Shown in pieces: positions 1 to 64,000 of a DNA stretch of 64,000 nucleotides (within the stretch, counting starts at the first letter, position 1; each line of letters begins with the position of its first letter). The stretch is from positions 16,274,645-16,338,644 of the forward strand of contig OZ316893.1 of the NCBI GenBank assembly GCA_973895155.1. Direction: 5' to 3'. Below the pieces are notes generated by a model. The model was not told the origin of the DNA, made no database searches, and was given only the letters and a program-made list of their open reading frames with translations. The translations under genes and the position numbers were made by a program. This DNA comes from Marsupella aquatica. Taxonomy: Eukaryota; Plantae; Marchantiophyta.

Positions 1-466
1 TTTTCCTTGGTTTTCTTAGTAGGGTTTATTTTTGCCAATGCATTATGCACAGCGAGAGTCCGCGCATCCAAAAGGTATGACATGATCCTCTAAAATGTAT
101 TGGAAATATTTGACATGATATATGCGTTACTTGTGGGAGTTTATAATTGGACATCCAACTTGTCATTGATTTTTATTAATTTCATTAATTATTGGTTTGT
201 TACTAAGGTTTGCATGTATGTCATCTCATCTTTCAACTTCCCCACCTAGCCTATATGTGCAGGTTTTTTGGATTGGCCTTAGCATATAGTCTAAGGCTTG
301 GAGCCTAGTAGGCACTGTAGAGCGCGGATATCATTCAGATACTAATTAAGTCCAACACCGCAAATTATTAACATACTATATATTTCCTGTTTGGGTTTAC
401 CTCAAGTTAGGGTGATGAATCAATCTTGCATTTTGGTAAAGACTTGTTGTGTGTAATTGGCAGACA

Positions 467-697
467 ATGTCAACTTCTGAGAGTTTGGATACAGATTCCA
501 ACTCTGACTTGTCTTCCTCTGAGGGGGACATTCCTCCTCCCCCTCAACATCCTCGAGCACCCCCTCCATTAGGCCCTATTCCATGCTGGTGTGTTAGATG
601 TAAAGGACTGGTGGTGCGTCAAGCGTGGCAGTCCATTGAACACATCGAAAACTATGGTCGACATGAGGGTGATTTACCAGGATATTCAGCTCGCCAG
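467..697 (+). CDS. TnpD first coding exon, transposase-associated zinc-finger-like domain (copy A)
   Basis: Acceptor cag at 461-463, ATG 467, IPCWCVRCK...EHIENYG resembling the CPCxxC...HLxxxG motif of CACTA TnpD N-termini. Phase-0 donor CAG|GTATTG at 697/698. Confidence 0.7.
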
Positions 698-807
698 GTA
701 TTGCTTGACATGAACTCCGCTATATATGATACACTATCATAATAGTTGGCTGGTTTGAGACCTTTTAGGAGACAAGTATTAATTTTTGTTTGTTTATGAT
801 TGAATAG

Positions 808-1769
808 GTGCCTTGTAGGGCCCGTCCTCCATTGGTCTCTAGTCAGCTAATGCATGATGCATTTCTAGCTGGTGCTAGACAGTTGCTTGCATCATCAGTT
901 GAACACCCTGAGCAATCATGTACCCCCGCACATGTTCAGGAAGATGTTGTTTGTGAACCCACAGTGGTAGAGTTGGAGCATGGTAGGGATGATGCACCGC
1001 CCCCTACTAGGGTTCTACGCACAAGACCACATTCTCATAGACGTCAACAACAGCATGTAGTTCTAGACATAGACCCATCCCATGAGCACTTCAGAAGCAG
1101 TGTTATGCCTCCACCAGGGGAGGAGTACATAAAAGTTGAAGGGAGGTTGGGCTTATCATATGTGACGGGAAAGACAATCAGTGTCTTCAAGGATTTTGAC
1201 CCTAAGAGTTTTGCGATTCCTCGTGGCCTAGCCATTGATATCCCTGTACATATATGGGGTCGGCAATGGATAGTGAAGGCATTGACCCTTGGCGGGGAGG
1301 TTGGATTAGGCTATTTGCTTTGGAGGACATTGAGGTCCCTCCAAAGCCTTGGCGTCGTGGCTATGATGGGGAACACCTTTTCCCTTACATTGGGTCTGTG
1401 TATACATCCAAGAGTTGGAACATCCTCTTGCGCCAACATCCAGTTTGGGGGGTATATGCATTGCAGACGGACTCTCACCCAGATGAGGTCCTAAGGAGGC
1501 CTTGGCATTGTAGGATAATTGATGGGGACCCTGTGCGTTCAGATAACATAGTTGGGTACATCAATAGTACACATGGTAGAGGGAGTGGACTCCAGCCTAA
1601 TGTAGAGTGGGCTCAGATTTTTGGCCCACCCACTCCGCCTTACTATGTCACACATATGGATGATCATGTTATGACAATAGCCATACGGACCATTAGGGCG
1701 AGTGATGAGTTGTTTTGTGACTATGAGTGGGACGCACCCAAGATGGGCATTCGATCTGGCCACACTTAG
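808..1769 (+). pseudogene. SET-domain exon in CACTA copy A (one frameshift near 1310)
   Basis: Acceptor tag|GTG at 808. Joining ORFs 808-1494 and 1254-1769 gives GLGLFALEDI, LFPYIG, IDGDPVRSDNIVGYINST and AIRTIRASDELFCDY, matching SET motifs I-IV. Confidence 0.8.
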
Positions 1770-2543
1770 CACATATGTGTATTCCCCATTTTTGAAGTAA
1801 TATAAGAATATTGTATTTTTTTAGGAATCCATGGGCTAACTCAAATGTATATATCCGTTTCGTGCGTTGTATGATAGAATGCATATGTTGAGCCGGATGT
1901 TGGGGTGTTACCACGAGCTATGCGCCAACACCTTGTTCAGGCCATAGAAGATTGGCGACATGCCTCTCTACCACCAGATGGCGATCTGGATGTTCCAGAG
2001 CAGGAACCATATGCCTCCCAATCAAGAGTTGACAAAGATAGGGCCATGGATGACTTGATGCACCAATTCTATGACATAGAGGATGGTGATCATGACATGG
2101 CTGATGGGGAGAACATTGAGGTCCCACTTCCACATCAAGAAGGCTCAAGGAGTTCAGCCTCCAAATAGTGGAAGGAAGCACGTCAGCATGCGCAAACTCA
2201 GATATTTGATGGATCACGCTTGTCTCGTCTTTCAGCAATAATGTTGTTGTTGAACTTGCAGCAAAGACATGGAGCAAGCAACCTACTTCTTGATGATCTC
2301 TTTTGGACATTGCATGATTGTATCTTGCCAAAAGGAAACAACTTGCCGGATTCTTGGAAAGAGGCAAAGAAGGTCTTGAAGTCCATAGGTCTGTTGTACA
2401 AAGTCATACATGCTTGCGTGAATGATTGTGTTCTGTTTAGAGGCACTTATAAAGATGCAATGTCATGTCCTACATGTGAGAAGCCAAGGTATCGTGAGGA
2501 CATGTTGACGGGAAAAGTACCTCAGAAGGTCATGAGGTACTTT

Positions 2544-5371
2544 TGTGACGCCGATGACATGGTCCTTATTCTGTAATACGATGGAATTGGTATGTTGTAT
2601 GCAATAAGTAACTGTGAGATGGCATAACGATCATCAAGATGGCAAGAATAAGGGCAATCATGGTGTTTAGAGTAGGACTAGGCCAGGTTAGCCTGAAGAA
2701 TGCACAACCAAGGTAGACATAATGGAGACAATCATTGTAGCTAGGGGAAGAGAGGAGTCACCTCCTCTACCATACTAATGTGTTGGCAAGCACAATGGAG
2801 CATGGGGGCTCTCCAAGATGCAGGGGGAGATGCGGTAATTTGGGGAAGCAAGTCTCCATGATTGAAGAAATGGCTATGTGGTATGGTGGTTGTTCTCATA
2901 ATGAAATTTGAATGTCTTTTTGTGTGCATCTTCATTCCATGTGTTAGGATAGTGGTTCATAGTCTAGTCTTAGAATGTTAGGGAAATAAAAAGCTATGTC
3001 GCGGGTGGTCGACGACCATATCTCTTTCAATGTCACCAAATCCGGATCTGTAAAGAGCATTGGAAAGATCTGGTCAAGGCAAGTAAAATAGATATAAAAC
3101 ACTTGGGAAACAAAGGTGTATTAAGAAAGATACGACTTGATTAGTGTGACGGGTTAACTTGTGGCCGGAATTAGCGGATTCGGCTTTGGTTTCGGGTTAA
3201 CCTAAGCTCGGCTACGGCTTAGCTTAGGTCAGCACGGCTTCAGCTTAGCTCAGGTCAGCACGGCTCCAGCTTAGCTCAGGTCAGCACGACTTCAGCTTAG
3301 GCTTAACCCGGGTTCGGGTTAGATTGAGCTCGGGTTAGACTGAACTCGGGTTAGCCTAAACTTGAGCTTGGGTTAGCATAGATAAGCTCGGTTTGGGGCT
3401 CAACTTAGCCTAGGATAGCGGATACGGATAGAGGCTAGCAAACACGGATAGCGGATAGTGGATACGAATAGAGGTTAGCAAACACGGATAGCGGACACGA
3501 ACAACGGACACGGACAACGGACATAGACAACGGACACAGACAACGGACATGGACAACGGACACAAAAGCGAATGTGAACAACAGACACGGATCACGACTT
3601 AGCCCGAGTTAGCTCTACTCGGGTTAGCTATGTAACTTGGGTTAGCGCAACAGTGTATACCCCCTTTCGGTTGCAGGGGCATAACTTTCTCTCTATTTGC
3701 CCAAATTGGCTATAATTGACATCGTTGGAAAGAGGAGCTCAAGCCACTTCCAACGCTGCTATCCACGCAGTAGATGGTTGAATAGAAAAATCGTGAGAGG
3801 AGGTGCAAGCTTGCAAAAACTATGGAGGAGGGCCAAATCCAAAGTACATAGCCAATTCGAGATAGAAATAAAGTTGCGAGTTAGGGTTCAGTAGTTAGAG
3901 ATAGTGGCGGCTCTATTAGGGCTGGGATGGGGCTCCAGCAGCGTAGTATCCACCCATTTGGGCACAGTGTGAGAGTATATAGAGCAGCCCCCCGGTAAAG
4001 GCAGCTGGGGGACTTCAGTTGTGTGATCTCACGTAGACTGAGCAGCAGGGAGGAGCTCTGTGCAAGGAAGGCTGGGCTTGGAAGTTGTGTGCTGGGGAGA
4101 GCTTGGTTGTGCTATTACTCAGGGAGTAATCAACCACACTTCACAACAACAGTTGGTTAGGTTTGCAAGTTGGATTGTGGCTCTTTCTAGTAGGCAACAC
4201 AATTGGGTTCCTTTCCCCCGATACAAAGCCTTGGTGATAGGTGATGTATTGGTGATTGTAAATTGTTGGGATGATTTCAATTTGATTTGCGGTGAGCACA
4301 TTAGGGGGGTTGAGATATTGATTGCAGGGCAACAGGAGGAGCATTTACAATTTAGTCTGGCAAGACTACGTGATCCATGGGGAGTCTCGGCCTTTGTCTG
4401 GTAGAGAGCACTAAGGGATTTATGGCCAGAGTTGAGCTTGCACGGCAAGCATGAGGCCGGGCCTCATTATAGTCTTGGGTAGATTGTCGTTGAGCCTGGT
4501 ACCAGCTTTGAAGTCAAGTCAACTGTGCATGCGTAACTTGACATACTGAAATGGAGGTGTGAGATCTGTACGTGCCCCCAAGAATGAAATGCAGTGAAGG
4601 AGGTTGAGTTCAGGATTGAGTTTGCAAGGCAAGTACGGGATTGGTTCAAGTCCAATCTGCCATCGCAATCTAGAGTGAGTCGGGCTCAGGTTCAAGATTG
4701 AGCTTGCATGGCAAGCACATCGCAATCTGGAGGAGACAGCCTTCGGGCCTAGTGTTTGAAACAAGTACTCTCAGTGAACTATTGTGCACATCTTTGAATC
4801 TAATTGAGTTTTCCTCTCAGGCCTCATTTCTCTCATGGATGTGTGTGTGTGTGAGGCAATCTGAGTGTATGATGGGACTAGCATCGCCACTGAGAGATGT
4901 ACCGGGTGCATTGAAGTGGGTTGGGTGAGGGCTATCATAGCTCTGATTGCTGAGAGTGGAATGGTAGAGTGGTGGGGCAATGGCTTAGAAGTCCCTAAGC
5001 CGGGAATCAGTCAGGAGTCACTGGTTTATGGGTACATTCTGGCGGCGGAGTAGAAATATACCTATGACAGTAAGCATACGTATAGACATATGCACACCAT
5101 AGCGCTAGGCCTTGTGTGTACGGGCCCGATATGAAGACCCCTTCTCACCAGAACTATCACAAGCACAGGATCTGATTCCCAACCTTGGTTCCTAGGGATT
5201 GAGCTTGGGTGATGTGTGACAGAGTCTTGCTATGATAGTCTGGTGTTAAGGGCATAAATTGGTGTTTACCGTCCTTCACAACATCCCTTCGTGATCCTCA
5301 GGTACAAGGAGATGGTTTTGGCACCCAATAATGATGTTTTTGGTGTTAAGATCCATGTCAATTGCGTGACA
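2544..5371. mobile_element. TG...CA insertion with 5-bp TSD (solo LTR or non-autonomous TIR element)
   Basis: ACTTT at 2539-2543 and 5372-5376. Starts TGTGACGC, ends GCGTGACA. Cleanly splits the TnpD reading frame. Confidence 0.85.
3211..3592. repeat. Tandem/minisatellite repeats inside the insertion
   Basis: About 24-bp unit cggcttcagcttagctcaggtcagca (3211-3300), then ggatagcggatac and acggacacggaca-type repeats (3413-3592). Confidence 0.85.
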
Positions 5372-5639
5372 ACTTTCCTCTTATACCTCGTTTGCGCCAC
5401 CAATATAGATGTGTTGAGTTGGCTGAGTATATGGTTTGGCATTCCAAAAATTGCCTAGATATCTCGAGGGGTCACTTCCATTGAAGTGACACATCACGTG
5501 CGACGAAGTATAGGCCCATTTAAATGGGTGTGGCGGAAGACTTCCAAAGTTTGGTGGAAGAACACATAGGGCATGTTTTATTGACTGGTTGACTTTAAAG
5601 AACACATAAGCCTATTTAATTGTAAAAAATACTTTCTTT

Positions 5640-7520
5640 TGTTGTGATAGAATGAACAACATAACTATCATTCCCTTCCATATTCTTACATATAGGCTTT
5701 CCAATAGCCCGGCGATTAGGCAGTTAGTATGGCCTAACCTGAGTAGGCTTTATCCTAGTTAACCTTATCTATGGTCTAGTTAACTCGGGTTACAATACTC
5801 CCCTTGGGTGTAACATCACTCGGGGAAGAAATGTTGCACCCACTTCTAGCCTACTCTAATTGTTATTCCAAGGTTTATGGTTCGGGGGAATGTAACCTCA
5901 TTAAAACCCCCCCTCCTTTCTTGTCGGGGGAAAGAGTGTTACCATTCCATCTCTAAAAACCTTGTAATCTTGATTAATTCATGAGTAATCGATTTAGTGG
6001 AGTTAAAGTGGTGTAAAGCTGTCCCACGTGGTGTAAAGCTATCGTGTTGTGTAAAGCCTAAAAATCTCATGTGTAGTTTGGGAGTCGTGGATTTGCGTGG
6101 AGTCGAGAGTCATCTGTGTGTGTTTTGTGTCGAGTGTATGGCAGTTCTGATTGGCAATTCTTGGAAAAGAAAATATGTCGCGTTTGAGCTCTTGGCGATG
6201 GTAGTGATTCGCATTTGGTGTTGGCTACGTTGTGAAGATCGTCTCGCATGGAGTGGGGATTGCCATTCGCTCTTTGATGTTACTAGGAGGTAAGTGTTTA
6301 TAGTGCGTTTCTGGTTATTGCTTTCGGCAGTCTGCTTCTCTAAGGAAATCTTGAGAGGATTGCAAAGTCTAGCGATGTTGAAAGCTTGTGATCTGCAGTT
6401 GGATAAAGAGTGTCTTCCCTGAGAGGGAAGGAAATGTTGTGTGCAGCAATCAGCTGCCTCTTCATTGCTTTGTTCAGTTTGGCACTGACGTAAGTCAGCT
6501 CGTGAGTCATCTTGCTTAATTCTGGGTAATGGAGTCCGGGGAAGGGGTACTCCACTCCTCTCGCGACCTTCTGTCTCGTGGTAACTCTTGTATTGTGTTG
6601 GAGTACCAATCGCGGTGCTCCCCCTGAGATCGTTTATCAAGCATCCAAGTTGATTGTTGCTCTTCGTCCATTGTTGGTGTGCAAAATTGATAGGTAAGTG
6701 TGTTCAATTTATTTGTTTCAGTGCTTTTGAATGTCAGCTACAAGCTTTCTTGTGATTCTCCCCCTGAGCAAAGCAAGTATATTTACTGTAACTTCGGAAA
6801 TTGTTAGTTCTGCAGTTCAGATAAGTGTCTCGGACCTACAAAAATTGTATGTTGTCAGTGTTGTGCAGGGGGAAGCAATTTAGTAAACATGTCAGCAATG
6901 TTTTGTGAGCTTTGAATCCAATGGACTTCAATACTATTTCCTTGCTATTCATGCGTAAAGAAAACTTTAGGAGCAATGTGTTTTGTTTGATCTCCCTTTA
7001 TGAAGCCTGCTTGAATTTGTTTGACACAGGCTGTGTTGTCTTCATGGATTTTGGTTGGTGTTGACAGTGGAGGCATGCCTGTGTTCTCATGAATATGGTT
7101 AATAACATTGCGCAACCAAATACACTCCCTGCTTGATTTGTAAAGTGCTATTATCTCTGAGTGGTTGGATGATGTAGTTGTGAGTGTTTGCTTATAGCTT
7201 CGCCATGAAATTGCAATCTGTCCCATAGAAAACATACCCAGTCTGGGACTTTGCATCCTCTGGGTTGGACAGGTAGCTTGCATCAGCATACCTTGTTAGT
7301 AAGTAGTTAGTATTTGTTGGATAGAACAATCCCAGGTCTATGGTTCCTGCAAGATAACGAAAGATTTGTTTTATCCCATTCCAATGCCGGATGGTCGGCT
7401 TTGCGCTGTGGCGTGCCAACAGATTTACTGCAAAGGCTATGTCTGGCCTTGTTTGGTTTGAAAGGAACATCAGGACACCTATAGCAGATAGGTACGGTTT
7501 TTCTGAGGTGTTTACAAAAG
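5640..7520 (-). mobile_element. Copia (Bianca-like) 3' fragment: degenerate RT/RNase H, 3' region, PPT and probable short 3' LTR (about 5640-5794)
   Basis: PYLSAIGVLMFLSNQTRPDIAFAVNLLAR, YADASYLS, SQTGYVF, HEDNTACV and IKGDQTKHIAPK, all close to the element at 24.5-30.4 kb. Polypurine tract at about 5798-5805 next to a TGTAAC LTR start. Left LTR boundary approximate. Confidence 0.8.
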
Positions 7521-7850
7521 ACAGCAAACAGGAAACAGGATTTAATAACAGAAACTGGTAACAGGAAAATGGGTGGAAATTTTGAAAAAAAATTGAATTT
7601 TTTTTTTGAAGTTTTTTTTTTTCGGTCGACCAATTTTTTTTGCTAGCGCCCGGCGCTGCTAATAGTAGTGCCCAAAGCTAGCCAAAAATGTTGCATTGTT
7701 AATTTTTTTGGAAATAACATGTTTTAGGAGACATTTTTAAATTGTCATTTTTCCTAGTAACAGTGATTTTTTCCTAGTAACAGCATATTAAAAACAGGAA
7801 AAAAAAATCTTGTTTACCTGTTTCCTGTCTCTGTCGCTATACCCTAAGGC
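7520..7850. mobile_element. Possible MITE or DNA-transposon end with ACAGGAAAC repeats in both orientations
   Basis: cagcaaacaggaaacagg on the left and cctgtttcctgtctctg on the right; a similar motif occurs near 31870. No clear TSD. Confidence 0.3.
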
Positions 7851-8029
7851 GGGGGGGTTCTTAGGAAGGGTATATAAGGTAAGGACACTTCTATATATAA
7901 CCAAGAGATTTTGGGCATGTGCATACCATGACAATTAAAGAAGTAATGATGCCAACTTTTATATTGCCAATTAAAAAAAACATGAAGGTGGTGTGGTTGC
8001 GGGGGGGGCCTAGCTACATACAAAATATA

Positions 8030-11000
8030 CTAACTAGCTTGTGGAGGGTCGGGGATGTCGTTGTCTTCCACTACAACGACATTGGGTCTCTCTTGGACTA
8101 TAGACCGTGATCTAGGGATATAAGGCATGACAATGGACCAATGTGGGTCATCTGGATAGGGTAGGTAAAAGCACTGCTCAAGGTGATGTGGGAAGGCAAA
8201 GGGATTTGAGGACCTCCAATTGGAACTAATGACACTATTTGTAGATGTCTTCAAACGGGTAAATCCGCATGCATCATCTTCACATGTTTGATTGTTGCCT
8301 ACAAGATTCATCTTGAACCATTTGCACTTAAATACCACCTCCTCCAAAGTAGTATGTGCATGGTACTTCACTGTCAGGATCTCATCAATCTTCCCATAAT
8401 GGGCCACGGTGGAGCGAATGGGGTCATGTCCGATGTGCTACTCTGGGAATCCTGGGTGAACCAACCCATCACCCCACAATCTTGTGTAGCTGCTCTCTTC
8501 TCATCAAGTCGTTCCATGCGGAAATGTCTCCCCTTTGACCACATTGTCGTCCGAGTCGTGACTTTAAGCAGTGGACCATGAACCAAGGTACGAAGCTTAT
8601 CAGTCACTTGTGGGTAATGTAATATACTATCTCCGGTTTCCACCAAGGCATCCACTTCTAACAACTTTGATTTCATGTATGGGTGAAACTTGGGAAACAG
8701 CCGTGGCCGTCGACTATTTTGCTTCTCCTCCTCATAAAATTTTGTCCACTCCCCTACAACCTCTGGTGACTTATACAACATAAATGTTGTAAGTTGCAAA
8801 TGCTCTACTGAGCCTAAGCCACGCTCTCTTGATGCCCCAATGAGTCTATCATCCTCATAGTTTGCCTCTCGTGCCGCCTCATCTATCCATCCCCTAGGTG
8901 CCCTTGGATCTAGTGTGGCAACTATGTTTGTACAATAAAACATACTCTCTGCTCCAAGATGACGCTATGCAATGCTACCTTCCACCCTAGCCCGATTAGA
9001 GACATATGAGTTCATCACCCCCACGTAACACTCTACCCAATACATCCATCGACAATGTACCGGGCCTACAATTGCTACCTCGCGCACTAAATGTATGAGG
9101 AAATGAACCTGACCATCAAAGAATGAGGGTGGAAGTGGCTTCTCCAACTTGCAAACAACCTCTACTCCAAATATCTTCATCGCAACAATGTCATCCTTTG
9201 GTACCTCCTTCTGACATACCCATCTCAAAAACTTGCCCAATGACCAAAGAGCATCACAAAGTTCCTCACTACCCAATCCAATAATCGCAACTAGAATGAC
9301 ATGTTCTAGTAACCGATGATATTCATGTGTTTTTAGGTACGATGGCCATTTTGGAGAATTATCCCCCCCCAAATGCCTTACAAAGATTGGCACCATAACC
9401 TGTGGGAAACCTCATTGACCCAATCCGTCTGCAAAACTCTATGCGCTGTGCCCTGGTCAGAACCCAAGGAGGATGGATGCTAGGGGGATCACCAGGGGGG
9501 TCCAAAGATGGCCAAAAACCCAAAAGACCATGCATCCCCATCTCCTCACAACTTTCTCTCCAGTTGTGGTTCTTCTCCCCATATAGATGACGAATCAATG
9601 ATCTCCCCACATTTCCCTCAATGTGCATTGCATCCAACAAGTGATTAATGGGCATCTTTGACCAATATGGCAACTATGACAATGCAGATAAACGGGTCAT
9701 GCCACATCAGAGAAACTATAATGGATCATCAGGGTCTTGAATTCTCTCCCATACCTCGCTCCAATATGTTGGATCCTTTTGCTGAGGTTGAGGACGAGTA
9801 TCAGGTTGGCCCTCATCAGTGTCATACAAGAAATGATCACTCCTCCAAGGATGGTCTGCTGGAAGATATTTGGTATGACCAATGTAAACTATCTTACGCA
9901 AAGTACTTGACTTGCGTCTTGCCACTCCCTCCAAATCCGGTCTGCATGAAGGGCAAGCTCGATAGCCTGATGTTTGCAATCCAGAGATATACCCAAACCC
10001 TGTACCAAGCCCATATACAACCAGCCAATTATGAAATAAGGTTAATGCACACTAAATTTAAGGTAGTACATCAAGGAAATAAGCTAAGGTTTACCAGGTC
10101 ATACCTGGTAGGTCATGCATGGTCCACATAAGGATGGCCTTGAGGGTAAACGCACGAGGTACACCTCCTGTATTGCGACGTTTGTCATAACAATCCACTC
10201 CTCTCCACAGTTGCAAAAGCTCATCAATCAACGGTTGCAAGTAGATGTCAATCTTTTTTACTTGCTTAGGACCCGAGATGATCATGGAGAGCAGTAAATG
10301 ACCTTTCTTCATGGCCATCCATGGAGGGATATTGTAGTTAGTCAAAACTACTGGCCATACTGAATATGGTTTTGCTTTACCCGCCAATGCAAAAGGGCTG
10401 ACACCATCAGCTGCCAAGCCAAGTCGAACATGTCGTGGTTCAGTGCTGAACTCCCCCCATTTGCCCTCAACAAATCGATTGGCAAGAGAGTCAACCATCA
10501 TCCGCATGGCACTAGAGTTTGTAGCTATATCAGAACGATTCTTTGAGTGCCATACCATGTACTCGGCTAACTCTACACAACGGTACTGATGTCGCAATCG
10601 AGGGATGAGAGGAAAGTATCGCATAACCTTTTGAGGCACCTTCCCTGTCAACATGTCATCATGGTAGCGCGGCTTCTCACACTTAGGACATGCAGTTGCA
10701 TTCTCATGCTCCCCCCTAAAAAGAATGCAATCATTCACACATGCATGTATCACTACATACTTGAGGCCAATGGACTTCAACACTTGTTTTGCCTCCTTCC
10801 AAGAGGCTGGCATGGTATTTCCTAGTGGCAAAATATGATCATGCAAGGTACAAAAAACATCATCCAAAAGTAGGTTGTTGGCCCCATGTCTTTGCACATT
10901 CAGCAACAACATTATTGCGGAGAGCCGAGATAAGGTGCTACCCTCAAATATGCAAGTACGAGCATGACATTGAGCCTCCTCCCAATCCTTGTTCTGTCCC

Positions 11001-11269
11001 CCCCTAGCAGGTTGTGGATGAGTGGTGTTGTCATCAGTTGTACCCATATCCTCCATACCAATATCAACATCATCATCATAAAATTGGTCCATGAGCTCAT
11101 CCATGGCCCTCTCCTCATCCAGATGTGCTTGAGTAGGATTATCACCCTCATGTTGTACATCATCCTCCTGCATCCCTCCATCATGCCCATGGTTGGCCAC
11201 CATGGCCTCAACAATGTGTTGTCGCATAGCTCGTGATATGACCCCAATATCAAATTGTACATATAGGTT
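8030..11269 (-). pseudogene. TnpD transposase (Transposase_21 plus DUF4218/DUF4216-like C-terminus), copy B, several frameshifts
   Basis: PRHVRLGLAADGVSPF, SVWPVVLTNYNIPPW and IYLQPLIDELLQLW. Intron 10104-10000 restores WTMHDLPGFGYISGLQTSGYRACPSC. Downstream HLLDAMHIEGNV, PPSFFDGQVH, GPVHCRWMY and NRARVEGSIA. Confidence 0.92.
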
Positions 11270-11321
11270 CTATCATACAACATCAATGCAATCTCATTGA
11301 CATTAATCTCATTACAATCAT

Positions 11322-11323
<2 letters not shown>

Positions 11324-11352
<29 letters not shown>
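11324..11352. repeat. (AT)n microsatellite between the SET exon and the TnpD exon
   Basis: About 14 AT units seen directly. Confidence 0.95.
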
Positions 11353-11355
<3 letters not shown>

Positions 11356-11413
11356 CATCATGAATCTCATTAATTCAATGTAAGATTTACATGCATGTAA
11401 GTCCAACATACTA

Positions 11414-12359
11414 TCATGGACGGCAATGTAGGGACAATTTTGGGGCATCCCACTCATACTCACACAATACCTCCTCACCGGCTCTAATAGTCCTAATGGC
11501 TACTGTCATGATATGGTCATCCATATGTTTCACAAAATACGGATCTCTAGGAGGGCCACAAATTTGGATCCACTCTACATTAGCCTCAAAATCTCTACCT
11601 CTACCCGTTGTACTATTGATGTACCCTGCTAAATTACCATTCCGAATAGGGTCACCATCAATCATCCTACAATGCCACGGCCTAGTCAAAACCTCATCTG
11701 GGTCTGAGTCCATCCTCAAGGCGTACACCCCCCCAGCTTGGGTGTTGATGCAACAAAGTCTTCCAACTCTTTGCATTATATACAGCCCCAATGTAAGGGA
11801 AAAGGTGCTCTCCATCATATCCACGTCTCCATGGCTTTGGAGGGACCACAATGTCCTCCAAAGCATATAGACCATATCCTATATCAGCACCAATAGAGGA
11901 CGCCTTCACTATCCAAGGCTGACCCCATATGTCAACTGGTTCATTAGTATGAATGAAATCTGGAAATTTGAAGAAACTAGGAGAAAAGTCCTTCCAAACA
12001 TCAGCAGCCCTACCAGTGAGATAAGATAGTCCAAACCGGCCCTCAACACAAATATAATCTCCATTTCCGGGTGGTCGATCACTACATAACACCTCCTCCC
12101 GATTCTCTACCTGCTCCACCGGTTCATATTGTCGTCTATGTTTGTGAGACCGTGAACGTGTACGTAGGACCCTAGTATCCATTTCCTCGAGTTGAGAGAC
12201 CGGTGCATCCTCGTCTACATGCGCATTTGTGGGGATAGGAGCAGAGGGACTAAGAGGTGGATGGGCAAGGGGAGATGCAAGCAACTCCCTAGCCCTTGCT
12301 AGAAACCCTTCCAACCACATAGCATTATCAACCAGAGGAGGTGGGGGTCTACGACGCAC
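11414..12359 (-). pseudogene. SET-domain exon in CACTA copy B (one extra G in a G-run near 11730)
   Basis: Acceptor gaaatag|GTG at 12359. Motifs GYGLYALEDI, LFPYIG, IDGDPIRNGNLAGYINST and AIRTIRAGEEVLCEY. Confidence 0.82.
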
Positions 12360-12484
12360 CTATTTCAACGAACAATGATTTGACACAAATCAATACATGA
12401 ATTGTTGTTTAGATGCAAAGTAATTTAGCATTTGTGGACTAATTATTGGAATTTCATGGAATGAAGGAGGGACATATTTATTAC

Positions 12485-12718
12485 CTGGCTAGGCAAATAC
12501 CCTGGTGTATCACCCTCGTGGCGACCATAGTTCTCGATGTGCTCACAAGTCTCCCAGGCATGTCGAACCACAAGTCCCTTACATTTCACACACCAACAAG
12601 GTATGGACCCTAGTGGCCGAGCACGAGGTTGGTCTGGAGGAGGGGGTGGAGGAACCTCCTCCTCAGACGAGCTCATGTCTGAGTTTGAATCCAACGTGGA
12701 ACTATCAGAAGCAAACAT
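12485..12718 (-). CDS. TnpD first coding exon, transposase-associated zinc-finger-like domain (copy B)
   Basis: gcag|ATG at 12718, IPCWCVKCK...EHIENYG, phase-0 donor CAG|GTAATA at 12485. Confidence 0.7.
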
Positions 12719-13725
12719 CTGCATATATATCATACAACCATGACAATATGTTGGATGAAAGAAAAAACCAGCAAGACAAATATATTTATGTCTAGAAAAA
12801 CAATTGAATGAGAGACATATATACAACACTTGCTATACCTCAATTATGATACCCGCGCTCTGCCGTGCCTACTAGGCCGATTCTCTACACACAAAGTGTG
12901 GGGATATCCAAAATCTCTACAAGGTGGACATTTTCATAATGAGCTTGCATGATCTACAATTGCCGAAAACAAGCTCAAGCACATATGATAAAAACTTGCA
13001 TGCCAAACCGGAAATAGCCTAAAGGATCAAGGAATAAATGGATGGGGCATCATACCTTTTGGATGTGCGGTCTCACACTGTGCATAGTGCATTGCAAAAT
13101 AACCTACCTAGCTAACACCCTACAAAAACCTAACCACCCCTTCAAAACCAAGGTACTGCACATCAAACCCAAAGATGAATATTAGCAAACTGAACATGGA
13201 TAACCAAAGTTTATCACAAAAAAACTGGATTCAGGTACAAACCCCAAAATTGCAAGAAGGTCGATATATCACATCCACGACACCGGTGCCAACCCCCTGC
13301 GGTGTGTGTCTACATGTATGGCCCTATAAAACATGATTCAAACATACATGACGATTAAATGTTAATACAACCGGTCCTTCCCACATACACCTAGATGACC
13401 CCTAGATAACCCCTACATAACCCCTATCCGATAACATTACACAAGGGGTCCGATACCGTTTCCAACGTATCACACTTTGTAAAAGCGAGGAATAACGAGC
13501 TGGAGGAGGGGTCCGATGCAACACGCATTGGAAGGTCCAATTTGACATTCGATACTGTACGCTACAGACATTCCGAAGCATAAACAATCGGACTTGATTC
13601 AAAATTTGAAATCCATAAATCCCAATGCGCTTGCAAAGGCGCACACTACGGGGCTTCCTTCGCACATCAGTCATTTCAGAAAATTTTCTAAGGCCGATAG
13701 GGGAGGAGCTTGGGAAGGAGGAGAG

Positions 13726-14644
13726 ATGGTGGGGGAAGGAGGATCGGGTGATGGGGGAGACGGGGCTGGGCCATCCCGGCCATATGAGTAGATAATGAGG
13801 GAGTTGTTTGTGGCCAAGGCAGGGCTTTTAGTGGAGGATGCAGCAAGAGTAGTCCTGGTGCTTCAGGTTTTGTTTGATGCCTCAAAAGGTGAGGCAGAGA
13901 AGGCTGCTACAGCAGCCCTCACAACAGAGAAAGAGACGAGGAAGAAGAGAAAGGAGGCGGAGAGGGCTAGGGCAAATGGTGAGGCGGCTCTCTCTCCTCG
14001 GCAAAGGGAGAAAAAGCTTTGAAGAGAAGCTAGGGAGGCAGAGAGGCTGCAAGTTGAGGAGCAAAGGCGAAGGGAGGCTGAGAGGGCTCTGCAACCTGAG
14101 CTGGCTATCAATTCAGGTGGGGCTCCAATGCCCAGGAGCTACAATTTGTTCCGCAGCCAATTCTTGCAGGTTGTGAGGGCAAATTTTGGGCCACTAGACT
14201 ACTGGGGTAAGAAAACATAGGAGGAGAGGACCAGGGTTTGGGAGCAGATCAAAGAAAGATTCAAGAACGGAGCCCACCTTGAAGACAGATTTCTAAACAG
14301 TCAAATTTCAGCCTCTGTTTCAGATGCAAGGAATCATGTGCGGGAGAAGATGAGGGATTACCTTACTGTTTTGCCAATAGATGCAGAGGTGGTCAAGGAG
14401 CACTAGTGTCCAGATGTGATTCCCCAGGGTGCATATATGGACAGCTTGGCTTGAGGAGGAGCTCTCTGTTCGAGCCTGGCTAAAGAGACAACATTGGGAC
14501 AACAAAATCAGGATTGCAGAAGAAAAACGAGCTGTCAGGGAGGATATTGACATGGCCCCCCTCCAACTGAACCTTCGACAATGGGCAGCTCAAGCAGCAA
14601 GACTTCAAAAACCTCCTGCAAACATCATAGCAGCATTGAAGTGA
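13726..14644 (+). pseudogene. Degenerate CACTA accessory ORF, possibly TnpA-like
   Basis: Read through its stops, gives a charged helix followed by WGKKT.EERTRVWEQIKERFKN...RFLNSQISASVSDARNHVREK, reminiscent of TnpA-type helical repeats. Weak, by-eye similarity. Confidence 0.4.
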
Positions 14645-15264
14645 GTAGAAGAGAGGCCCTTTGTGACTCACCGGATGGGGCAAGGCAGCTCCAATCGATT
14701 GAAGGCCTAGTTTGTAAGTGGCTCCTCCCTCCTAGCTCCCTCCTCCCTTGCTCCTCTCCGTGACCACCTGACTTCTCTTGCAAAGAGTGAACATTTTGGT
14801 TGTCCCATTTTGCTTTATCACGTTCCGATCCCCCTTTTTTTGCTCTCGGGACTGTTAAGTCCGATGGTTGTTCGTTCTGCATTGGAACCCGCATCGGACA
14901 TAGTAACATTCAAATTTGGCAGAGAAGGGGTCCAATAGCAGTCCAATGGAATCCACATCGGATGCTGCATCGGAACGTGTATATTTTGAGTGAATTTGGG
15001 TTTATTTTGTTTAAAACGGGTAGGATTTAGGGTTTTTTTGATTGCATAGGATAGGGATGCTTGACTTGCATGAAATTCTGGAATGGACCCCTTCTTGAGT
15101 TCACTTGTGATTTTTTTAGGGTTTAGAGTATTTGCTAGGGGTTAAGTAAGTTATAGAAGTTATATATAAGGCATAGAGTTTTGAGAGGGAGAAGTTTGGT
15201 ATAGGGAGTGGATTTTATGGTTGAAACTAAATTTATTGTGCTGATGTGGTCTTTTAATTTTGAA

Positions 15265-16283
15265 ATGTCAGGAGAGAGAGTATGGCCGTCCCATTGATCC
15301 AAAAGAGAGGGAACTAGCAACAAGGGATGGACCCTGTGCTCTAAAGCGTCAGATTGAGGATGAGCTGGGAGAGGTAATTGTTCCCTCCCCCTACCTAAGT
15401 TGGGACAATGTTTTGCTTAGCTAGAGCACTACTACATTTGTAGAGTTTTGACCAAGTTCCTTACTTTAATTAATTGTAATGTGCAGGAGGAGGAGGAGGA
15501 GGGGTCTCGGGAGTCAGATGATGAGGACTCAAGATCTGAGGCAGGGTTGCAGAGGGAGTCTAGAGCTACCGCAACTGTTCCTAGAGTTTTCCAGGCTGTT
15601 CCTATAGTTGCCCAGACTGTTCCTAGAGTTTCCCGGGCTGTTCCGATAGTTGCCCAGACTGTTCCTAGAGTTGCCCCTACTGCCCAGATACCTCATGTTA
15701 CCCTCACATTGGGAGGGAGGGGAGGTACGTGGGTCACATGTTGTTGATGGTGTGAGCTCTCATCAGTCACAGGGAGCATCGCGGGCTGCAAGGCCGGGGC
15801 CTTCAGGGGGTAGTAGAGGTGGTGCAGGCCCACACCATCGCTCAAGAGTATGCTCTGCACCTAACCCCCCTCGTCAAGGAGTATCTGGTGCACCTAGCCC
15901 CCCTCGTCAAGGAGTATCTACTGCACCTAGCCCCCCTTGTCGAGGCAGTGGTGACTTGGACGATGGTGGCTCTAGGGGTCTAGCGCCATCTCGTGAGTCA
16001 GGTGGCAGTACAGCATAGCATGGGCCACATGCATCATCCGCAGCCACAGCCTCTCATCACTCTAGTAGGTCTGCCGGGGGGGCAAGGCCTCCTTTTACTC
16101 TGTTGTGTCAGGGGTTGGTGGGACTTCTACCGTGCCTAGCGGTGCATCTAGTGGGTCAAGGGGTAGGACAGGATTAGACCCACCATCTGGTCAGCAGGTG
16201 GCTCCACCGGTTGTGGATCCCGCATCTGTTCCCCACCTTCGCTCTCGCCACAAGAAGAAGAAGGGACGGAACACACCTTTTTA
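15265..16283 (+). pseudogene. Degenerate two-exon low-complexity accessory ORF in the CACTA element
   Basis: GAG|GTAATT donor near 15374 and tgtgcag acceptor near 15487. Acidic, Ser/Gly/Pro-rich, with about 36-bp and 30-bp internal tandem repeats; ends in basic RHKKKKGR. Confidence 0.35.
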
Positions 16284-16569
16284 GAGGTTAGTGCCGTGTA
16301 GGTAGGTCCGGTAGCTTTGATTAGATCTTAGCAGGTGCCATGGAGTGTAGTCTCTACTTAGTGCTCCATTTAGGTGTTCCCATGGAGCAAACAGTCGTTG
16401 AGATGGGTCTACTAGGTAGGCCCATTCCATTTTGTACATATCGGGGTCGTCCCCTTTTTTAATATGAGATTTTGACCACATGTTTTGAGCCTCCTTTGGA
16501 CCCTAATATATTGGTTGATGTTCTCAAATCCCAAATAACCACCCATGAATCCCTAGCTATTGTAACAAA

Positions 16570-17143
16570 GCCATCCGTTATGATGTCCGTTTGCACCTTC
16601 ATTGGTCCTTCCGTTTCAATCACCTTCGCAACATATGATCCTTTTTGCATCGGACCCCTCCAACAAAACCAAAACATCAAAACGATGTGTCCGATGGCAA
16701 AGTCATTGGATTTTCCAAACCTCATTACATCGCAATATCGGATACTAGGTCTAACGCAACATCCGATAATTCTCCAAAGGCAAACTCCGATACTAAATGT
16801 ATCGTAAAATCTGATACTACACGCATCGCAATGTACGTAGCAAAAACTATGGAACTATCCCATACAATTACTATCGGACAATTGTCGTTTTGAGATAGGG
16901 TCTGTTTGTTGGTGTGCGATACGTATTAGATCGGATGTGCAGGTTTGTGAATGGGTTGGAATTGAAAAGTCCGTCGGCATTGTCAATGGAAAGTCCAAAG
17001 TAAGTCCGATGGTTGATTTTCGATGAGGATTGGATGGGATATTGCGAAGTGGGTTGCATCGTATAGTTGATTTTTCCGAAATGAAGTTTCCGAAGGGATC
17101 CGACAGAATAGCTATCGGATAATGGCCCTAAAATGTACTAGTG
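16570..17143. repeat. CACTA subterminal repeat array and terminus
   Basis: Many TCCGA(T)/(A)TCGGA motifs in both orientations, ending in ACTAGTG at 17143. Confidence 0.8.
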
Positions 17144-20100
17144 CTTGTCACACACATCTAAGCATAGTCACAATCAACATCACAAACATAAGAGAATGGA
17201 GTACAAGTGAAACTCCTATCTACACATGTCCAAAACCCGCAATCGCCCCCCTAGCTGGGAGTGTGGTCCCCTAGCTGGGAGTGAGGTCCCTTAACTCTAG
17301 CTAGCCATAAGTTATACAATTGAAGGTTGGTATACACCTTTTTAAGTGTGAAGATCAGGAGGCCGGGTGCAAGTGAGCCCCATCGATCACCTTCCGGCAA
17401 TCTATACTTTCCATGAGAACACAAATGGTAACTGGTTGGCTTCACCAACATTGAGGACACAACCATGATCCCCTAGGAATCACCTCCAACGGTGGTGTCA
17501 AAAACATTATGTGTCATCCTCTAAAACACTTATCACAAATCAACATAGTGGCTACTCCTTGAGCAGATCCACACAACATACACTTCAAGCCGACACAAAT
17601 TTGAGCCAAGCTTGGATCTACTATACCATCAATGTTTGAAAGATGACATGGTGCACAATTGCGTACATGATCCTTCCAAACCATACCGTCCCGTCCTTCC
17701 AACATTAGGACACCAGAAGATAACACTTCATGCACACGTAAGATTGTCCGACCTGCGGTCACATCAAGTGTCATTGGTGCTATTTGCTGCAAATAAATAA
17801 AATCACCAAGATGAAACCCTCAAACCCTCGCACAATAACCTCCTCCACAAATAGTGGCATACCTCAAAGTATCACATGTTGAGCAATGGCAAGGTTGTCA
17901 AAGGCCATGGGCATGACTCTCTCAAAAACTTGTGCCCTCTCTAAACCCACATTGACCCAAACATCAGGATCATCCAAATCCACAACAATTGCCACATCAC
18001 GACGAATAGCCGCTGGCAAATCTGGCTGTCTATCATCGAGCAAGAAATAAGGTGAGAAGGATGCAAGTGATGCTTGTCGACTAAAATGGTAGCCCATAGC
18101 TAACCAAGGTAGCTGGAGATCCCAATCTCCCAAATGACCAACCTGCAAGCCATACTTACGCAATCCTCTCTTCACGGTTTATACAACTCTCTGTGCCAAT
18201 CCATCTGCCTCAGGATGATTACAAGAAGTAGTACAATGATCAATAAGAGCTTGCTCACAAAAACCCTCAAACTCTCCACAAAAATTTGTGCCCTGATCAA
18301 TCAACACCTCAACCGGTGCTCCAAAATGACTGAGTACTCGATCCAAAAATGCGATAGCCACTCCTCCACTAGTTTTATCTGGCAATGCCACTAGTTCAAT
18401 CCACTTGGAGAAGTGCTCCACCATAACCAACATACCGATTCTGACGTTGGGTAAGGGGTAATGGACCAACAAAGTCCAAACTCCATCGATATCCCAAACC
18501 CATTACTGGTAATGGATGCAATTGGGGAGTGGGAGCATTGAACGATGCTTGCACTCGATCACATACCACACACTTAGCAATAAATTGTTGGACATCAGTG
18601 TGCATACCATGCCACCAATATTGTGTCTGCAACAAGCTATGTGTGCATTTCACACCAAAGTGACCCAACTCCTTGTGTGCATGTCGCACCAAATGTACTT
18701 GTTGTGATGATTTTGGTACAACCAACACCTTGCCATCACGTAGTATCCTCAAAAGATGGTTTCCTTCCCATCGGAATCTCTTGGCTTGTTGTAGAACCCT
18801 ATCTCGCTCCTTAGCATCACAATTGCCAACAATGGAGCCACCACGCAAATATTCCAACATCCTCTTGTTGTTATGAATATCTGGCTGTCCAAAATTGCCT
18901 CATCAACATCCATATCTGAAGACTCAACGTCTACCCCATCCAATGAAGTAGAGTCCACAGATCCACTATATGTTAGAACCCAACAAAGAAAGGCACATGC
19001 ATGCTATCCTGGCACACTCTCCTTATCTGACTCATCATGCCATCGAGCTCTAGTCTCATCCTCTTGACTGGTACATGGATTGTGGCTCAACCCATTTGCA
19101 TCCAAGTTCACTTTACCAGGCCTATGTACAACCTGGAAATCATACTCTTGTAACAACAATGCCCATTGTGCAAGCTTCCCTATAACCTTGTTAGACTCCA
19201 TTAACCACTTGAGGGGCTGGTGATCAATGATCAAGGTGAACGGATTACCAAACAAATAGCAACGGAAATGTGCCATAGCCCACACTGCCGCCAAACACTC
19301 TCCCTCATACGAGCTATACTTAGCCTTTGCTGAATTGTTTGATCTACTGGCATACGCCACAACAAACTCATTCCCCTCATCATCCTTCTGAGTCAGCACT
19401 GCTCCAAGTCCTGCTCCACTCCAATCAGTGTGTAGCTGAAATGGTCATCCCAAATTGGGTCTTCTCAAAATAGGTGTTGACGCCAATCTTGCCTTCAACT
19501 CTTGGAAAACATGTTCTTGGTTGTCACCCCAAATCCACTCATGATCCAACTTAGTGAGTATGGTTAAAGGCTTAGCAAGCTGGCTAAATCCTTTAACATA
19601 CAGTCTATAATAGCTTGCCAATCCCAAGAATGCACCAACTCTACTCACATCAGTAGGACAAGGAATCTGTGTAATGGCCTCCACCTTAGTCTCTTGCACA
19701 CCCAATCCTCTTGGGTAGATAGTGTGGCCCAAACACTCAATTTTGTCTCAGAAGAACTTACATTTTCCAGGATGGAGTTTCAACCCATGTTCTCTCAATC
19801 TCTCCAACACAATCTGCAAGTGCCTTTGATGTTCTTCCACCGTAGAAGAATAGACCAAAATGTCATCAATGTAACATCTCACAAAATCCAAACTTGCAAG
19901 AATTTGATCCATGACTCTTTGGAATTCAGCTGGTGCATTCTTCAACCCAAATGGTAAGAACAACCACTGATACAAATGATCTTTGCCATAAGAATCAATT
20001 CCCCAAAATGTTGTCTTGGATCTATTAGAATGCCTAATAGGCAATTGATGGTACCCTGCCTTGAGGTCCAACGAACTAAATATCTTCGCATGCCCCACAA

Positions 20101-20146
20101 CATCAAAGGTCTCCTCTGGTGTGGGCATGGCATATCAATCGGACTT
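17144..20146 (-). mobile_element. Gypsy retrotransposon 3' half (RT-RNase H-integrase-PHD), PPT and truncated 3' LTR (17144-17241)
   Basis: SSLDLKAGYHQ, LPFGLKNAPAEFQR, YIDDILVYS, VVAYASR, DHQPLKWL, HKELGHFG, WSLDFVGP and HPEADGLA, with many stops and frameshifts. G-rich PPT at about 17244-17253. Confidence 0.92.
17442..17582 (-). pseudogene. PHD finger at the integrase C-terminus
   Basis: CMLC-x7-MLICDKCFRG*HIMFLTPPLEVIPRGSWLCPQC matches the C4HC3 PHD pattern, with W changed to stop and one C changed to F. Confidence 0.85.
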
Positions 20147-20281
20147 TGTGGGTTTTGGACATGTGTAGATAGGAGTTCCACTTGTACTCCATTCTCTTAT
20201 GTTTGTGATGTTGATTGTGACTATGCTTAGATGTGTGTGACAAGCAATGTATGTTGTGTAACTATGTGTATGCGCACGACA
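20147..20281 (+). repeat. LTR of the same Gypsy family in inverted orientation
   Basis: 20147-20244 is the reverse complement of 17144-17241 (96/98 identical by eye). TG start; probable CA end at 20281. Confidence 0.85.
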
Positions 20282-23200
20282 GTGGGGTCCAAGCAAAATA
20301 AATCTAAAATTTTAAAAATAAATAAATAAGGTACTCAAAGCTCTCCTTGTAACAAGAGCATCGTTGTATGAAAACGCAATTTCCAATAACTTCACAACAG
20401 AAAATTTGTTTCCTTGGTTCACGAGTCATTGTGCTAGTACTTGCTTCCCCCCTTTTGTGGGGCTTATAAACATTAAAAAACCAAGTTGAGGAAATTAAGT
20501 TCTTTTGGTCTTTTATAATTGAGCAAACTACTTGAGACGGTATGAGTGTGAAGCACTTAATCTACTCTAAGTTTCATCTACCATAAGGACCAAATAAGGT
20601 ATTTAAGGACCTAAATGTACCTTACATTTTATCTTTTTTATCTAACTCTAAAAAATGGTTAGAGCAATTGTGTGGAGGGGAAAGAGCAGTCACTTCTGCA
20701 AGTAAAGTGTTCAGCATTTGATGGTGTTCTGGAGCTCTTTTGGACTTTAGTGAATATTGATAGGAAACTACTACATCCAGTTCCCTGATGGAATAAAAAA
20801 AATCTAAGTGTCACTAGAGGCATCTAAACCCCACTTTTGTGGGATTGTATGTGTTAATTCTGCTCGGATTAAAAATATATACAAGTGTCAGTAGAGGCGT
20901 CTAAATCCCACTTTGGGGGGGAGGGATGTGTGTTAAAAGGCTCATGCGGAGGCTAGTTACTTTTGAACCCGGAACCTGTGTCGCCCCACTCTTGCGCTCT
21001 ACTGTTAGCCCATGGCCTCCATGACCTTGGTCACAGTGTTTTCTAGGTATTTATTTTCATTTTCCGGGCATGAAACCTGCAACTACTGGCTATCAACAGC
21101 CACTGACCAATGGAGCAAGTGCAACAGGATAGCATTTAATGTGACTCCCCTGACTTATAGAAGGAAATAAAAGTACCTTGGAAGGATGGAGTGAAGATCT
21201 GAACCAAAAGTGCTTTGGCCACTGACAAGGTATTTTAGGAGAGAAATGATGACAAAGTTAATGATAGGGAAAATATTTGGACAAAAGTGATGATTTGCTT
21301 ACTCACAATGTACTTTTTGGACATAAATATAAATGGTACTAACCAAGTATATCTTTATGTTTAAATCTAATCCACGCAAGTAGGGTTTATCCATCAGGAC
21401 TTCATGAATAATGTGCAACTCCATCTGGGCTTTAACTTATGAATTTGTAACAAAGGAAACAATGTACAATAATTAAATTAGTTTGTGTATATGCTTTAAT
21501 ACTTGGCATGAAATAAATACTTGTTCAATTGTTTTAGTTATTTTTTAATTTTAAAAATAATCATCACTGCAAAATACTGTAAGTGTTTATATCAAAATGC
21601 CCATAATTTCTCAGATTCATAGGGTCCTCACTTCTCTTCTTCCAACCCATTGCGCGCAAAGAAGTTAGGGTTTTTTAATTCAAACTACGCGGAAGACTTT
21701 AAAAATATTGTTGAAGAAATATAGGGTTTTTTAATACAATATTGAGAATTATAAGAACTATAGGGCTTTAATATCAAGTGTGTGAATATTCCATAAAGTT
21801 AGAGGTTAAAAATAGTAAAATTTGACTTTAGTTTCTTAAGTCTTGAAAACTTTGCATGTGATATGGGATCTCCCTTGGAGTGAGGCCTCCAAGCTCAGAT
21901 TTGCATCATGTAACTATTTTGAGGTTTCATAAGCACTCTCAATTACATTTTGTGGACAAAATTTTGTAATTTACTTTTGGCACAAGCCGGGATGACATGC
22001 ATAGTTGCCATTGATATTTGAGTTGGCAAAACAGCTCCAAAATCTTCCCTTCTCCAGCTCATAATGAAATGATGCAAAGAAAACTAATGGGAGCAAGATT
22101 AATATCTAATATTTATAAGAAAACACTAGGTGGTCCCACATATTTTCCCTCTTACACATTCAAGATGTTCACCAATTTGAACAACTCCCGCACAAAACAC
22201 AGGCCACAAATTAGTGTCTATTCATTTGGAATTTTGGGGAAGCCTAATGAGGGTTGGGAGGGTTATGATGCTTTGACAATACCAACAAGGTGCTAAGAGG
22301 ACTAGAGTGAATATGATTTACAAAACCAATAATATTGTGACACATTAAGACTAAATGAATGGTTCACGTGTTTGTTGTTTACTACTGCCTGTCCCTCTCA
22401 CTGGATTCTTCATGCAATACATGTAAATTATCATTACCAGGTGCCTCTTACTAGACTTCAATGCTTTCAGTCAATGAACATACCAAATTAGTGGCTAACC
22501 CTAAACTAACACTCAACAAAACTGGAAACTAAGGAGTGATTACAAATCAACAAAAGCCAACTAGACCAACCTTTCCCCTCCTTGTCTACCCTAACCTTCT
22601 ACCCCATTTGTTTTCTTTTGTCCACAAATTCTATTTCACTTTTGTTGTTTTTTCCATCCAATCTTTTTCATCTCATTGATTTGATGAGGAGGGTCATCAG
22701 AAATTTTTGGGACATCCTTTTTTAGTTGAATTTATTTAGTACGCAGGTTGCCAAGCTAGACAGCATTGGAAAAAGTCTCAGCCCAAATGGACTTGAGACA
22801 AAAACAATATGGCAAAAGACTCTTGTTGCATTCTTAGGATGCTGACTACCCTAGTAGCATAGAAATAACCTCATGAAAATCCAAAAAGAACAAGTGACTA
22901 ACTGTCATCTTTAAATGTCAACTTTGATCTCATTTGTAGATCTAAAAAGTCTGACAACATGCATCTTTCATTTGTTCATGTTTGTGTGATAAGATGTTGA
23001 TACGATGCAACCATTGGTAAGGGATTTTAGAGGAATCTTTTCATGGGGATGTAAAAAATCACTTCCACCCAAGGAAAGAGCCAGTGACCAACCATAGACC
23101 AGACGTGTCCAACAGGGCATCTTAAACTAGGATGCTCACAGACTTCTACGGTGAACTGAACGCTGCCGCACCCTAACCCGCCTGATAATCACCTAACCCA

Positions 23201-25227
23201 ACATTAACTCACCCTGGTTTGCACGACTTACAGTACAATAAGGCGGCCAAAAGTAGTAACCCAGGGTACCCCGAATCAGCCTATTTTTTAAGGATTTCAC
23301 TTTTTTGCCAGAGTGACTAATGTAAAGTGTGCCAAGGAGAAGATGCTCAAAATATTCATAATTCAATTATTTTCCTGACAATCAGATCTCCCTAGATTTA
23401 AGGTTGACCATTAGATTCTGGCTAATGGGGCCTGGGATATATTAGATGGAGCACTGGCTATTGAGACAGCAAAATAGTAGAGAATTTTAGCCAAATGTGG
23501 CGAACCATTTTTGGGGAGGTGGAATCTAACGAATTTTCGCCACTAAAAAAAACATCCCTGCTAGCCATAAAAGGAGACAGTCTCGAAAACAGCAAGTCTG
23601 CCACACAGCCACAGTGTGAAACGCACAGCGCTAGGAGTGGAGAGATGATCTGTAAGCGTTTTTCCAGACTATATTCCCCCGACCGCACGAGCAAGAATTT
23701 GTTTAGGTCATTCGCAACCATTTTCTGCTCTAGAAAATTCCAACTGCGGCTCACCTCAAGTTTCAAAAACACACCAAAATTGCAACCCATTCGAATTCAT
23801 TGAGACTTTTGGGTCGGGTCAAGTTACTGTTTTAATTCAGAGCACATCAATCAATGCTTGACTTGAAATGGATTACCGTACTTTGTACATATACTCTCTC
23901 ATCCGTGTAACTTCTCAACCGTGCTCTCGATCGCGAATCTAAGTTCGTAATTACAGAGGAAAATAGTGCGCATAAACTAGAGAGAGAAACGTGCATATAG
24001 AATCAAATTCTTCATAATTATGTCTTGGTGGGAATAATAATACCTGCATGAAGTACATGCCAGTTTTGACGTGATCAAGGGCCACAGTGCATTCAAGAGA
24101 TCATGAGGTGAATAAGATATGCAGGGCAGCAGCGCAGCACGCAGGTATGGAGACTCAGAGGTGGCCCATGTGCTTCGTATGATTCCCAGTGATAGGCGCA
24201 GCTCTTACATTTTTGTTAGATATATGAATCTCTAGCAGCCGTTACGTTGGGTTGTGTCAATCGTCGTCGGACCGGGACCCCATTGGGAAGCGAGATATGA
24301 GACCCTCGAGGATTCTAAGTACGGCGGATCAAATTACCGGCAGTACCATACCCTCAAATGATAGTGTCAGCATAAATTTCAGTACGGTACCCATTCGACG
24401 TAACGACGAATGTCAGCTGCTATCTCTACGAAATGAAGGGAACCGTTGTACCTCTAGCTCCACTAGGCGGCCTTATATGTGGTCAAGATAGGGTTTTTGT
24501 TATTAAACTGCCATTTGTTGAAACACCACCAGAATAATGTGGTTCTTCTCATTCATGTGTGAGTTCTTTATACATTGAGGTGGTTACTTTAATGGTAACT
24601 ACCTAAGGTTTGGTGTTAAACCTTACCCTAGAGTAGACTTAACCTATGGGTTCTAACACTCCCCTTGGGTGCATCACATCATAGGTTTGGTTAAAGTGAT
24701 GCAACCATATTGAGTCTACTGTGAGGGTGTTCACTATTTGGTTGTGTAATGTAGTTCTAGTAAAAGAATCAGAAGGTGGTGTTTATGTAGCCTCATTAAA
24801 ACCTCCTCTCCTTTCTTGCAGGAGGAAAGAGTGCTACCATCTTTGGATGAAAAATGAATAGGGTGTCGTATTGTAGTTTATGCGGTGTATTCTCTACTAT
24901 GGGGTATCGTTACTGATGTGCAGTGGTCTTGTAGTCGGGTTTGGTGTTGTGGTGTTTTCCCGAGTAATGTCGCGGATTCGGAGTCGGTGGCGTTGTGCCC
25001 TAGTCTTGGTTGGAGCTTGTGTTCTTGGTGGTCGTGGGTTGTGCTCCGGTCGTCGTCTCCTTTCCTCTGGTGATTGGTCGCCTCATCTCCATTCTGGAGG
25101 TTGTCCTCGTCGCTTTTGTGAATGGTTGAGGTTCAGATTCTTCTGTGTGTCGTTGTCGTGGATTTGATTAGGGTATCTGTTCTTCAATGCCCTCTATCCG
25201 TTGCGTTCGCCCCCTGACTTTTGGATT

Positions 25228-28200
25228 TCAGTTCGATTCCTGTAAGAGGGTGGACAAACGACGCATGCCAATTGATCGTGTTAGTGTTTTATGTATGGCA
25301 GGCGGTAACGATTTGGTTAGCAGGTCTGCATTGTTCAATTTGCTTGGGATCCATTTCACGTCGATGCTGTTGCCGTGCTGTTCTCTTGCAAAGAAGAATT
25401 TGGGGGCAATATGTTTAGTGCGATCTCCCTTGATGAAGCCCGCTGCGATTTGTTCTACGCAAGGTCTGTTGTCTTCAAAGATGACAGTCGGTGAGGTGAG
25501 TATTTTCATACCTGTGTGATGTAGGATATGGTTAATTACGTTTCTCAGCCATAAGCATTCGCGACTTGCTTCGTACAATGCTATGATTTCTGAGTGGTTG
25601 GAGGATGTAGTTGTTAGACTCTGTTTGGTGCTCTTCCATGATATGGCTGTGGGTCCGGCCAGGAAAACATATCCTGTTTGTGATTTTGCATCTGCAGGGT
25701 CAGAGTGATAGCCGGCATCTGCATAGCCAGTAAGAGTTGGTGTTACATCGGTAGGGAAGTATAATCCAAAATCTATAGTGCCACAGAGGTAGCAAAGTAC
25801 CCTTTTGATTCCATTCCAGTGTCAAATGGTCGGCTGTGAGCTGTGCCTTGCTAGTAGGTTCATAGCAAAGGCAATGTCTGGCCTCGTTTGGGTGGCCAAG
25901 AACATAAGCGCTCCTATTGCAGATAGGTAGCTAAGGGCTTGTCTGAGCCAAGTAGTGGCTCATTTTCAGTACGCTTTCGGAACATGTCTTTGTCCCTATC
26001 GAGGGAGCTGATGTCCATAGGTGAGTTCACAGCGTATGCTTTGTCCATGTTGAACTGCTGCAACATTCTCTTTATGTATGTGGACTGGTGGAGGAATCTG
26101 CCTTCTTTGAGGTGCTCAAATTGTAGTCCTAGGCAGAATGTAGTCCTGCCTAGGTCCCTCATCTCAAAAACTCTCTTGAGTAGTTGTATTGTTTCCACCA
26201 TGATTTTCTTAGTGCCGAATAAGTTCAGGTCGTCCACATATGTTGCAATTATGATAAACTCGCTGCCCTCTCTCTTGATGAATAGGCAGGGTGCAATTTT
26301 GGAGTTTTGAAATCCCATTGCAATCATCTCTGATTTAAATCGCTGGTACCATGTGCATCCGCTCTGTTTGAGCCCATACATTGATCTGAGCACTTGGACT
26401 GCTAGGCGGATTCGTGCCTTCATCCTCTTTGGGTCCGTTATTACTTCTTTCATGGCGATGTTGTGCGATGTGCGTTGTAGTACTGATGCATCAGTGTGCC
26501 CAAATGATCCTTATGTTGTCTGAGTTAATTCGTTACTTTGGTGCTGCCCCTTTTCATGGTATTCCACTCGTTTGATTAACTCGGGAGGCGCTTCCATGTA
26601 TATCACTTTGTCCAGATGGCCGTATAGGTAGGCCGTCACTATGTCCATCTGGTGCATGGATAGTCCGTGGTGTATGGAGAAAGCAATCAGGTATCGGTAT
26701 GTGATTACGTCCATTACTGGTGCGTATGTTAGGTCGTAGTCCCTTCCTGGTATTTGGGTAAATCCTTTGGCCACCAATCGGGCCTTGTACCTTGCAACCT
26801 CTCCATCTGCGTTTCTTTTTCTGACAAAGGTCCATTTGTAGCGGGTCAGGTGTGTGTCTGGGGTTGCTGGTGTTATTCTTCCAAATACTTGTCTGGAGAT
26901 TAGTGGGTCGAGTTCCGAATGGCTTTCTCCCACTTGGGCCAGTCAGGTTGTGTCTGTGCTTCTGCTGTCGTCTTCGGGTCTGGTAATTCTTTTTCCAGTA
27001 CCTGTGAAATCTGGAATGCAAACTGGTCGTCTATCTGAGTATTTTCTCAATCCCAAACTTGGCCCGTTTGTTGGTAATTTATAGCAATTTTGTCATTCTA
27101 CGTATTTATGGTTGGTTGATTTGGTATTGTTGCTGGTGACTGTCTTTGAGTTGCTGTCGGTATTGTTCTTCTTTGGCGTGGTTGACAATCCGTGGCCCCT
27201 ATCTGTCATCCCCGTTTGGCCCGTGGTGGGGCCTCGGTTGCGAGTGTGCCCTCTTGTTTGATTCTTGCTGGTGTATTCGCTGCAGGTACGTGTGATCGTG
27301 TCACCTTTGTTGCATCTGCAAAGGAGTCTGGTAGTTGTTCCATCATTTTGGTAAGATGGATTATTCTCTGAACTTCTGTGTCAGCTTGGGCTGTTCTTGG
27401 GTCGTTCCAAAATGCAGATTGTATTTGCCATTCAAGCTCAGTATTTATGTTCTTATCTGTATTTGGTCCTGTTATTAGAGTAGGGAATATATGCTCGTAA
27501 AAATGGCAATCCATGAACCTTGCTTTAAATATGTCTGCTGTTGTTGGTTCCAGGTATCGGATGATGGAGGTCGAGTCGAAGCCTATGTAAATCCCTTTCT
27601 GCCTCTGGGGCCCCATCTTTGTGCGCTTAGGGCCCAGGATTGGGACTAATACTTGGCATCCGAATGTCCTTAAATGGGATATATTCGGAGTTGTTCCGAA
27701 TGCTAGGTGGTGGGGCGTCCTATCGTTGAATGCAGATGGTCTGTACTGGAGGAGGGCAACCGCATGGAGTACCGCGTGGCCCCATGCTGATGTTGGGAGT
27801 TTCGTCTGCATCAATAGAGGTCTGGCTATGATCTGTAACCTTTTGATGAGGGATTCGGCTATTCCGTTCTGGAAGTGGACATGGGCTACAGGGTACTGTA
27901 TATTTATCCCTGTTGTTGTGCAGAAGTCTTCAAATGTCTGAGATGAAAACTCGCCAGCATTGTCAACCCTGAGGGTTCTTATCGGGTTGTCAGGGAATTG
28001 TGCTTTCAATTTTAGGATATGAGCCAATATCCTTGAAAACACTAAGTTTCTGGTTGACAGGAGTGATACTTGTGACCACTTCGAGGAAGCATCAATGATC
28101 ACTAGGAAGAATCGGAAGGGGCCACTAGGTGGATGTATGGGACCGCATACATCTGCATGGAGTCTTTCCAAGAAGTTTGGGATGTTCTTGTCTGTTTTGC

Positions 28201-29825
28201 TTGGTGATGGTCTTGTGATCATTTTTCCCTGTGAGCAGGCGAGGCATGGAGTCTTTATGGATCTTGGGTGTACTATGTTTGGTATTCCCTGTGTGTCCTT
28301 TGTGATTCTGTGAAACACGCTGGTGCCAGGGTGTCCCAGTCTCTGGTGCCATATGTCTGTGATTGAGGGTGGTTGTATGGCAGTGTGGTAACTCTGTGTT
28401 TTTGTGGCATAATATCCCGTAGGGTAGGCATCGAATGTCTCTTTGACTTTGTTTCCATTGGGGGTTTTGGCAATAATACGTAACACTTCTTGTGTATTTA
28501 TCATGTTGGTGTGTATGTGCAGGTTATTTGCACGTATGTCTTTGAAATTGAGTAAGTTTCTTGTGGCTTTTGGGGCGTATATTGCTGTTGAGATGTGGAC
28601 GATTGTCCCTCTCAGTAGTGTTATTATTGCAGGTCCATATCCCTCCTCTAGTTGGTGTTGGCCTAGTATGGTAGTAACTTGTCTTTGGGAGGGGATTACT
28701 TTGCTAAAGTATTTTCTCTCCCGCAAGATTGTGTGGGTTGTCCCACTATCAACGATGCAAAAATCCAAATCATTCATGGTTGGGTTTTGGTTTACCAAGT
28801 GGATTTCTGGTAAGATTTCAGCAGATTCTAGAAAAGCTCCATGGGTCTCAAATTCCAGTTGTGTTAAGCTCTTTTTGTATAGAGCTACCAGGTGGGTTGG
28901 GGCGCGGCATACCTTTTGTGTATGGCCTCTAGTTCCACACCTATAGCATGTTATTGGGTTGTCTTGTCTCCCTCTTTGGCTGCTTCTGTCTTGGTCTCTC
29001 TATTGTGGGTATCTGGACCCTCTCCTCCAGGTTGTTCTTTCGTTGTTGTATCTCCCCCTGCCTCGGCCCCTGCCTCCATATGGTGGTCTTCTTCCTCCCC
29101 CTTGGTTATATCCTCCTCTGCCTCGGAATGTTCCTCTGCTTTGGTATTGACCTCTTTCTCTATATGGGTTCCTGTTCCTGTTTTGTGTGTTTTGGGGTAC
29201 AATGTAATGTGTTTCAGTGTTGGGTTGCGGGGGAAGGGTTCTAGGGGGTCTTTCTCTTGTGTTTTGTAGTAGGAGGATTTGATGCTTTTCTGCTAGACTT
29301 AGCATGTGTGCCATCAATTCTGAGTATTTGGTGAATCTCATGTTCCGATATTGAGTAGATAGGATCAGATTTGTTGAGTGAAGTGTTGATAAGGTTTTCT
29401 CGATTTGTTCTTCGTCTCCCACCGGTTGATTGCAGATGGCTAGTTGTGAGGTAATCCTGAATAACTCACTGTTGTATTCAGCAATTGTTTTGAAATCTTG
29501 AACTCGCAGGTTTACCCAGTCGTGCCGTGCAGCGGGCAGGAATATTGTCCTTGTGTGATCGAACCGTGCTTGCAGCTCATCCCATAGGATACAAGGATTA
29601 TATTCGTTCATATATTGCCGCCTTAGTGGTTCCGCCAAATGATGTCTTATGAGTATTTAGAGCTTTAGCTTTTTGCTGAAGTGTTGGTCCTGCGTCCGTT
29701 AGAGTAGCATCTTGGAGGTCCTTTGATGTCAAGTGCGCCTCTACATCGAGTGACCATGATAGGTAGTTAGATCCGTCAATGCTTAATGCCTGGAAGAGAA
29801 ATTTTTCCATTGTATTTGTAGCCAT
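25228..29825 (-). pseudogene. Copia gag-pol (Gag, CCHC knuckle, protease, integrase, RT, RNase H) with several frameshifts and stops
   Basis: CYRCGTRGHTQKVC, IVDSGTTH, WHQRLGHP, HADVCGP, RVDNAGEF, YKARLVAKGF, YGLKQSG, YVDDL and FEDNRPC, in Copia order (integrase before RT). Confidence 0.95.
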
Positions 29826-30292
29826 CTGATTTCACTGGTCGTATATTGGTTTCCTTTGTTTGGGGAGTATAATTATAATCCAAGTCTCAATCAATGATTG
29901 TAAAGTCTCGATTGATGATTGTAAAGTCTCAATATGTGGTATAATTCTGAAATTTTGGAGTGAGAGGGAAGAAATGGATTATCTTGATTGGTGTCAGAGC
30001 TTGGAGTGGGCATTGTAAATTTGCCTCAATCAATGCCGTTTCTTTTCTTTGGAATTCTGCTCTTCTCAGTTGTGAATGTTGCATCCGTTGCTCCAGTAAC
30101 CGTTTTTAATCGCTGGGTGCTCTTAGTGGTGTCATTCAACGTGGTGTCAATTTAGATTGTCTAAAGGGGAGAAGTGAAATCTCTCTTGCATCCAATGAAT
30201 TTCTCAGTCAGAAAAAAAAATCCTTGATCTGTAGCCAAGCCACTCTCATCCGATTCTACATTGATTTCCTTGAAAAAATTGTGGAGCGTTAT

Positions 30293-30305
30293 CGTGCTGA
30301 TAACG
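30293..30305 (-). promoter_or_regulatory. Primer-binding site, half-tRNA-Ile type
   Basis: CGTTATCAGCACG directly after the 5' LTR; complementary to the plant tRNA-Ile(AAU/IAU) anticodon arm CGUGCU(A/I)AUAACG as recalled from memory. Confidence 0.7.
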
Positions 30306-30749
30306 TGTTGAAACACCACCAGAATAATGTGGTTCTTCTCATTCATGTGTGAGGTCTTTATACATTGAGGTGGTTACTTTAATGGTAACTACCTAAGGTT
30401 TGGTGTTAAACCTTACCCTAGAGTAGACTTAACCTATGGGTTCTAACACCATTTGTATTTTGGCCCTGTTTTAAGTGACTCTTTACTTTGCTTTGTAAGA
30501 TGGGGAGCGTCATTGTGATTGTCCTGGTTTCACTATGAACAGTTTGAAATTTTTGAATGTTGGCTAGGGGGATGCTTTGGTGGAGAATTTTTATGTTAGT
30601 ATAATTTTTTCATCCACGCTTCCCCTCTAAATGGTATCATTTTTAATAAAATTTGTTCCCCCAAAAAAGCCCCACGGGACGGGCAAACAAGCAGACAAAA
30701 AAGCCAGGCAAAGCAAACCCAACATAAGAGCAATGGGACACCACCAGAG

Positions 30750-31860
30750 TATCTATCAACCGACTACTCAAAGCCAAGCAGGGATTCATCCACCCCCCCT
30801 GGCCACCAAATCAGTGAGGGAGGAGGGGACCAACCACAAAGAAGCCCGATACCATACCGATAAAAAGGCCCATCAATATATTGAGGGCACCATGAAAGAT
30901 ATAAAAGAAAGGTACCAGTGATTGCAAGATTTGATACTCATCTACAGACAAATAAATTTGGAAGTGATGCAACTCCTGCCAAAGCAGAGCCAGCCCCTGC
31001 GCAGACCATCGATCCTGGCTTTGGCCCTCATCAGGCGGGTGCACTTCCTACCCGATGGGGGAAATAGCCGACTAACAGCAAATAAGTTCTCAGCTGTCTC
31101 AAAAAGGAAAAGCCCCAGATCAAACGAGCATCTACCACCAATCTTGATTATGTGGGTGTTTCTTCCCATCCAGAGCCTCCAAAGAATTTGATGCAAGACA
31201 AAATCTGAGCAGCCTGAATAGTTTAGTCTTTCCCACAGGCTGCATCCAGCAGGCCATCAACCCTTGTCCAATTGGCATAATTATTCAGTTTGCTCAAAAA
31301 AACTCAACATAGTCTCCAGCTTCTAACAGCATGTCGACATAGGAAAAAAATGTGAGGAATAGTTTCCAGCCTCCTGTTGCACATTTTACAGTCCGCGCAA
31401 GCGTCCGATGCTCAGACAGGAAGCCAAGGATGTTGTGCCATCGTAGAGGGAGATCCTTCCAACAGCAGTCTTCAGTAGACCATCCATCTCCAATAGGTCC
31501 CATTCCAAGTCTACCACAAATAGCAGCAATCTCTGCAATGGCCACATTAGGCAGAGAATTAAAGCCCACCATACAATCATCTGAGCGTGTCCGTGATACT
31601 CCACCGAGCCGGCAGCCCCATCTGTCCAGGTTCAAAGGATAAATGAGCCCTCACTGGCTCCCAACTCCTCTAAAGACCGGTCTGTAGGGGAGACCACTAA
31701 AGGCAGAGGTGTGCATGATAGAAGCTGGTCTTTAAAGGAGTATCCATTTCTCCTAATGACCTTGTAATTCATCCACCCCATCAGAGCCAGATTGGCCGCC
31801 AGCATCTTAGACCATTCCAGCTCTAGAGAGTTTATGCAGCTTATGTTCTTGGGAGGGCAG
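30750..31860 (-). pseudogene. Probable degenerate LINE ORF2 C-terminal (zf-RVT-like) remnant
   Basis: LHQILWRLWMGR...GGRCSF...ETAENLF resembles decayed zf-RVT. Many stops; boundaries approximate. Confidence 0.35.
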
Positions 31861-34041
31861 TTTTAACATAGTGAGCAAACAGGACAAACAAACAGGAAAA
31901 CCGGTTTTGCTAGCAAGGTCCCCTAAGATTGCTAGCGACCTAACATGAACCCCCCCCCCCAAAAAAAAAAAAAGCTTGAAAAAGCCAAGAAAATATTTGA
32001 AACATAAGTAAATCTTACTTAAGACACAACAAACTTGTCTCGGTATATGTCAACCATATGCCATTGGATAAAACATTAACTGAATAATGGAACTCCAAAA
32101 CCTGGATGCATCTTTCGAGTGCATCATGAATGTAATCTAATCTAACCAAATCTACACTTTCTCTCCAAATTGGGCTGGACCCATAGAATTTCCACTACTC
32201 TCATCTACGTTGGTATTTGAACCCAAAGTTCCTGAGTCTACACCCAAAGTGGAAACTTCACTACTCTTAGATCTGGACATTGACTCTGCCTCTTTGTCAA
32301 AACATTTTGAAGCACAGCCAGCCTCATCATCCACCAAAGTGTGCCTTACAAATTTTCTATTTGAACCGCATCAAGAGACTCCAACCATTCATTTTCCAAG
32401 TTAGTCTGATTCTCATTTTCGCATCCTTAAATAACTGACTTTTGAACATACTATGGAAGACCCGGCTTGACCTTGCCCGTCAAATTGGCCGATTTTCTCC
32501 TTCAAACGGTCAACACGTCAACCCGGTCGCCCGGAGTCGGAGTTGGTCCGGGTGTGAGGGTCGACCCAGGCTGGCCCGGGCCGGGTTTGGGCCGGGTTTG
32601 GGAGGGGTTTGGGAGGCCAAGGAGGAGTTTTGGAGGCCACGTGCGGGCCGGGTTCGGGTGGGCTGGGACGGGGCCCTGGCGAGTCAGGAGCTGGGTTGGG
32701 TCGGGAGTCCAGGGGAATATAAGGGAATATACATCAAACTGGCCATTTTGGGGCCATCATTTGATGGTTTTATGTGCTCGGCAAGCCGTCAACTTCCCCG
32801 TCAGGTTAAAATGGGGTGGAAGATCCCATGGTTACTCCGGGGTATTGATTGTGATGCCGCCATCAGTAATACAGATTAATCCATATAATGTATGCCTTAT
32901 GTAGACGTAGAAGTACATAGTTAAGTTATTAACATAACAACAATAAATTAGTTAATCCCGATGATTAGAGTAGGCTTAGGAGAAGTTTTAAGGGTTCACA
33001 CTCAGGCTGGCGGGGCGGCACATGACGTACCGCATGATTAGGAGTACATTATGGATGTCAGTCTTGGGTCCGTATAACTGATTCGGAAAATCCTTGGCAC
33101 GCTCGGACTCGGACTGGAGGAGTAAGGACCAAGCTGCAACCGTGAACGGTCAAGCCAATATATCATTGTACAAGGGGGGGAACCAAACGTTTGGGACGCG
33201 CTCATGAGTATAAAAGGGCAAGCTCCCCTTCCCATTTCACTCACCATTCCCTCTCTTGCGCAAGCTATGAGCGCTCCTGACTTTGCCCCTCCATGGATGC
33301 ACATACATGCACTCTATTGTTCAGCCGACCCTAGGTACTAAGCCATATGTCTGTCACAATTATGTCCAGTGTCCGTTTATGGAATCAGTTCCTCTCAATA
33401 GGTAACCATCTTGCCAATTCACTTGTCGCACACAACCCGCATAGGTGGGAAGCCAAGAAGCATTACAAACAGCTTATCCGTGTATACGGCCGCCCTCATT
33501 GGAACAATGATCTCCGCCTCCCGTTTGAGCAAAAGTACAAACAGGTCAAGAAGCTCACCAAATTCTTCTTTGATGGACCTAAGTATATCAGACTTAGGGA
33601 AGCCCTCCTCCACCTCCCCAAGGAAATCTTTAGGATCTTTGGGACCATATATTGACCTCCTGCGGCACATTTTGTTGAGATACCCAAGAAGGTGCAGTCA
33701 TTTGTCAATTGTCGATTGGGCTCCCCCTTGAGTCACTGTTAGCCGCTGAAGTTGACTATTAGTCAAATCCTTTAATTAACTATCCAACATAACTTCAAAC
33801 TTCATTAATGTCCTTTCTTGTCTCACTTAGACATTATACTGTCTCAATTCAATTGATTTCTTGTGCACTTTTTGCTTGCTACCCGGCCTTTTTGACAATC
33901 AGGTAGTGTCAACTTGTGCGATTACTCGAGACATTGGTCCGACTCTTAGTGGTTGCAGACCCCGCCTGTCACCTGGATTGAAGGTTAAATCTCATCTAAC
34001 TTTCAATTAATAATTCTTCAAAGAAGATTTCTAAAGTCACC

Positions 34042-34374
34042 CTATTCATTAAAAGTGTATTTTCTTTTGTTCACTTTTAGGCCTCTAAATGTTCACTTTT
34101 TGGTCTCTAAATGTACACATTTTAACCCCAAAAGGTACACTATAGTACAATACTCTTCACTAAAATGGTTAAAATTGTAAACTTAAGGGGACAAAAATGA
34201 TCTTTACTAGAAGGAGTTTCATCCTAGTTCATTTACAAAGGATGAACATGGTGGTACATCTGATGGCCGTCACCTTTATATCTTGCCCAAATGTACAATT
34301 TTTGAAAGCCAAATGTACACTCTCTATTGCCCAAATGTTCATAAATTGAATAATAATACACTTTTAATGAATAG
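34042..34374. mobile_element. MITE-like element
   Basis: Perfect 20-bp inverted repeat CTATTCATTAAAAGTGTATT (34042-34061 and 34355-34374) around an AT-rich interior with repeated AAATGT(A/T)CA. Confidence 0.65.
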
Positions 34375-34399
34375 ATTGATTTAAACCTATTGTGGTAAA

Positions 34400-34520
34400 T
34401 TCCTCAATTTCTGATTCTTTTTCCTCAATAACTCTTGTCCATCTTTCAATCATGTGTTTGCATTCCCTTGGTGCATTTTGTAGCCCAAATGGAATGCACT
34501 TGAATTTAAACAACCAAACA
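34400..34520 (-). pseudogene. Small Gypsy-type RT remnant
   Basis: Minus strand reads FKCIPFGLQNAPRE (PFGLxNAP motif). Confidence 0.45.
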
Positions 34521-34689
34521 AAGGCGGGTTCTTTCATGTCCCACTACTTTGGGCCTCCCTCGGATTACCGCATTACTTGCAAATTACTCTTCATTCTAAT
34601 ATTGTCGGGTTTTTCTTAACAGTTCAAATTGCAAACTCCACATTCCATACAATTCTTACTCTTTCCTTTTAAAGGTTCTATCCAAACCT

Positions 34690-36348
34690 CACTACTACAT
34701 ATTGGCCCCTTTTGCAAAGGTGTTTTTTGATGTCCGGAAGGTCTTGCAATGTCAGCGCCTTCAAATAATTTGTGATCAAACACGCCTCACAATATCCCAT
34801 GCTCTAACTGTCGCAACTTGATGTTGCAAAGCTAAATACATTGCACTCCATTTGGGATCTTACTCACTTTGCAACCTGTTTAGATACTACTTGTCTCGCA
34901 ATGGATTTGTGAATCCGCAACCATTGCGATCGTATTCAGATACCTTTTGGTTCATAATTTAGCGATACTAATGTACTCAAATTTGTGTTGTGAACCTATT
35001 AGCTTCGGAAACTGTTGTGAAGGATAAAGAGTCGCAAAGGACCAAAGGCATTTTGTTTGCAATTTTGAGAACCCATTGTTATCACAATTACCGATGTAAT
35101 ATGATTCACAAGAGGTTCAGAAATTCCTTCCCGACAGTTTCAAAAAATGTTTCGCAAAGAGACTTGTTTGCAAAGTTTTCAGAATGGAAATGTTTGAGAG
35201 AAAACTTTAGAAGATGGAGAATGCATGTGTATAGGTTATATGCTAGGGTTTTCAAAAAGGTGGCATGCATGAGGATAGCTTTTCTAGCAGCTAGGGTTGC
35301 ATATATAGCGGTAAAATGAAATTTTAAAGTCCAAGTGTTTGTAAGACAAAAGAAGAAAAGAAATATGTAAATATAAATAAAACCATGATAGTTAGTATAA
35401 TCACAAATTATACGCCCACAACAAGTTTTACTACTAGTGATGCATCAAACTTGGTCCTCATCCTCTCCTCCATTTGACACAATAATAACTTCAAGTTTTT
35501 TCGAGATAATGGAACAAGATCGTGGCACATACAATATAACAATTGACCACTCCTCTGGGTCTGGTGGGTACGGAATATAGAAACACTGCTCAAGTTGACT
35601 TGGGAATGTAAATTGTTTAAATGTTTGCCAATGAGATGGTTGAAAGCTAGTTGCTGATGTCTTCAGTCGAGTAAACCCGCACTCATCAAGAAGCATCGTG
35701 CAATTCTCACCAACCAAGTGAATTTTGAACTACTTACACTTGAAGACATACTCTTCAAATTTTGTATCCGCATCATAGGATATGATCAAGATCTCCTCTA
35801 TCTTCCCATAGTGAGGCACCACATCTTGGATGACATTGGTGTCATGGCGGCTACTTTGTGAATCCTGCATGAACTTCCCTTGAACTCCACAGTGAAAAGT
35901 TCTACCCCTCTTCTCATCAAGGTCAGAAATCCTGAAATATCTCCCTTGTGTCCACATTGTACTTTGTTCTAGTCTGAACAAGTCTCAAAGGGCCATGAAC
36001 AATTGTTCAAACCTCATGAGTCATATATGGAAAATGTGATACACTCTCACCTTGGGCCACCATAGCATCCAACTGAAGTACTTTCACCCTCAGATACTCA
36101 AGGAACTTTGGAAAAATCCTTGGGCAACGACTCTCCCTCTTTGCATCCTCATAAAACTCTCTCCATTCTTCCATCAGAGTGCTATTACTCAACATGAAAG
36201 TAGTCATCTGTGTCAACTCCACTGCGGTCAGTAAGCGTGTTTTTTTGGCTCTCGTTAAACAATCCTCCTCCATTTCCCTCTCGTCCATCCAACTGCGTGG
36301 ACAACTAGGATCAATGGTAGCTAAGATGTTGCTGCAATAGAACATACA
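34690..36348 (-). mobile_element. CACTA copy C: terminus plus 3' end of TnpD (35445-36345, degenerate)
   Basis: CACTACTACATATTGGCCCC at 34690 with (T)CGCAA/TTGCGA subterminal repeats. ORFs homologous to the copy B C-terminus (MFYC.NI.AT.DP, HYGKIEEIL, VFKCK, LEQCFYIPYP). Confidence 0.85.
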
Positions 36349-36799
36349 ACACCAATTTTGGCAATACCGGTATATTTGTTAAATTCTAGTTATTGTTAAA
36401 TATAATCTTGTTTAATTTTTTAATGAAAATAATTAAATAAAATGATAATGAAATGTAGAACATCATGAGGCCTCATTCCAAGAAGAAATTTGGATGTTTT
36501 AGTGGTATTGCTTTTAACATGCATCGTGAGGCAAAGTCAAGTAAAACAAATTATGAACTGAAAAACAAAATTGTACAAATGAATCATTTATATTTTTACA
36601 TAAACATGAATGTAATAATCCTAGGGGTAAGCCATATTTACGTTAATCTGTGTACTTCTAAGTGACACTTCCAACTAGAAGGAATTATTGAAACCTTGTT
36701 GGCCACGCAAAATAAACCTAAGTAAGTTCTCTACAATACTTGTGTGTAGGCTGACTTGTCGCCAATTGTCACCCTAAACCATAAGTAAATAATTAAAAG

Positions 36800-38267
36800 T
36801 CTACTCTCATTGGTCCCCGCATTGGTCCTCATTCTTGGTGAACCGCACCGGCCTCTACTTGTTTACATCTCTCAAGATTGTCTTGTGCTTTAGGAACAAC
36901 TGATTTAGGAATTGATACCAAACCAGTTTTAGTGTGTCAAGAATTGAAGCACCACAAAACACTATTCATAGATATTTTATGAGGCGCCAAATATTCTTGT
37001 TCATCCTGCTCCTATTTCTTACTCCAACAATTCTTCCATCTTTCTTTCTGCCCCACTTCACTCTTGCCCATGAGAGGGCAAAACCACTCCACTAAACACA
37101 CATGCTCAAGCTTTTCATCATCATTCAACTCTCCTTCTTCCACATTGCTCACTACTCGCCCCAATGAACAGGGTAGTTCCTCGGGGGGTTAACTAAGTGT
37201 ATATTTTGTGGTACCACGTGTGATCCTAGCCTAATATAAATAGACCTATTTTATAAAGAAAATATCCCAAGAATATTCTCTATTTTTAATATTAATAACC
37301 TATTTTACTTTATAAAAAGTATATATTAGAGAATATTCTATGAACATGAGTTTATAATACCTCCTTTTACCTCCTACGCTTTTTAAAAATTTAGTTAATT
37401 TATATCAAAAATACCTATTTTGGATCACACGTGGTTCCTACGATTTTTGATAGTCAACCCCCCGAGGGTAGTTCTCTATATCCTCCGTTGCTGGTCTTTG
37501 CAAGATAAAATGACCCTTCACAATATCTACTCTTGGTTGAAAAGCATCTCATGGTCGATTCTTGACAGGTCCAACATAGTCTTCTCACGCATCTAACTCA
37601 CATGCAACATTCCAAAAATGAAGAGGCACATTGTCTCTCCAATTTGTTCAAGGCCAGAATCCACCTTTTAAGTTGTCTCCATCTTCTGGCCTATATTGAA
37701 CAACCTCTGTTTCCAATGTAGCTAGGACAACTTTCCAATATTGGATGAGATCATCCCAAGATTCCCTTAATTCCTTTGTCTCACTTCTATCCACAATCAA
37801 TTGGAAGAACTTCAAATGTTTCTGTATCCCTAGATGAACATCAGCCAACATGCTTATTTCTGTCATAGGAAGTCTTTTTGGTATCCCATTTGGAAGGTTT
37901 GGAAATCCATCCCTTCCCCAAGTCCACATTTCAATACCTTCCTTTGTCACCCATGGGACATCATCATTTGACTTGAGCTTATACTGAAAGCATGGCATCC
38001 CGTCTTCTCAAACATAAAATTGAAATAGGCGGGGCTTTCCATGCCCAACCAACAAGTCTGGGCCTTTTAGTAGAAAAGGCTCTACATATCCTTTGAAGTC
38101 CGGTACCTCTTGTACAAAATGTGGAACTGGACTTGGTGTTCTTGCTTTCATGAACAAGCTCATCAAGTTGGGTAATGTCCATGTTGGATTGTGCATAAGG
38201 GATTCAGAGAAATGCCCAAACATACCATCAACATCCTCATGAGTGTGCCCAACCATAAGAAATCCAA
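36800..38267 (-). pseudogene. Sola-like (DUF7869-type) transposase, C-terminal part
   Basis: Continues the 52.1-53.7 kb frame (GFLMVGHTHEDVDGMFG ... PCFQYKLKSNDDVPW). Interrupted by a MITE; lower boundary approximate. Confidence 0.6.
37180..37466. mobile_element. MITE with 8-bp TSD
   Basis: TIRs CTCGGGGGGTT...ACCACGTGTGATCC at both ends. TSD GGTAGTTC at 37172-37179 and 37467-37474. Confidence 0.9.
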
Positions 38268-38275
38268 AAATCATA

Positions 38276-39994
38276 TGTCGTATAGCCAAAAGAACAAAAA
38301 GGAACACTTTTTACATAAAGACTCGGAATACGATCCCTTTAAGAACAGATTTGGAAAGAATTGAATGAATTTATCTCTCTGAGTAATCTAAAGCTTTCAG
38401 CACATAGATTTCTTGTTTCTCACTAAAAGATCAAATAAACAAAACACCAAAGTAAATAAACTTCTGTCTTATGAGTCAAGAGAGAGTCAATTATGGTCTG
38501 AAAACTCTGATTAGCTATTGCCACTCCTTCAAAAAGGACTATGGTCTTAGAATAGACATAAAACAAGTCTCATAACTCACTAATTTCTCTCCTGACTAAA
38601 TAAAATTGCATGATAAGGAATTTCCAATTTGCTAAACAAGTATTGCTCTGGTTACAAATGTAATGATATGACTTAAGATGCCGGCAACATGGTTTGACAT
38701 CAGCAATACGCAATTCCGTCAAACACTAAATCATATTCCATAAACAAAGTAACGGTACTGAATACTCTGAGAACCAAACTTTACTTCTCACATATCAAAC
38801 AACAACTCTTGAATTAGCTAGCGAATCTTGACCCTTCAAGCAAGCCTAGCAGTGAATTCAATGTAAGTCACAGAAGTTTGTAACTGAATTCAAGTATCAA
38901 GAAATTTCTTGAATTCATAAATTCAAACATAAGTTTTACTTCCATACAAGACTTTTCTTGTTAAAATGGAAGGAGGGAAACTAACAAAAGTCTGATTGGA
39001 ATTGTCCCCCCTTCTTCCGAATGGAAAAACCATGAGGTTTTATAAGTAAAGGTTCCCTTAACTGAAAAGGCATGACTTTTCAAACCTCAAATATCTAAAA
39101 GACAATCCTAAAAGAAATAAAGAAATGCATTGGAGACTTAGTGGACGCTTTGTAGAGCGTCTGTGCTTTCCGGTAAAACTAATAAACAGTGGTGTTAGTC
39201 TAATTTTAACTTCTAAACTAAAAGTTGGAATGAGCTGAGACTTTTCTAGAGTACTCTACTACATATAATCTCTATGCTGGTAAAGTTTCAGACTTTTCTG
39301 AGGTCTCTAAGTGCCTCAAATAAATCGGTGAAAGTGGCACGGTGTTATAAAAGTGCGAAAACTGAAAATTTTTCTAAGTGTCGGGAACATAGTGGACGCT
39401 TCAGAAAGCGTCCAAAACTACAAAGGACTTTTGTGGACGCTTTAGAAAGCGTCGGCTGAATTTTGAGGTTTTGGTCGCAGCGTCCGTCTTCTGGGCTCCG
39501 GGCGGGACGCTTCAGAAAGCGGCGAAGTCTGTCTTGGCGGACGCTTCAGAAAGCGTCGATTCTGCTTTGTCTTCGAACACGGTCGGACGCTTCAGAAGGC
39601 GTCACTTCTCATGTGGACGCTTCAGAAAGCGTCTCATCGGACTTTGGGGTTAGCGGACGCTTCAGAAAGCGTCTTAAAGCGTCCGGTGTCTGGTTCGAAT
39701 AGACGTTTCACGAAGCGTCTTCTGTTCCGTGGTATCGGTGAAGGACGGCTCAAAAAGCGTCGTGGTTAAGGGGGTCGCATCTGGTTGGCAGCACACATGG
39801 ACGCCTCAGCTGTCTTGAGGTTTATTGGCTTTGTAACTGGGGACGCTTCAGAAAGCGTCCTTAGTTAGACTGAAGTGAGTTAACCGCCAAATGGAAAGTA
39901 GATGCTTCAGAAAGCGTCGTTTTTGCTCAAAAAGTTTGAAACGATTCAGATTTTTCTCTTATGGTCGTGTTTCAGCAAAAGTCTCCTTTCCACA
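38276..39994 (-). repeat. 3' LTR (1719 bp) with about 12 GGACGCTTCAGAAAGCGTC(C) palindromes
   Basis: Direct repeat of 50417-52136 with TG...CA ends. Confidence 0.95.
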
Positions 39995-40095
39995 TAGCCC
40001 TCCACTCAAAATTCGCTGTGTCCGCACAAGAAGTGAAATAATATATTTGATCAGGCACTTCTGAAGTGGCTCTTTAATGATGTGGAGTTGTAAAA

Positions 40096-42528
40096 TTACA
40101 TTGGAGGCCAAGGGTCGAGTAGAGGCAATCGAGCAAGTCCTCTGATAGCGTGGGAGCCTTGAGTGCGAGAAGAGGAATGTAGTTGGAGTCTCTGTAGCTG
40201 TTCTCTGAGTTTAAGCAGATCCTTCTCATACTTATACTGAATTGCATATCCGTCATGAGCAACCCAGACATAGTAACGATAAGGCCATGGATGTTCTGGA
40301 GGTATAGGAGGAAAAGGACAAAGGGTTCTTCGAAGGGTATACACCCAACACCATATTTCATACTCAGAGAATTTATGTCTCCTGTCCTTATCTATAGGTG
40401 GAACAACTTTAGGAAATTTATACGTAGGAATCAAAGTACGAATGCCTGGAGGACATAATCCTGGCAAAACCTGTTGTTGCTGTCTGATACTCTCTACTTC
40501 CAAATGCCTGAAAGCCATATGGTAGTCTTTCTTGGTCCAAGAATTAATAGAAGTAAGATTGGGGATAGGAATAGGAGGTGGTAACTCAACCGATCTCCCT
40601 AATTTTGGTGGAATTCGAATAATTCGAGGATCTGCCTCATCCTCACTGCCATCACTTGGCGCACCTATCCATCGAAAAATAACCCCTGGAGTATTGGAAG
40701 GAATCACAGATTCCTTAGCAGGAGGACAAGGTGAAGTCTCAGGAGGCAAAGGTGCAATAGTAGGCTGTACTAGCTCTGGAATTGCCCTATCTCCTCGACC
40801 TGCACTGGGTGGTTCGTTTTCTAGCCGTAACTCCTCTGAGTAGGCAGCTACCTGCTCTGAATCGTTATATGGTTCCTGCTCATGGGCATACTGCTCTTGT
40901 ACCTCAATCTGAGCCTCCACAAAATCTGTAGCAGCATGTAATTCCACCGAATCTTGAGCTTTCCGTAACCTTTTCCATGGTCGACGCCTATAAGTAACTG
41001 GATACTCATCTCGGGCTCGAGGTGGAGAAGCTGTAAGTGGCGCGTCCAGAGAAGCATATCTCTCAAAATCGTTTGGAGCTGATATGTGCTGAGGTGATGC
41101 CCCAGGACTCTGTTCCGAACTATCATAGCCCATTGGTATTGTGGGTAACCGGGAGATTTGACTTAATCTCTCAGCTAAGTCTTCCGAAATGTCCAATGGT
41201 ACCGCCACCATACTACTACCTTCCTGCTGACTTGAATCATCTCGTTCAGATCTTCGCAAAAAGGAGACATCCTCCTCATCATCAATCTCTACAATTGCAT
41301 TCTCACCATCACTTCTTGAAACATCAAAACCTGGTATTCCTAAAGGTTGAATGTCTTGGGGAAAACCAAGGACATCCTGTAAGGGTGGCTGTGGACTCCC
41401 ATTGGAGTATTCATCCGATTGGTAATCCTGTAATGAAGCCAAAGCGTCCGGTCCTTCTGCAGCTAGAGATGGGGATAAACTTGGTAACTCATTCAAAACT
41501 ACATTTTCTGCAAAAGAAGGTAAAACTGAACCTTCACCTGGTGATTCCGCAGCTGTCTCTGGTTCCTGAATAGCTTCTTCCGGGTTACGCAGAGGGATGG
41601 GACTCCCACATTGTGAACTGAGCTGGGCCTCGTGCATCAATTCGGCTTCAATATCATGCAAAAGTCGGTCAGCTAGCTCCTCGTCAATTGTAGGAGTGTC
41701 CTCCTCTGGAATTTGAGTGGCCTGCTCATGTGCTTCAACCAAATTTTGGACATTTGGTAACAACTCAGCCTCTTCGTAGTCTAATAAAGTACACAATGCA
41801 ATCAGAGTATCCTGAGGATTGTTGAGTGGCTCATCCGATCGACAACTCACGTCCATTCGCACCTTAGTCCTCAAATTTCGATAAATCCTTTTCTCTGTCG
41901 GTAACAGGCATCGCTTCTTGTAATAAATATGCGCGAAGTAGGGTGTCATTTGCACCTTCCTCAGCTTCCTTGCTCTGACTCGACTTCGAAAATTCTTCAC
42001 CTGTGCATGGATCACTCTATGTAGGATTTGAGTCCAATTGATGGTCTTCCTCTGTTCCACAGAAAAAATCACAGTGGCCGCAAACGACAAGGTAATACGC
42101 GTTTGACTCTCAGGATGAAAAATAGGGGAGAGGAACCGAAATAAATGCTGCAATCGCGCTTCTATGCAATCTGCCGCCACCCAGCCATTCCGCCTCTTGA
42201 ATGTTCCCGGATAAAACAGAGATTCAACGTAAGCCCTAGGTTCGCCTTCTACTTTTTGTAATCCTTCGCCTACGCTTGGAGTCAAATAAACTGATGAGAT
42301 GAGCTCCTCATTCCAATTGCTTGGCCTCGCGCGTATCTCCGGTCCTTCCTCTCCGTCCCATTCGCCCCGATCGATCAAGCTGAATTCACAAATACTCCAA
42401 GGAAACTTTAGGAGATTCTTCAAGCCCATAGTCGTCAAATCCTCTCGTAGTCGCCTTCGATCATCTATTCCTAATGGAATCACAACAACTATCGGACGCG
42501 CAGTGACTTCTAGCTCCGATTCCGCCAT
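40096..42528 (-). CDS. Extra 3' ORF (ORF3, 810 aa) of the Gypsy element, function unknown
   Basis: Uninterrupted ORF between pol and the 3' LTR in sense orientation: folded-looking N-terminal ~230 aa, long acidic/Pro-rich middle, aromatic C-terminal domain. No obvious transmembrane helix. Confidence 0.85.
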   Translation of the reverse strand: MAESELEVTARPIVVVIPLGIDDRRRLREDLTTMGLKNLLKFPWSICEFSLIDRGEWDGEEGPEIRARPSNWNEELISSVYLTPSVGEGLQKVEGEPRAYVESLFYPGTFKRRNGWVAADCIEARLQHLFRFLSPIFHPESQTRITLSFAATVIFSVEQRKTINWTQILHRVIHAQVKNFRSRVRARKLRKVQMTPYFAHIYYKKRCLLPTEKRIYRNLRTKVRMDVSCRSDEPLNNPQDTLIALCTLLDYEEAELLPNVQNLVEAHEQATQIPEEDTPTIDEELADRLLHDIEAELMHEAQLSSQCGSPIPLRNPEEAIQEPETAAESPGEGSVLPSFAENVVLNELPSLSPSLAAEGPDALASLQDYQSDEYSNGSPQPPLQDVLGFPQDIQPLGIPGFDVSRSDGENAIVEIDDEEDVSFLRRSERDDSSQQEGSSMVAVPLDISEDLAERLSQISRLPTIPMGYDSSEQSPGASPQHISAPNDFERYASLDAPLTASPPRARDEYPVTYRRRPWKRLRKAQDSVELHAATDFVEAQIEVQEQYAHEQEPYNDSEQVAAYSEELRLENEPPSAGRGDRAIPELVQPTIAPLPPETSPCPPAKESVIPSNTPGVIFRWIGAPSDGSEDEADPRIIRIPPKLGRSVELPPPIPIPNLTSINSWTKKDYHMAFRHLEVESIRQQQQVLPGLCPPGIRTLIPTYKFPKVVPPIDKDRRHKFSEYEIWCWVYTLRRTLCPFPPIPPEHPWPYRYYVWVAHDGYAIQYKYEKDLLKLREQLQRLQLHSSSRTQGSHAIRGLARLPLLDPWPPM

Positions 42529-43029
42529 CGCTTAGTCAGCAATCTCTTCTGGCGCAGCTCCACTCTTCCCTCAATCAGGGTCGCCACCTCCTCTATATCA
42601 ATCATCGGTAATGAGCGCTACTAAACTTGGTTTCAAAAACCACTCGTCGTTTCTCTTCTTCGACCCATTAGACGTCACAATCCCTCGCCGTACTTGAGAT
42701 CATTCCAAAATTTCAACTTGTGCTGGACGCTTCAGAAAGCGGCCCAAATCCGGACGGAAATCCTGAGTCAGCAAGTTGACGCCTCCGAAGTGCATCTCCT
42801 GGACGCTTCAGAAAGCGTCGTCTACTGGTCGTGGAGCGGACGCCTCAGAAAGCGTCCCATCGGTCCCGCTTCGCGAAATCAGTCCACAATGCTGGACGCT
42901 TCAGAAAGCGTCTCAAAAAAAATTTTAAAAAATTTTCCAAACATAATCTTTTAATCTACTATTCTAAGCCCTTCCATACTAGTATTTCTTACAGATATAA
43001 AATATACCTATCCCAGCCCTCCACTCAAA

Positions 43030-45960
43030 CTACGACATGTCCTCATGCGCGGAATAGAAGTGATAGGGCTTTAATCTAAAGCCATTAATTCTAGTGTCTA
43101 AGGGGGATCCATCTAAAGTGGTTAAGGATACAGAACCATTAGGCCATATGTTCTGAATTCGATAAGGGCCGATCCAATGGGTATGTAATTTACCCGGAAA
43201 AAGCATGTAGCGGGAATCAAAAACTAACACTAAATCATTATTAGCTAGCTTAACCTGTTTAAGCTTTTTATCATAAGAGTGTTTCCGGTTTGCTTGGACT
43301 ACAGCAGTATGTTCTAAGGCTAAAAGTCTATTTTCTTCTAATTTCATAATATCAACAAACCGACTCTCGATACTTGCTTCAGGGGTGAATCTCTCAGGAA
43401 TAAGTAAGCGCTCAGTAGGAATGGAAAACTCAATAGGGATAATACTATCAACCCCATAAGTTAAATAAAATGGGGTTCTAAGGGTGGTAATCTTTTCAGC
43501 AGTACGGTAAGCCCAAAGCGCAGAGTGCAATTTTACATCCCAGTCAGTCTTGTGAGATTCCACCATCTTATTCAGAATCTTGCCCATAATGCCATTAGCT
43601 CTCTTCGTTAAGCCATTAGCTCGGGGGTTGTAAGGAGTAGTTTTGCGATGCTTGATAAGATATATGTCAGTAATTAACTCAATAGTTGAGTTAAGAAAAT
43701 GTAGACCCCTATCACTGACCAACTCCAAAGGACACCCGAACCGAGTAATAATATGCTCAAAGAGAAAAGCAGCCGCTGTTGTAGCATCATTCTTGCGAGT
43801 GGCTTTAGCCTCCACCCATTTGGTGGCATAATCAGTGGCCAGAATAATGTATTTGCTACGACTTTTCCTAGCGGCTGGTGAAATTGGGCCTACAAAATCA
43901 ATACCCCATTTCTCAAAGGGGGCCAAAGGAAGGATGGGAGTGAGTGGCCATTTAGAAGATGCAGTGGGTTTGCCTACTCGTTGGCATGGATCACAGGTTT
44001 TAATAAAATTGTAGGTGTCCTTGTGCATTGTGGGCCACCAATATCCGGCATCTTGAATTTTCTTAACAGTGGTGGTAACTGCATAGTGTCCGCCTGTCTC
44101 ACCAGAATGTAAGGCTGCAATTACCTGTGGAATTTCTCTCATCTCAAGGCAACGCCGTAACCTTTGATCAGGGCCTTGCTTAAATAAGGTGCCTTTGATA
44201 ATTGTATAAGGACCTACCTTATGTGCAAAAACAGCCCTCTCCTCTGCATTAAGTCCTTCTGGAAAGACCCCATACAACAACATCTTCACAATATCAAAAT
44301 ATTTTGAGGACTCGCCTTCAATGTGCCAAAGGTGCTCATCCAGAAAGTTGTCAGACAGGTTGTGGTCATTCTCTGTACCTGGAAGTCTAGACAAGAAGTC
44401 GGCATTCTCATGGTGTTTCCCTGGACGGACTTGCACCTCGTAATCAAATTCCTGAAGCAGGAGGACCCATCTAGCCACCCTCCCCGACAGGTCAACTTGA
44501 TTAACCAGGTATTTCAAAGAATGATGGTCCGTGTGAAAGATGATCTGATATCCAAGAAGATAATGACGAAACTTTTTGCAGGCAAAAACAATGGCTAAGG
44601 CTTCTCTTTCGGTAACTGTATAGTTTTTCTCAGCAGCACTCATCTGCCTACTGGCATAATAAATGGGATGATCCCTATTGTCGTCATCCTTTTGACTCAA
44701 GTTAGCTCCGATGCAGAAGGCAGATGAGTCAATGAAAACATGAAACTTCCTACTCCAATCTGGTGGGGAGAGAATGGGCGCAGTCACAAGGCGGTCCTTT
44801 AGCGTTTGAAAAGCTTGCTGTCTTTCTTCATTCCAAACATAAGGTTCATTTTGTTTGAGCAATTTGGTCAGAGGCATAGCAATATCAGCATGTTTATGAA
44901 TGAATCTGCGATAATACCCGACATGCCCTAAGAAGGCACGGAGTTGCTTCAAATCCGTCGGAGGTTGAAGTTCCACGATCACCCGGACCTTTTCTTTGTC
45001 CACCTCTATGCCACGCTGAGAAATGACATGGCCGAGCAAGATACCTTCCTGCATTCCGATGAAGCACTTCTCGGGGTGTAAGCACAATTGAGCTTCCCGA
45101 CACTTCTGGAAAGTCTTATCGAGGTGCATTAAATGGTCAGCCGCCGATCCATACACACAGAAATCATCGATGAAGATCTCCATGAAGTGCCGAAGGTACT
45201 CCTGAAAAATAATCATCATGATACGCTGAAAAGTGCCTGGGGCATTACACAACCCAAATGGCATCATTGCATACGCATATGTACCCCAATCTGTTGTGAA
45301 CGTGGTCTTGTCCCGATCCTCCTTTCGAATGGAAACCTGGTTGTACCTAGAGTATCCGTCCAGAAAAGTATACAACTCATGCAATGCGACCTGATCAAGC
45401 ACTAGATCTATGAAGGGTAAGGGATAATGGTCCTTCCTGGTGGCTGCATTCAATTTCCGATAGTCCTGACACACGCGGATTTTTGTCTTTCCATCAGGTC
45501 CCGCCTTCTTGGGTACAATGACAATGGGGGATACCCATTCACTACTCAAGACGGGGTAGATGAAACCAGCAGCAGTCAACTTATCCAGCTCCTCCTTCAC
45601 AAGGACAGAGTACTTGGGGTTCAAACGGTACTGCCTTTGACGGACTGGCACTGCCCCTTCCATCAAGTCTATCCGATGCTCTCCCAGATGAGGGTGGATG
45701 CCCTTCAAATCTGAATGACTCCATGCAAAAACATCCTTGTACTGGGTCAACAATTTAATGTACAAGTCCCGCAACTCACCCTGGATATGCTTTCCTATAT
45801 TAAGGAACTTGCCAGGTTCAATCTCAACTTTTTGACAAGCCTTAGGGTCCACTATACCATCCGTTAGGCCTGCTGGCCTAAGCTCCAAATCACCAACATC
45901 AGACTCATTGATTTCCGGAGAGGGAGGGTGTCTTCCATTACCGGAGGATACGCCATGCAT
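43030..45960 (-). CDS. pol: Gypsy pol: RT, RNase H, integrase (intact ORF)
   Basis: VCQDYRKLN, FLDGYSRYNQ, MPFGLCNAPGTFQR, FIDDF, IYYASR, TDHHSL, GGHY...CDPCQ, WGIDFVGP, VSDRG and WIGPY. Confidence 0.96.
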   Translation of the reverse strand: MHGVSSGNGRHPPSPEINESDVGDLELRPAGLTDGIVDPKACQKVEIEPGKFLNIGKHIQGELRDLYIKLLTQYKDVFAWSHSDLKGIHPHLGEHRIDLMEGAVPVRQRQYRLNPKYSVLVKEELDKLTAAGFIYPVLSSEWVSPIVIVPKKAGPDGKTKIRVCQDYRKLNAATRKDHYPLPFIDLVLDQVALHELYTFLDGYSRYNQVSIRKEDRDKTTFTTDWGTYAYAMMPFGLCNAPGTFQRIMMIIFQEYLRHFMEIFIDDFCVYGSAADHLMHLDKTFQKCREAQLCLHPEKCFIGMQEGILLGHVISQRGIEVDKEKVRVIVELQPPTDLKQLRAFLGHVGYYRRFIHKHADIAMPLTKLLKQNEPYVWNEERQQAFQTLKDRLVTAPILSPPDWSRKFHVFIDSSAFCIGANLSQKDDDNRDHPIYYASRQMSAAEKNYTVTEREALAIVFACKKFRHYLLGYQIIFHTDHHSLKYLVNQVDLSGRVARWVLLLQEFDYEVQVRPGKHHENADFLSRLPGTENDHNLSDNFLDEHLWHIEGESSKYFDIVKMLLYGVFPEGLNAEERAVFAHKVGPYTIIKGTLFKQGPDQRLRRCLEMREIPQVIAALHSGETGGHYAVTTTVKKIQDAGYWWPTMHKDTYNFIKTCDPCQRVGKPTASSKWPLTPILPLAPFEKWGIDFVGPISPAARKSRSKYIILATDYATKWVEAKATRKNDATTAAAFLFEHIITRFGCPLELVSDRGLHFLNSTIELITDIYLIKHRKTTPYNPRANGLTKRANGIMGKILNKMVESHKTDWDVKLHSALWAYRTAEKITTLRTPFYLTYGVDSIIPIEFSIPTERLLIPERFTPEASIESRFVDIMKLEENRLLALEHTAVVQANRKHSYDKKLKQVKLANNDLVLVFDSRYMLFPGKLHTHWIGPYRIQNIWPNGSVSLTTLDGSPLDTRINGFRLKPYHFYSAHEDMS

Positions 45961-46038
45961 TTGCTGATCTGAGAATTGTTTCCCTGTATCATGGCCGACT
46001 CCTTGTAAGTTTGCTTTCTCCCCTTCCGGTGGAAATTG

Positions 46039-46983
46039 TCAAAAAGGGTCCTCAGAAGCTAATCCAGTCTCCACAACTGGATCAGATAGGTAAACCTCCA
46101 AATAGCGTACCTCCTCCAACTCAAACTCCAATGGCTCCAGAATCAGGTTGGAATCCGAAAAGTCTGACGTATACCCGTCGTCAGTTTGCGTCTCGCCCTT
46201 ATGATCCTCAGTAGCCCAACTCACCACCACCTTGGGTTTACCAAAAGACATCTCTTGAGCTTTCCAATTTACCTGCACTTGGGCTTTATACAACCAGGGG
46301 CGGCCTAACAAGACTGGAAAGCTGGAAGGTACCTCTGGACTTATTATCACATATTCCAAAGTAAATGGAACACCAGCAATCAGAGTATCTACCTTACTTA
46401 TTTTTCCCGCGGGAACAACTCGAGATTGGTCCGCCATGCGCAGGATCTTGGGTGTTGGTTCAAACTTAGTAAATCCAAGATTAAATGCAGTTTGCTGAGT
46501 CATGAGGTTGACGCTGGAACCACCATCCACTGGTACTCTCCTCACAACACATCCTTGAATTTGTACGTCCAGCTCTGGTGGTCCCTTATCCTCCCATTCC
46601 AAACGTAATACATCCACCTCTGGCAACTTACGCCGCCTTCGCTTTCCTGCCAACAATCCTCTCAATTGGCGTCTATAAACCGGGTTGTCTTGCAACAACT
46701 CACCAATGGTGATATGAGCAAGATGGCCCTTCACGTCTTCTACAATATCATATCCCTGTTGCTTTAACACAGGTCGTTCGGGCTCCTTCACCACTGGCTT
46801 CTGAATTGAATGCGAGGTGTGATCTTTAACTAGTTCCTCTAATTGAGCTTTTACTTCTGAAGAAATGTCAGGTAAAAAATATTTGGGATCATAGCGATCA
46901 TAAGCTGGGTCCTGATCCTTGGGTAGGCCTTCCTCAAATGGAGCTCGTTCCTTCGGCTTAAGGTCCCTTCTTTTGGTGCTTTG
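46039..46983 (-). CDS. Gypsy aspartic protease ORF (+1 frame relative to gag; in frame with pol across one TGA)
   Basis: VPVDGGSSVNLM and VLLGRPWL retropepsin motifs. Frame open up to about 46983. Confidence 0.9.
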   Translation of the reverse strand, partial: QSTKRRDLKPKERAPFEEGLPKDQDPAYDRYDPKYFLPDISSEVKAQLEELVKDHTSHSIQKPVVKEPERPVLKQQGYDIVEDVKGHLAHITIGELLQDNPVYRRQLRGLLAGKRRRRKLPEVDVLRLEWEDKGPPELDVQIQGCVVRRVPVDGGSSVNLMTQQTAFNLGFTKFEPTPKILRMADQSRVVPAGKISKVDTLIAGVPFTLEYVIISPEVPSSFPVLLGRPWLYKAQVQVNWKAQEMSFGKPKVVVSWATEDHKGETQTDDGYTSDFSDSNLILEPLEFELEEVRYLEVYLSDPVVETGLASEDPF

Positions 46984-49048
46984 CTACTGCTCGTTTCTCC
47001 TCTTTCCGCTTGGAACGAGTAGTTGCATAGGTATCCGTTAGAACTTTATCCCGATCCTGAACTCGAGCATTAGGCATGCCCACCACCCCTGGCTTCACCA
47101 AGTGATCCACTAACACATCAGGAACAATTCCGGCCAGTGGTTGAGCAAACGTGGAGTGGCCTGTCACTTCCACTCTGTTCACATCCCCATGGTGGATCAT
47201 TCCACAATGCTCAACCTCTTCAGAGTACACCATCCTCACTTTAGCCTCTGGTCTGATTGTCTCCTTGACAGGCTCTTGAGCAAAGCGAACCATCATTTTT
47301 GTTTTAGGCGGATTTGGACATTCCACAGGCAAGTGCCCTTCCTTGCCACAATTTCCACATATAGGGGTGTATCCCTCTTCTCTCTTCGGATACGGACATT
47401 GCGGTGAGTAGTGGTCCGGCTGACCGCAATTCCAACAGGATCCTTTCTGCCGTGGAGCTCCTCTAGGGGGGTATCCTCCTGGAGGTCCCATAGGCGGCCT
47501 GGGAACAGGTCTGTTGAAGGCAGGTTTTGGCGGTACCCAATTATTCATTGGTGGAGGGGCAGGTGGGAAATACTGACCTCCTGGTGTTGCCTGAACTGCA
47601 TATGCCGGCTCGTATTCGTAATCTTCTACCTCCTCCGGTCCTTCCAAGTAATTTACTGCCATACGCCAATTTGGGCACTCCGTCGGATAGTGCCCTTGCT
47701 GATTACAATGGGTACACCACACGTTTGTCCTCATGGTTGGTGGTAATCTTCGCACAGGTTTCACCGCAGCAATATGTACATTCAGCTTAGATAGCTTCCC
47801 GGTTATTTCCTCCATCATGCGATCCATTTTTTTCTGAGTAGAAGTCTTAGGCTCTACCTTCGAGGTTGACTTCTTCTTCTTGGAGGCGGACTGTTCCGAA
47901 TCTGAACTAGAACTAGAGCTAGCGCTCGCACTAGTGCTTGAATCCGTACTCTCATCGTCTTCACTACTGCTGCTGTCACTATCGTCCTTCTCTGAATCAG
48001 ATTTAGACTTTGATTTTTTCTTCTTTTTCCTCTTATCTTTCTTCAAGTCTTTCCTCACTCGCTTTTTCTCAGAAATTTCAGAATCCACATACTTCTGTGC
48101 TGATTCCTGAACTTCCTCCAAAGTAGTACCACCTTCACGCCTGACATATCGAGCAATTCGTGACGGCAATCCGTTGATAAACCAATCCTTCACAGTAGAC
48201 TTAGATGTGGCTGGATTATATTGGTCCACCAAATCCAACAGTTTATCCGCATATTTCCTCACAGACCCATGTTTCTTCATGTGTAAATGAGAGATCCTAG
48301 CAAAAGCTCGAGCGGCAGACCCCTCCTCTTTGTACTTAGCCAAGAAGGCATCCTTCAACTTACCCCAGTCATGTTTATCTGGAAAGCGATCATACCACTT
48401 TTGAGCTCTCTTCTTCATCAGTCCACCAAATAAATTAGCCTTTTCCGCATCTTGGCTTTGTCCATTTGAAGCTGCAGCAGCTTCAAATTCCTTCAAATAG
48501 ACTTCTGCATCCTCCTTAGATGATCCAAAGAATCTATCATATCTCACATTGTTACGAGCCATTATAGTAGGACTTAGATTAGGGATGGGCAAGGCAGATC
48601 GGATGGCAAACGGATTAGTCCAAGTTTGAGGACTTAATACAATAGAACTACTAGATTCTGAACTACTGCCGGAGCTCTTCTCGCCTGAAGACGACCCTTC
48701 TGATGAATTAAATGCTGTGAAGCCTTCAAGTTCTTCTAGAGTTGGATTCTGTTGTAAAATCCCTTCGACATCTGATGGTTTCCTTGAATGCTGTGGTGGA
48801 CCAATCAACTTGGGTCCGGATCGCAAATTCACATATAAGGGTCTACTGGGTGCAGGATTTTCCAGAGTCCCTTGGGTTACCCTAGTCTGAATGGAGGTTA
48901 CCTTCCTTGTCACACTTCCCGGTAAAGGGAATTCTGATGCTTGAAACTCAGACAGGAGGTCTCGAGGCTCCACTGCCTTGCTCGAGGATTCTGATTTATA
49001 AGAAGCTTTCCTCCATTTCTTTTTGATTTGGCGAGCTTCCTCCGACAT
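46958..49048 (-). CDS. gag: Gypsy Gag with three CCHC zinc knuckles
   Basis: Retrotrans_gag-like core (AQKWYD...WGKLKDAFL...WFINGL) plus CTHCNQQGHYPTEC, CWNCGQPDHYSPQC and CGNCGKEGHLPVEC. Confidence 0.93.
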   Translation of the reverse strand: MSEEARQIKKKWRKASYKSESSSKAVEPRDLLSEFQASEFPLPGSVTRKVTSIQTRVTQGTLENPAPSRPLYVNLRSGPKLIGPPQHSRKPSDVEGILQQNPTLEELEGFTAFNSSEGSSSGEKSSGSSSESSSSIVLSPQTWTNPFAIRSALPIPNLSPTIMARNNVRYDRFFGSSKEDAEVYLKEFEAAAASNGQSQDAEKANLFGGLMKKRAQKWYDRFPDKHDWGKLKDAFLAKYKEEGSAARAFARISHLHMKKHGSVRKYADKLLDLVDQYNPATSKSTVKDWFINGLPSRIARYVRREGGTTLEEVQESAQKYVDSEISEKKRVRKDLKKDKRKKKKKSKSKSDSEKDDSDSSSSEDDESTDSSTSASASSSSSSDSEQSASKKKKSTSKVEPKTSTQKKMDRMMEEITGKLSKLNVHIAAVKPVRRLPPTMRTNVWCTHCNQQGHYPTECPNWRMAVNYLEGPEEVEDYEYEPAYAVQATPGGQYFPPAPPPMNNWVPPKPAFNRPVPRPPMGPPGGYPPRGAPRQKGSCWNCGQPDHYSPQCPYPKREEGYTPICGNCGKEGHLPVECPNPPKTKMMVRFAQEPVKETIRPEAKVRMVYSEEVEHCGMIHHGDVNRVEVTGHSTFAQPLAGIVPDVLVDHLVKPGVVGMPNARVQDRDKVLTDTYATTRSKRKEEKRAVAKHQKKGP

Positions 49049-49102
49049 ACCTCATTCTTAGCAATAGTAAAACTTCTCTCCCCAGTTAATTGTCTTGCTA
49101 CA

Positions 49103-49456
49103 TTACTGAATCCAGGTCGTACTCAGAAGTATTGAAGGAAGATGTGATTCATGATGCCCCATTATGAAGAAATCCAGGTGGTACAGGCGATCACCAATTT
49201 GAATAGGTACTACCCTAATCTCCCCCACAGGTTTAATCAATTGGCCATTGATCCAGAACTGTGTGTAAGTTGGTAAAATTGGTGCGAGAGCCAGATTCTG
49301 AGCCAAACGAATAGAAAGCAAATTAATTCGAGAGCCCCTGTCTATTGAAACTTCCTTAATCAGGTATCCCGCCAATCTCACCTGAGATTCAAAAGAACTT
49401 TGGATGGCTCTTGTGAACACATTGGAGGGATGCATGGTAGCTTTGATTACAAGCAT
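49103..49456 (-). CDS. Upstream retropepsin-like ORF (117 aa) with a non-canonical active site
   Basis: VSIDRGSRINLL...NGQLIKPVGEIR...LDFFIM...ILLSTTWI aligns by eye with the element's own protease. Confidence 0.65.
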   Translation of the reverse strand: MLVIKATMHPSNVFTRAIQSSFESQVRLAGYLIKEVSIDRGSRINLLSIRLAQNLALAPILPTYTQFWINGQLIKPVGEIRVVPIQIGDRLYHLDFFIMGHHESHLPSILLSTTWIQ

Positions 49457-50416
49457 CTTTCAATGCCACTCAAATTTTGAGAAAACACCCACTACAGATG
49501 GAAGCGGTCACCTTGGCTTTTCCCAAGGGGCATGCCTCTTGCACCTTGTGTCGAGGGATTCGAACAGGTATGTCCATTCAACTCTTGGGAATCCAAAGTG
49601 TCTGGAAACCCATTCAATGCCTTGGAGATCTTCTCCTGACCCCTCTTCATATCCTTCTTTGGCTAGGTTTACCGCAGCACTTCCTATCTCATCCTCCTAT
49701 TGGGCCCCATTTCACCTTGAAGCATTGTACTAGCCAATTCCGAAATAGAAATTACAGTATATCTCTCCTGAGTAATCCTACCATTTAATCTCAGCGTTAC
49801 CAAATGCAAATTCAAACCTTCCCACCATATTATGGACAGCCAATGAACTCCCCTTCTACCCCTCACACTTAACACCCATGTTTGCACATATTGATTATGC
49901 AAATTCCTAACTCGTAGGGAGCCTAATGATCTAATGGGTGGGGGCATTCTTCAAGAATCCTCCACCCCTAAGGTTGGCTTACAGCCTAAGTATCTCAATA
50001 ATTTTTAGCATTGGCTCTAACACTTATCCTAAACAAATTGATCTCTTCAATAAAAAGGGTAAAACTCTTTCCAAACTTCACCTATAATCCACTGATTATC
50101 TTAATCTCGATTCCTACACACAGAAATCTCTTTCTTCACATGGAAATCAAGCACCCTTGAGGCTATCCTTTTTGGCCTTAATTTCCTTCCTTCTCCTTCT
50201 CCTATTAAGGAGGGCTTCCTCCCTCATCATCTCCCGGAAAGCTTCCGGGGCATTTGCTAGGGTGAAGGGTCGAACCTCCAGCACCTGAATTGGCCATTGT
50301 CCTGAATCTTCCATTAAGTAACTCCTTCTGACCAATTCAACCTCCTCGGTTGGCATTCACTGCCTTGATATCAATCCATTCCATACTGTTCCCCGGCAGC
50401 GGCGCCAAAAATCATA

Positions 50417-52136
50417 TGTCGTATAGCCAAAAGAACAAAAAGGAACACTTTTTACATAAAGACTCGGAATACGATCCCTTTAAGAACAGATTTGGAAAGA
50501 ATTGAATGAATTTATCTCTCTGAGTAATCTAAAGCTTTCAGCACATAGATTTCTTGTTTCTCACTAAAAGATCAAATAAACAAAACACCAAAGTAAATAA
50601 ACTTCTGTCTTATGAGTCAAGAGAGAGTCAATTATGGTCTGAAAACTCTGATTAGCTATTGCCACTCCTTCAAAAAGGACTATGGTCTTAGAATAGACAT
50701 AAAACAAGTCTCATAACTCACTAATTTCTCTCCTGACTAAATAAAATTGCATGATAAGGAATTTCCAATTTGCTAAACAAGTATTGCTCTGGTTACAAAT
50801 GTAATGATATGACTTAAGATGCCGGCAACATGGTTTGACATCAGCAATACGCAATTCCGTCAAACACTAAATCATATTCCATAAACAAAGTAACGGTACT
50901 GAATACTCTGAGAACCAAACTTTACTTCTCACATATCAAACAACAACTCTTGAATTAGCTAGCGAATCTTGACCCTTCAAGCAAGCCTAGCAGTGAATTC
51001 AATGTAAGTCACAGAAGTTTGTAACTGAATTCAAGTATCAAGAAATTTCTTGAATTCATAAATTCAAACATAAGTTTTACTTCCATACAAGACTTTTCTT
51101 GTTAAAATGGAAGGAGGGAAACTAACAAAAGTCTGATTGGAATTGTCCCCCCTTCTTCCGAATGGAAAAACCATGAGGTTTTATAAGTAAAGGTTCCCTT
51201 AACTGAAAAGGCATGACTTTTCAAACCTCAAATATCTAAAAGACAATCCTAAAAGAAATAAAGAAATGCATTGGAGACTTAGTGGACGCTTTGTAGAGCG
51301 TCTGTGCTTTCCGGTAAAACTAATAAACAGTGGTGTTAGTCTAATTTTAACTTCTAAACTAAAAGTTGGAATGAGCTGAGACTTTTCTAGAGTACTCTAC
51401 TACATATAATCTCTATGCTGGTAAAGTTTCAGACTTTTCTGAGGTCTCTAAGTGCCTCAAATAAATCGGTGAAAGTGGCACGGTGTTATAAAAGTGCGAA
51501 AACTGAAAATTTTTCTAAGTGTCGGGAACATAGTGGACGCTTCAGAAAGCGTCCAAAACTACAAAGGACTTTTGTGGACGCTTTAGAAAGCGTCGGCTGA
51601 ATTTTGAGGTTTTGGTCGCAGCGTCCGTCTTCTGGGCTCCGGGCGGGACGCTTCAGAAAGCGGCGAAGTCTGTCTTGGCGGACGCTTCAGAAAGCGTCGA
51701 TTCTGCTTTGTCTTCGAACACGGTCGGACGCTTCAGAAGGCGTCACTTCTCATGTGGACGCTTCAGAAAGCGTCTCATCGGACTTTGGGGTTAGCGGACG
51801 CTTCAGAAAGCGTCTTAAAGCGTCCGGTGTCTGGTTCGAATAGACGTTTCACGAAGCATCTTCTGTTCCGTGGTATCGGTGAAGGACGGCTCAAAAAGCG
51901 TCGTGGTTAAGGGGGTCGCATCTGGTTGGCAGCACACATGGACGCCTCAGCTGTCTTGAGGTTTATTGGCTTTGTAACTGGGGACGCTTCAGAAAGCGTC
52001 CTTAGTTAGACTGAAGTGAGTTAACCGCCAAATGGAAAGTAGACGCTTCAGAAAGCGTCGTTTTTTGCTCAAAAAGTTTGAAACGATTCAGATTTTTCTC
52101 TTATGGTCGTGTTTCAGCAAAAGTCTCCTTTCCACA
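50417..52136 (-). repeat. 5' LTR (1720 bp)
   Basis: Direct repeat of 38276-39994, followed on the minus strand by a spacer and the PBS. Confidence 0.95.
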
Positions 52137-53684
52137 CCCAAGTCCACATTTCAATACCTTCCTTTGTCACCCATGGGACATCATCATTTGACTTGAGCTT
52201 ATACTGAAAGCATGGCATCCCGTCTTCTCAAACATAAAATTGAAATAGGCGGGGCTTTCCATGCCCAACCAACAAGTCTGGGCCTTTTAGTAGAAAAGGC
52301 TCTACATATCCTTTGAAGTCCGGTACCTCTTGTACAAAATGTGGAACTGGACTTGGTGTTCTTGCTTTCATGAACAAGCTCATCAAGTTGGGTAATGTCC
52401 ATGTTGGATTGTGCATAAGGGATTCAGAGAAATGCCCAAACATACCATCAACATCCTCATGAGTGTGCCCAACCATAAGAAATCCAAGTTGAACCTCTTC
52501 AAACACCTTCCTTGTTGTTAACAATGATAAATAGACCATAACAAATTTGTTCTTATTATCACTTGGTCCATTGTCAAGTTGCAATTTTAATGTCCGTGGG
52601 AGAGGCCTGAAACAATAACTTGGTTGTGAAGATGATGACTCAACTGTATCATTACAAATCCCAATGCCATAGAAAGATATGGATTTAAATAAATGTGACT
52701 TTGTGTTTTTCTATCAACGCACTAAAAAATAATGCAAAACAATGGAATTCATGTGATGAATACTACATACCTAGCTCCGCAATGAAACTGGAGTCCTCCT
52801 TGAATGCTTTTCTAACATCCTCCTCAAGAACATCTATTCTCCCTCGTCAAAGATTGCTGAAGTTATTTGTGGAATCCGGACCCTCTAGAAGAGTATTAAT
52901 CATAGGTTCAGGGTTTTCCAACATCCAAAGAATCGAGTCAATTGACCCAATACTTTCATTTGAATCCGGAGCCCAACATGCAAGATTATATTGAGCCACA
53001 GCTTTGGGGCCATGACCATGAGTTAAAATACCCATCACAGTGATTGGTAGGCGGATAGAGCCATCCCAATCTTCTGGATTCCATGGCATTTTGGGGAGAG
53101 CAATCTTACAATGGTCTTGTCACAGATTATACAAACCGACTCCTTGGGATGAGCAATAGAATGTGACCTCCACGCATGATATAATAATCTTCCCTCTGTG
53201 TGATCTTCATGATGCTCCTCTTTGTCACGTCTAAAAATCTCCATTCTAACTAGATTCTTTTCCTCTAGAAAGTTGAGACTTGCATTGTTGTAACTCACTA
53301 CAGGTATAATTGCATTTTGAGAAGTTATTTCCCTTCTTATAAATCAAAACCTCTTTGAAATATTTTTGGTGAAGGAAACTCATTGTCGGTTGAGATATCC
53401 AGCCAAGACCAAGGGAAATATTTATATCATTCACCCTATCCCTCATTGTCTCCCAAGTAAGGCTTGTCGGCAACTCCCGCAGACCAACCCTTGAGTTGTC
53501 AGCCAAAGTTCTTTGTTTGGCAGGATGGTTATCTGCACTCTCATCAATAATCATTTTCATTGACATCAACAATTGAGAAACTCTCTCTGACATCCTTTTC
53601 TTCCCTTGGTTCCCATGCTTAGATATCTTCAAGCCTTCCCTAACCTGTTTTTTCATGATATCAAATTGGGTTTTTTCTTTCAAA
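52137..53684 (-). pseudogene. Sola-like (DUF7869-type) DDD transposase, N-terminal and catalytic part, degenerate
   Basis: HGNQG, FSKC..CSEL, CIICDK, QLDNGPSDNKN and FLMVGHTHEDVDGMF match the DNxxxxNKN / GHTxxxxD pattern of Sola-type transposases. Confidence 0.7.
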
Positions 53685-56600
53685 TGCAATACCTTCCACG
53701 CCAGTGGTGGACCTTGCCACCCAGCGCCCTCACCAATCCCAACACTCACACCTAAGTGCCCCTGGTGCTCGAACGCCTCCACGGAATACCTCGAGCAAGC
53801 ACTCTAGTGCCCCTTGCACCGCCAGCGGCCCCTCCCATACAAAGCCGCACTTGCTCCCCCAACAGGACCGCTACTCAACGGTCCTCATTGTCTGCACAAG
53901 CAACCAAGCGCCCCGGTAAGTAACCCTTCTGAATCTAGAACTTGCCAAGTCTAGCATCCTAGTCAAGCTCAACAGACATTGGTACATGGGTCAGCGATAG
54001 GTCCTCCCGATGCCAGAAGCCGGAACCAGAACCTACGCCCACTGGTTGTCTAGAACAGCTCCTTCCTTGGGCGCGGCCCGGGTTCCCCCTCGTACCTATC
54101 CATCACCAACTGACCGCCCTGACCTCAGGACATGCTCATGGCCCAAATAGCATAGCTTGTCCTAAAGCTTGTCCCAAGCTTGTCCTAACACGTCGGGACC
54201 AGACTGGTCCTACTCTAGCGACCAACTCCCGGTTTGCCCCATTGATGGTCTAGGGACTGAGTACTCTTGGAACTCAACCTCCATACCTACTTGGCCTTGC
54301 CTCCCCAACGCAAGCTCCCTTGGGAGACTGAATGCGGCTTGGCTACTGTTCGGCAAGATTTGGCAAGCGGACGAGTTAACACCCGCAAACCCTGAGAACC
54401 CAAGGTTCCCCCAGACCTATCTGAGCTCAGGAGAGCGTAGCCCTCCTCAAGAGCTTTCCAACGCACCCAATAAGTCCTCCAACGGACTTTCCGTTGGGAA
54501 GATATCGCCGTTTCCGTTTGGCGATTTCTCTTAGTGTCGTGGCCGCCGCGGCTCACGACTTCGGCTCGCCCTTAGCCCCCAGGGAGACACCACTCCCCTC
54601 ATATATGCTTCTGGAGACCTGCCACCCCGGACCAGCTTTGGTCCCGAAACATTTGGCCTCCAACCCGGATCCTATCGCGTATAACGGGCGCGCCACCAAC
54701 TGGCAACGCCCATAACTCTCTCATTAGGCATCCGCAAGCAGAGTGCCTTAGCCCGTTGTGATCGGGCCGACCCAATGCTCATGCCTAGCCCTCAGGTCTC
54801 ATCGCCACTTGGGGCCCCCGATCGGCCCAACCCGGATCGGGCCATAACTTGCGCCCCCAACGTCCGTTACCCATTGGCGTCAACTCCACGGGCCTTGGGC
54901 CCAAGAGGAGCTCACACTCAAGCCCTCAGAACTCAAAGTCCATCCGGAGGTCCGGACGGTCGTCCTTAAGCCCGGCCCATTTCCCCTTGACCCGACCAGC
55001 TCCCGGCCAGTCCAAGTCCTTAGTGTGTGTCACCAGCTTGGCTCCTTGCCTTTGCTAGCGCCACGTCTTGTCGCTCACAAGTCTCCCCATGCTAAGTCCT
55101 CCCCGGATGGCCTATCCGGGCCTGGACCATAAGGGAGCTCGGCGTCAGAGTCAGCAGCGCCGGAGCTAAGTGATAAGGTAGTTGAGTTCCGCGACTACGC
55201 CTCAAGAAAAATAGGAAAGCCTTCAACACCTAACAATATCTCCCCTTCTAGCGCATTTTGAATTGCCAAGACTTCTTCCTCCTTCCTTTGTTGAAATGAC
55301 TTGCTAAAGTACCTCTTCCTAATTCTTAGAGCCAAATCTCGATCAAAGTATTGACAACATTTTTGTCTACAACGATTGTTTGTACTGATCAATAAGATAT
55401 CTTCCTGTGTGTGGTGCGTCCCATGGCTCCCTAAACCCAAGAAAACCCCCATGCACAAACTGATTCCCGCAGGTTTTGCTCTTGGTGAGGTTGGTTCCGC
55501 GGCTTAGCGACATGGGACGCTGCTAACTCTCTTCTGCTAACTCTCTTCTACTAACTGGACAGATCCTTCATCGGGTCATGAGATACGTAGCCGGCCTATT
55601 CTATGCCTTCCCTTGTCTTCCTCTCCTTATCTTCTTTAGGTATGTTTGGATTCTGCCACCGGAATGATCCCCAACTGGCTTGGGTTAGCCGCTAAGACCT
55701 CTCTCAGCTCGACACATCCAACTCTTACTACCTTGCTCACTTCCTTCTCTCTTGGTTGATGTGGGCAATCTTCAAACAAGTTAATGCGACACAAAATAGC
55801 AAAATGACTCCTTCTGACTGAGTTATACCATGCACTTGCCATACAAATAGTACTTCTCATACACAAGATCTGCGAACTAAGCCGTGAGGCCAACTCTATT
55901 CAGCTCTTAGGCATGAGGAAGCATGAATATACACAAGGGTCATTGTATAACTAACCAAGAGCTTCTTTTACTACTTGATCCCAACCCTGTTGGTGGACTA
56001 AAAACTTGCTAAAGAAGAAGGCCCTGAACTCCTCGCTGCCCAGGTACTTATCCTGGCAGTGGATCCGCCTAATTCCTTGCAGCGTAAGCCTAATCTATCA
56101 TAACTGTAATCTACCTCTGTACAACAAGGCAGGAGCACAAGTGTTGCTCTTACCAGTGGATCCGCAATCCCACTAATCTAAGTGTCAGGGCCGCCTCTTG
56201 GTCCTGATCCTAATTCTAAACTTGGAGATCTGAGCCCGCCCTGCCCACTCACGCCTCCTTCCTCCACGTCCACCCTCCTTAAAAGGAGTGGCCCTCCACC
56301 ACCGTCATGGTAGCGGTAGCTGATCCTCAATGGACGCCCCCAATGCTTCCTCCGTAGCCATTGCCGTAGGTCCATCATCTGACAGATTACCTACCCTGGA
56401 CCCAGTCAACTCTCCCGCGGCCTAACCGGGTCCACCCTTGGCTTCGGCCTCAACATTGGCCACGGCCTCCGATACGGTTACGGCCTCCCCGGTCTATTCT
56501 AGTGGTGGATCTGGTACACTGGCTTCATCACTGATTGTCCCGGCTTTGGCCTTGCCATCCCCGCCTTCTAGGACAATTGGATCCTCTGCCATGACCCTAC

Positions 56601-59600
56601 CTAAGGTTGGTGCCGGGTACTCCTCCTTGGTCACGACGGCTTGAGAAGCCGCGTTACTCCCTGACCCAGAAGGTTTCCGCTTCTTCTTCTTCCTTGGTTC
56701 GGCAGCTGGTCCCTTCCCCTTGCCACTTACCTCTGGCACCGGTGCGAGTGTCGCGGCTTGTCCTTTGGCCAGTACTACCCCTGGCAACTTGGTTGCCACA
56801 ATTGGAGTTTGAACTGATGAAGCCAAGCACTTAAATACTGCAGCTTGTTTCTTCAGCCGCTCCATTTGGTTGTCGGCCCGCCGCTGTAAGTTCTCCATCT
56901 TCCTTGTGCTTTTCTCCAATGAACTCCTCCTGCGTTTCGTCCAGGTCCTTGCGCGCCTCCTCCAACTCCTTTTGGACTTCCTCCAATTCCTTCCGCGCCT
57001 CTTCCAACTCCTTCCGTAAGGTAGCCCTCTCCTCCTGGGTTGCTCTCAGCTCCTTGTCGAGCTCTGTTACGACCTCAGACTCCATTTTGTTCATCTTGGC
57101 GTAAGTCTAATAGAGTTGGTCGTCTTTCTCACGCATGTTGGCCTTGAAGCTGGCCGTCAGGGATGCAAGCTCTTACTGCAACACAATAATCCCTTGATAG
57201 GATTTCCCTAACTCGGCCTCCTTCTGCTCAAGGGCTCCGCGGAGATCCTCGAGCTCCCCCTTCAACGCCCTCTCCTTCCTTTGGGTCTCCGCCATGGCCC
57301 AATTCTTGGTTGCTATGTGGGCCTCCTTTGCGTCCTTCAGCTCTCGCTTCCACATCTCCCTTTCCTTGACCGCATCGGCCAACTCCCCTTGAGTCCGAAT
57401 CAATTTATCCTTGATAATTTGATTATCAGGCTGAGCGGTATCCAGTTGCCCCTGCATGATGTTTAGCTCATGCCGCTTAATCCGCAACTCCCCTTGGGCT
57501 TTCTTGGCTGCCTTCAGGTCTTCAGCCTCGGCTTCCTTCTCCCTAAGCCGTCGAATGACCTCGTCCTTCTTTCTTCTCTCCAAAGCCACCACTTCTTCCA
57601 ATCGGCATTTTTCCAACATCTCCCTCTGGAAAAAGGGTCCCTGCTCCAACTCCTCCGCAAAGATGCTGAGCGCAAGTTCCCCACACATCTCCCCGTAGTC
57701 CACGGCTCTTTCTTGCGCATAGGTGGAGTGAGTAGTAGTCATCGGCATCAACCACCGCGGCCTTTGTTCCCAAGCCGCCTTTTGGATTTCTTCTATTGTG
57801 GCTGGAGGGCTGCTTTGTCTTTCTGCAAGCCGCCGGATGTCCTCTGGCCATTCTCCCTCAAGTAAATCCTTCTCTTTGGCTAGGGCTGTCTCCTCCTCTT
57901 CCCTGAGCCGCTCCTCAAACTCCTGTGCCATTTGTTTTATCCCGTCGAATCTGGGGGGAGTGACATCTGGTGGGGGAGACTCGGGGCTGTTCTGCTAGGT
58001 GGGGTCCCCTCAAACTACTCTAGGAAGCGTGGGGATGGAATGGCCATAGTTCCTTACTCCTGGGACATGATGGTGCGACCTGTAGCCGGAGTTGTCATTG
58101 TCGTAGTCCTCCACCACCTCCTCCCCGGCTTGGACTACCGGCTCCCCCCGTTGCTCTCCTAGTCCTGCTGTGAACACGGCCTCCTGCCAAACATAGCTCA
58201 CGGGTCCGGGTTCCTCCTCCGGCTTCCAGTCTGTCCTCTCCCTCTGGTTACCGCGACCAAGAGCTTTAGGCTGCTTTCCCTCGGCTTTTGGACTCGAGGC
58301 TCATACATACATTCGAACCCCCGGCTCATGTTTCGTCCTCCTTCTTTCCTTGGCTCCGGTAAAGGGGTTTTCTCTCATGAGTTGGCTTAGGCCGACTTCT
58401 AGGGCAGTGTCCTGTACCAGTGCTGTTGCCGTTGCCGTTGCCATCCTCTTTTCCTTCTCCAGCAATTTCAGAAGATTATGCATGCCTGGTTGTTGCATTT
58501 GCAAGTCTTCCGTCCTAGGCCTAAACACTTGCTCGATTGTAGGACTGCCAGGCTGGTTGGGTTTCTCTGTTGCCGGCCTCTATTCCGGAACCTCCTCTGG
58601 TGCCCTTGCTTGCAGGGAAAGTACTGGGGCAAAGATCTGACTTTGGGCATACCGGCACAACAATGGCATGTGATAGCCAAGCCGGGATACGCTTCCCTTG
58701 CCGATCACCTGTTGTTCCTCCTTCAAGATCTTGTTCAGTTGGGTGAGGAGGTACCCATTGTAGTCTCGGCTTGGGTCTAGCCTCTCCGCCAGGTAGACTT
58801 GTGCCTTGCTGATCTCTGGCCTCGGCAAGTTGCAATGCATGGTTACCCTCAAGAAATCAATCATCTCTCCAATGTGCGGGTTGATGGCCCTCGGAACGAC
58901 CGAAACTCCTTGTCTAGCAAAGTCTTCCTGGTGTCTACATTGGTCTTATTTCCTATCGGCAAGCCAAACACTTCGGCAATCACCCGGGGAGTGAGATAGA
59001 ACTCATTCCCATAGATCCTTGTGGAATTTGTCTTGGGCTCCCATGATCCCACGAATTCTAATAAGTCAGAATCCGGCACCTTTGGCTTTAGTCATGGTAA
59101 TTTCACGAAGGCTTCCAAGCCGGATCAGGCCATGAAGCCCTGATACTTCCTAGTCTGCATAGCCGTAAAGCATGCATCCTCCTCTCATGCAAAGTGTAAT
59201 TGCACTTCCTCGGGGAGGGTCGCCGCCCAGCCTTTCCAGGTGTCATCCCTTGTTGGAATGGCATTGATGGGGTTGACCTCCTCCTCTTTGGCTTCTCCCT
59301 GCCTCCTGCTTCCCTGCTCGGTTGGCTTCCTTGGTGCCACCGACCTCATTCTCTTTGCAAGGGTGGCCTCTTTGTTGTTGCTCCCTTTCCTCTTCATAGC
59401 GGCTACCATGGATGTTTCTCCGAGCACGGTTGCCTTTGTCCACACCTTCGTGCTACCCTTCAACTCCCAGTGTATGTCGTTACAGTGGTTGATGGCTTCC
59501 CGGATGCCGATGATTATGTTCTCGCAAAACAGAAGGTCGTCAAGCTGATTGGCCGTAGGAGTCCACAAGAACTCAGCCTTGATAAGCTCTCCTCCTATGA

Positions 59601-61770
59601 AGGTAGACTTTTGCAGCTCCCGCAGTCAAGCAAGCTCCTGCCATTCTCAAGCTGCCCTTTCCGATTCTTCATCCTCGTAGGTCCCAATGTACTTAGTTGC
59701 CCGTTTGAACAGGCATCCCCATAAATGAGCAGCTTGATTGACGTTGCTCATACCCTCCTTGAGTTGATAGTCAGTATCTGCTTCCGCCCAGAGTGCTTGC
59801 CTAAGCAGTTGACAGTAGTTGGCTTCTCGTACTTGTCTGCTTAGTTTGTGCTTCCAAATGAGTCGTCGTTCCTTGCGATCGGTCCTTACCCCCCTGGTCT
59901 TCCTTCCCATTGGTTACCCATAGCCGTCGGCACTTAGTGCGCCCTAACCCTAATCATGTTCCTTGCCGTGGCGTCCTTACTTCCGGCCTTGGCTTGGGTT
60001 CCATAGTCACCCTTGATTGTTTATAATTTCCTTGTTTTTGTTACTATACTAATGTGTTTTAAGGGTACACTCCTGGTTTTACCATTTTAACTGGACTAGT
60101 GACTCCTGGCTAGGCATCACATAGCTCCCCACTTAATTGTGAAGCATCCTCGCGAACAACTTCATCTTTGTCCATATAGTATTTCTTGAGGTAGTCGTAG
60201 TGAATCCGAACTGGGTACACCTCTCTAGTAATGTTGGCCAATTGTACGGAGCCATTGGAGAACTTCATGGTTACCCTGAAGGGTCCTAACCAGTGAGTGT
60301 AAAGTTTACCTGGAAACCTGCTATACCTATTATCATAAAATAATACTAGATCTCTTGTGTGAATACTAACTGGTTTTACCTTTTTATCATACTGTTGCTT
60401 CATTGTGTTTTGTCTATATTCTACTCTCTCTGCTGAAATCATTCTTTCCTCTTCTAGGGCTTCTAATCTATATTCTCGCTCCTATAGGCTTTCCTCCTCT
60501 AAGGCTCTATCCTTGAAACTTGGAATGTGGGAATCTCAAGTTGCATGGGAACCAGAGCTTCCTGTCCAAAGGTTAAGAAAAAAGGTGTATGACCAGTAGT
60601 GGATTTATAGGCTAAATTGTAAGCAAAAACAGCAGCAAACAATTTATCATCCCAATCGAGTTTGTTTTGGGCTACAGCTTTGTTTAATATTTTACCTATA
60701 ATTCCATTGGCTCATTCTATCAACCCATTTGCCTTTGGGTGGTAAGGAGTAGTAGGCCTAGGTCTAACTAAATACTGCTCATTTAAACGACTGATTATAT
60801 CATTCAGAAAATGGGTTCCTCTATCACTAACTAATTCTAGGGGTGCGCCATACCTGGTAAAGATCTGCTCATACATGAATCGAGCCGTAGTAATTGCATC
60901 ATCCTTCGTTGTTGGCCTGGCCTCTACCCACTTAATTGCATAATCCGTGGCCAGGATTATGTACTTGTTTCTCCGAGGATGGATCAATGGTTTCAGAGGT
61001 CCAATGTAGTCAATACCCCACTTCTCAAATGGGGCCAGAGGTAGAATAGGGTGCAGTGGATGTCTTGTGGACGCCCTTGGTCCTCCCGCTCGTTGACAAG
61101 GATTGCATTGTTTGATAAACTGATAGACATCCTTGTGCAAGGTGGGCCACCAGTACCCGACATGTAATATTTTTTTAGACGTGGTTACTGGAGCAAAATG
61201 TCCTCTGGCTTCCTCTCCATGCATACCCCGTAAGACTCGTTTTACCTCTCCCTTCTCCAAACACCTTTGAAGCGTGCCGCTGATCCCATACCTGTGTAGC
61301 AAGCCTTTAATGCACTGATACTATCTGACCTTCCGCAAAAAGACTACAACTTGTTCTTGGCTTAGCCCTGGCTGTAATCTGGATGTGCTGAGAAATTGCA
61401 AAATCTTCGGGTACCATGTATTAGCTATTTCCACAACGAATAGCTCCTCGTTGGGAAATTGATCATCAATGCAATCCGTGGCAGGTTCACCTGTGATCCT
61501 TGAAAAGAAGTCGGCATTGGCGTGTAGCTTTCCCGGCTTGATTTTTAGCTCGTAGTCAAATTCCTGTAATAGCAATATCCATCTTGCTACCCTGCTTGTA
61601 AGGTCCGGCTTATTTACTAAGTACTTCAAACTTTCATGATCAGTATAAAAGATTACCTTGTACCCTAGTAAATAGTGCATAAACTTTTTACATGAATAAA
61701 TGACTCCTAATGCTTCTCTTTCTGTGGTGGAGTAGTTTTGTTCGGCATCCGCAAGCTGGCGGCTTGCAAA
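53685..61770 (-). mobile_element. Older related Gypsy element, 3' part (RNase H, integrase, extra ORFs, probable 3' LTR 53685-55235)
   Basis: TDHESLKYL, VARWILLLQEFD, GHF...GYWWPT, EKWGIDYIGP, VSDRG and WLGPF. PPT AGAAGGGGAG just before TGTTAGG at 55235. Left LTR end inferred from where the Sola-like frame is cut. Confidence 0.85.
56400..59180 (-). pseudogene. Degenerate extra 3' ORF (ORF3-like N-terminus plus long coiled coil)
   Basis: GLEAFVKLP...LLEFVGSW...LTPRVIAEVFGLP N-terminal segment followed by E/K-rich heptad regions (57173-57931, 56831-57094). Several stops and frameshifts. Confidence 0.6.
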
Positions 61771-61794
61771 TGTTGGGTATTTACTCTTACGTCT

Positions 61795-61950
61795 AGGTTA
61801 GGTATGACGTGGTTGGTACAACAACGTGGGTTGGTACAACTATGTGGTTAGGTACAACTACGTGATTAGGTACAACTATGTGGTTAGGTACAACTACGTG
61901 ATTAGGTACAACTATGTGGTTAGGTACAACTATGTGGTTAGGTACAACTA
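61795..61950 (+). repeat. 18-bp tandem repeat in the LTR
   Basis: About 8 units of TGTGGTTAGGTACAACTA or variants. Confidence 0.9.
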
Positions 61951-63541
61951 AGTTGCACACTATATCATAAGAGGCATGTGTGCTTGGAGAGGTAGAACCA
62001 AGGCTCATTGTTATGGAGCCACTTGAGAGATAGGGAGAGCTTACACTGTGGAGACTCGGTATAGCCGACGGGCTTAGAGTTCAGTAAAGCTCTCTTGTGT
62101 GTTCCCGTGGACGTAGCCTCAAGGAGGTGAACCACGTATCTCTTGTGTCGACTATTGTGCGTTGGATGGTTCATGGGCTTGCCGTTGCGATCGTCGTCTA
62201 TGCTCAACAATTGGTATCAGAGCATGCTTGGGAGGTGACGTGTGTTCGTGACGGGATTTCATGACGGTTTTTCCAGCGTTGAGTGTTGGTGGATTTTCCA
62301 GAGTTCCATCGCATGGAACTTGGAGTTTATGGGCTCAACGGATAGATCAGGGCAAGAGCTTTCTAACGGTGTGAAGAAATCGTTGAACGGAGCTCGTGGT
62401 GCAGAGAGATCTAAGTTTTCGTCGTTCTGGATTTTGTGAAGAAAGTTGGCAATCGACTCGGAGGGAGAAGCGTCAAGTGTTTTGACTCAACGGAGAGATT
62501 GAGGCAAGACGATTGTTTTTGAGTCCGGGATTGGCTCTTTGATGCAAAGAGGAAGGCTAAGCAAAATCAATTACCTTGTTGGACTTGGTGACGGCACCAA
62601 GTGCAATTGATCAACATTCGTTGTTGACAAGGTACCATTTTTTTCTCTTTGAAAAACTGATTCGAAATTGGCTATGGCAATTGAGAGAAATCTGTCATCT
62701 TTACCAATTTTTTTCTCCCTCGTTCTTTCCTCGTTTTGAGTGCTTCTTATATCGATCTTCATTGCCTCGGAGTCTAGTTTCCAAATCTGAAATCGGATCT
62801 TGATTTCGTCAAAACCCGAGTGAGATATCTTGCGTTTGGTGTCGAGGGGTACATTCTGCCGTGTGTATTTTCTGCGCGCGCGACCAGATTTCGACGACGA
62901 AGGGTGGTAGGGGGTTTTGGGGGTTCGAGGACACATGTCAGCCCCTCGATTGTTCTTCCAAAATTCCCACAGGGCCTGTACAAGGGTCATAGAATATTCC
63001 AAAAAACCAGAGAGCTATTTTTTTACCGTCCGACAAAGATTTCATCCGCCGAACGGTAACTTTTTTGGTTATTTTTCGGCGAGGTCGTAGCCATTGAAGT
63101 TGGCAATGCAGCGCACCAATCACATCGCAATTCCGACAACGGGTTGTACTTGGTATTTCGGTTATTCCCTGAGGTGGTCAAAACGGGGGAGTTTCCCAAG
63201 GTTTTACCCACCTCGACCGAAATTTGAATAACTTTTCCGTCAAATTTCGATTTTGATTTCGGTTTTCAGTATTGGACTCCTAGCTTTGTAGGCTACGCGG
63301 CGGTGTTGAGTTTTGAGTTTTTTGAGAAGTTGTGAAAAACAACATTTTTTGTGACTTTCTCATATGAGTGATTCGGAGGAGTTTTTTCGAAGACGTGGAA
63401 CTTGAAGCACGAGGATCACCGCGGAGGTTTCAGGGGCAGAGAGAGGAGCAGGAGGAAGAGCACGTGACACCGATACCATCACCGGTGCGGCGTGTGGTGG
63501 AGGAAGCAGTACTACTACCGGAGCTCACGGTAAAGAAGAAG

Positions 63542-64000
63542 ATGGGGACTTTCAAGCTTGGGGGACCCAAGTATGAAGTGACAAAGTATGATGGGCGCTC
63601 TGACTACTTGCTATGGGAGAAGCAAGTGAAGGGAGTGCTTTATGCGTCAGGGATGGGCCAACTGCTGAGCCCTCGTGAAGACGATGTTGATGAGAAACAA
63701 TGGGACCGCATGCAGGAGCAGGGAGTGTGGTGTGTTACACTCTATCTCATGCCTCCCATCATCAAGCAGTTAGGTGCACATAAGGATTGCATGTCCTTGT
63801 TTGCGGAATTGCAGAGCAAGTATCACCGCAAGGAGTTGTCGAACCGGCTCTACACTTCCTACAAACTGATGAGTTTCAGGATGAAGGAATCTGGTACGAA
63901 GTTGCAAGACCATGTGGATGCTTTCAACGACATGGTCGTTGACTTGGAAAACCTTGGGGAGACTTTGAATGATGAGACGAAGGCTCTGCAGCTTCTTAGT
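63542..64000 (+). CDS. gag: Copia Gag N-terminus (runs off the window)
   Basis: MGTFKLGGPKYEVTKYDGRSDYLLWEKQVKGVL...SNRLYTSYKLMSFRM...DHVDAFNDMVVDLENL...KALQLLS, typical of Tnt1-type Gag. Not in the ORF track because the window contains no stop. Confidence 0.9.
   Translation, partial: MGTFKLGGPKYEVTKYDGRSDYLLWEKQVKGVLYASGMGQLLSPREDDVDEKQWDRMQEQGVWCVTLYLMPPIIKQLGAHKDCMSLFAELQSKYHRKELSNRLYTSYKLMSFRMKESGTKLQDHVDAFNDMVVDLENLGETLNDETKALQLLS

Follow-up and report, generated by a model that had tools for sequence, protein, structure and literature searches.

A SET-domain exon, probably an alternative last exon, within the transposase gene of a plant CACTA transposon lineage

Two broken CACTA copies in the window

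The window analysed here—the whole 64,000-nucleotide stretch of Marsupella aquatica DNA—contains two oppositely oriented copies of a CACTA element, termed A and B, both of which are broken. The features are given below by their position in the window.

467..697, plus strand: zinc-finger exon of copy A (CxCxxC..H..GR, transposase-associated-like), 77 codons from Met, with a phase-0 donor CAG/GTATTG
698..807, plus strand: predicted intron of copy A, GT..AG, 110 nt, with an identical junction in gene model P0002
808..1769, plus strand: SET exon of copy A, comprising a linker, a folded N-flanking subdomain, the SET core, a short tail and a stop
1770..1877, plus strand: AT-rich spacer of copy A, the predicted 3' UTR of the SET product plus the remainder of the skipped intron, with the acceptor TATGATAG at its end
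1878..2543, plus strand: first transposase exon of copy A, with a phase-0 acceptor and an in-frame stop at 2166-2168
2544..5371, no strand assigned: solo-LTR-like insertion of 2,828 bp (TG..CA, short target duplication) interrupting the transposase exon of copy A
8033..9999, minus strand: downstream transposase region of copy B (DUF4218, DUF4216), with stops and frameshifts
10105..11269, minus strand: first transposase exon of copy B, with a phase-0 acceptor, Transposase_21 and acidic motifs at 10414-10391 and 10123-10103
11414..12359, minus strand: SET exon of copy B, with an extra G in the run 11728-11734, terminating in TGA TAG
12485..12718, minus strand: zinc-finger exon of copy B, 78 codons, with a phase-0 donor CAG/GTAATA
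13750..16300 (outer limits approximate), plus strand: ORF2, a broken second gene head to head with the transposase gene, with a conserved core at 14074-14403
16550..17143, plus strand: subterminal TCCGA(T) cluster of 12 copies and element end ...TACTAGTG

The two SET exons lie where an earlier sequence-only reading had placed them (808-1769 on the plus strand, 12359-11414 on the minus strand), and all of the SET peptides it quoted were found in the translations of the copies. The exons are 76.6% identical across 495 nt and, as that reading had also proposed, each carries one differing 1-bp indel: copy A is one base short near 1311, and copy B has seven G at 11728-11734 against six in copy A. 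The base absent from copy A is present in family contigs of three out of four sequencing runs, and protein P0002 of Calypogeia fissa reads through both sites without a break. Past the solo-LTR-like insertion, the transposase frame of copy A picks up again at approximately 5372-5470, while the downstream region of copy B retains a CxxC motif (9958-9944), an H-motif (9640-9611) and, within DUF4218, the third acidic residue (9048-9025).

The transposase displays the three Pfam domains of the CACTA/EnSpm class—Transposase_21 (E 1.3e-39), DUF4218 (2.9e-22) and DUF4216 (5.1e-07, at its cut-off)—together with the acidic triad motifs, which we take to supply the D, D and E of the enzyme. The description of the upstream exon as a transposase-associated zinc finger holds in part: Transpos_assoc (PF13963) was matched weakly by two of four aligned members (best E 1.2e-4), but by the finger exon of neither window copy. 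Subterminal repeat clusters, a further hallmark of CACTA/EnSpm elements, are present as well, with 12 TCCGA in 16550-17143 versus a mean of 0.9 in random window segments. The element end at 17143 resembles the CACTA ends of two related metagenome loci (L005 and L013), the former flanked on both sides by TCGCAA clusters. Neither a partner end of CACTA..TAGTG terminal inverted repeats nor a copy with both termini and a 3-bp target-site duplication was found in the window or the loci. ORF2, which is conserved in the window and at four of 15 such loci, returned no informative Pfam family or PDB sequence, no Atlas cluster above 0.77 and no TnpA family match; a complex prediction of its core with the finger exon, made without alignments, gave no verdict either way (score 0.00). 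We infer a TnpA-like role for this gene.

Identity, relatives and conservation of the SET exon

Both window copies exceed the Pfam SET cut-off of 22.4 bits (24.9 and 25.2 bits), which excludes a chance motif match; among 62 homologues, 42 match at E<=0.05 and 20 exceed the cut-off. An AlphaFold2 model of P0002, built from an alignment of 57 sequences, had block pLDDT values mostly between 82 and 98 over residues 131-330 (one block at 60), and its top matches in Foldseek and VIA were SET proteins (best Z 11.1, rmsd 2.9, 126 aligned). The SET fold assigned to the exon is thus upheld by the profile in both copies and by a confident model of the intact Calypogeia homologue; modelling from one sequence alone gave no useful fold (pLDDT 34), and a PDB search with one sequence yielded 0 matches. 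The close structural matches are histone enzymes in nearly all cases, with H3K4, H4K20, H3K27, H3K9 and non-histone SETs scoring within about 1-2 Z of one another. No subfamily is singled out by these matches, and therefore the substrate cannot be inferred from them. The SET core is better conserved between copies A and B than the linker, as the sequence-only reading had noted (amino-acid identity 71% against 43%), but the last ~50 residues before the core, which it had counted as linker, form a conserved and confidently folded subdomain.

The active site was surveyed over 90 homologues, counting each column over the rows that have a residue there. The motif-I glycines are kept in 67/74 and 72/74 homologues, the Tyr/Phe of YxG in 72/76, the Asn of NHS in 80/89, the Glu of ELxxY in 75/76 and the final Tyr in 70/77. 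We presume that GxG, YxG, Asn and ELxxY play their usual SET roles, the register being backed by the HMMER alignment. While these motifs are present, the His of NHS and the post-SET cysteines of canonical eukaryotic subfamilies are missing: the His is replaced by Ser in 83/88 homologues, and no short homologue tail has more than one Cys. The pattern first seen in the two window copies, i.e., catalytic Tyr kept, NHS altered and post-SET cysteines absent, extends across the homologues. The chain ends a median of 7 residues after the final Tyr (2-30 residues in 67 of 70 homologues), and with the His replaced and the post-SET cysteines missing, the sites that hold cofactor and substrate may not be complete.

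The homologues fall into 60 clusters, including Calypogeia and Riccia proteins, with sequence identities of only 20-57%. No canonical host SET was found among these clusters, which agrees with the view that the exon is not a near-identical piece of one host SET gene. In a quick tree without outgroup (59 rows, 34 short rows omitted), copy A clusters with Calypogeia and P0003 (SH-aLRT 99); the Riccia proteins fall in two groups, compatible with a single Riccia origin. Searches for related loci in metagenomes with P0002 as the query, and in viral contigs with P0105, found none. A SET motif pattern likewise matched nothing in either viral contigs or prokaryote genomes, blanks that weigh little since the pattern catches just one of the two window copies. 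Viral and bacterial SETs are similar only at a generic level (top viral rows, 13-21% identical), such that no donor can be named.

Between copies A and B, the SET core has a dN/dS of 0.21 (bootstrap 0.13-0.32), next to 0.14 for the conserved transposase part and 0.19 for the finger exon; this value, far from 1, agrees with the selected family-level module suggested previously. When 14 recent copies belonging to a single family are compared, variation in the SET core is near-neutral (0.76 for singleton and 1.05 for shared variation) and does not differ significantly from that in the transposase (p 0.43-0.52). The SET exon is under purifying selection between families, whereas copies within one recent family decay near-neutrally. 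Rather than a one-off capture, the exon is a long-established module of the family.

Exon order and splice phases

The layout of finger exon, SET exon and transposase exons recurs at 15 metagenome loci representing two further lineages; exon order, phase-0 donor and phase-0 acceptors are common to all three lineages, the SETs of which are about 40% identical. The finger donor is compatible with the SET and the transposase acceptors downstream, and the latter directly follows an in-frame stop in two of three lineages. None of 17 DNA copies has a phase-0 GT between the final Tyr and the stop, and 47 of 70 homologue tails lack any Val codon able to give one. A weak phase-2 GT does follow the Tyr in 15 of 17 copies; scored in two contexts, it agrees with the consensus at 3-4 of nine positions, whereas the finger donors agree at 6-7. 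With a SET exon that ends in a stop without an in-frame donor, and a finger donor that suits both acceptors, the likely products are a finger-transposase and a separate finger-SET protein; the SET exon would then probably be an alternative last exon, not part of a SET-transposase fusion. The exon does lie inside the transposase gene, as the sequence-only reading stated, but its terminal stop suggests that it probably contributes to a separate product. The proposed analogy with SETMAR fits poorly for the same reason: the phase-0 donor is missing in 17/17 copies, and the exon resembles an alternative terminal one.

The finger is joined to SET and then to a stop in the gene models P0002 (Calypogeia), P0025 and P0046 (Riccia), and P0013 is a continuous ORF from the finger through SET to the stop. 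Judged from DNA, SET and the transposase catalytic domain probably do not share one frame, the sole contrary model being P0019 from Riccia (one of 62 scanned), where an intact SET end is joined to Transposase_21. In P0035, P0047 and P0057, a SET truncated before the Tyr is joined to transposase-like sequence. GT..AG joints were absent from the rows listed from contigs of six sequencing runs, a result with no bearing on expression. The short tail was discarded as proof of a terminal exon, since real introns also reach a stop within 0-30 codons.

Possible role of the finger-SET product

We propose that this plant CACTA lineage uses its SET exon as an alternative last exon to encode a predicted methyltransferase, which would mark the histones of the element's own copies and thereby maintain these copies in an active state—a proposal to which we give an even chance. 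The zinc-finger exon would have two alternative splice partners, the transposase and the SET exon; the finger-SET protein, a predicted SAM-dependent protein-lysine methyltransferase, might be recruited through the finger that both products share, whether to the element's DNA, its transposase or ORF2, and could then methylate histones on the element's own copies, counteracting silencing. Taken step by step, a separate finger-SET product is highly probable; that it is an active enzyme seems reasonably probable, and that it writes an anti-silencing histone mark has slightly less than an even chance. More doubtful is the broadest formulation, in which a land-plant transposon, present in both major liverwort classes, would encode a histone methyltransferase of its own, made by alternative splicing in place of the transposase, with the shared finger aiming both and the splice choice toggling between jumping and an anti-silencing rewriting of own-copy chromatin.

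An active finger-SET methyltransferase might instead act on the element's own transposase, ORF2 or a host silencing factor, or deposit a repressive mark that limits the element. We deem this unlikely, although architecture and active-site data fit it equally well, the tie between histone and non-histone structural matches agrees with it, and the family-specific N-flanking subdomain could set an unusual substrate; against it, the closest structural matches are nearly throughout histone enzymes, and the known transposon regulators VANC and TnpA are described as counteracting silencing. The SET could also be dead or partner-dependent, binding histone tails or acting as a decoy and so protecting the element against the methyltransferases of its host, as the replaced NHS His, the absent post-SET module and the early chain end would allow. 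Such a role appears improbable: the cofactor-binding Gly, the Asn and both channel tyrosines are kept at 20-57% identity, and in the alignment a solved SET, LegAS4, likewise lacks this His. SETs without the NHS His, as in LegAS4, can be active. A SETMAR-like finger-SET-transposase fusion with an internal SET exon would accord with P0019 and the phase-2 GT, but we consider it quite improbable in view of the missing phase-0 donor, the phase-0 transposase acceptor in three lineages, the conserved stop and the presence of both domains in one of 62 homologues. CACTA elements capture gene fragments, and variation among recent copies is near-neutral, but a passively carried host SET fragment is scarcely credible and largely refuted by the dN/dS between families, the identical position in lineages ~40% identical, the lack of a canonical host SET in 60 clusters and the 14-29% identity of solved SETs to that of the element.

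Returning to the proposed element-borne histone methyltransferase, several known systems offer partial parallels. Among red algae, the Plavaka accessory gene PAG2 (EnSpm/CACTA superfamily) carries a SET (10.1101/2025.02.11.637652) and resembles the present case in keeping it on an EnSpm-superfamily transposon over long evolutionary time. PAG2, however, stands as an accessory gene of its own and additionally encodes an N6-adenine methylase domain, which was absent from the 62 proteins scanned here, whereas our SET exon is nested in a Transposase_21-type transposase gene, shares a finger exon and resides in a land plant. As for the earlier statement that no plant CACTA with a SET is known, SET cargo is on record for the superfamily in these red algae, though our literature search found no land-plant case. 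HarbingerS, Phytophthora MuDR families and Helitrons are likewise DNA transposons with SET methyltransferase cargo (PMC12730594; 10.1101/2025.02.11.637652), but belong to other superfamilies and hosts and bear it in accessory genes, not as an alternative transposase-gene exon.

The TnpA and TnpD proteins of maize En/Spm and Arabidopsis EN/SPM3, alternatively spliced from one gene (PMC13547354; 10.64898/2026.08.24.746577), set a precedent for alternative splicing here: one CACTA transcription unit, predicted in our case to yield transposase and regulator, alongside family-specific subterminal motif clusters. TnpA is a helix-turn-helix DNA binder dependent on host demethylases (10.64898/2026.08.24.746577), whereas the alternative product described here has an enzyme fold and is accompanied by a separate, head-to-head ORF2. 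SETMAR, too, is a single gene that holds both SET and transposase exons and has splice isoforms, but it has been domesticated by its host and fuses a canonical pre-SET/SET/post-SET module to an inactive mariner transposase (PMC8704517); here the SET sits in a multi-copy element and is probably unfused to the catalytic domain. VANC, which VANDAL elements encode and which acts on copies of the element that makes it, parallels the role we propose (PMC12730594; 10.1101/2025.02.11.637652); it belongs to the Mutator superfamily, has no SET fold and has demonstrated anti-silencing activity, whereas for our element such activity is proposed.

Transposon-borne SET genes have been noted in oomycetes, red algae and Helitrons, the accounts consulted describing no functional test, and the known plant anti-silencing factors, VANC and TnpA, are DNA binders. 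With a selected SET module, bryophyte CACTAs would be transposons that bring a chromatin writer of their own. Transposons of the bryophyte lineage are reported to be marked by H3K27me3 plus H3K9 and DNA methylation, and Marchantia transformation and chromatin maps make the question of an element-borne writer directly testable. Finally, because it is compact and has no post-SET module, the SET protein might find use as a small tool for writing chromatin marks.

The SET exon of the liverwort CACTA family

The SET module is real, old and selected—a non-canonical SET in a CACTA-type element. Both SET exons in the window lie where the sequence-only reading had placed them, with the peptides it quoted present in the translations and 76.6% nucleotide identity across 495 nt. 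The proposed 1-bp indels were likewise recovered: one base is missing near 1311 in copy A, where contigs of three of the four sequencing runs compared (X1, X2 and X5) carry an extra one, and copy B has a run of seven G at 11728-11734. Even unrepaired, the natural ORF pieces of copies A and B exceeded the Pfam SET cut-off of 22.4 bits (24.9 and 25.2 bits), and the downstream exons of copy B matched Transposase_21, DUF4218 and DUF4216. Both copies are dead: in copy A a stop occurs at 2166 and an insertion of 2.8 kb lies within the transposase, and copy B has stops and frameshifts.

Features of the CACTA copies in the window
808-1769, plus strand: SET exon of copy A
2544-5371: insertion resembling a solo LTR, with short tandem repeats in its interior, in the transposase exon of copy A
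12359-11414, minus strand: SET exon of copy B
35454-36348, minus strand: third CACTA remnant, C-terminal (DUF4216-side) part only, about 50% identical to copy B

A phmmer search of 1.84 billion representatives returned 60 homologue clusters at E<=0.001. On reading, all 60 carried the family's own motifs and none resembled a canonical host SET, which speaks against the capture of a host gene that the sequence-only reading had named as a refuting outcome. The named members are a Calypogeia fissa protein (CAM6082608.1, hereafter P0002; 73% identical) and six Riccia sorocarpa proteins; the two genera fall in the two large liverwort classes. A bryophyte, perhaps a leafy liverwort, is accordingly the probable host of the window. 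Similar DNA occurred in 344, 1008, 112 and 38 contigs of four sequencing runs labelled organisms A, B and C, with two X5 contigs spanning both the SET exon and a transposase exon. Moreover, a motif scan of metagenome contigs yielded 15 loci, 14 of them from one recent family (mostly 91-95% identical) and one, L007, from a different family; the SETs of both families are 38-48% identical to P0002. Transposase exons followed the SET exon in ten loci by tblastn and three more by reading—the contigs of the remaining two stop just past the SET—and the zinc-finger exon preceded it in five by tblastn, plus L007 by reading. Proteins of the same SET type also form two distant clades (P0103, P0105-P0107, P0109 and P0050, P0099, P0100), encoded by contigs that are AT-rich or unnamed.

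SET cargo as such is already known from other transposons: it is described in HarbingerS and Phytophthora MuDR (PMC12730594), and in Helitrons and the red-algal Plavaka PAG2, Plavaka belonging to the EnSpm/CACTA superfamily (bioRxiv 10.1101/2025.02.11.637652), and one survey counts 823 chromatin-transposon fusion models, SETs among them. Neither CACTA nor SET domain was found as a term in the two liverwort genome papers checked, and no SET exon in a CACTA element of a land plant turned up in the literature searched, which covered few subscription journals; Repbase and the survey's supplementary table may contain bryophyte cases.

Proposed role, fold and active site

Most likely, a single promoter, opposite a second gene (ORF2) lying head to head, would yield two proteins sharing the N-terminal finger. 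The finger would recruit the SET protein to element DNA, transposase or ORF2 at family-specific subterminal motifs, where it would methylate histones and so maintain cognate copies in an open state.

ORF2 and subterminal motif clusters
13750-16300, plus strand: ORF2, head to head with the transposase gene; also in four of the 15 metagenome loci (L002, L005, L013, L015)
L005, 5683-6300 and 14900-15900: TCGCAA clusters

The core of ORF2 is conserved and helical and matches no known family; it may be a bryophyte counterpart of TnpA, which, according to 10.64898/2026.08.24.746577, appears confined to flowering plants. That source gives CCVTCGCAAA as the Arabidopsis TnpA-Spm1 target, the core of which is identical to the L005 motif, TCGCAA; the window's family carries TCCGAT instead.

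Residues 131-330 of P0002 were predicted with high confidence from a 57-sequence alignment, and the best Foldseek matches of the model were SET8, LegAS4, MLL1 and G9a (E ~1e-6). VIA-align gave Z 11.1 and rmsd 2.9 over 126 aligned residues, with many SET subfamilies tied, so that neither donor nor substrate is deducible from structure; a non-histone or repressive SET target is accordingly a serious, if unlikely, alternative to histone methylation favouring an open state. Some 50 residues N-terminal to the SET core form a family-specific folded subdomain, mostly beyond the structurally aligned ranges.

Conservation in 90 homologues, counted over rows with a residue, stands at 90-99% for the motif-I glycines, the aromatic residue of YxG, the Asn, the Glu and the final Tyr. 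Two positions ahead of that Tyr, small residues (C, A, V, I, T) predominate, a feature associated with multiple methylation in other SETs. The His of NHS is replaced by Ser in 83 of 88, and the chain ends within 30 residues of the Tyr in 67 of 70, lacking a cysteine cluster. A dead or decoy SET is distinctly improbable alongside the retained residues, which include the NHS Asn, a residue important for SETMAR activity (PMC8704517).

Gene structure, predicted splicing and selection

In three lineages, the finger exon runs into a phase-0 GT donor, and a phase-0 AG acceptor opens the SET exon and the first transposase exon alike. By these phases, skipping the SET exon would regain a finger-transposase protein, and using it would give finger-SET and a stop, the arrangement seen in the continuous ORF P0013 and in gene models P0002, P0025 and P0046. 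The SET exon is thus probably an alternative terminal exon. TnpA and TnpD arise through alternative splicing (PMC13547354; 10.64898/2026.08.24.746577), and CACTA anatomy is treated in PMC4158355. The earlier claim of a SET exon within the transposase gene stands as to location, but the exon is probably not part of the transposase protein, since all 17 copies compared at the DNA level have a stop without a phase-0 GT between it and the Tyr; in 15 of these the Tyr is followed by a weak phase-2 GT, and 47 of 70 homologue tails have no Val codon. A true SET-transposase fusion is very unlikely, although Riccia model P0019 joins an intact SET to Transposase_21 and three models join a SET truncated before the Tyr to transposase-like sequence; the Riccia gene models derive from a pipeline mixing transcript and ab initio evidence.

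Between copies A and B (Nei-Gojobori, break codons omitted), the SET core gave a dN/dS of 0.21 (bootstrap 0.13-0.32, 151 codons), which is not near 1. Values were 0.14 in the conserved portion of the transposase and 0.19 in the finger exon, and the two linkers reached 0.36 and 0.53. Together with the 60 clusters, the SET-core value upholds the earlier proposal of a family-level module rather than a one-off capture. Within the recent 14-copy family, the SET core is near-neutral (0.95 pairwise over nine copies; 0.76 for singleton and 1.05 for shared variation), and the transposase of the same copies gave 0.39-1.94, on small counts and with stops present, with no significant difference between the two (p 0.43-0.52). 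We read this near-neutral variation as decay following insertion, and current selection there gains no support; set beside the constraint between A and B, the SET exon as passive cargo is extremely improbable.

Other elements in the window

Adjoining the CACTA end, a remnant at 17142-20246, whose ORFs resemble reverse transcriptase, RNase H and integrase by eye, is flanked by 101-bp arms that are inverted, not direct, and 98% complementary. A young Gypsy-type element (37917-52487) carries long gag-pol ORFs (43030-49051, minus strand) and an additional 811-aa antisense ORF (40096-42531, plus strand) without significant Pfam match; its two 2.08-kb repeats are 99.8-100% identical, with their two parts in swapped order. 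Finally, two Copia-type elements (25200-29700 and 6100-7680, both minus strand) share a stretch of 69% identity, and one of them occupies the expected site of copy B's missing end.
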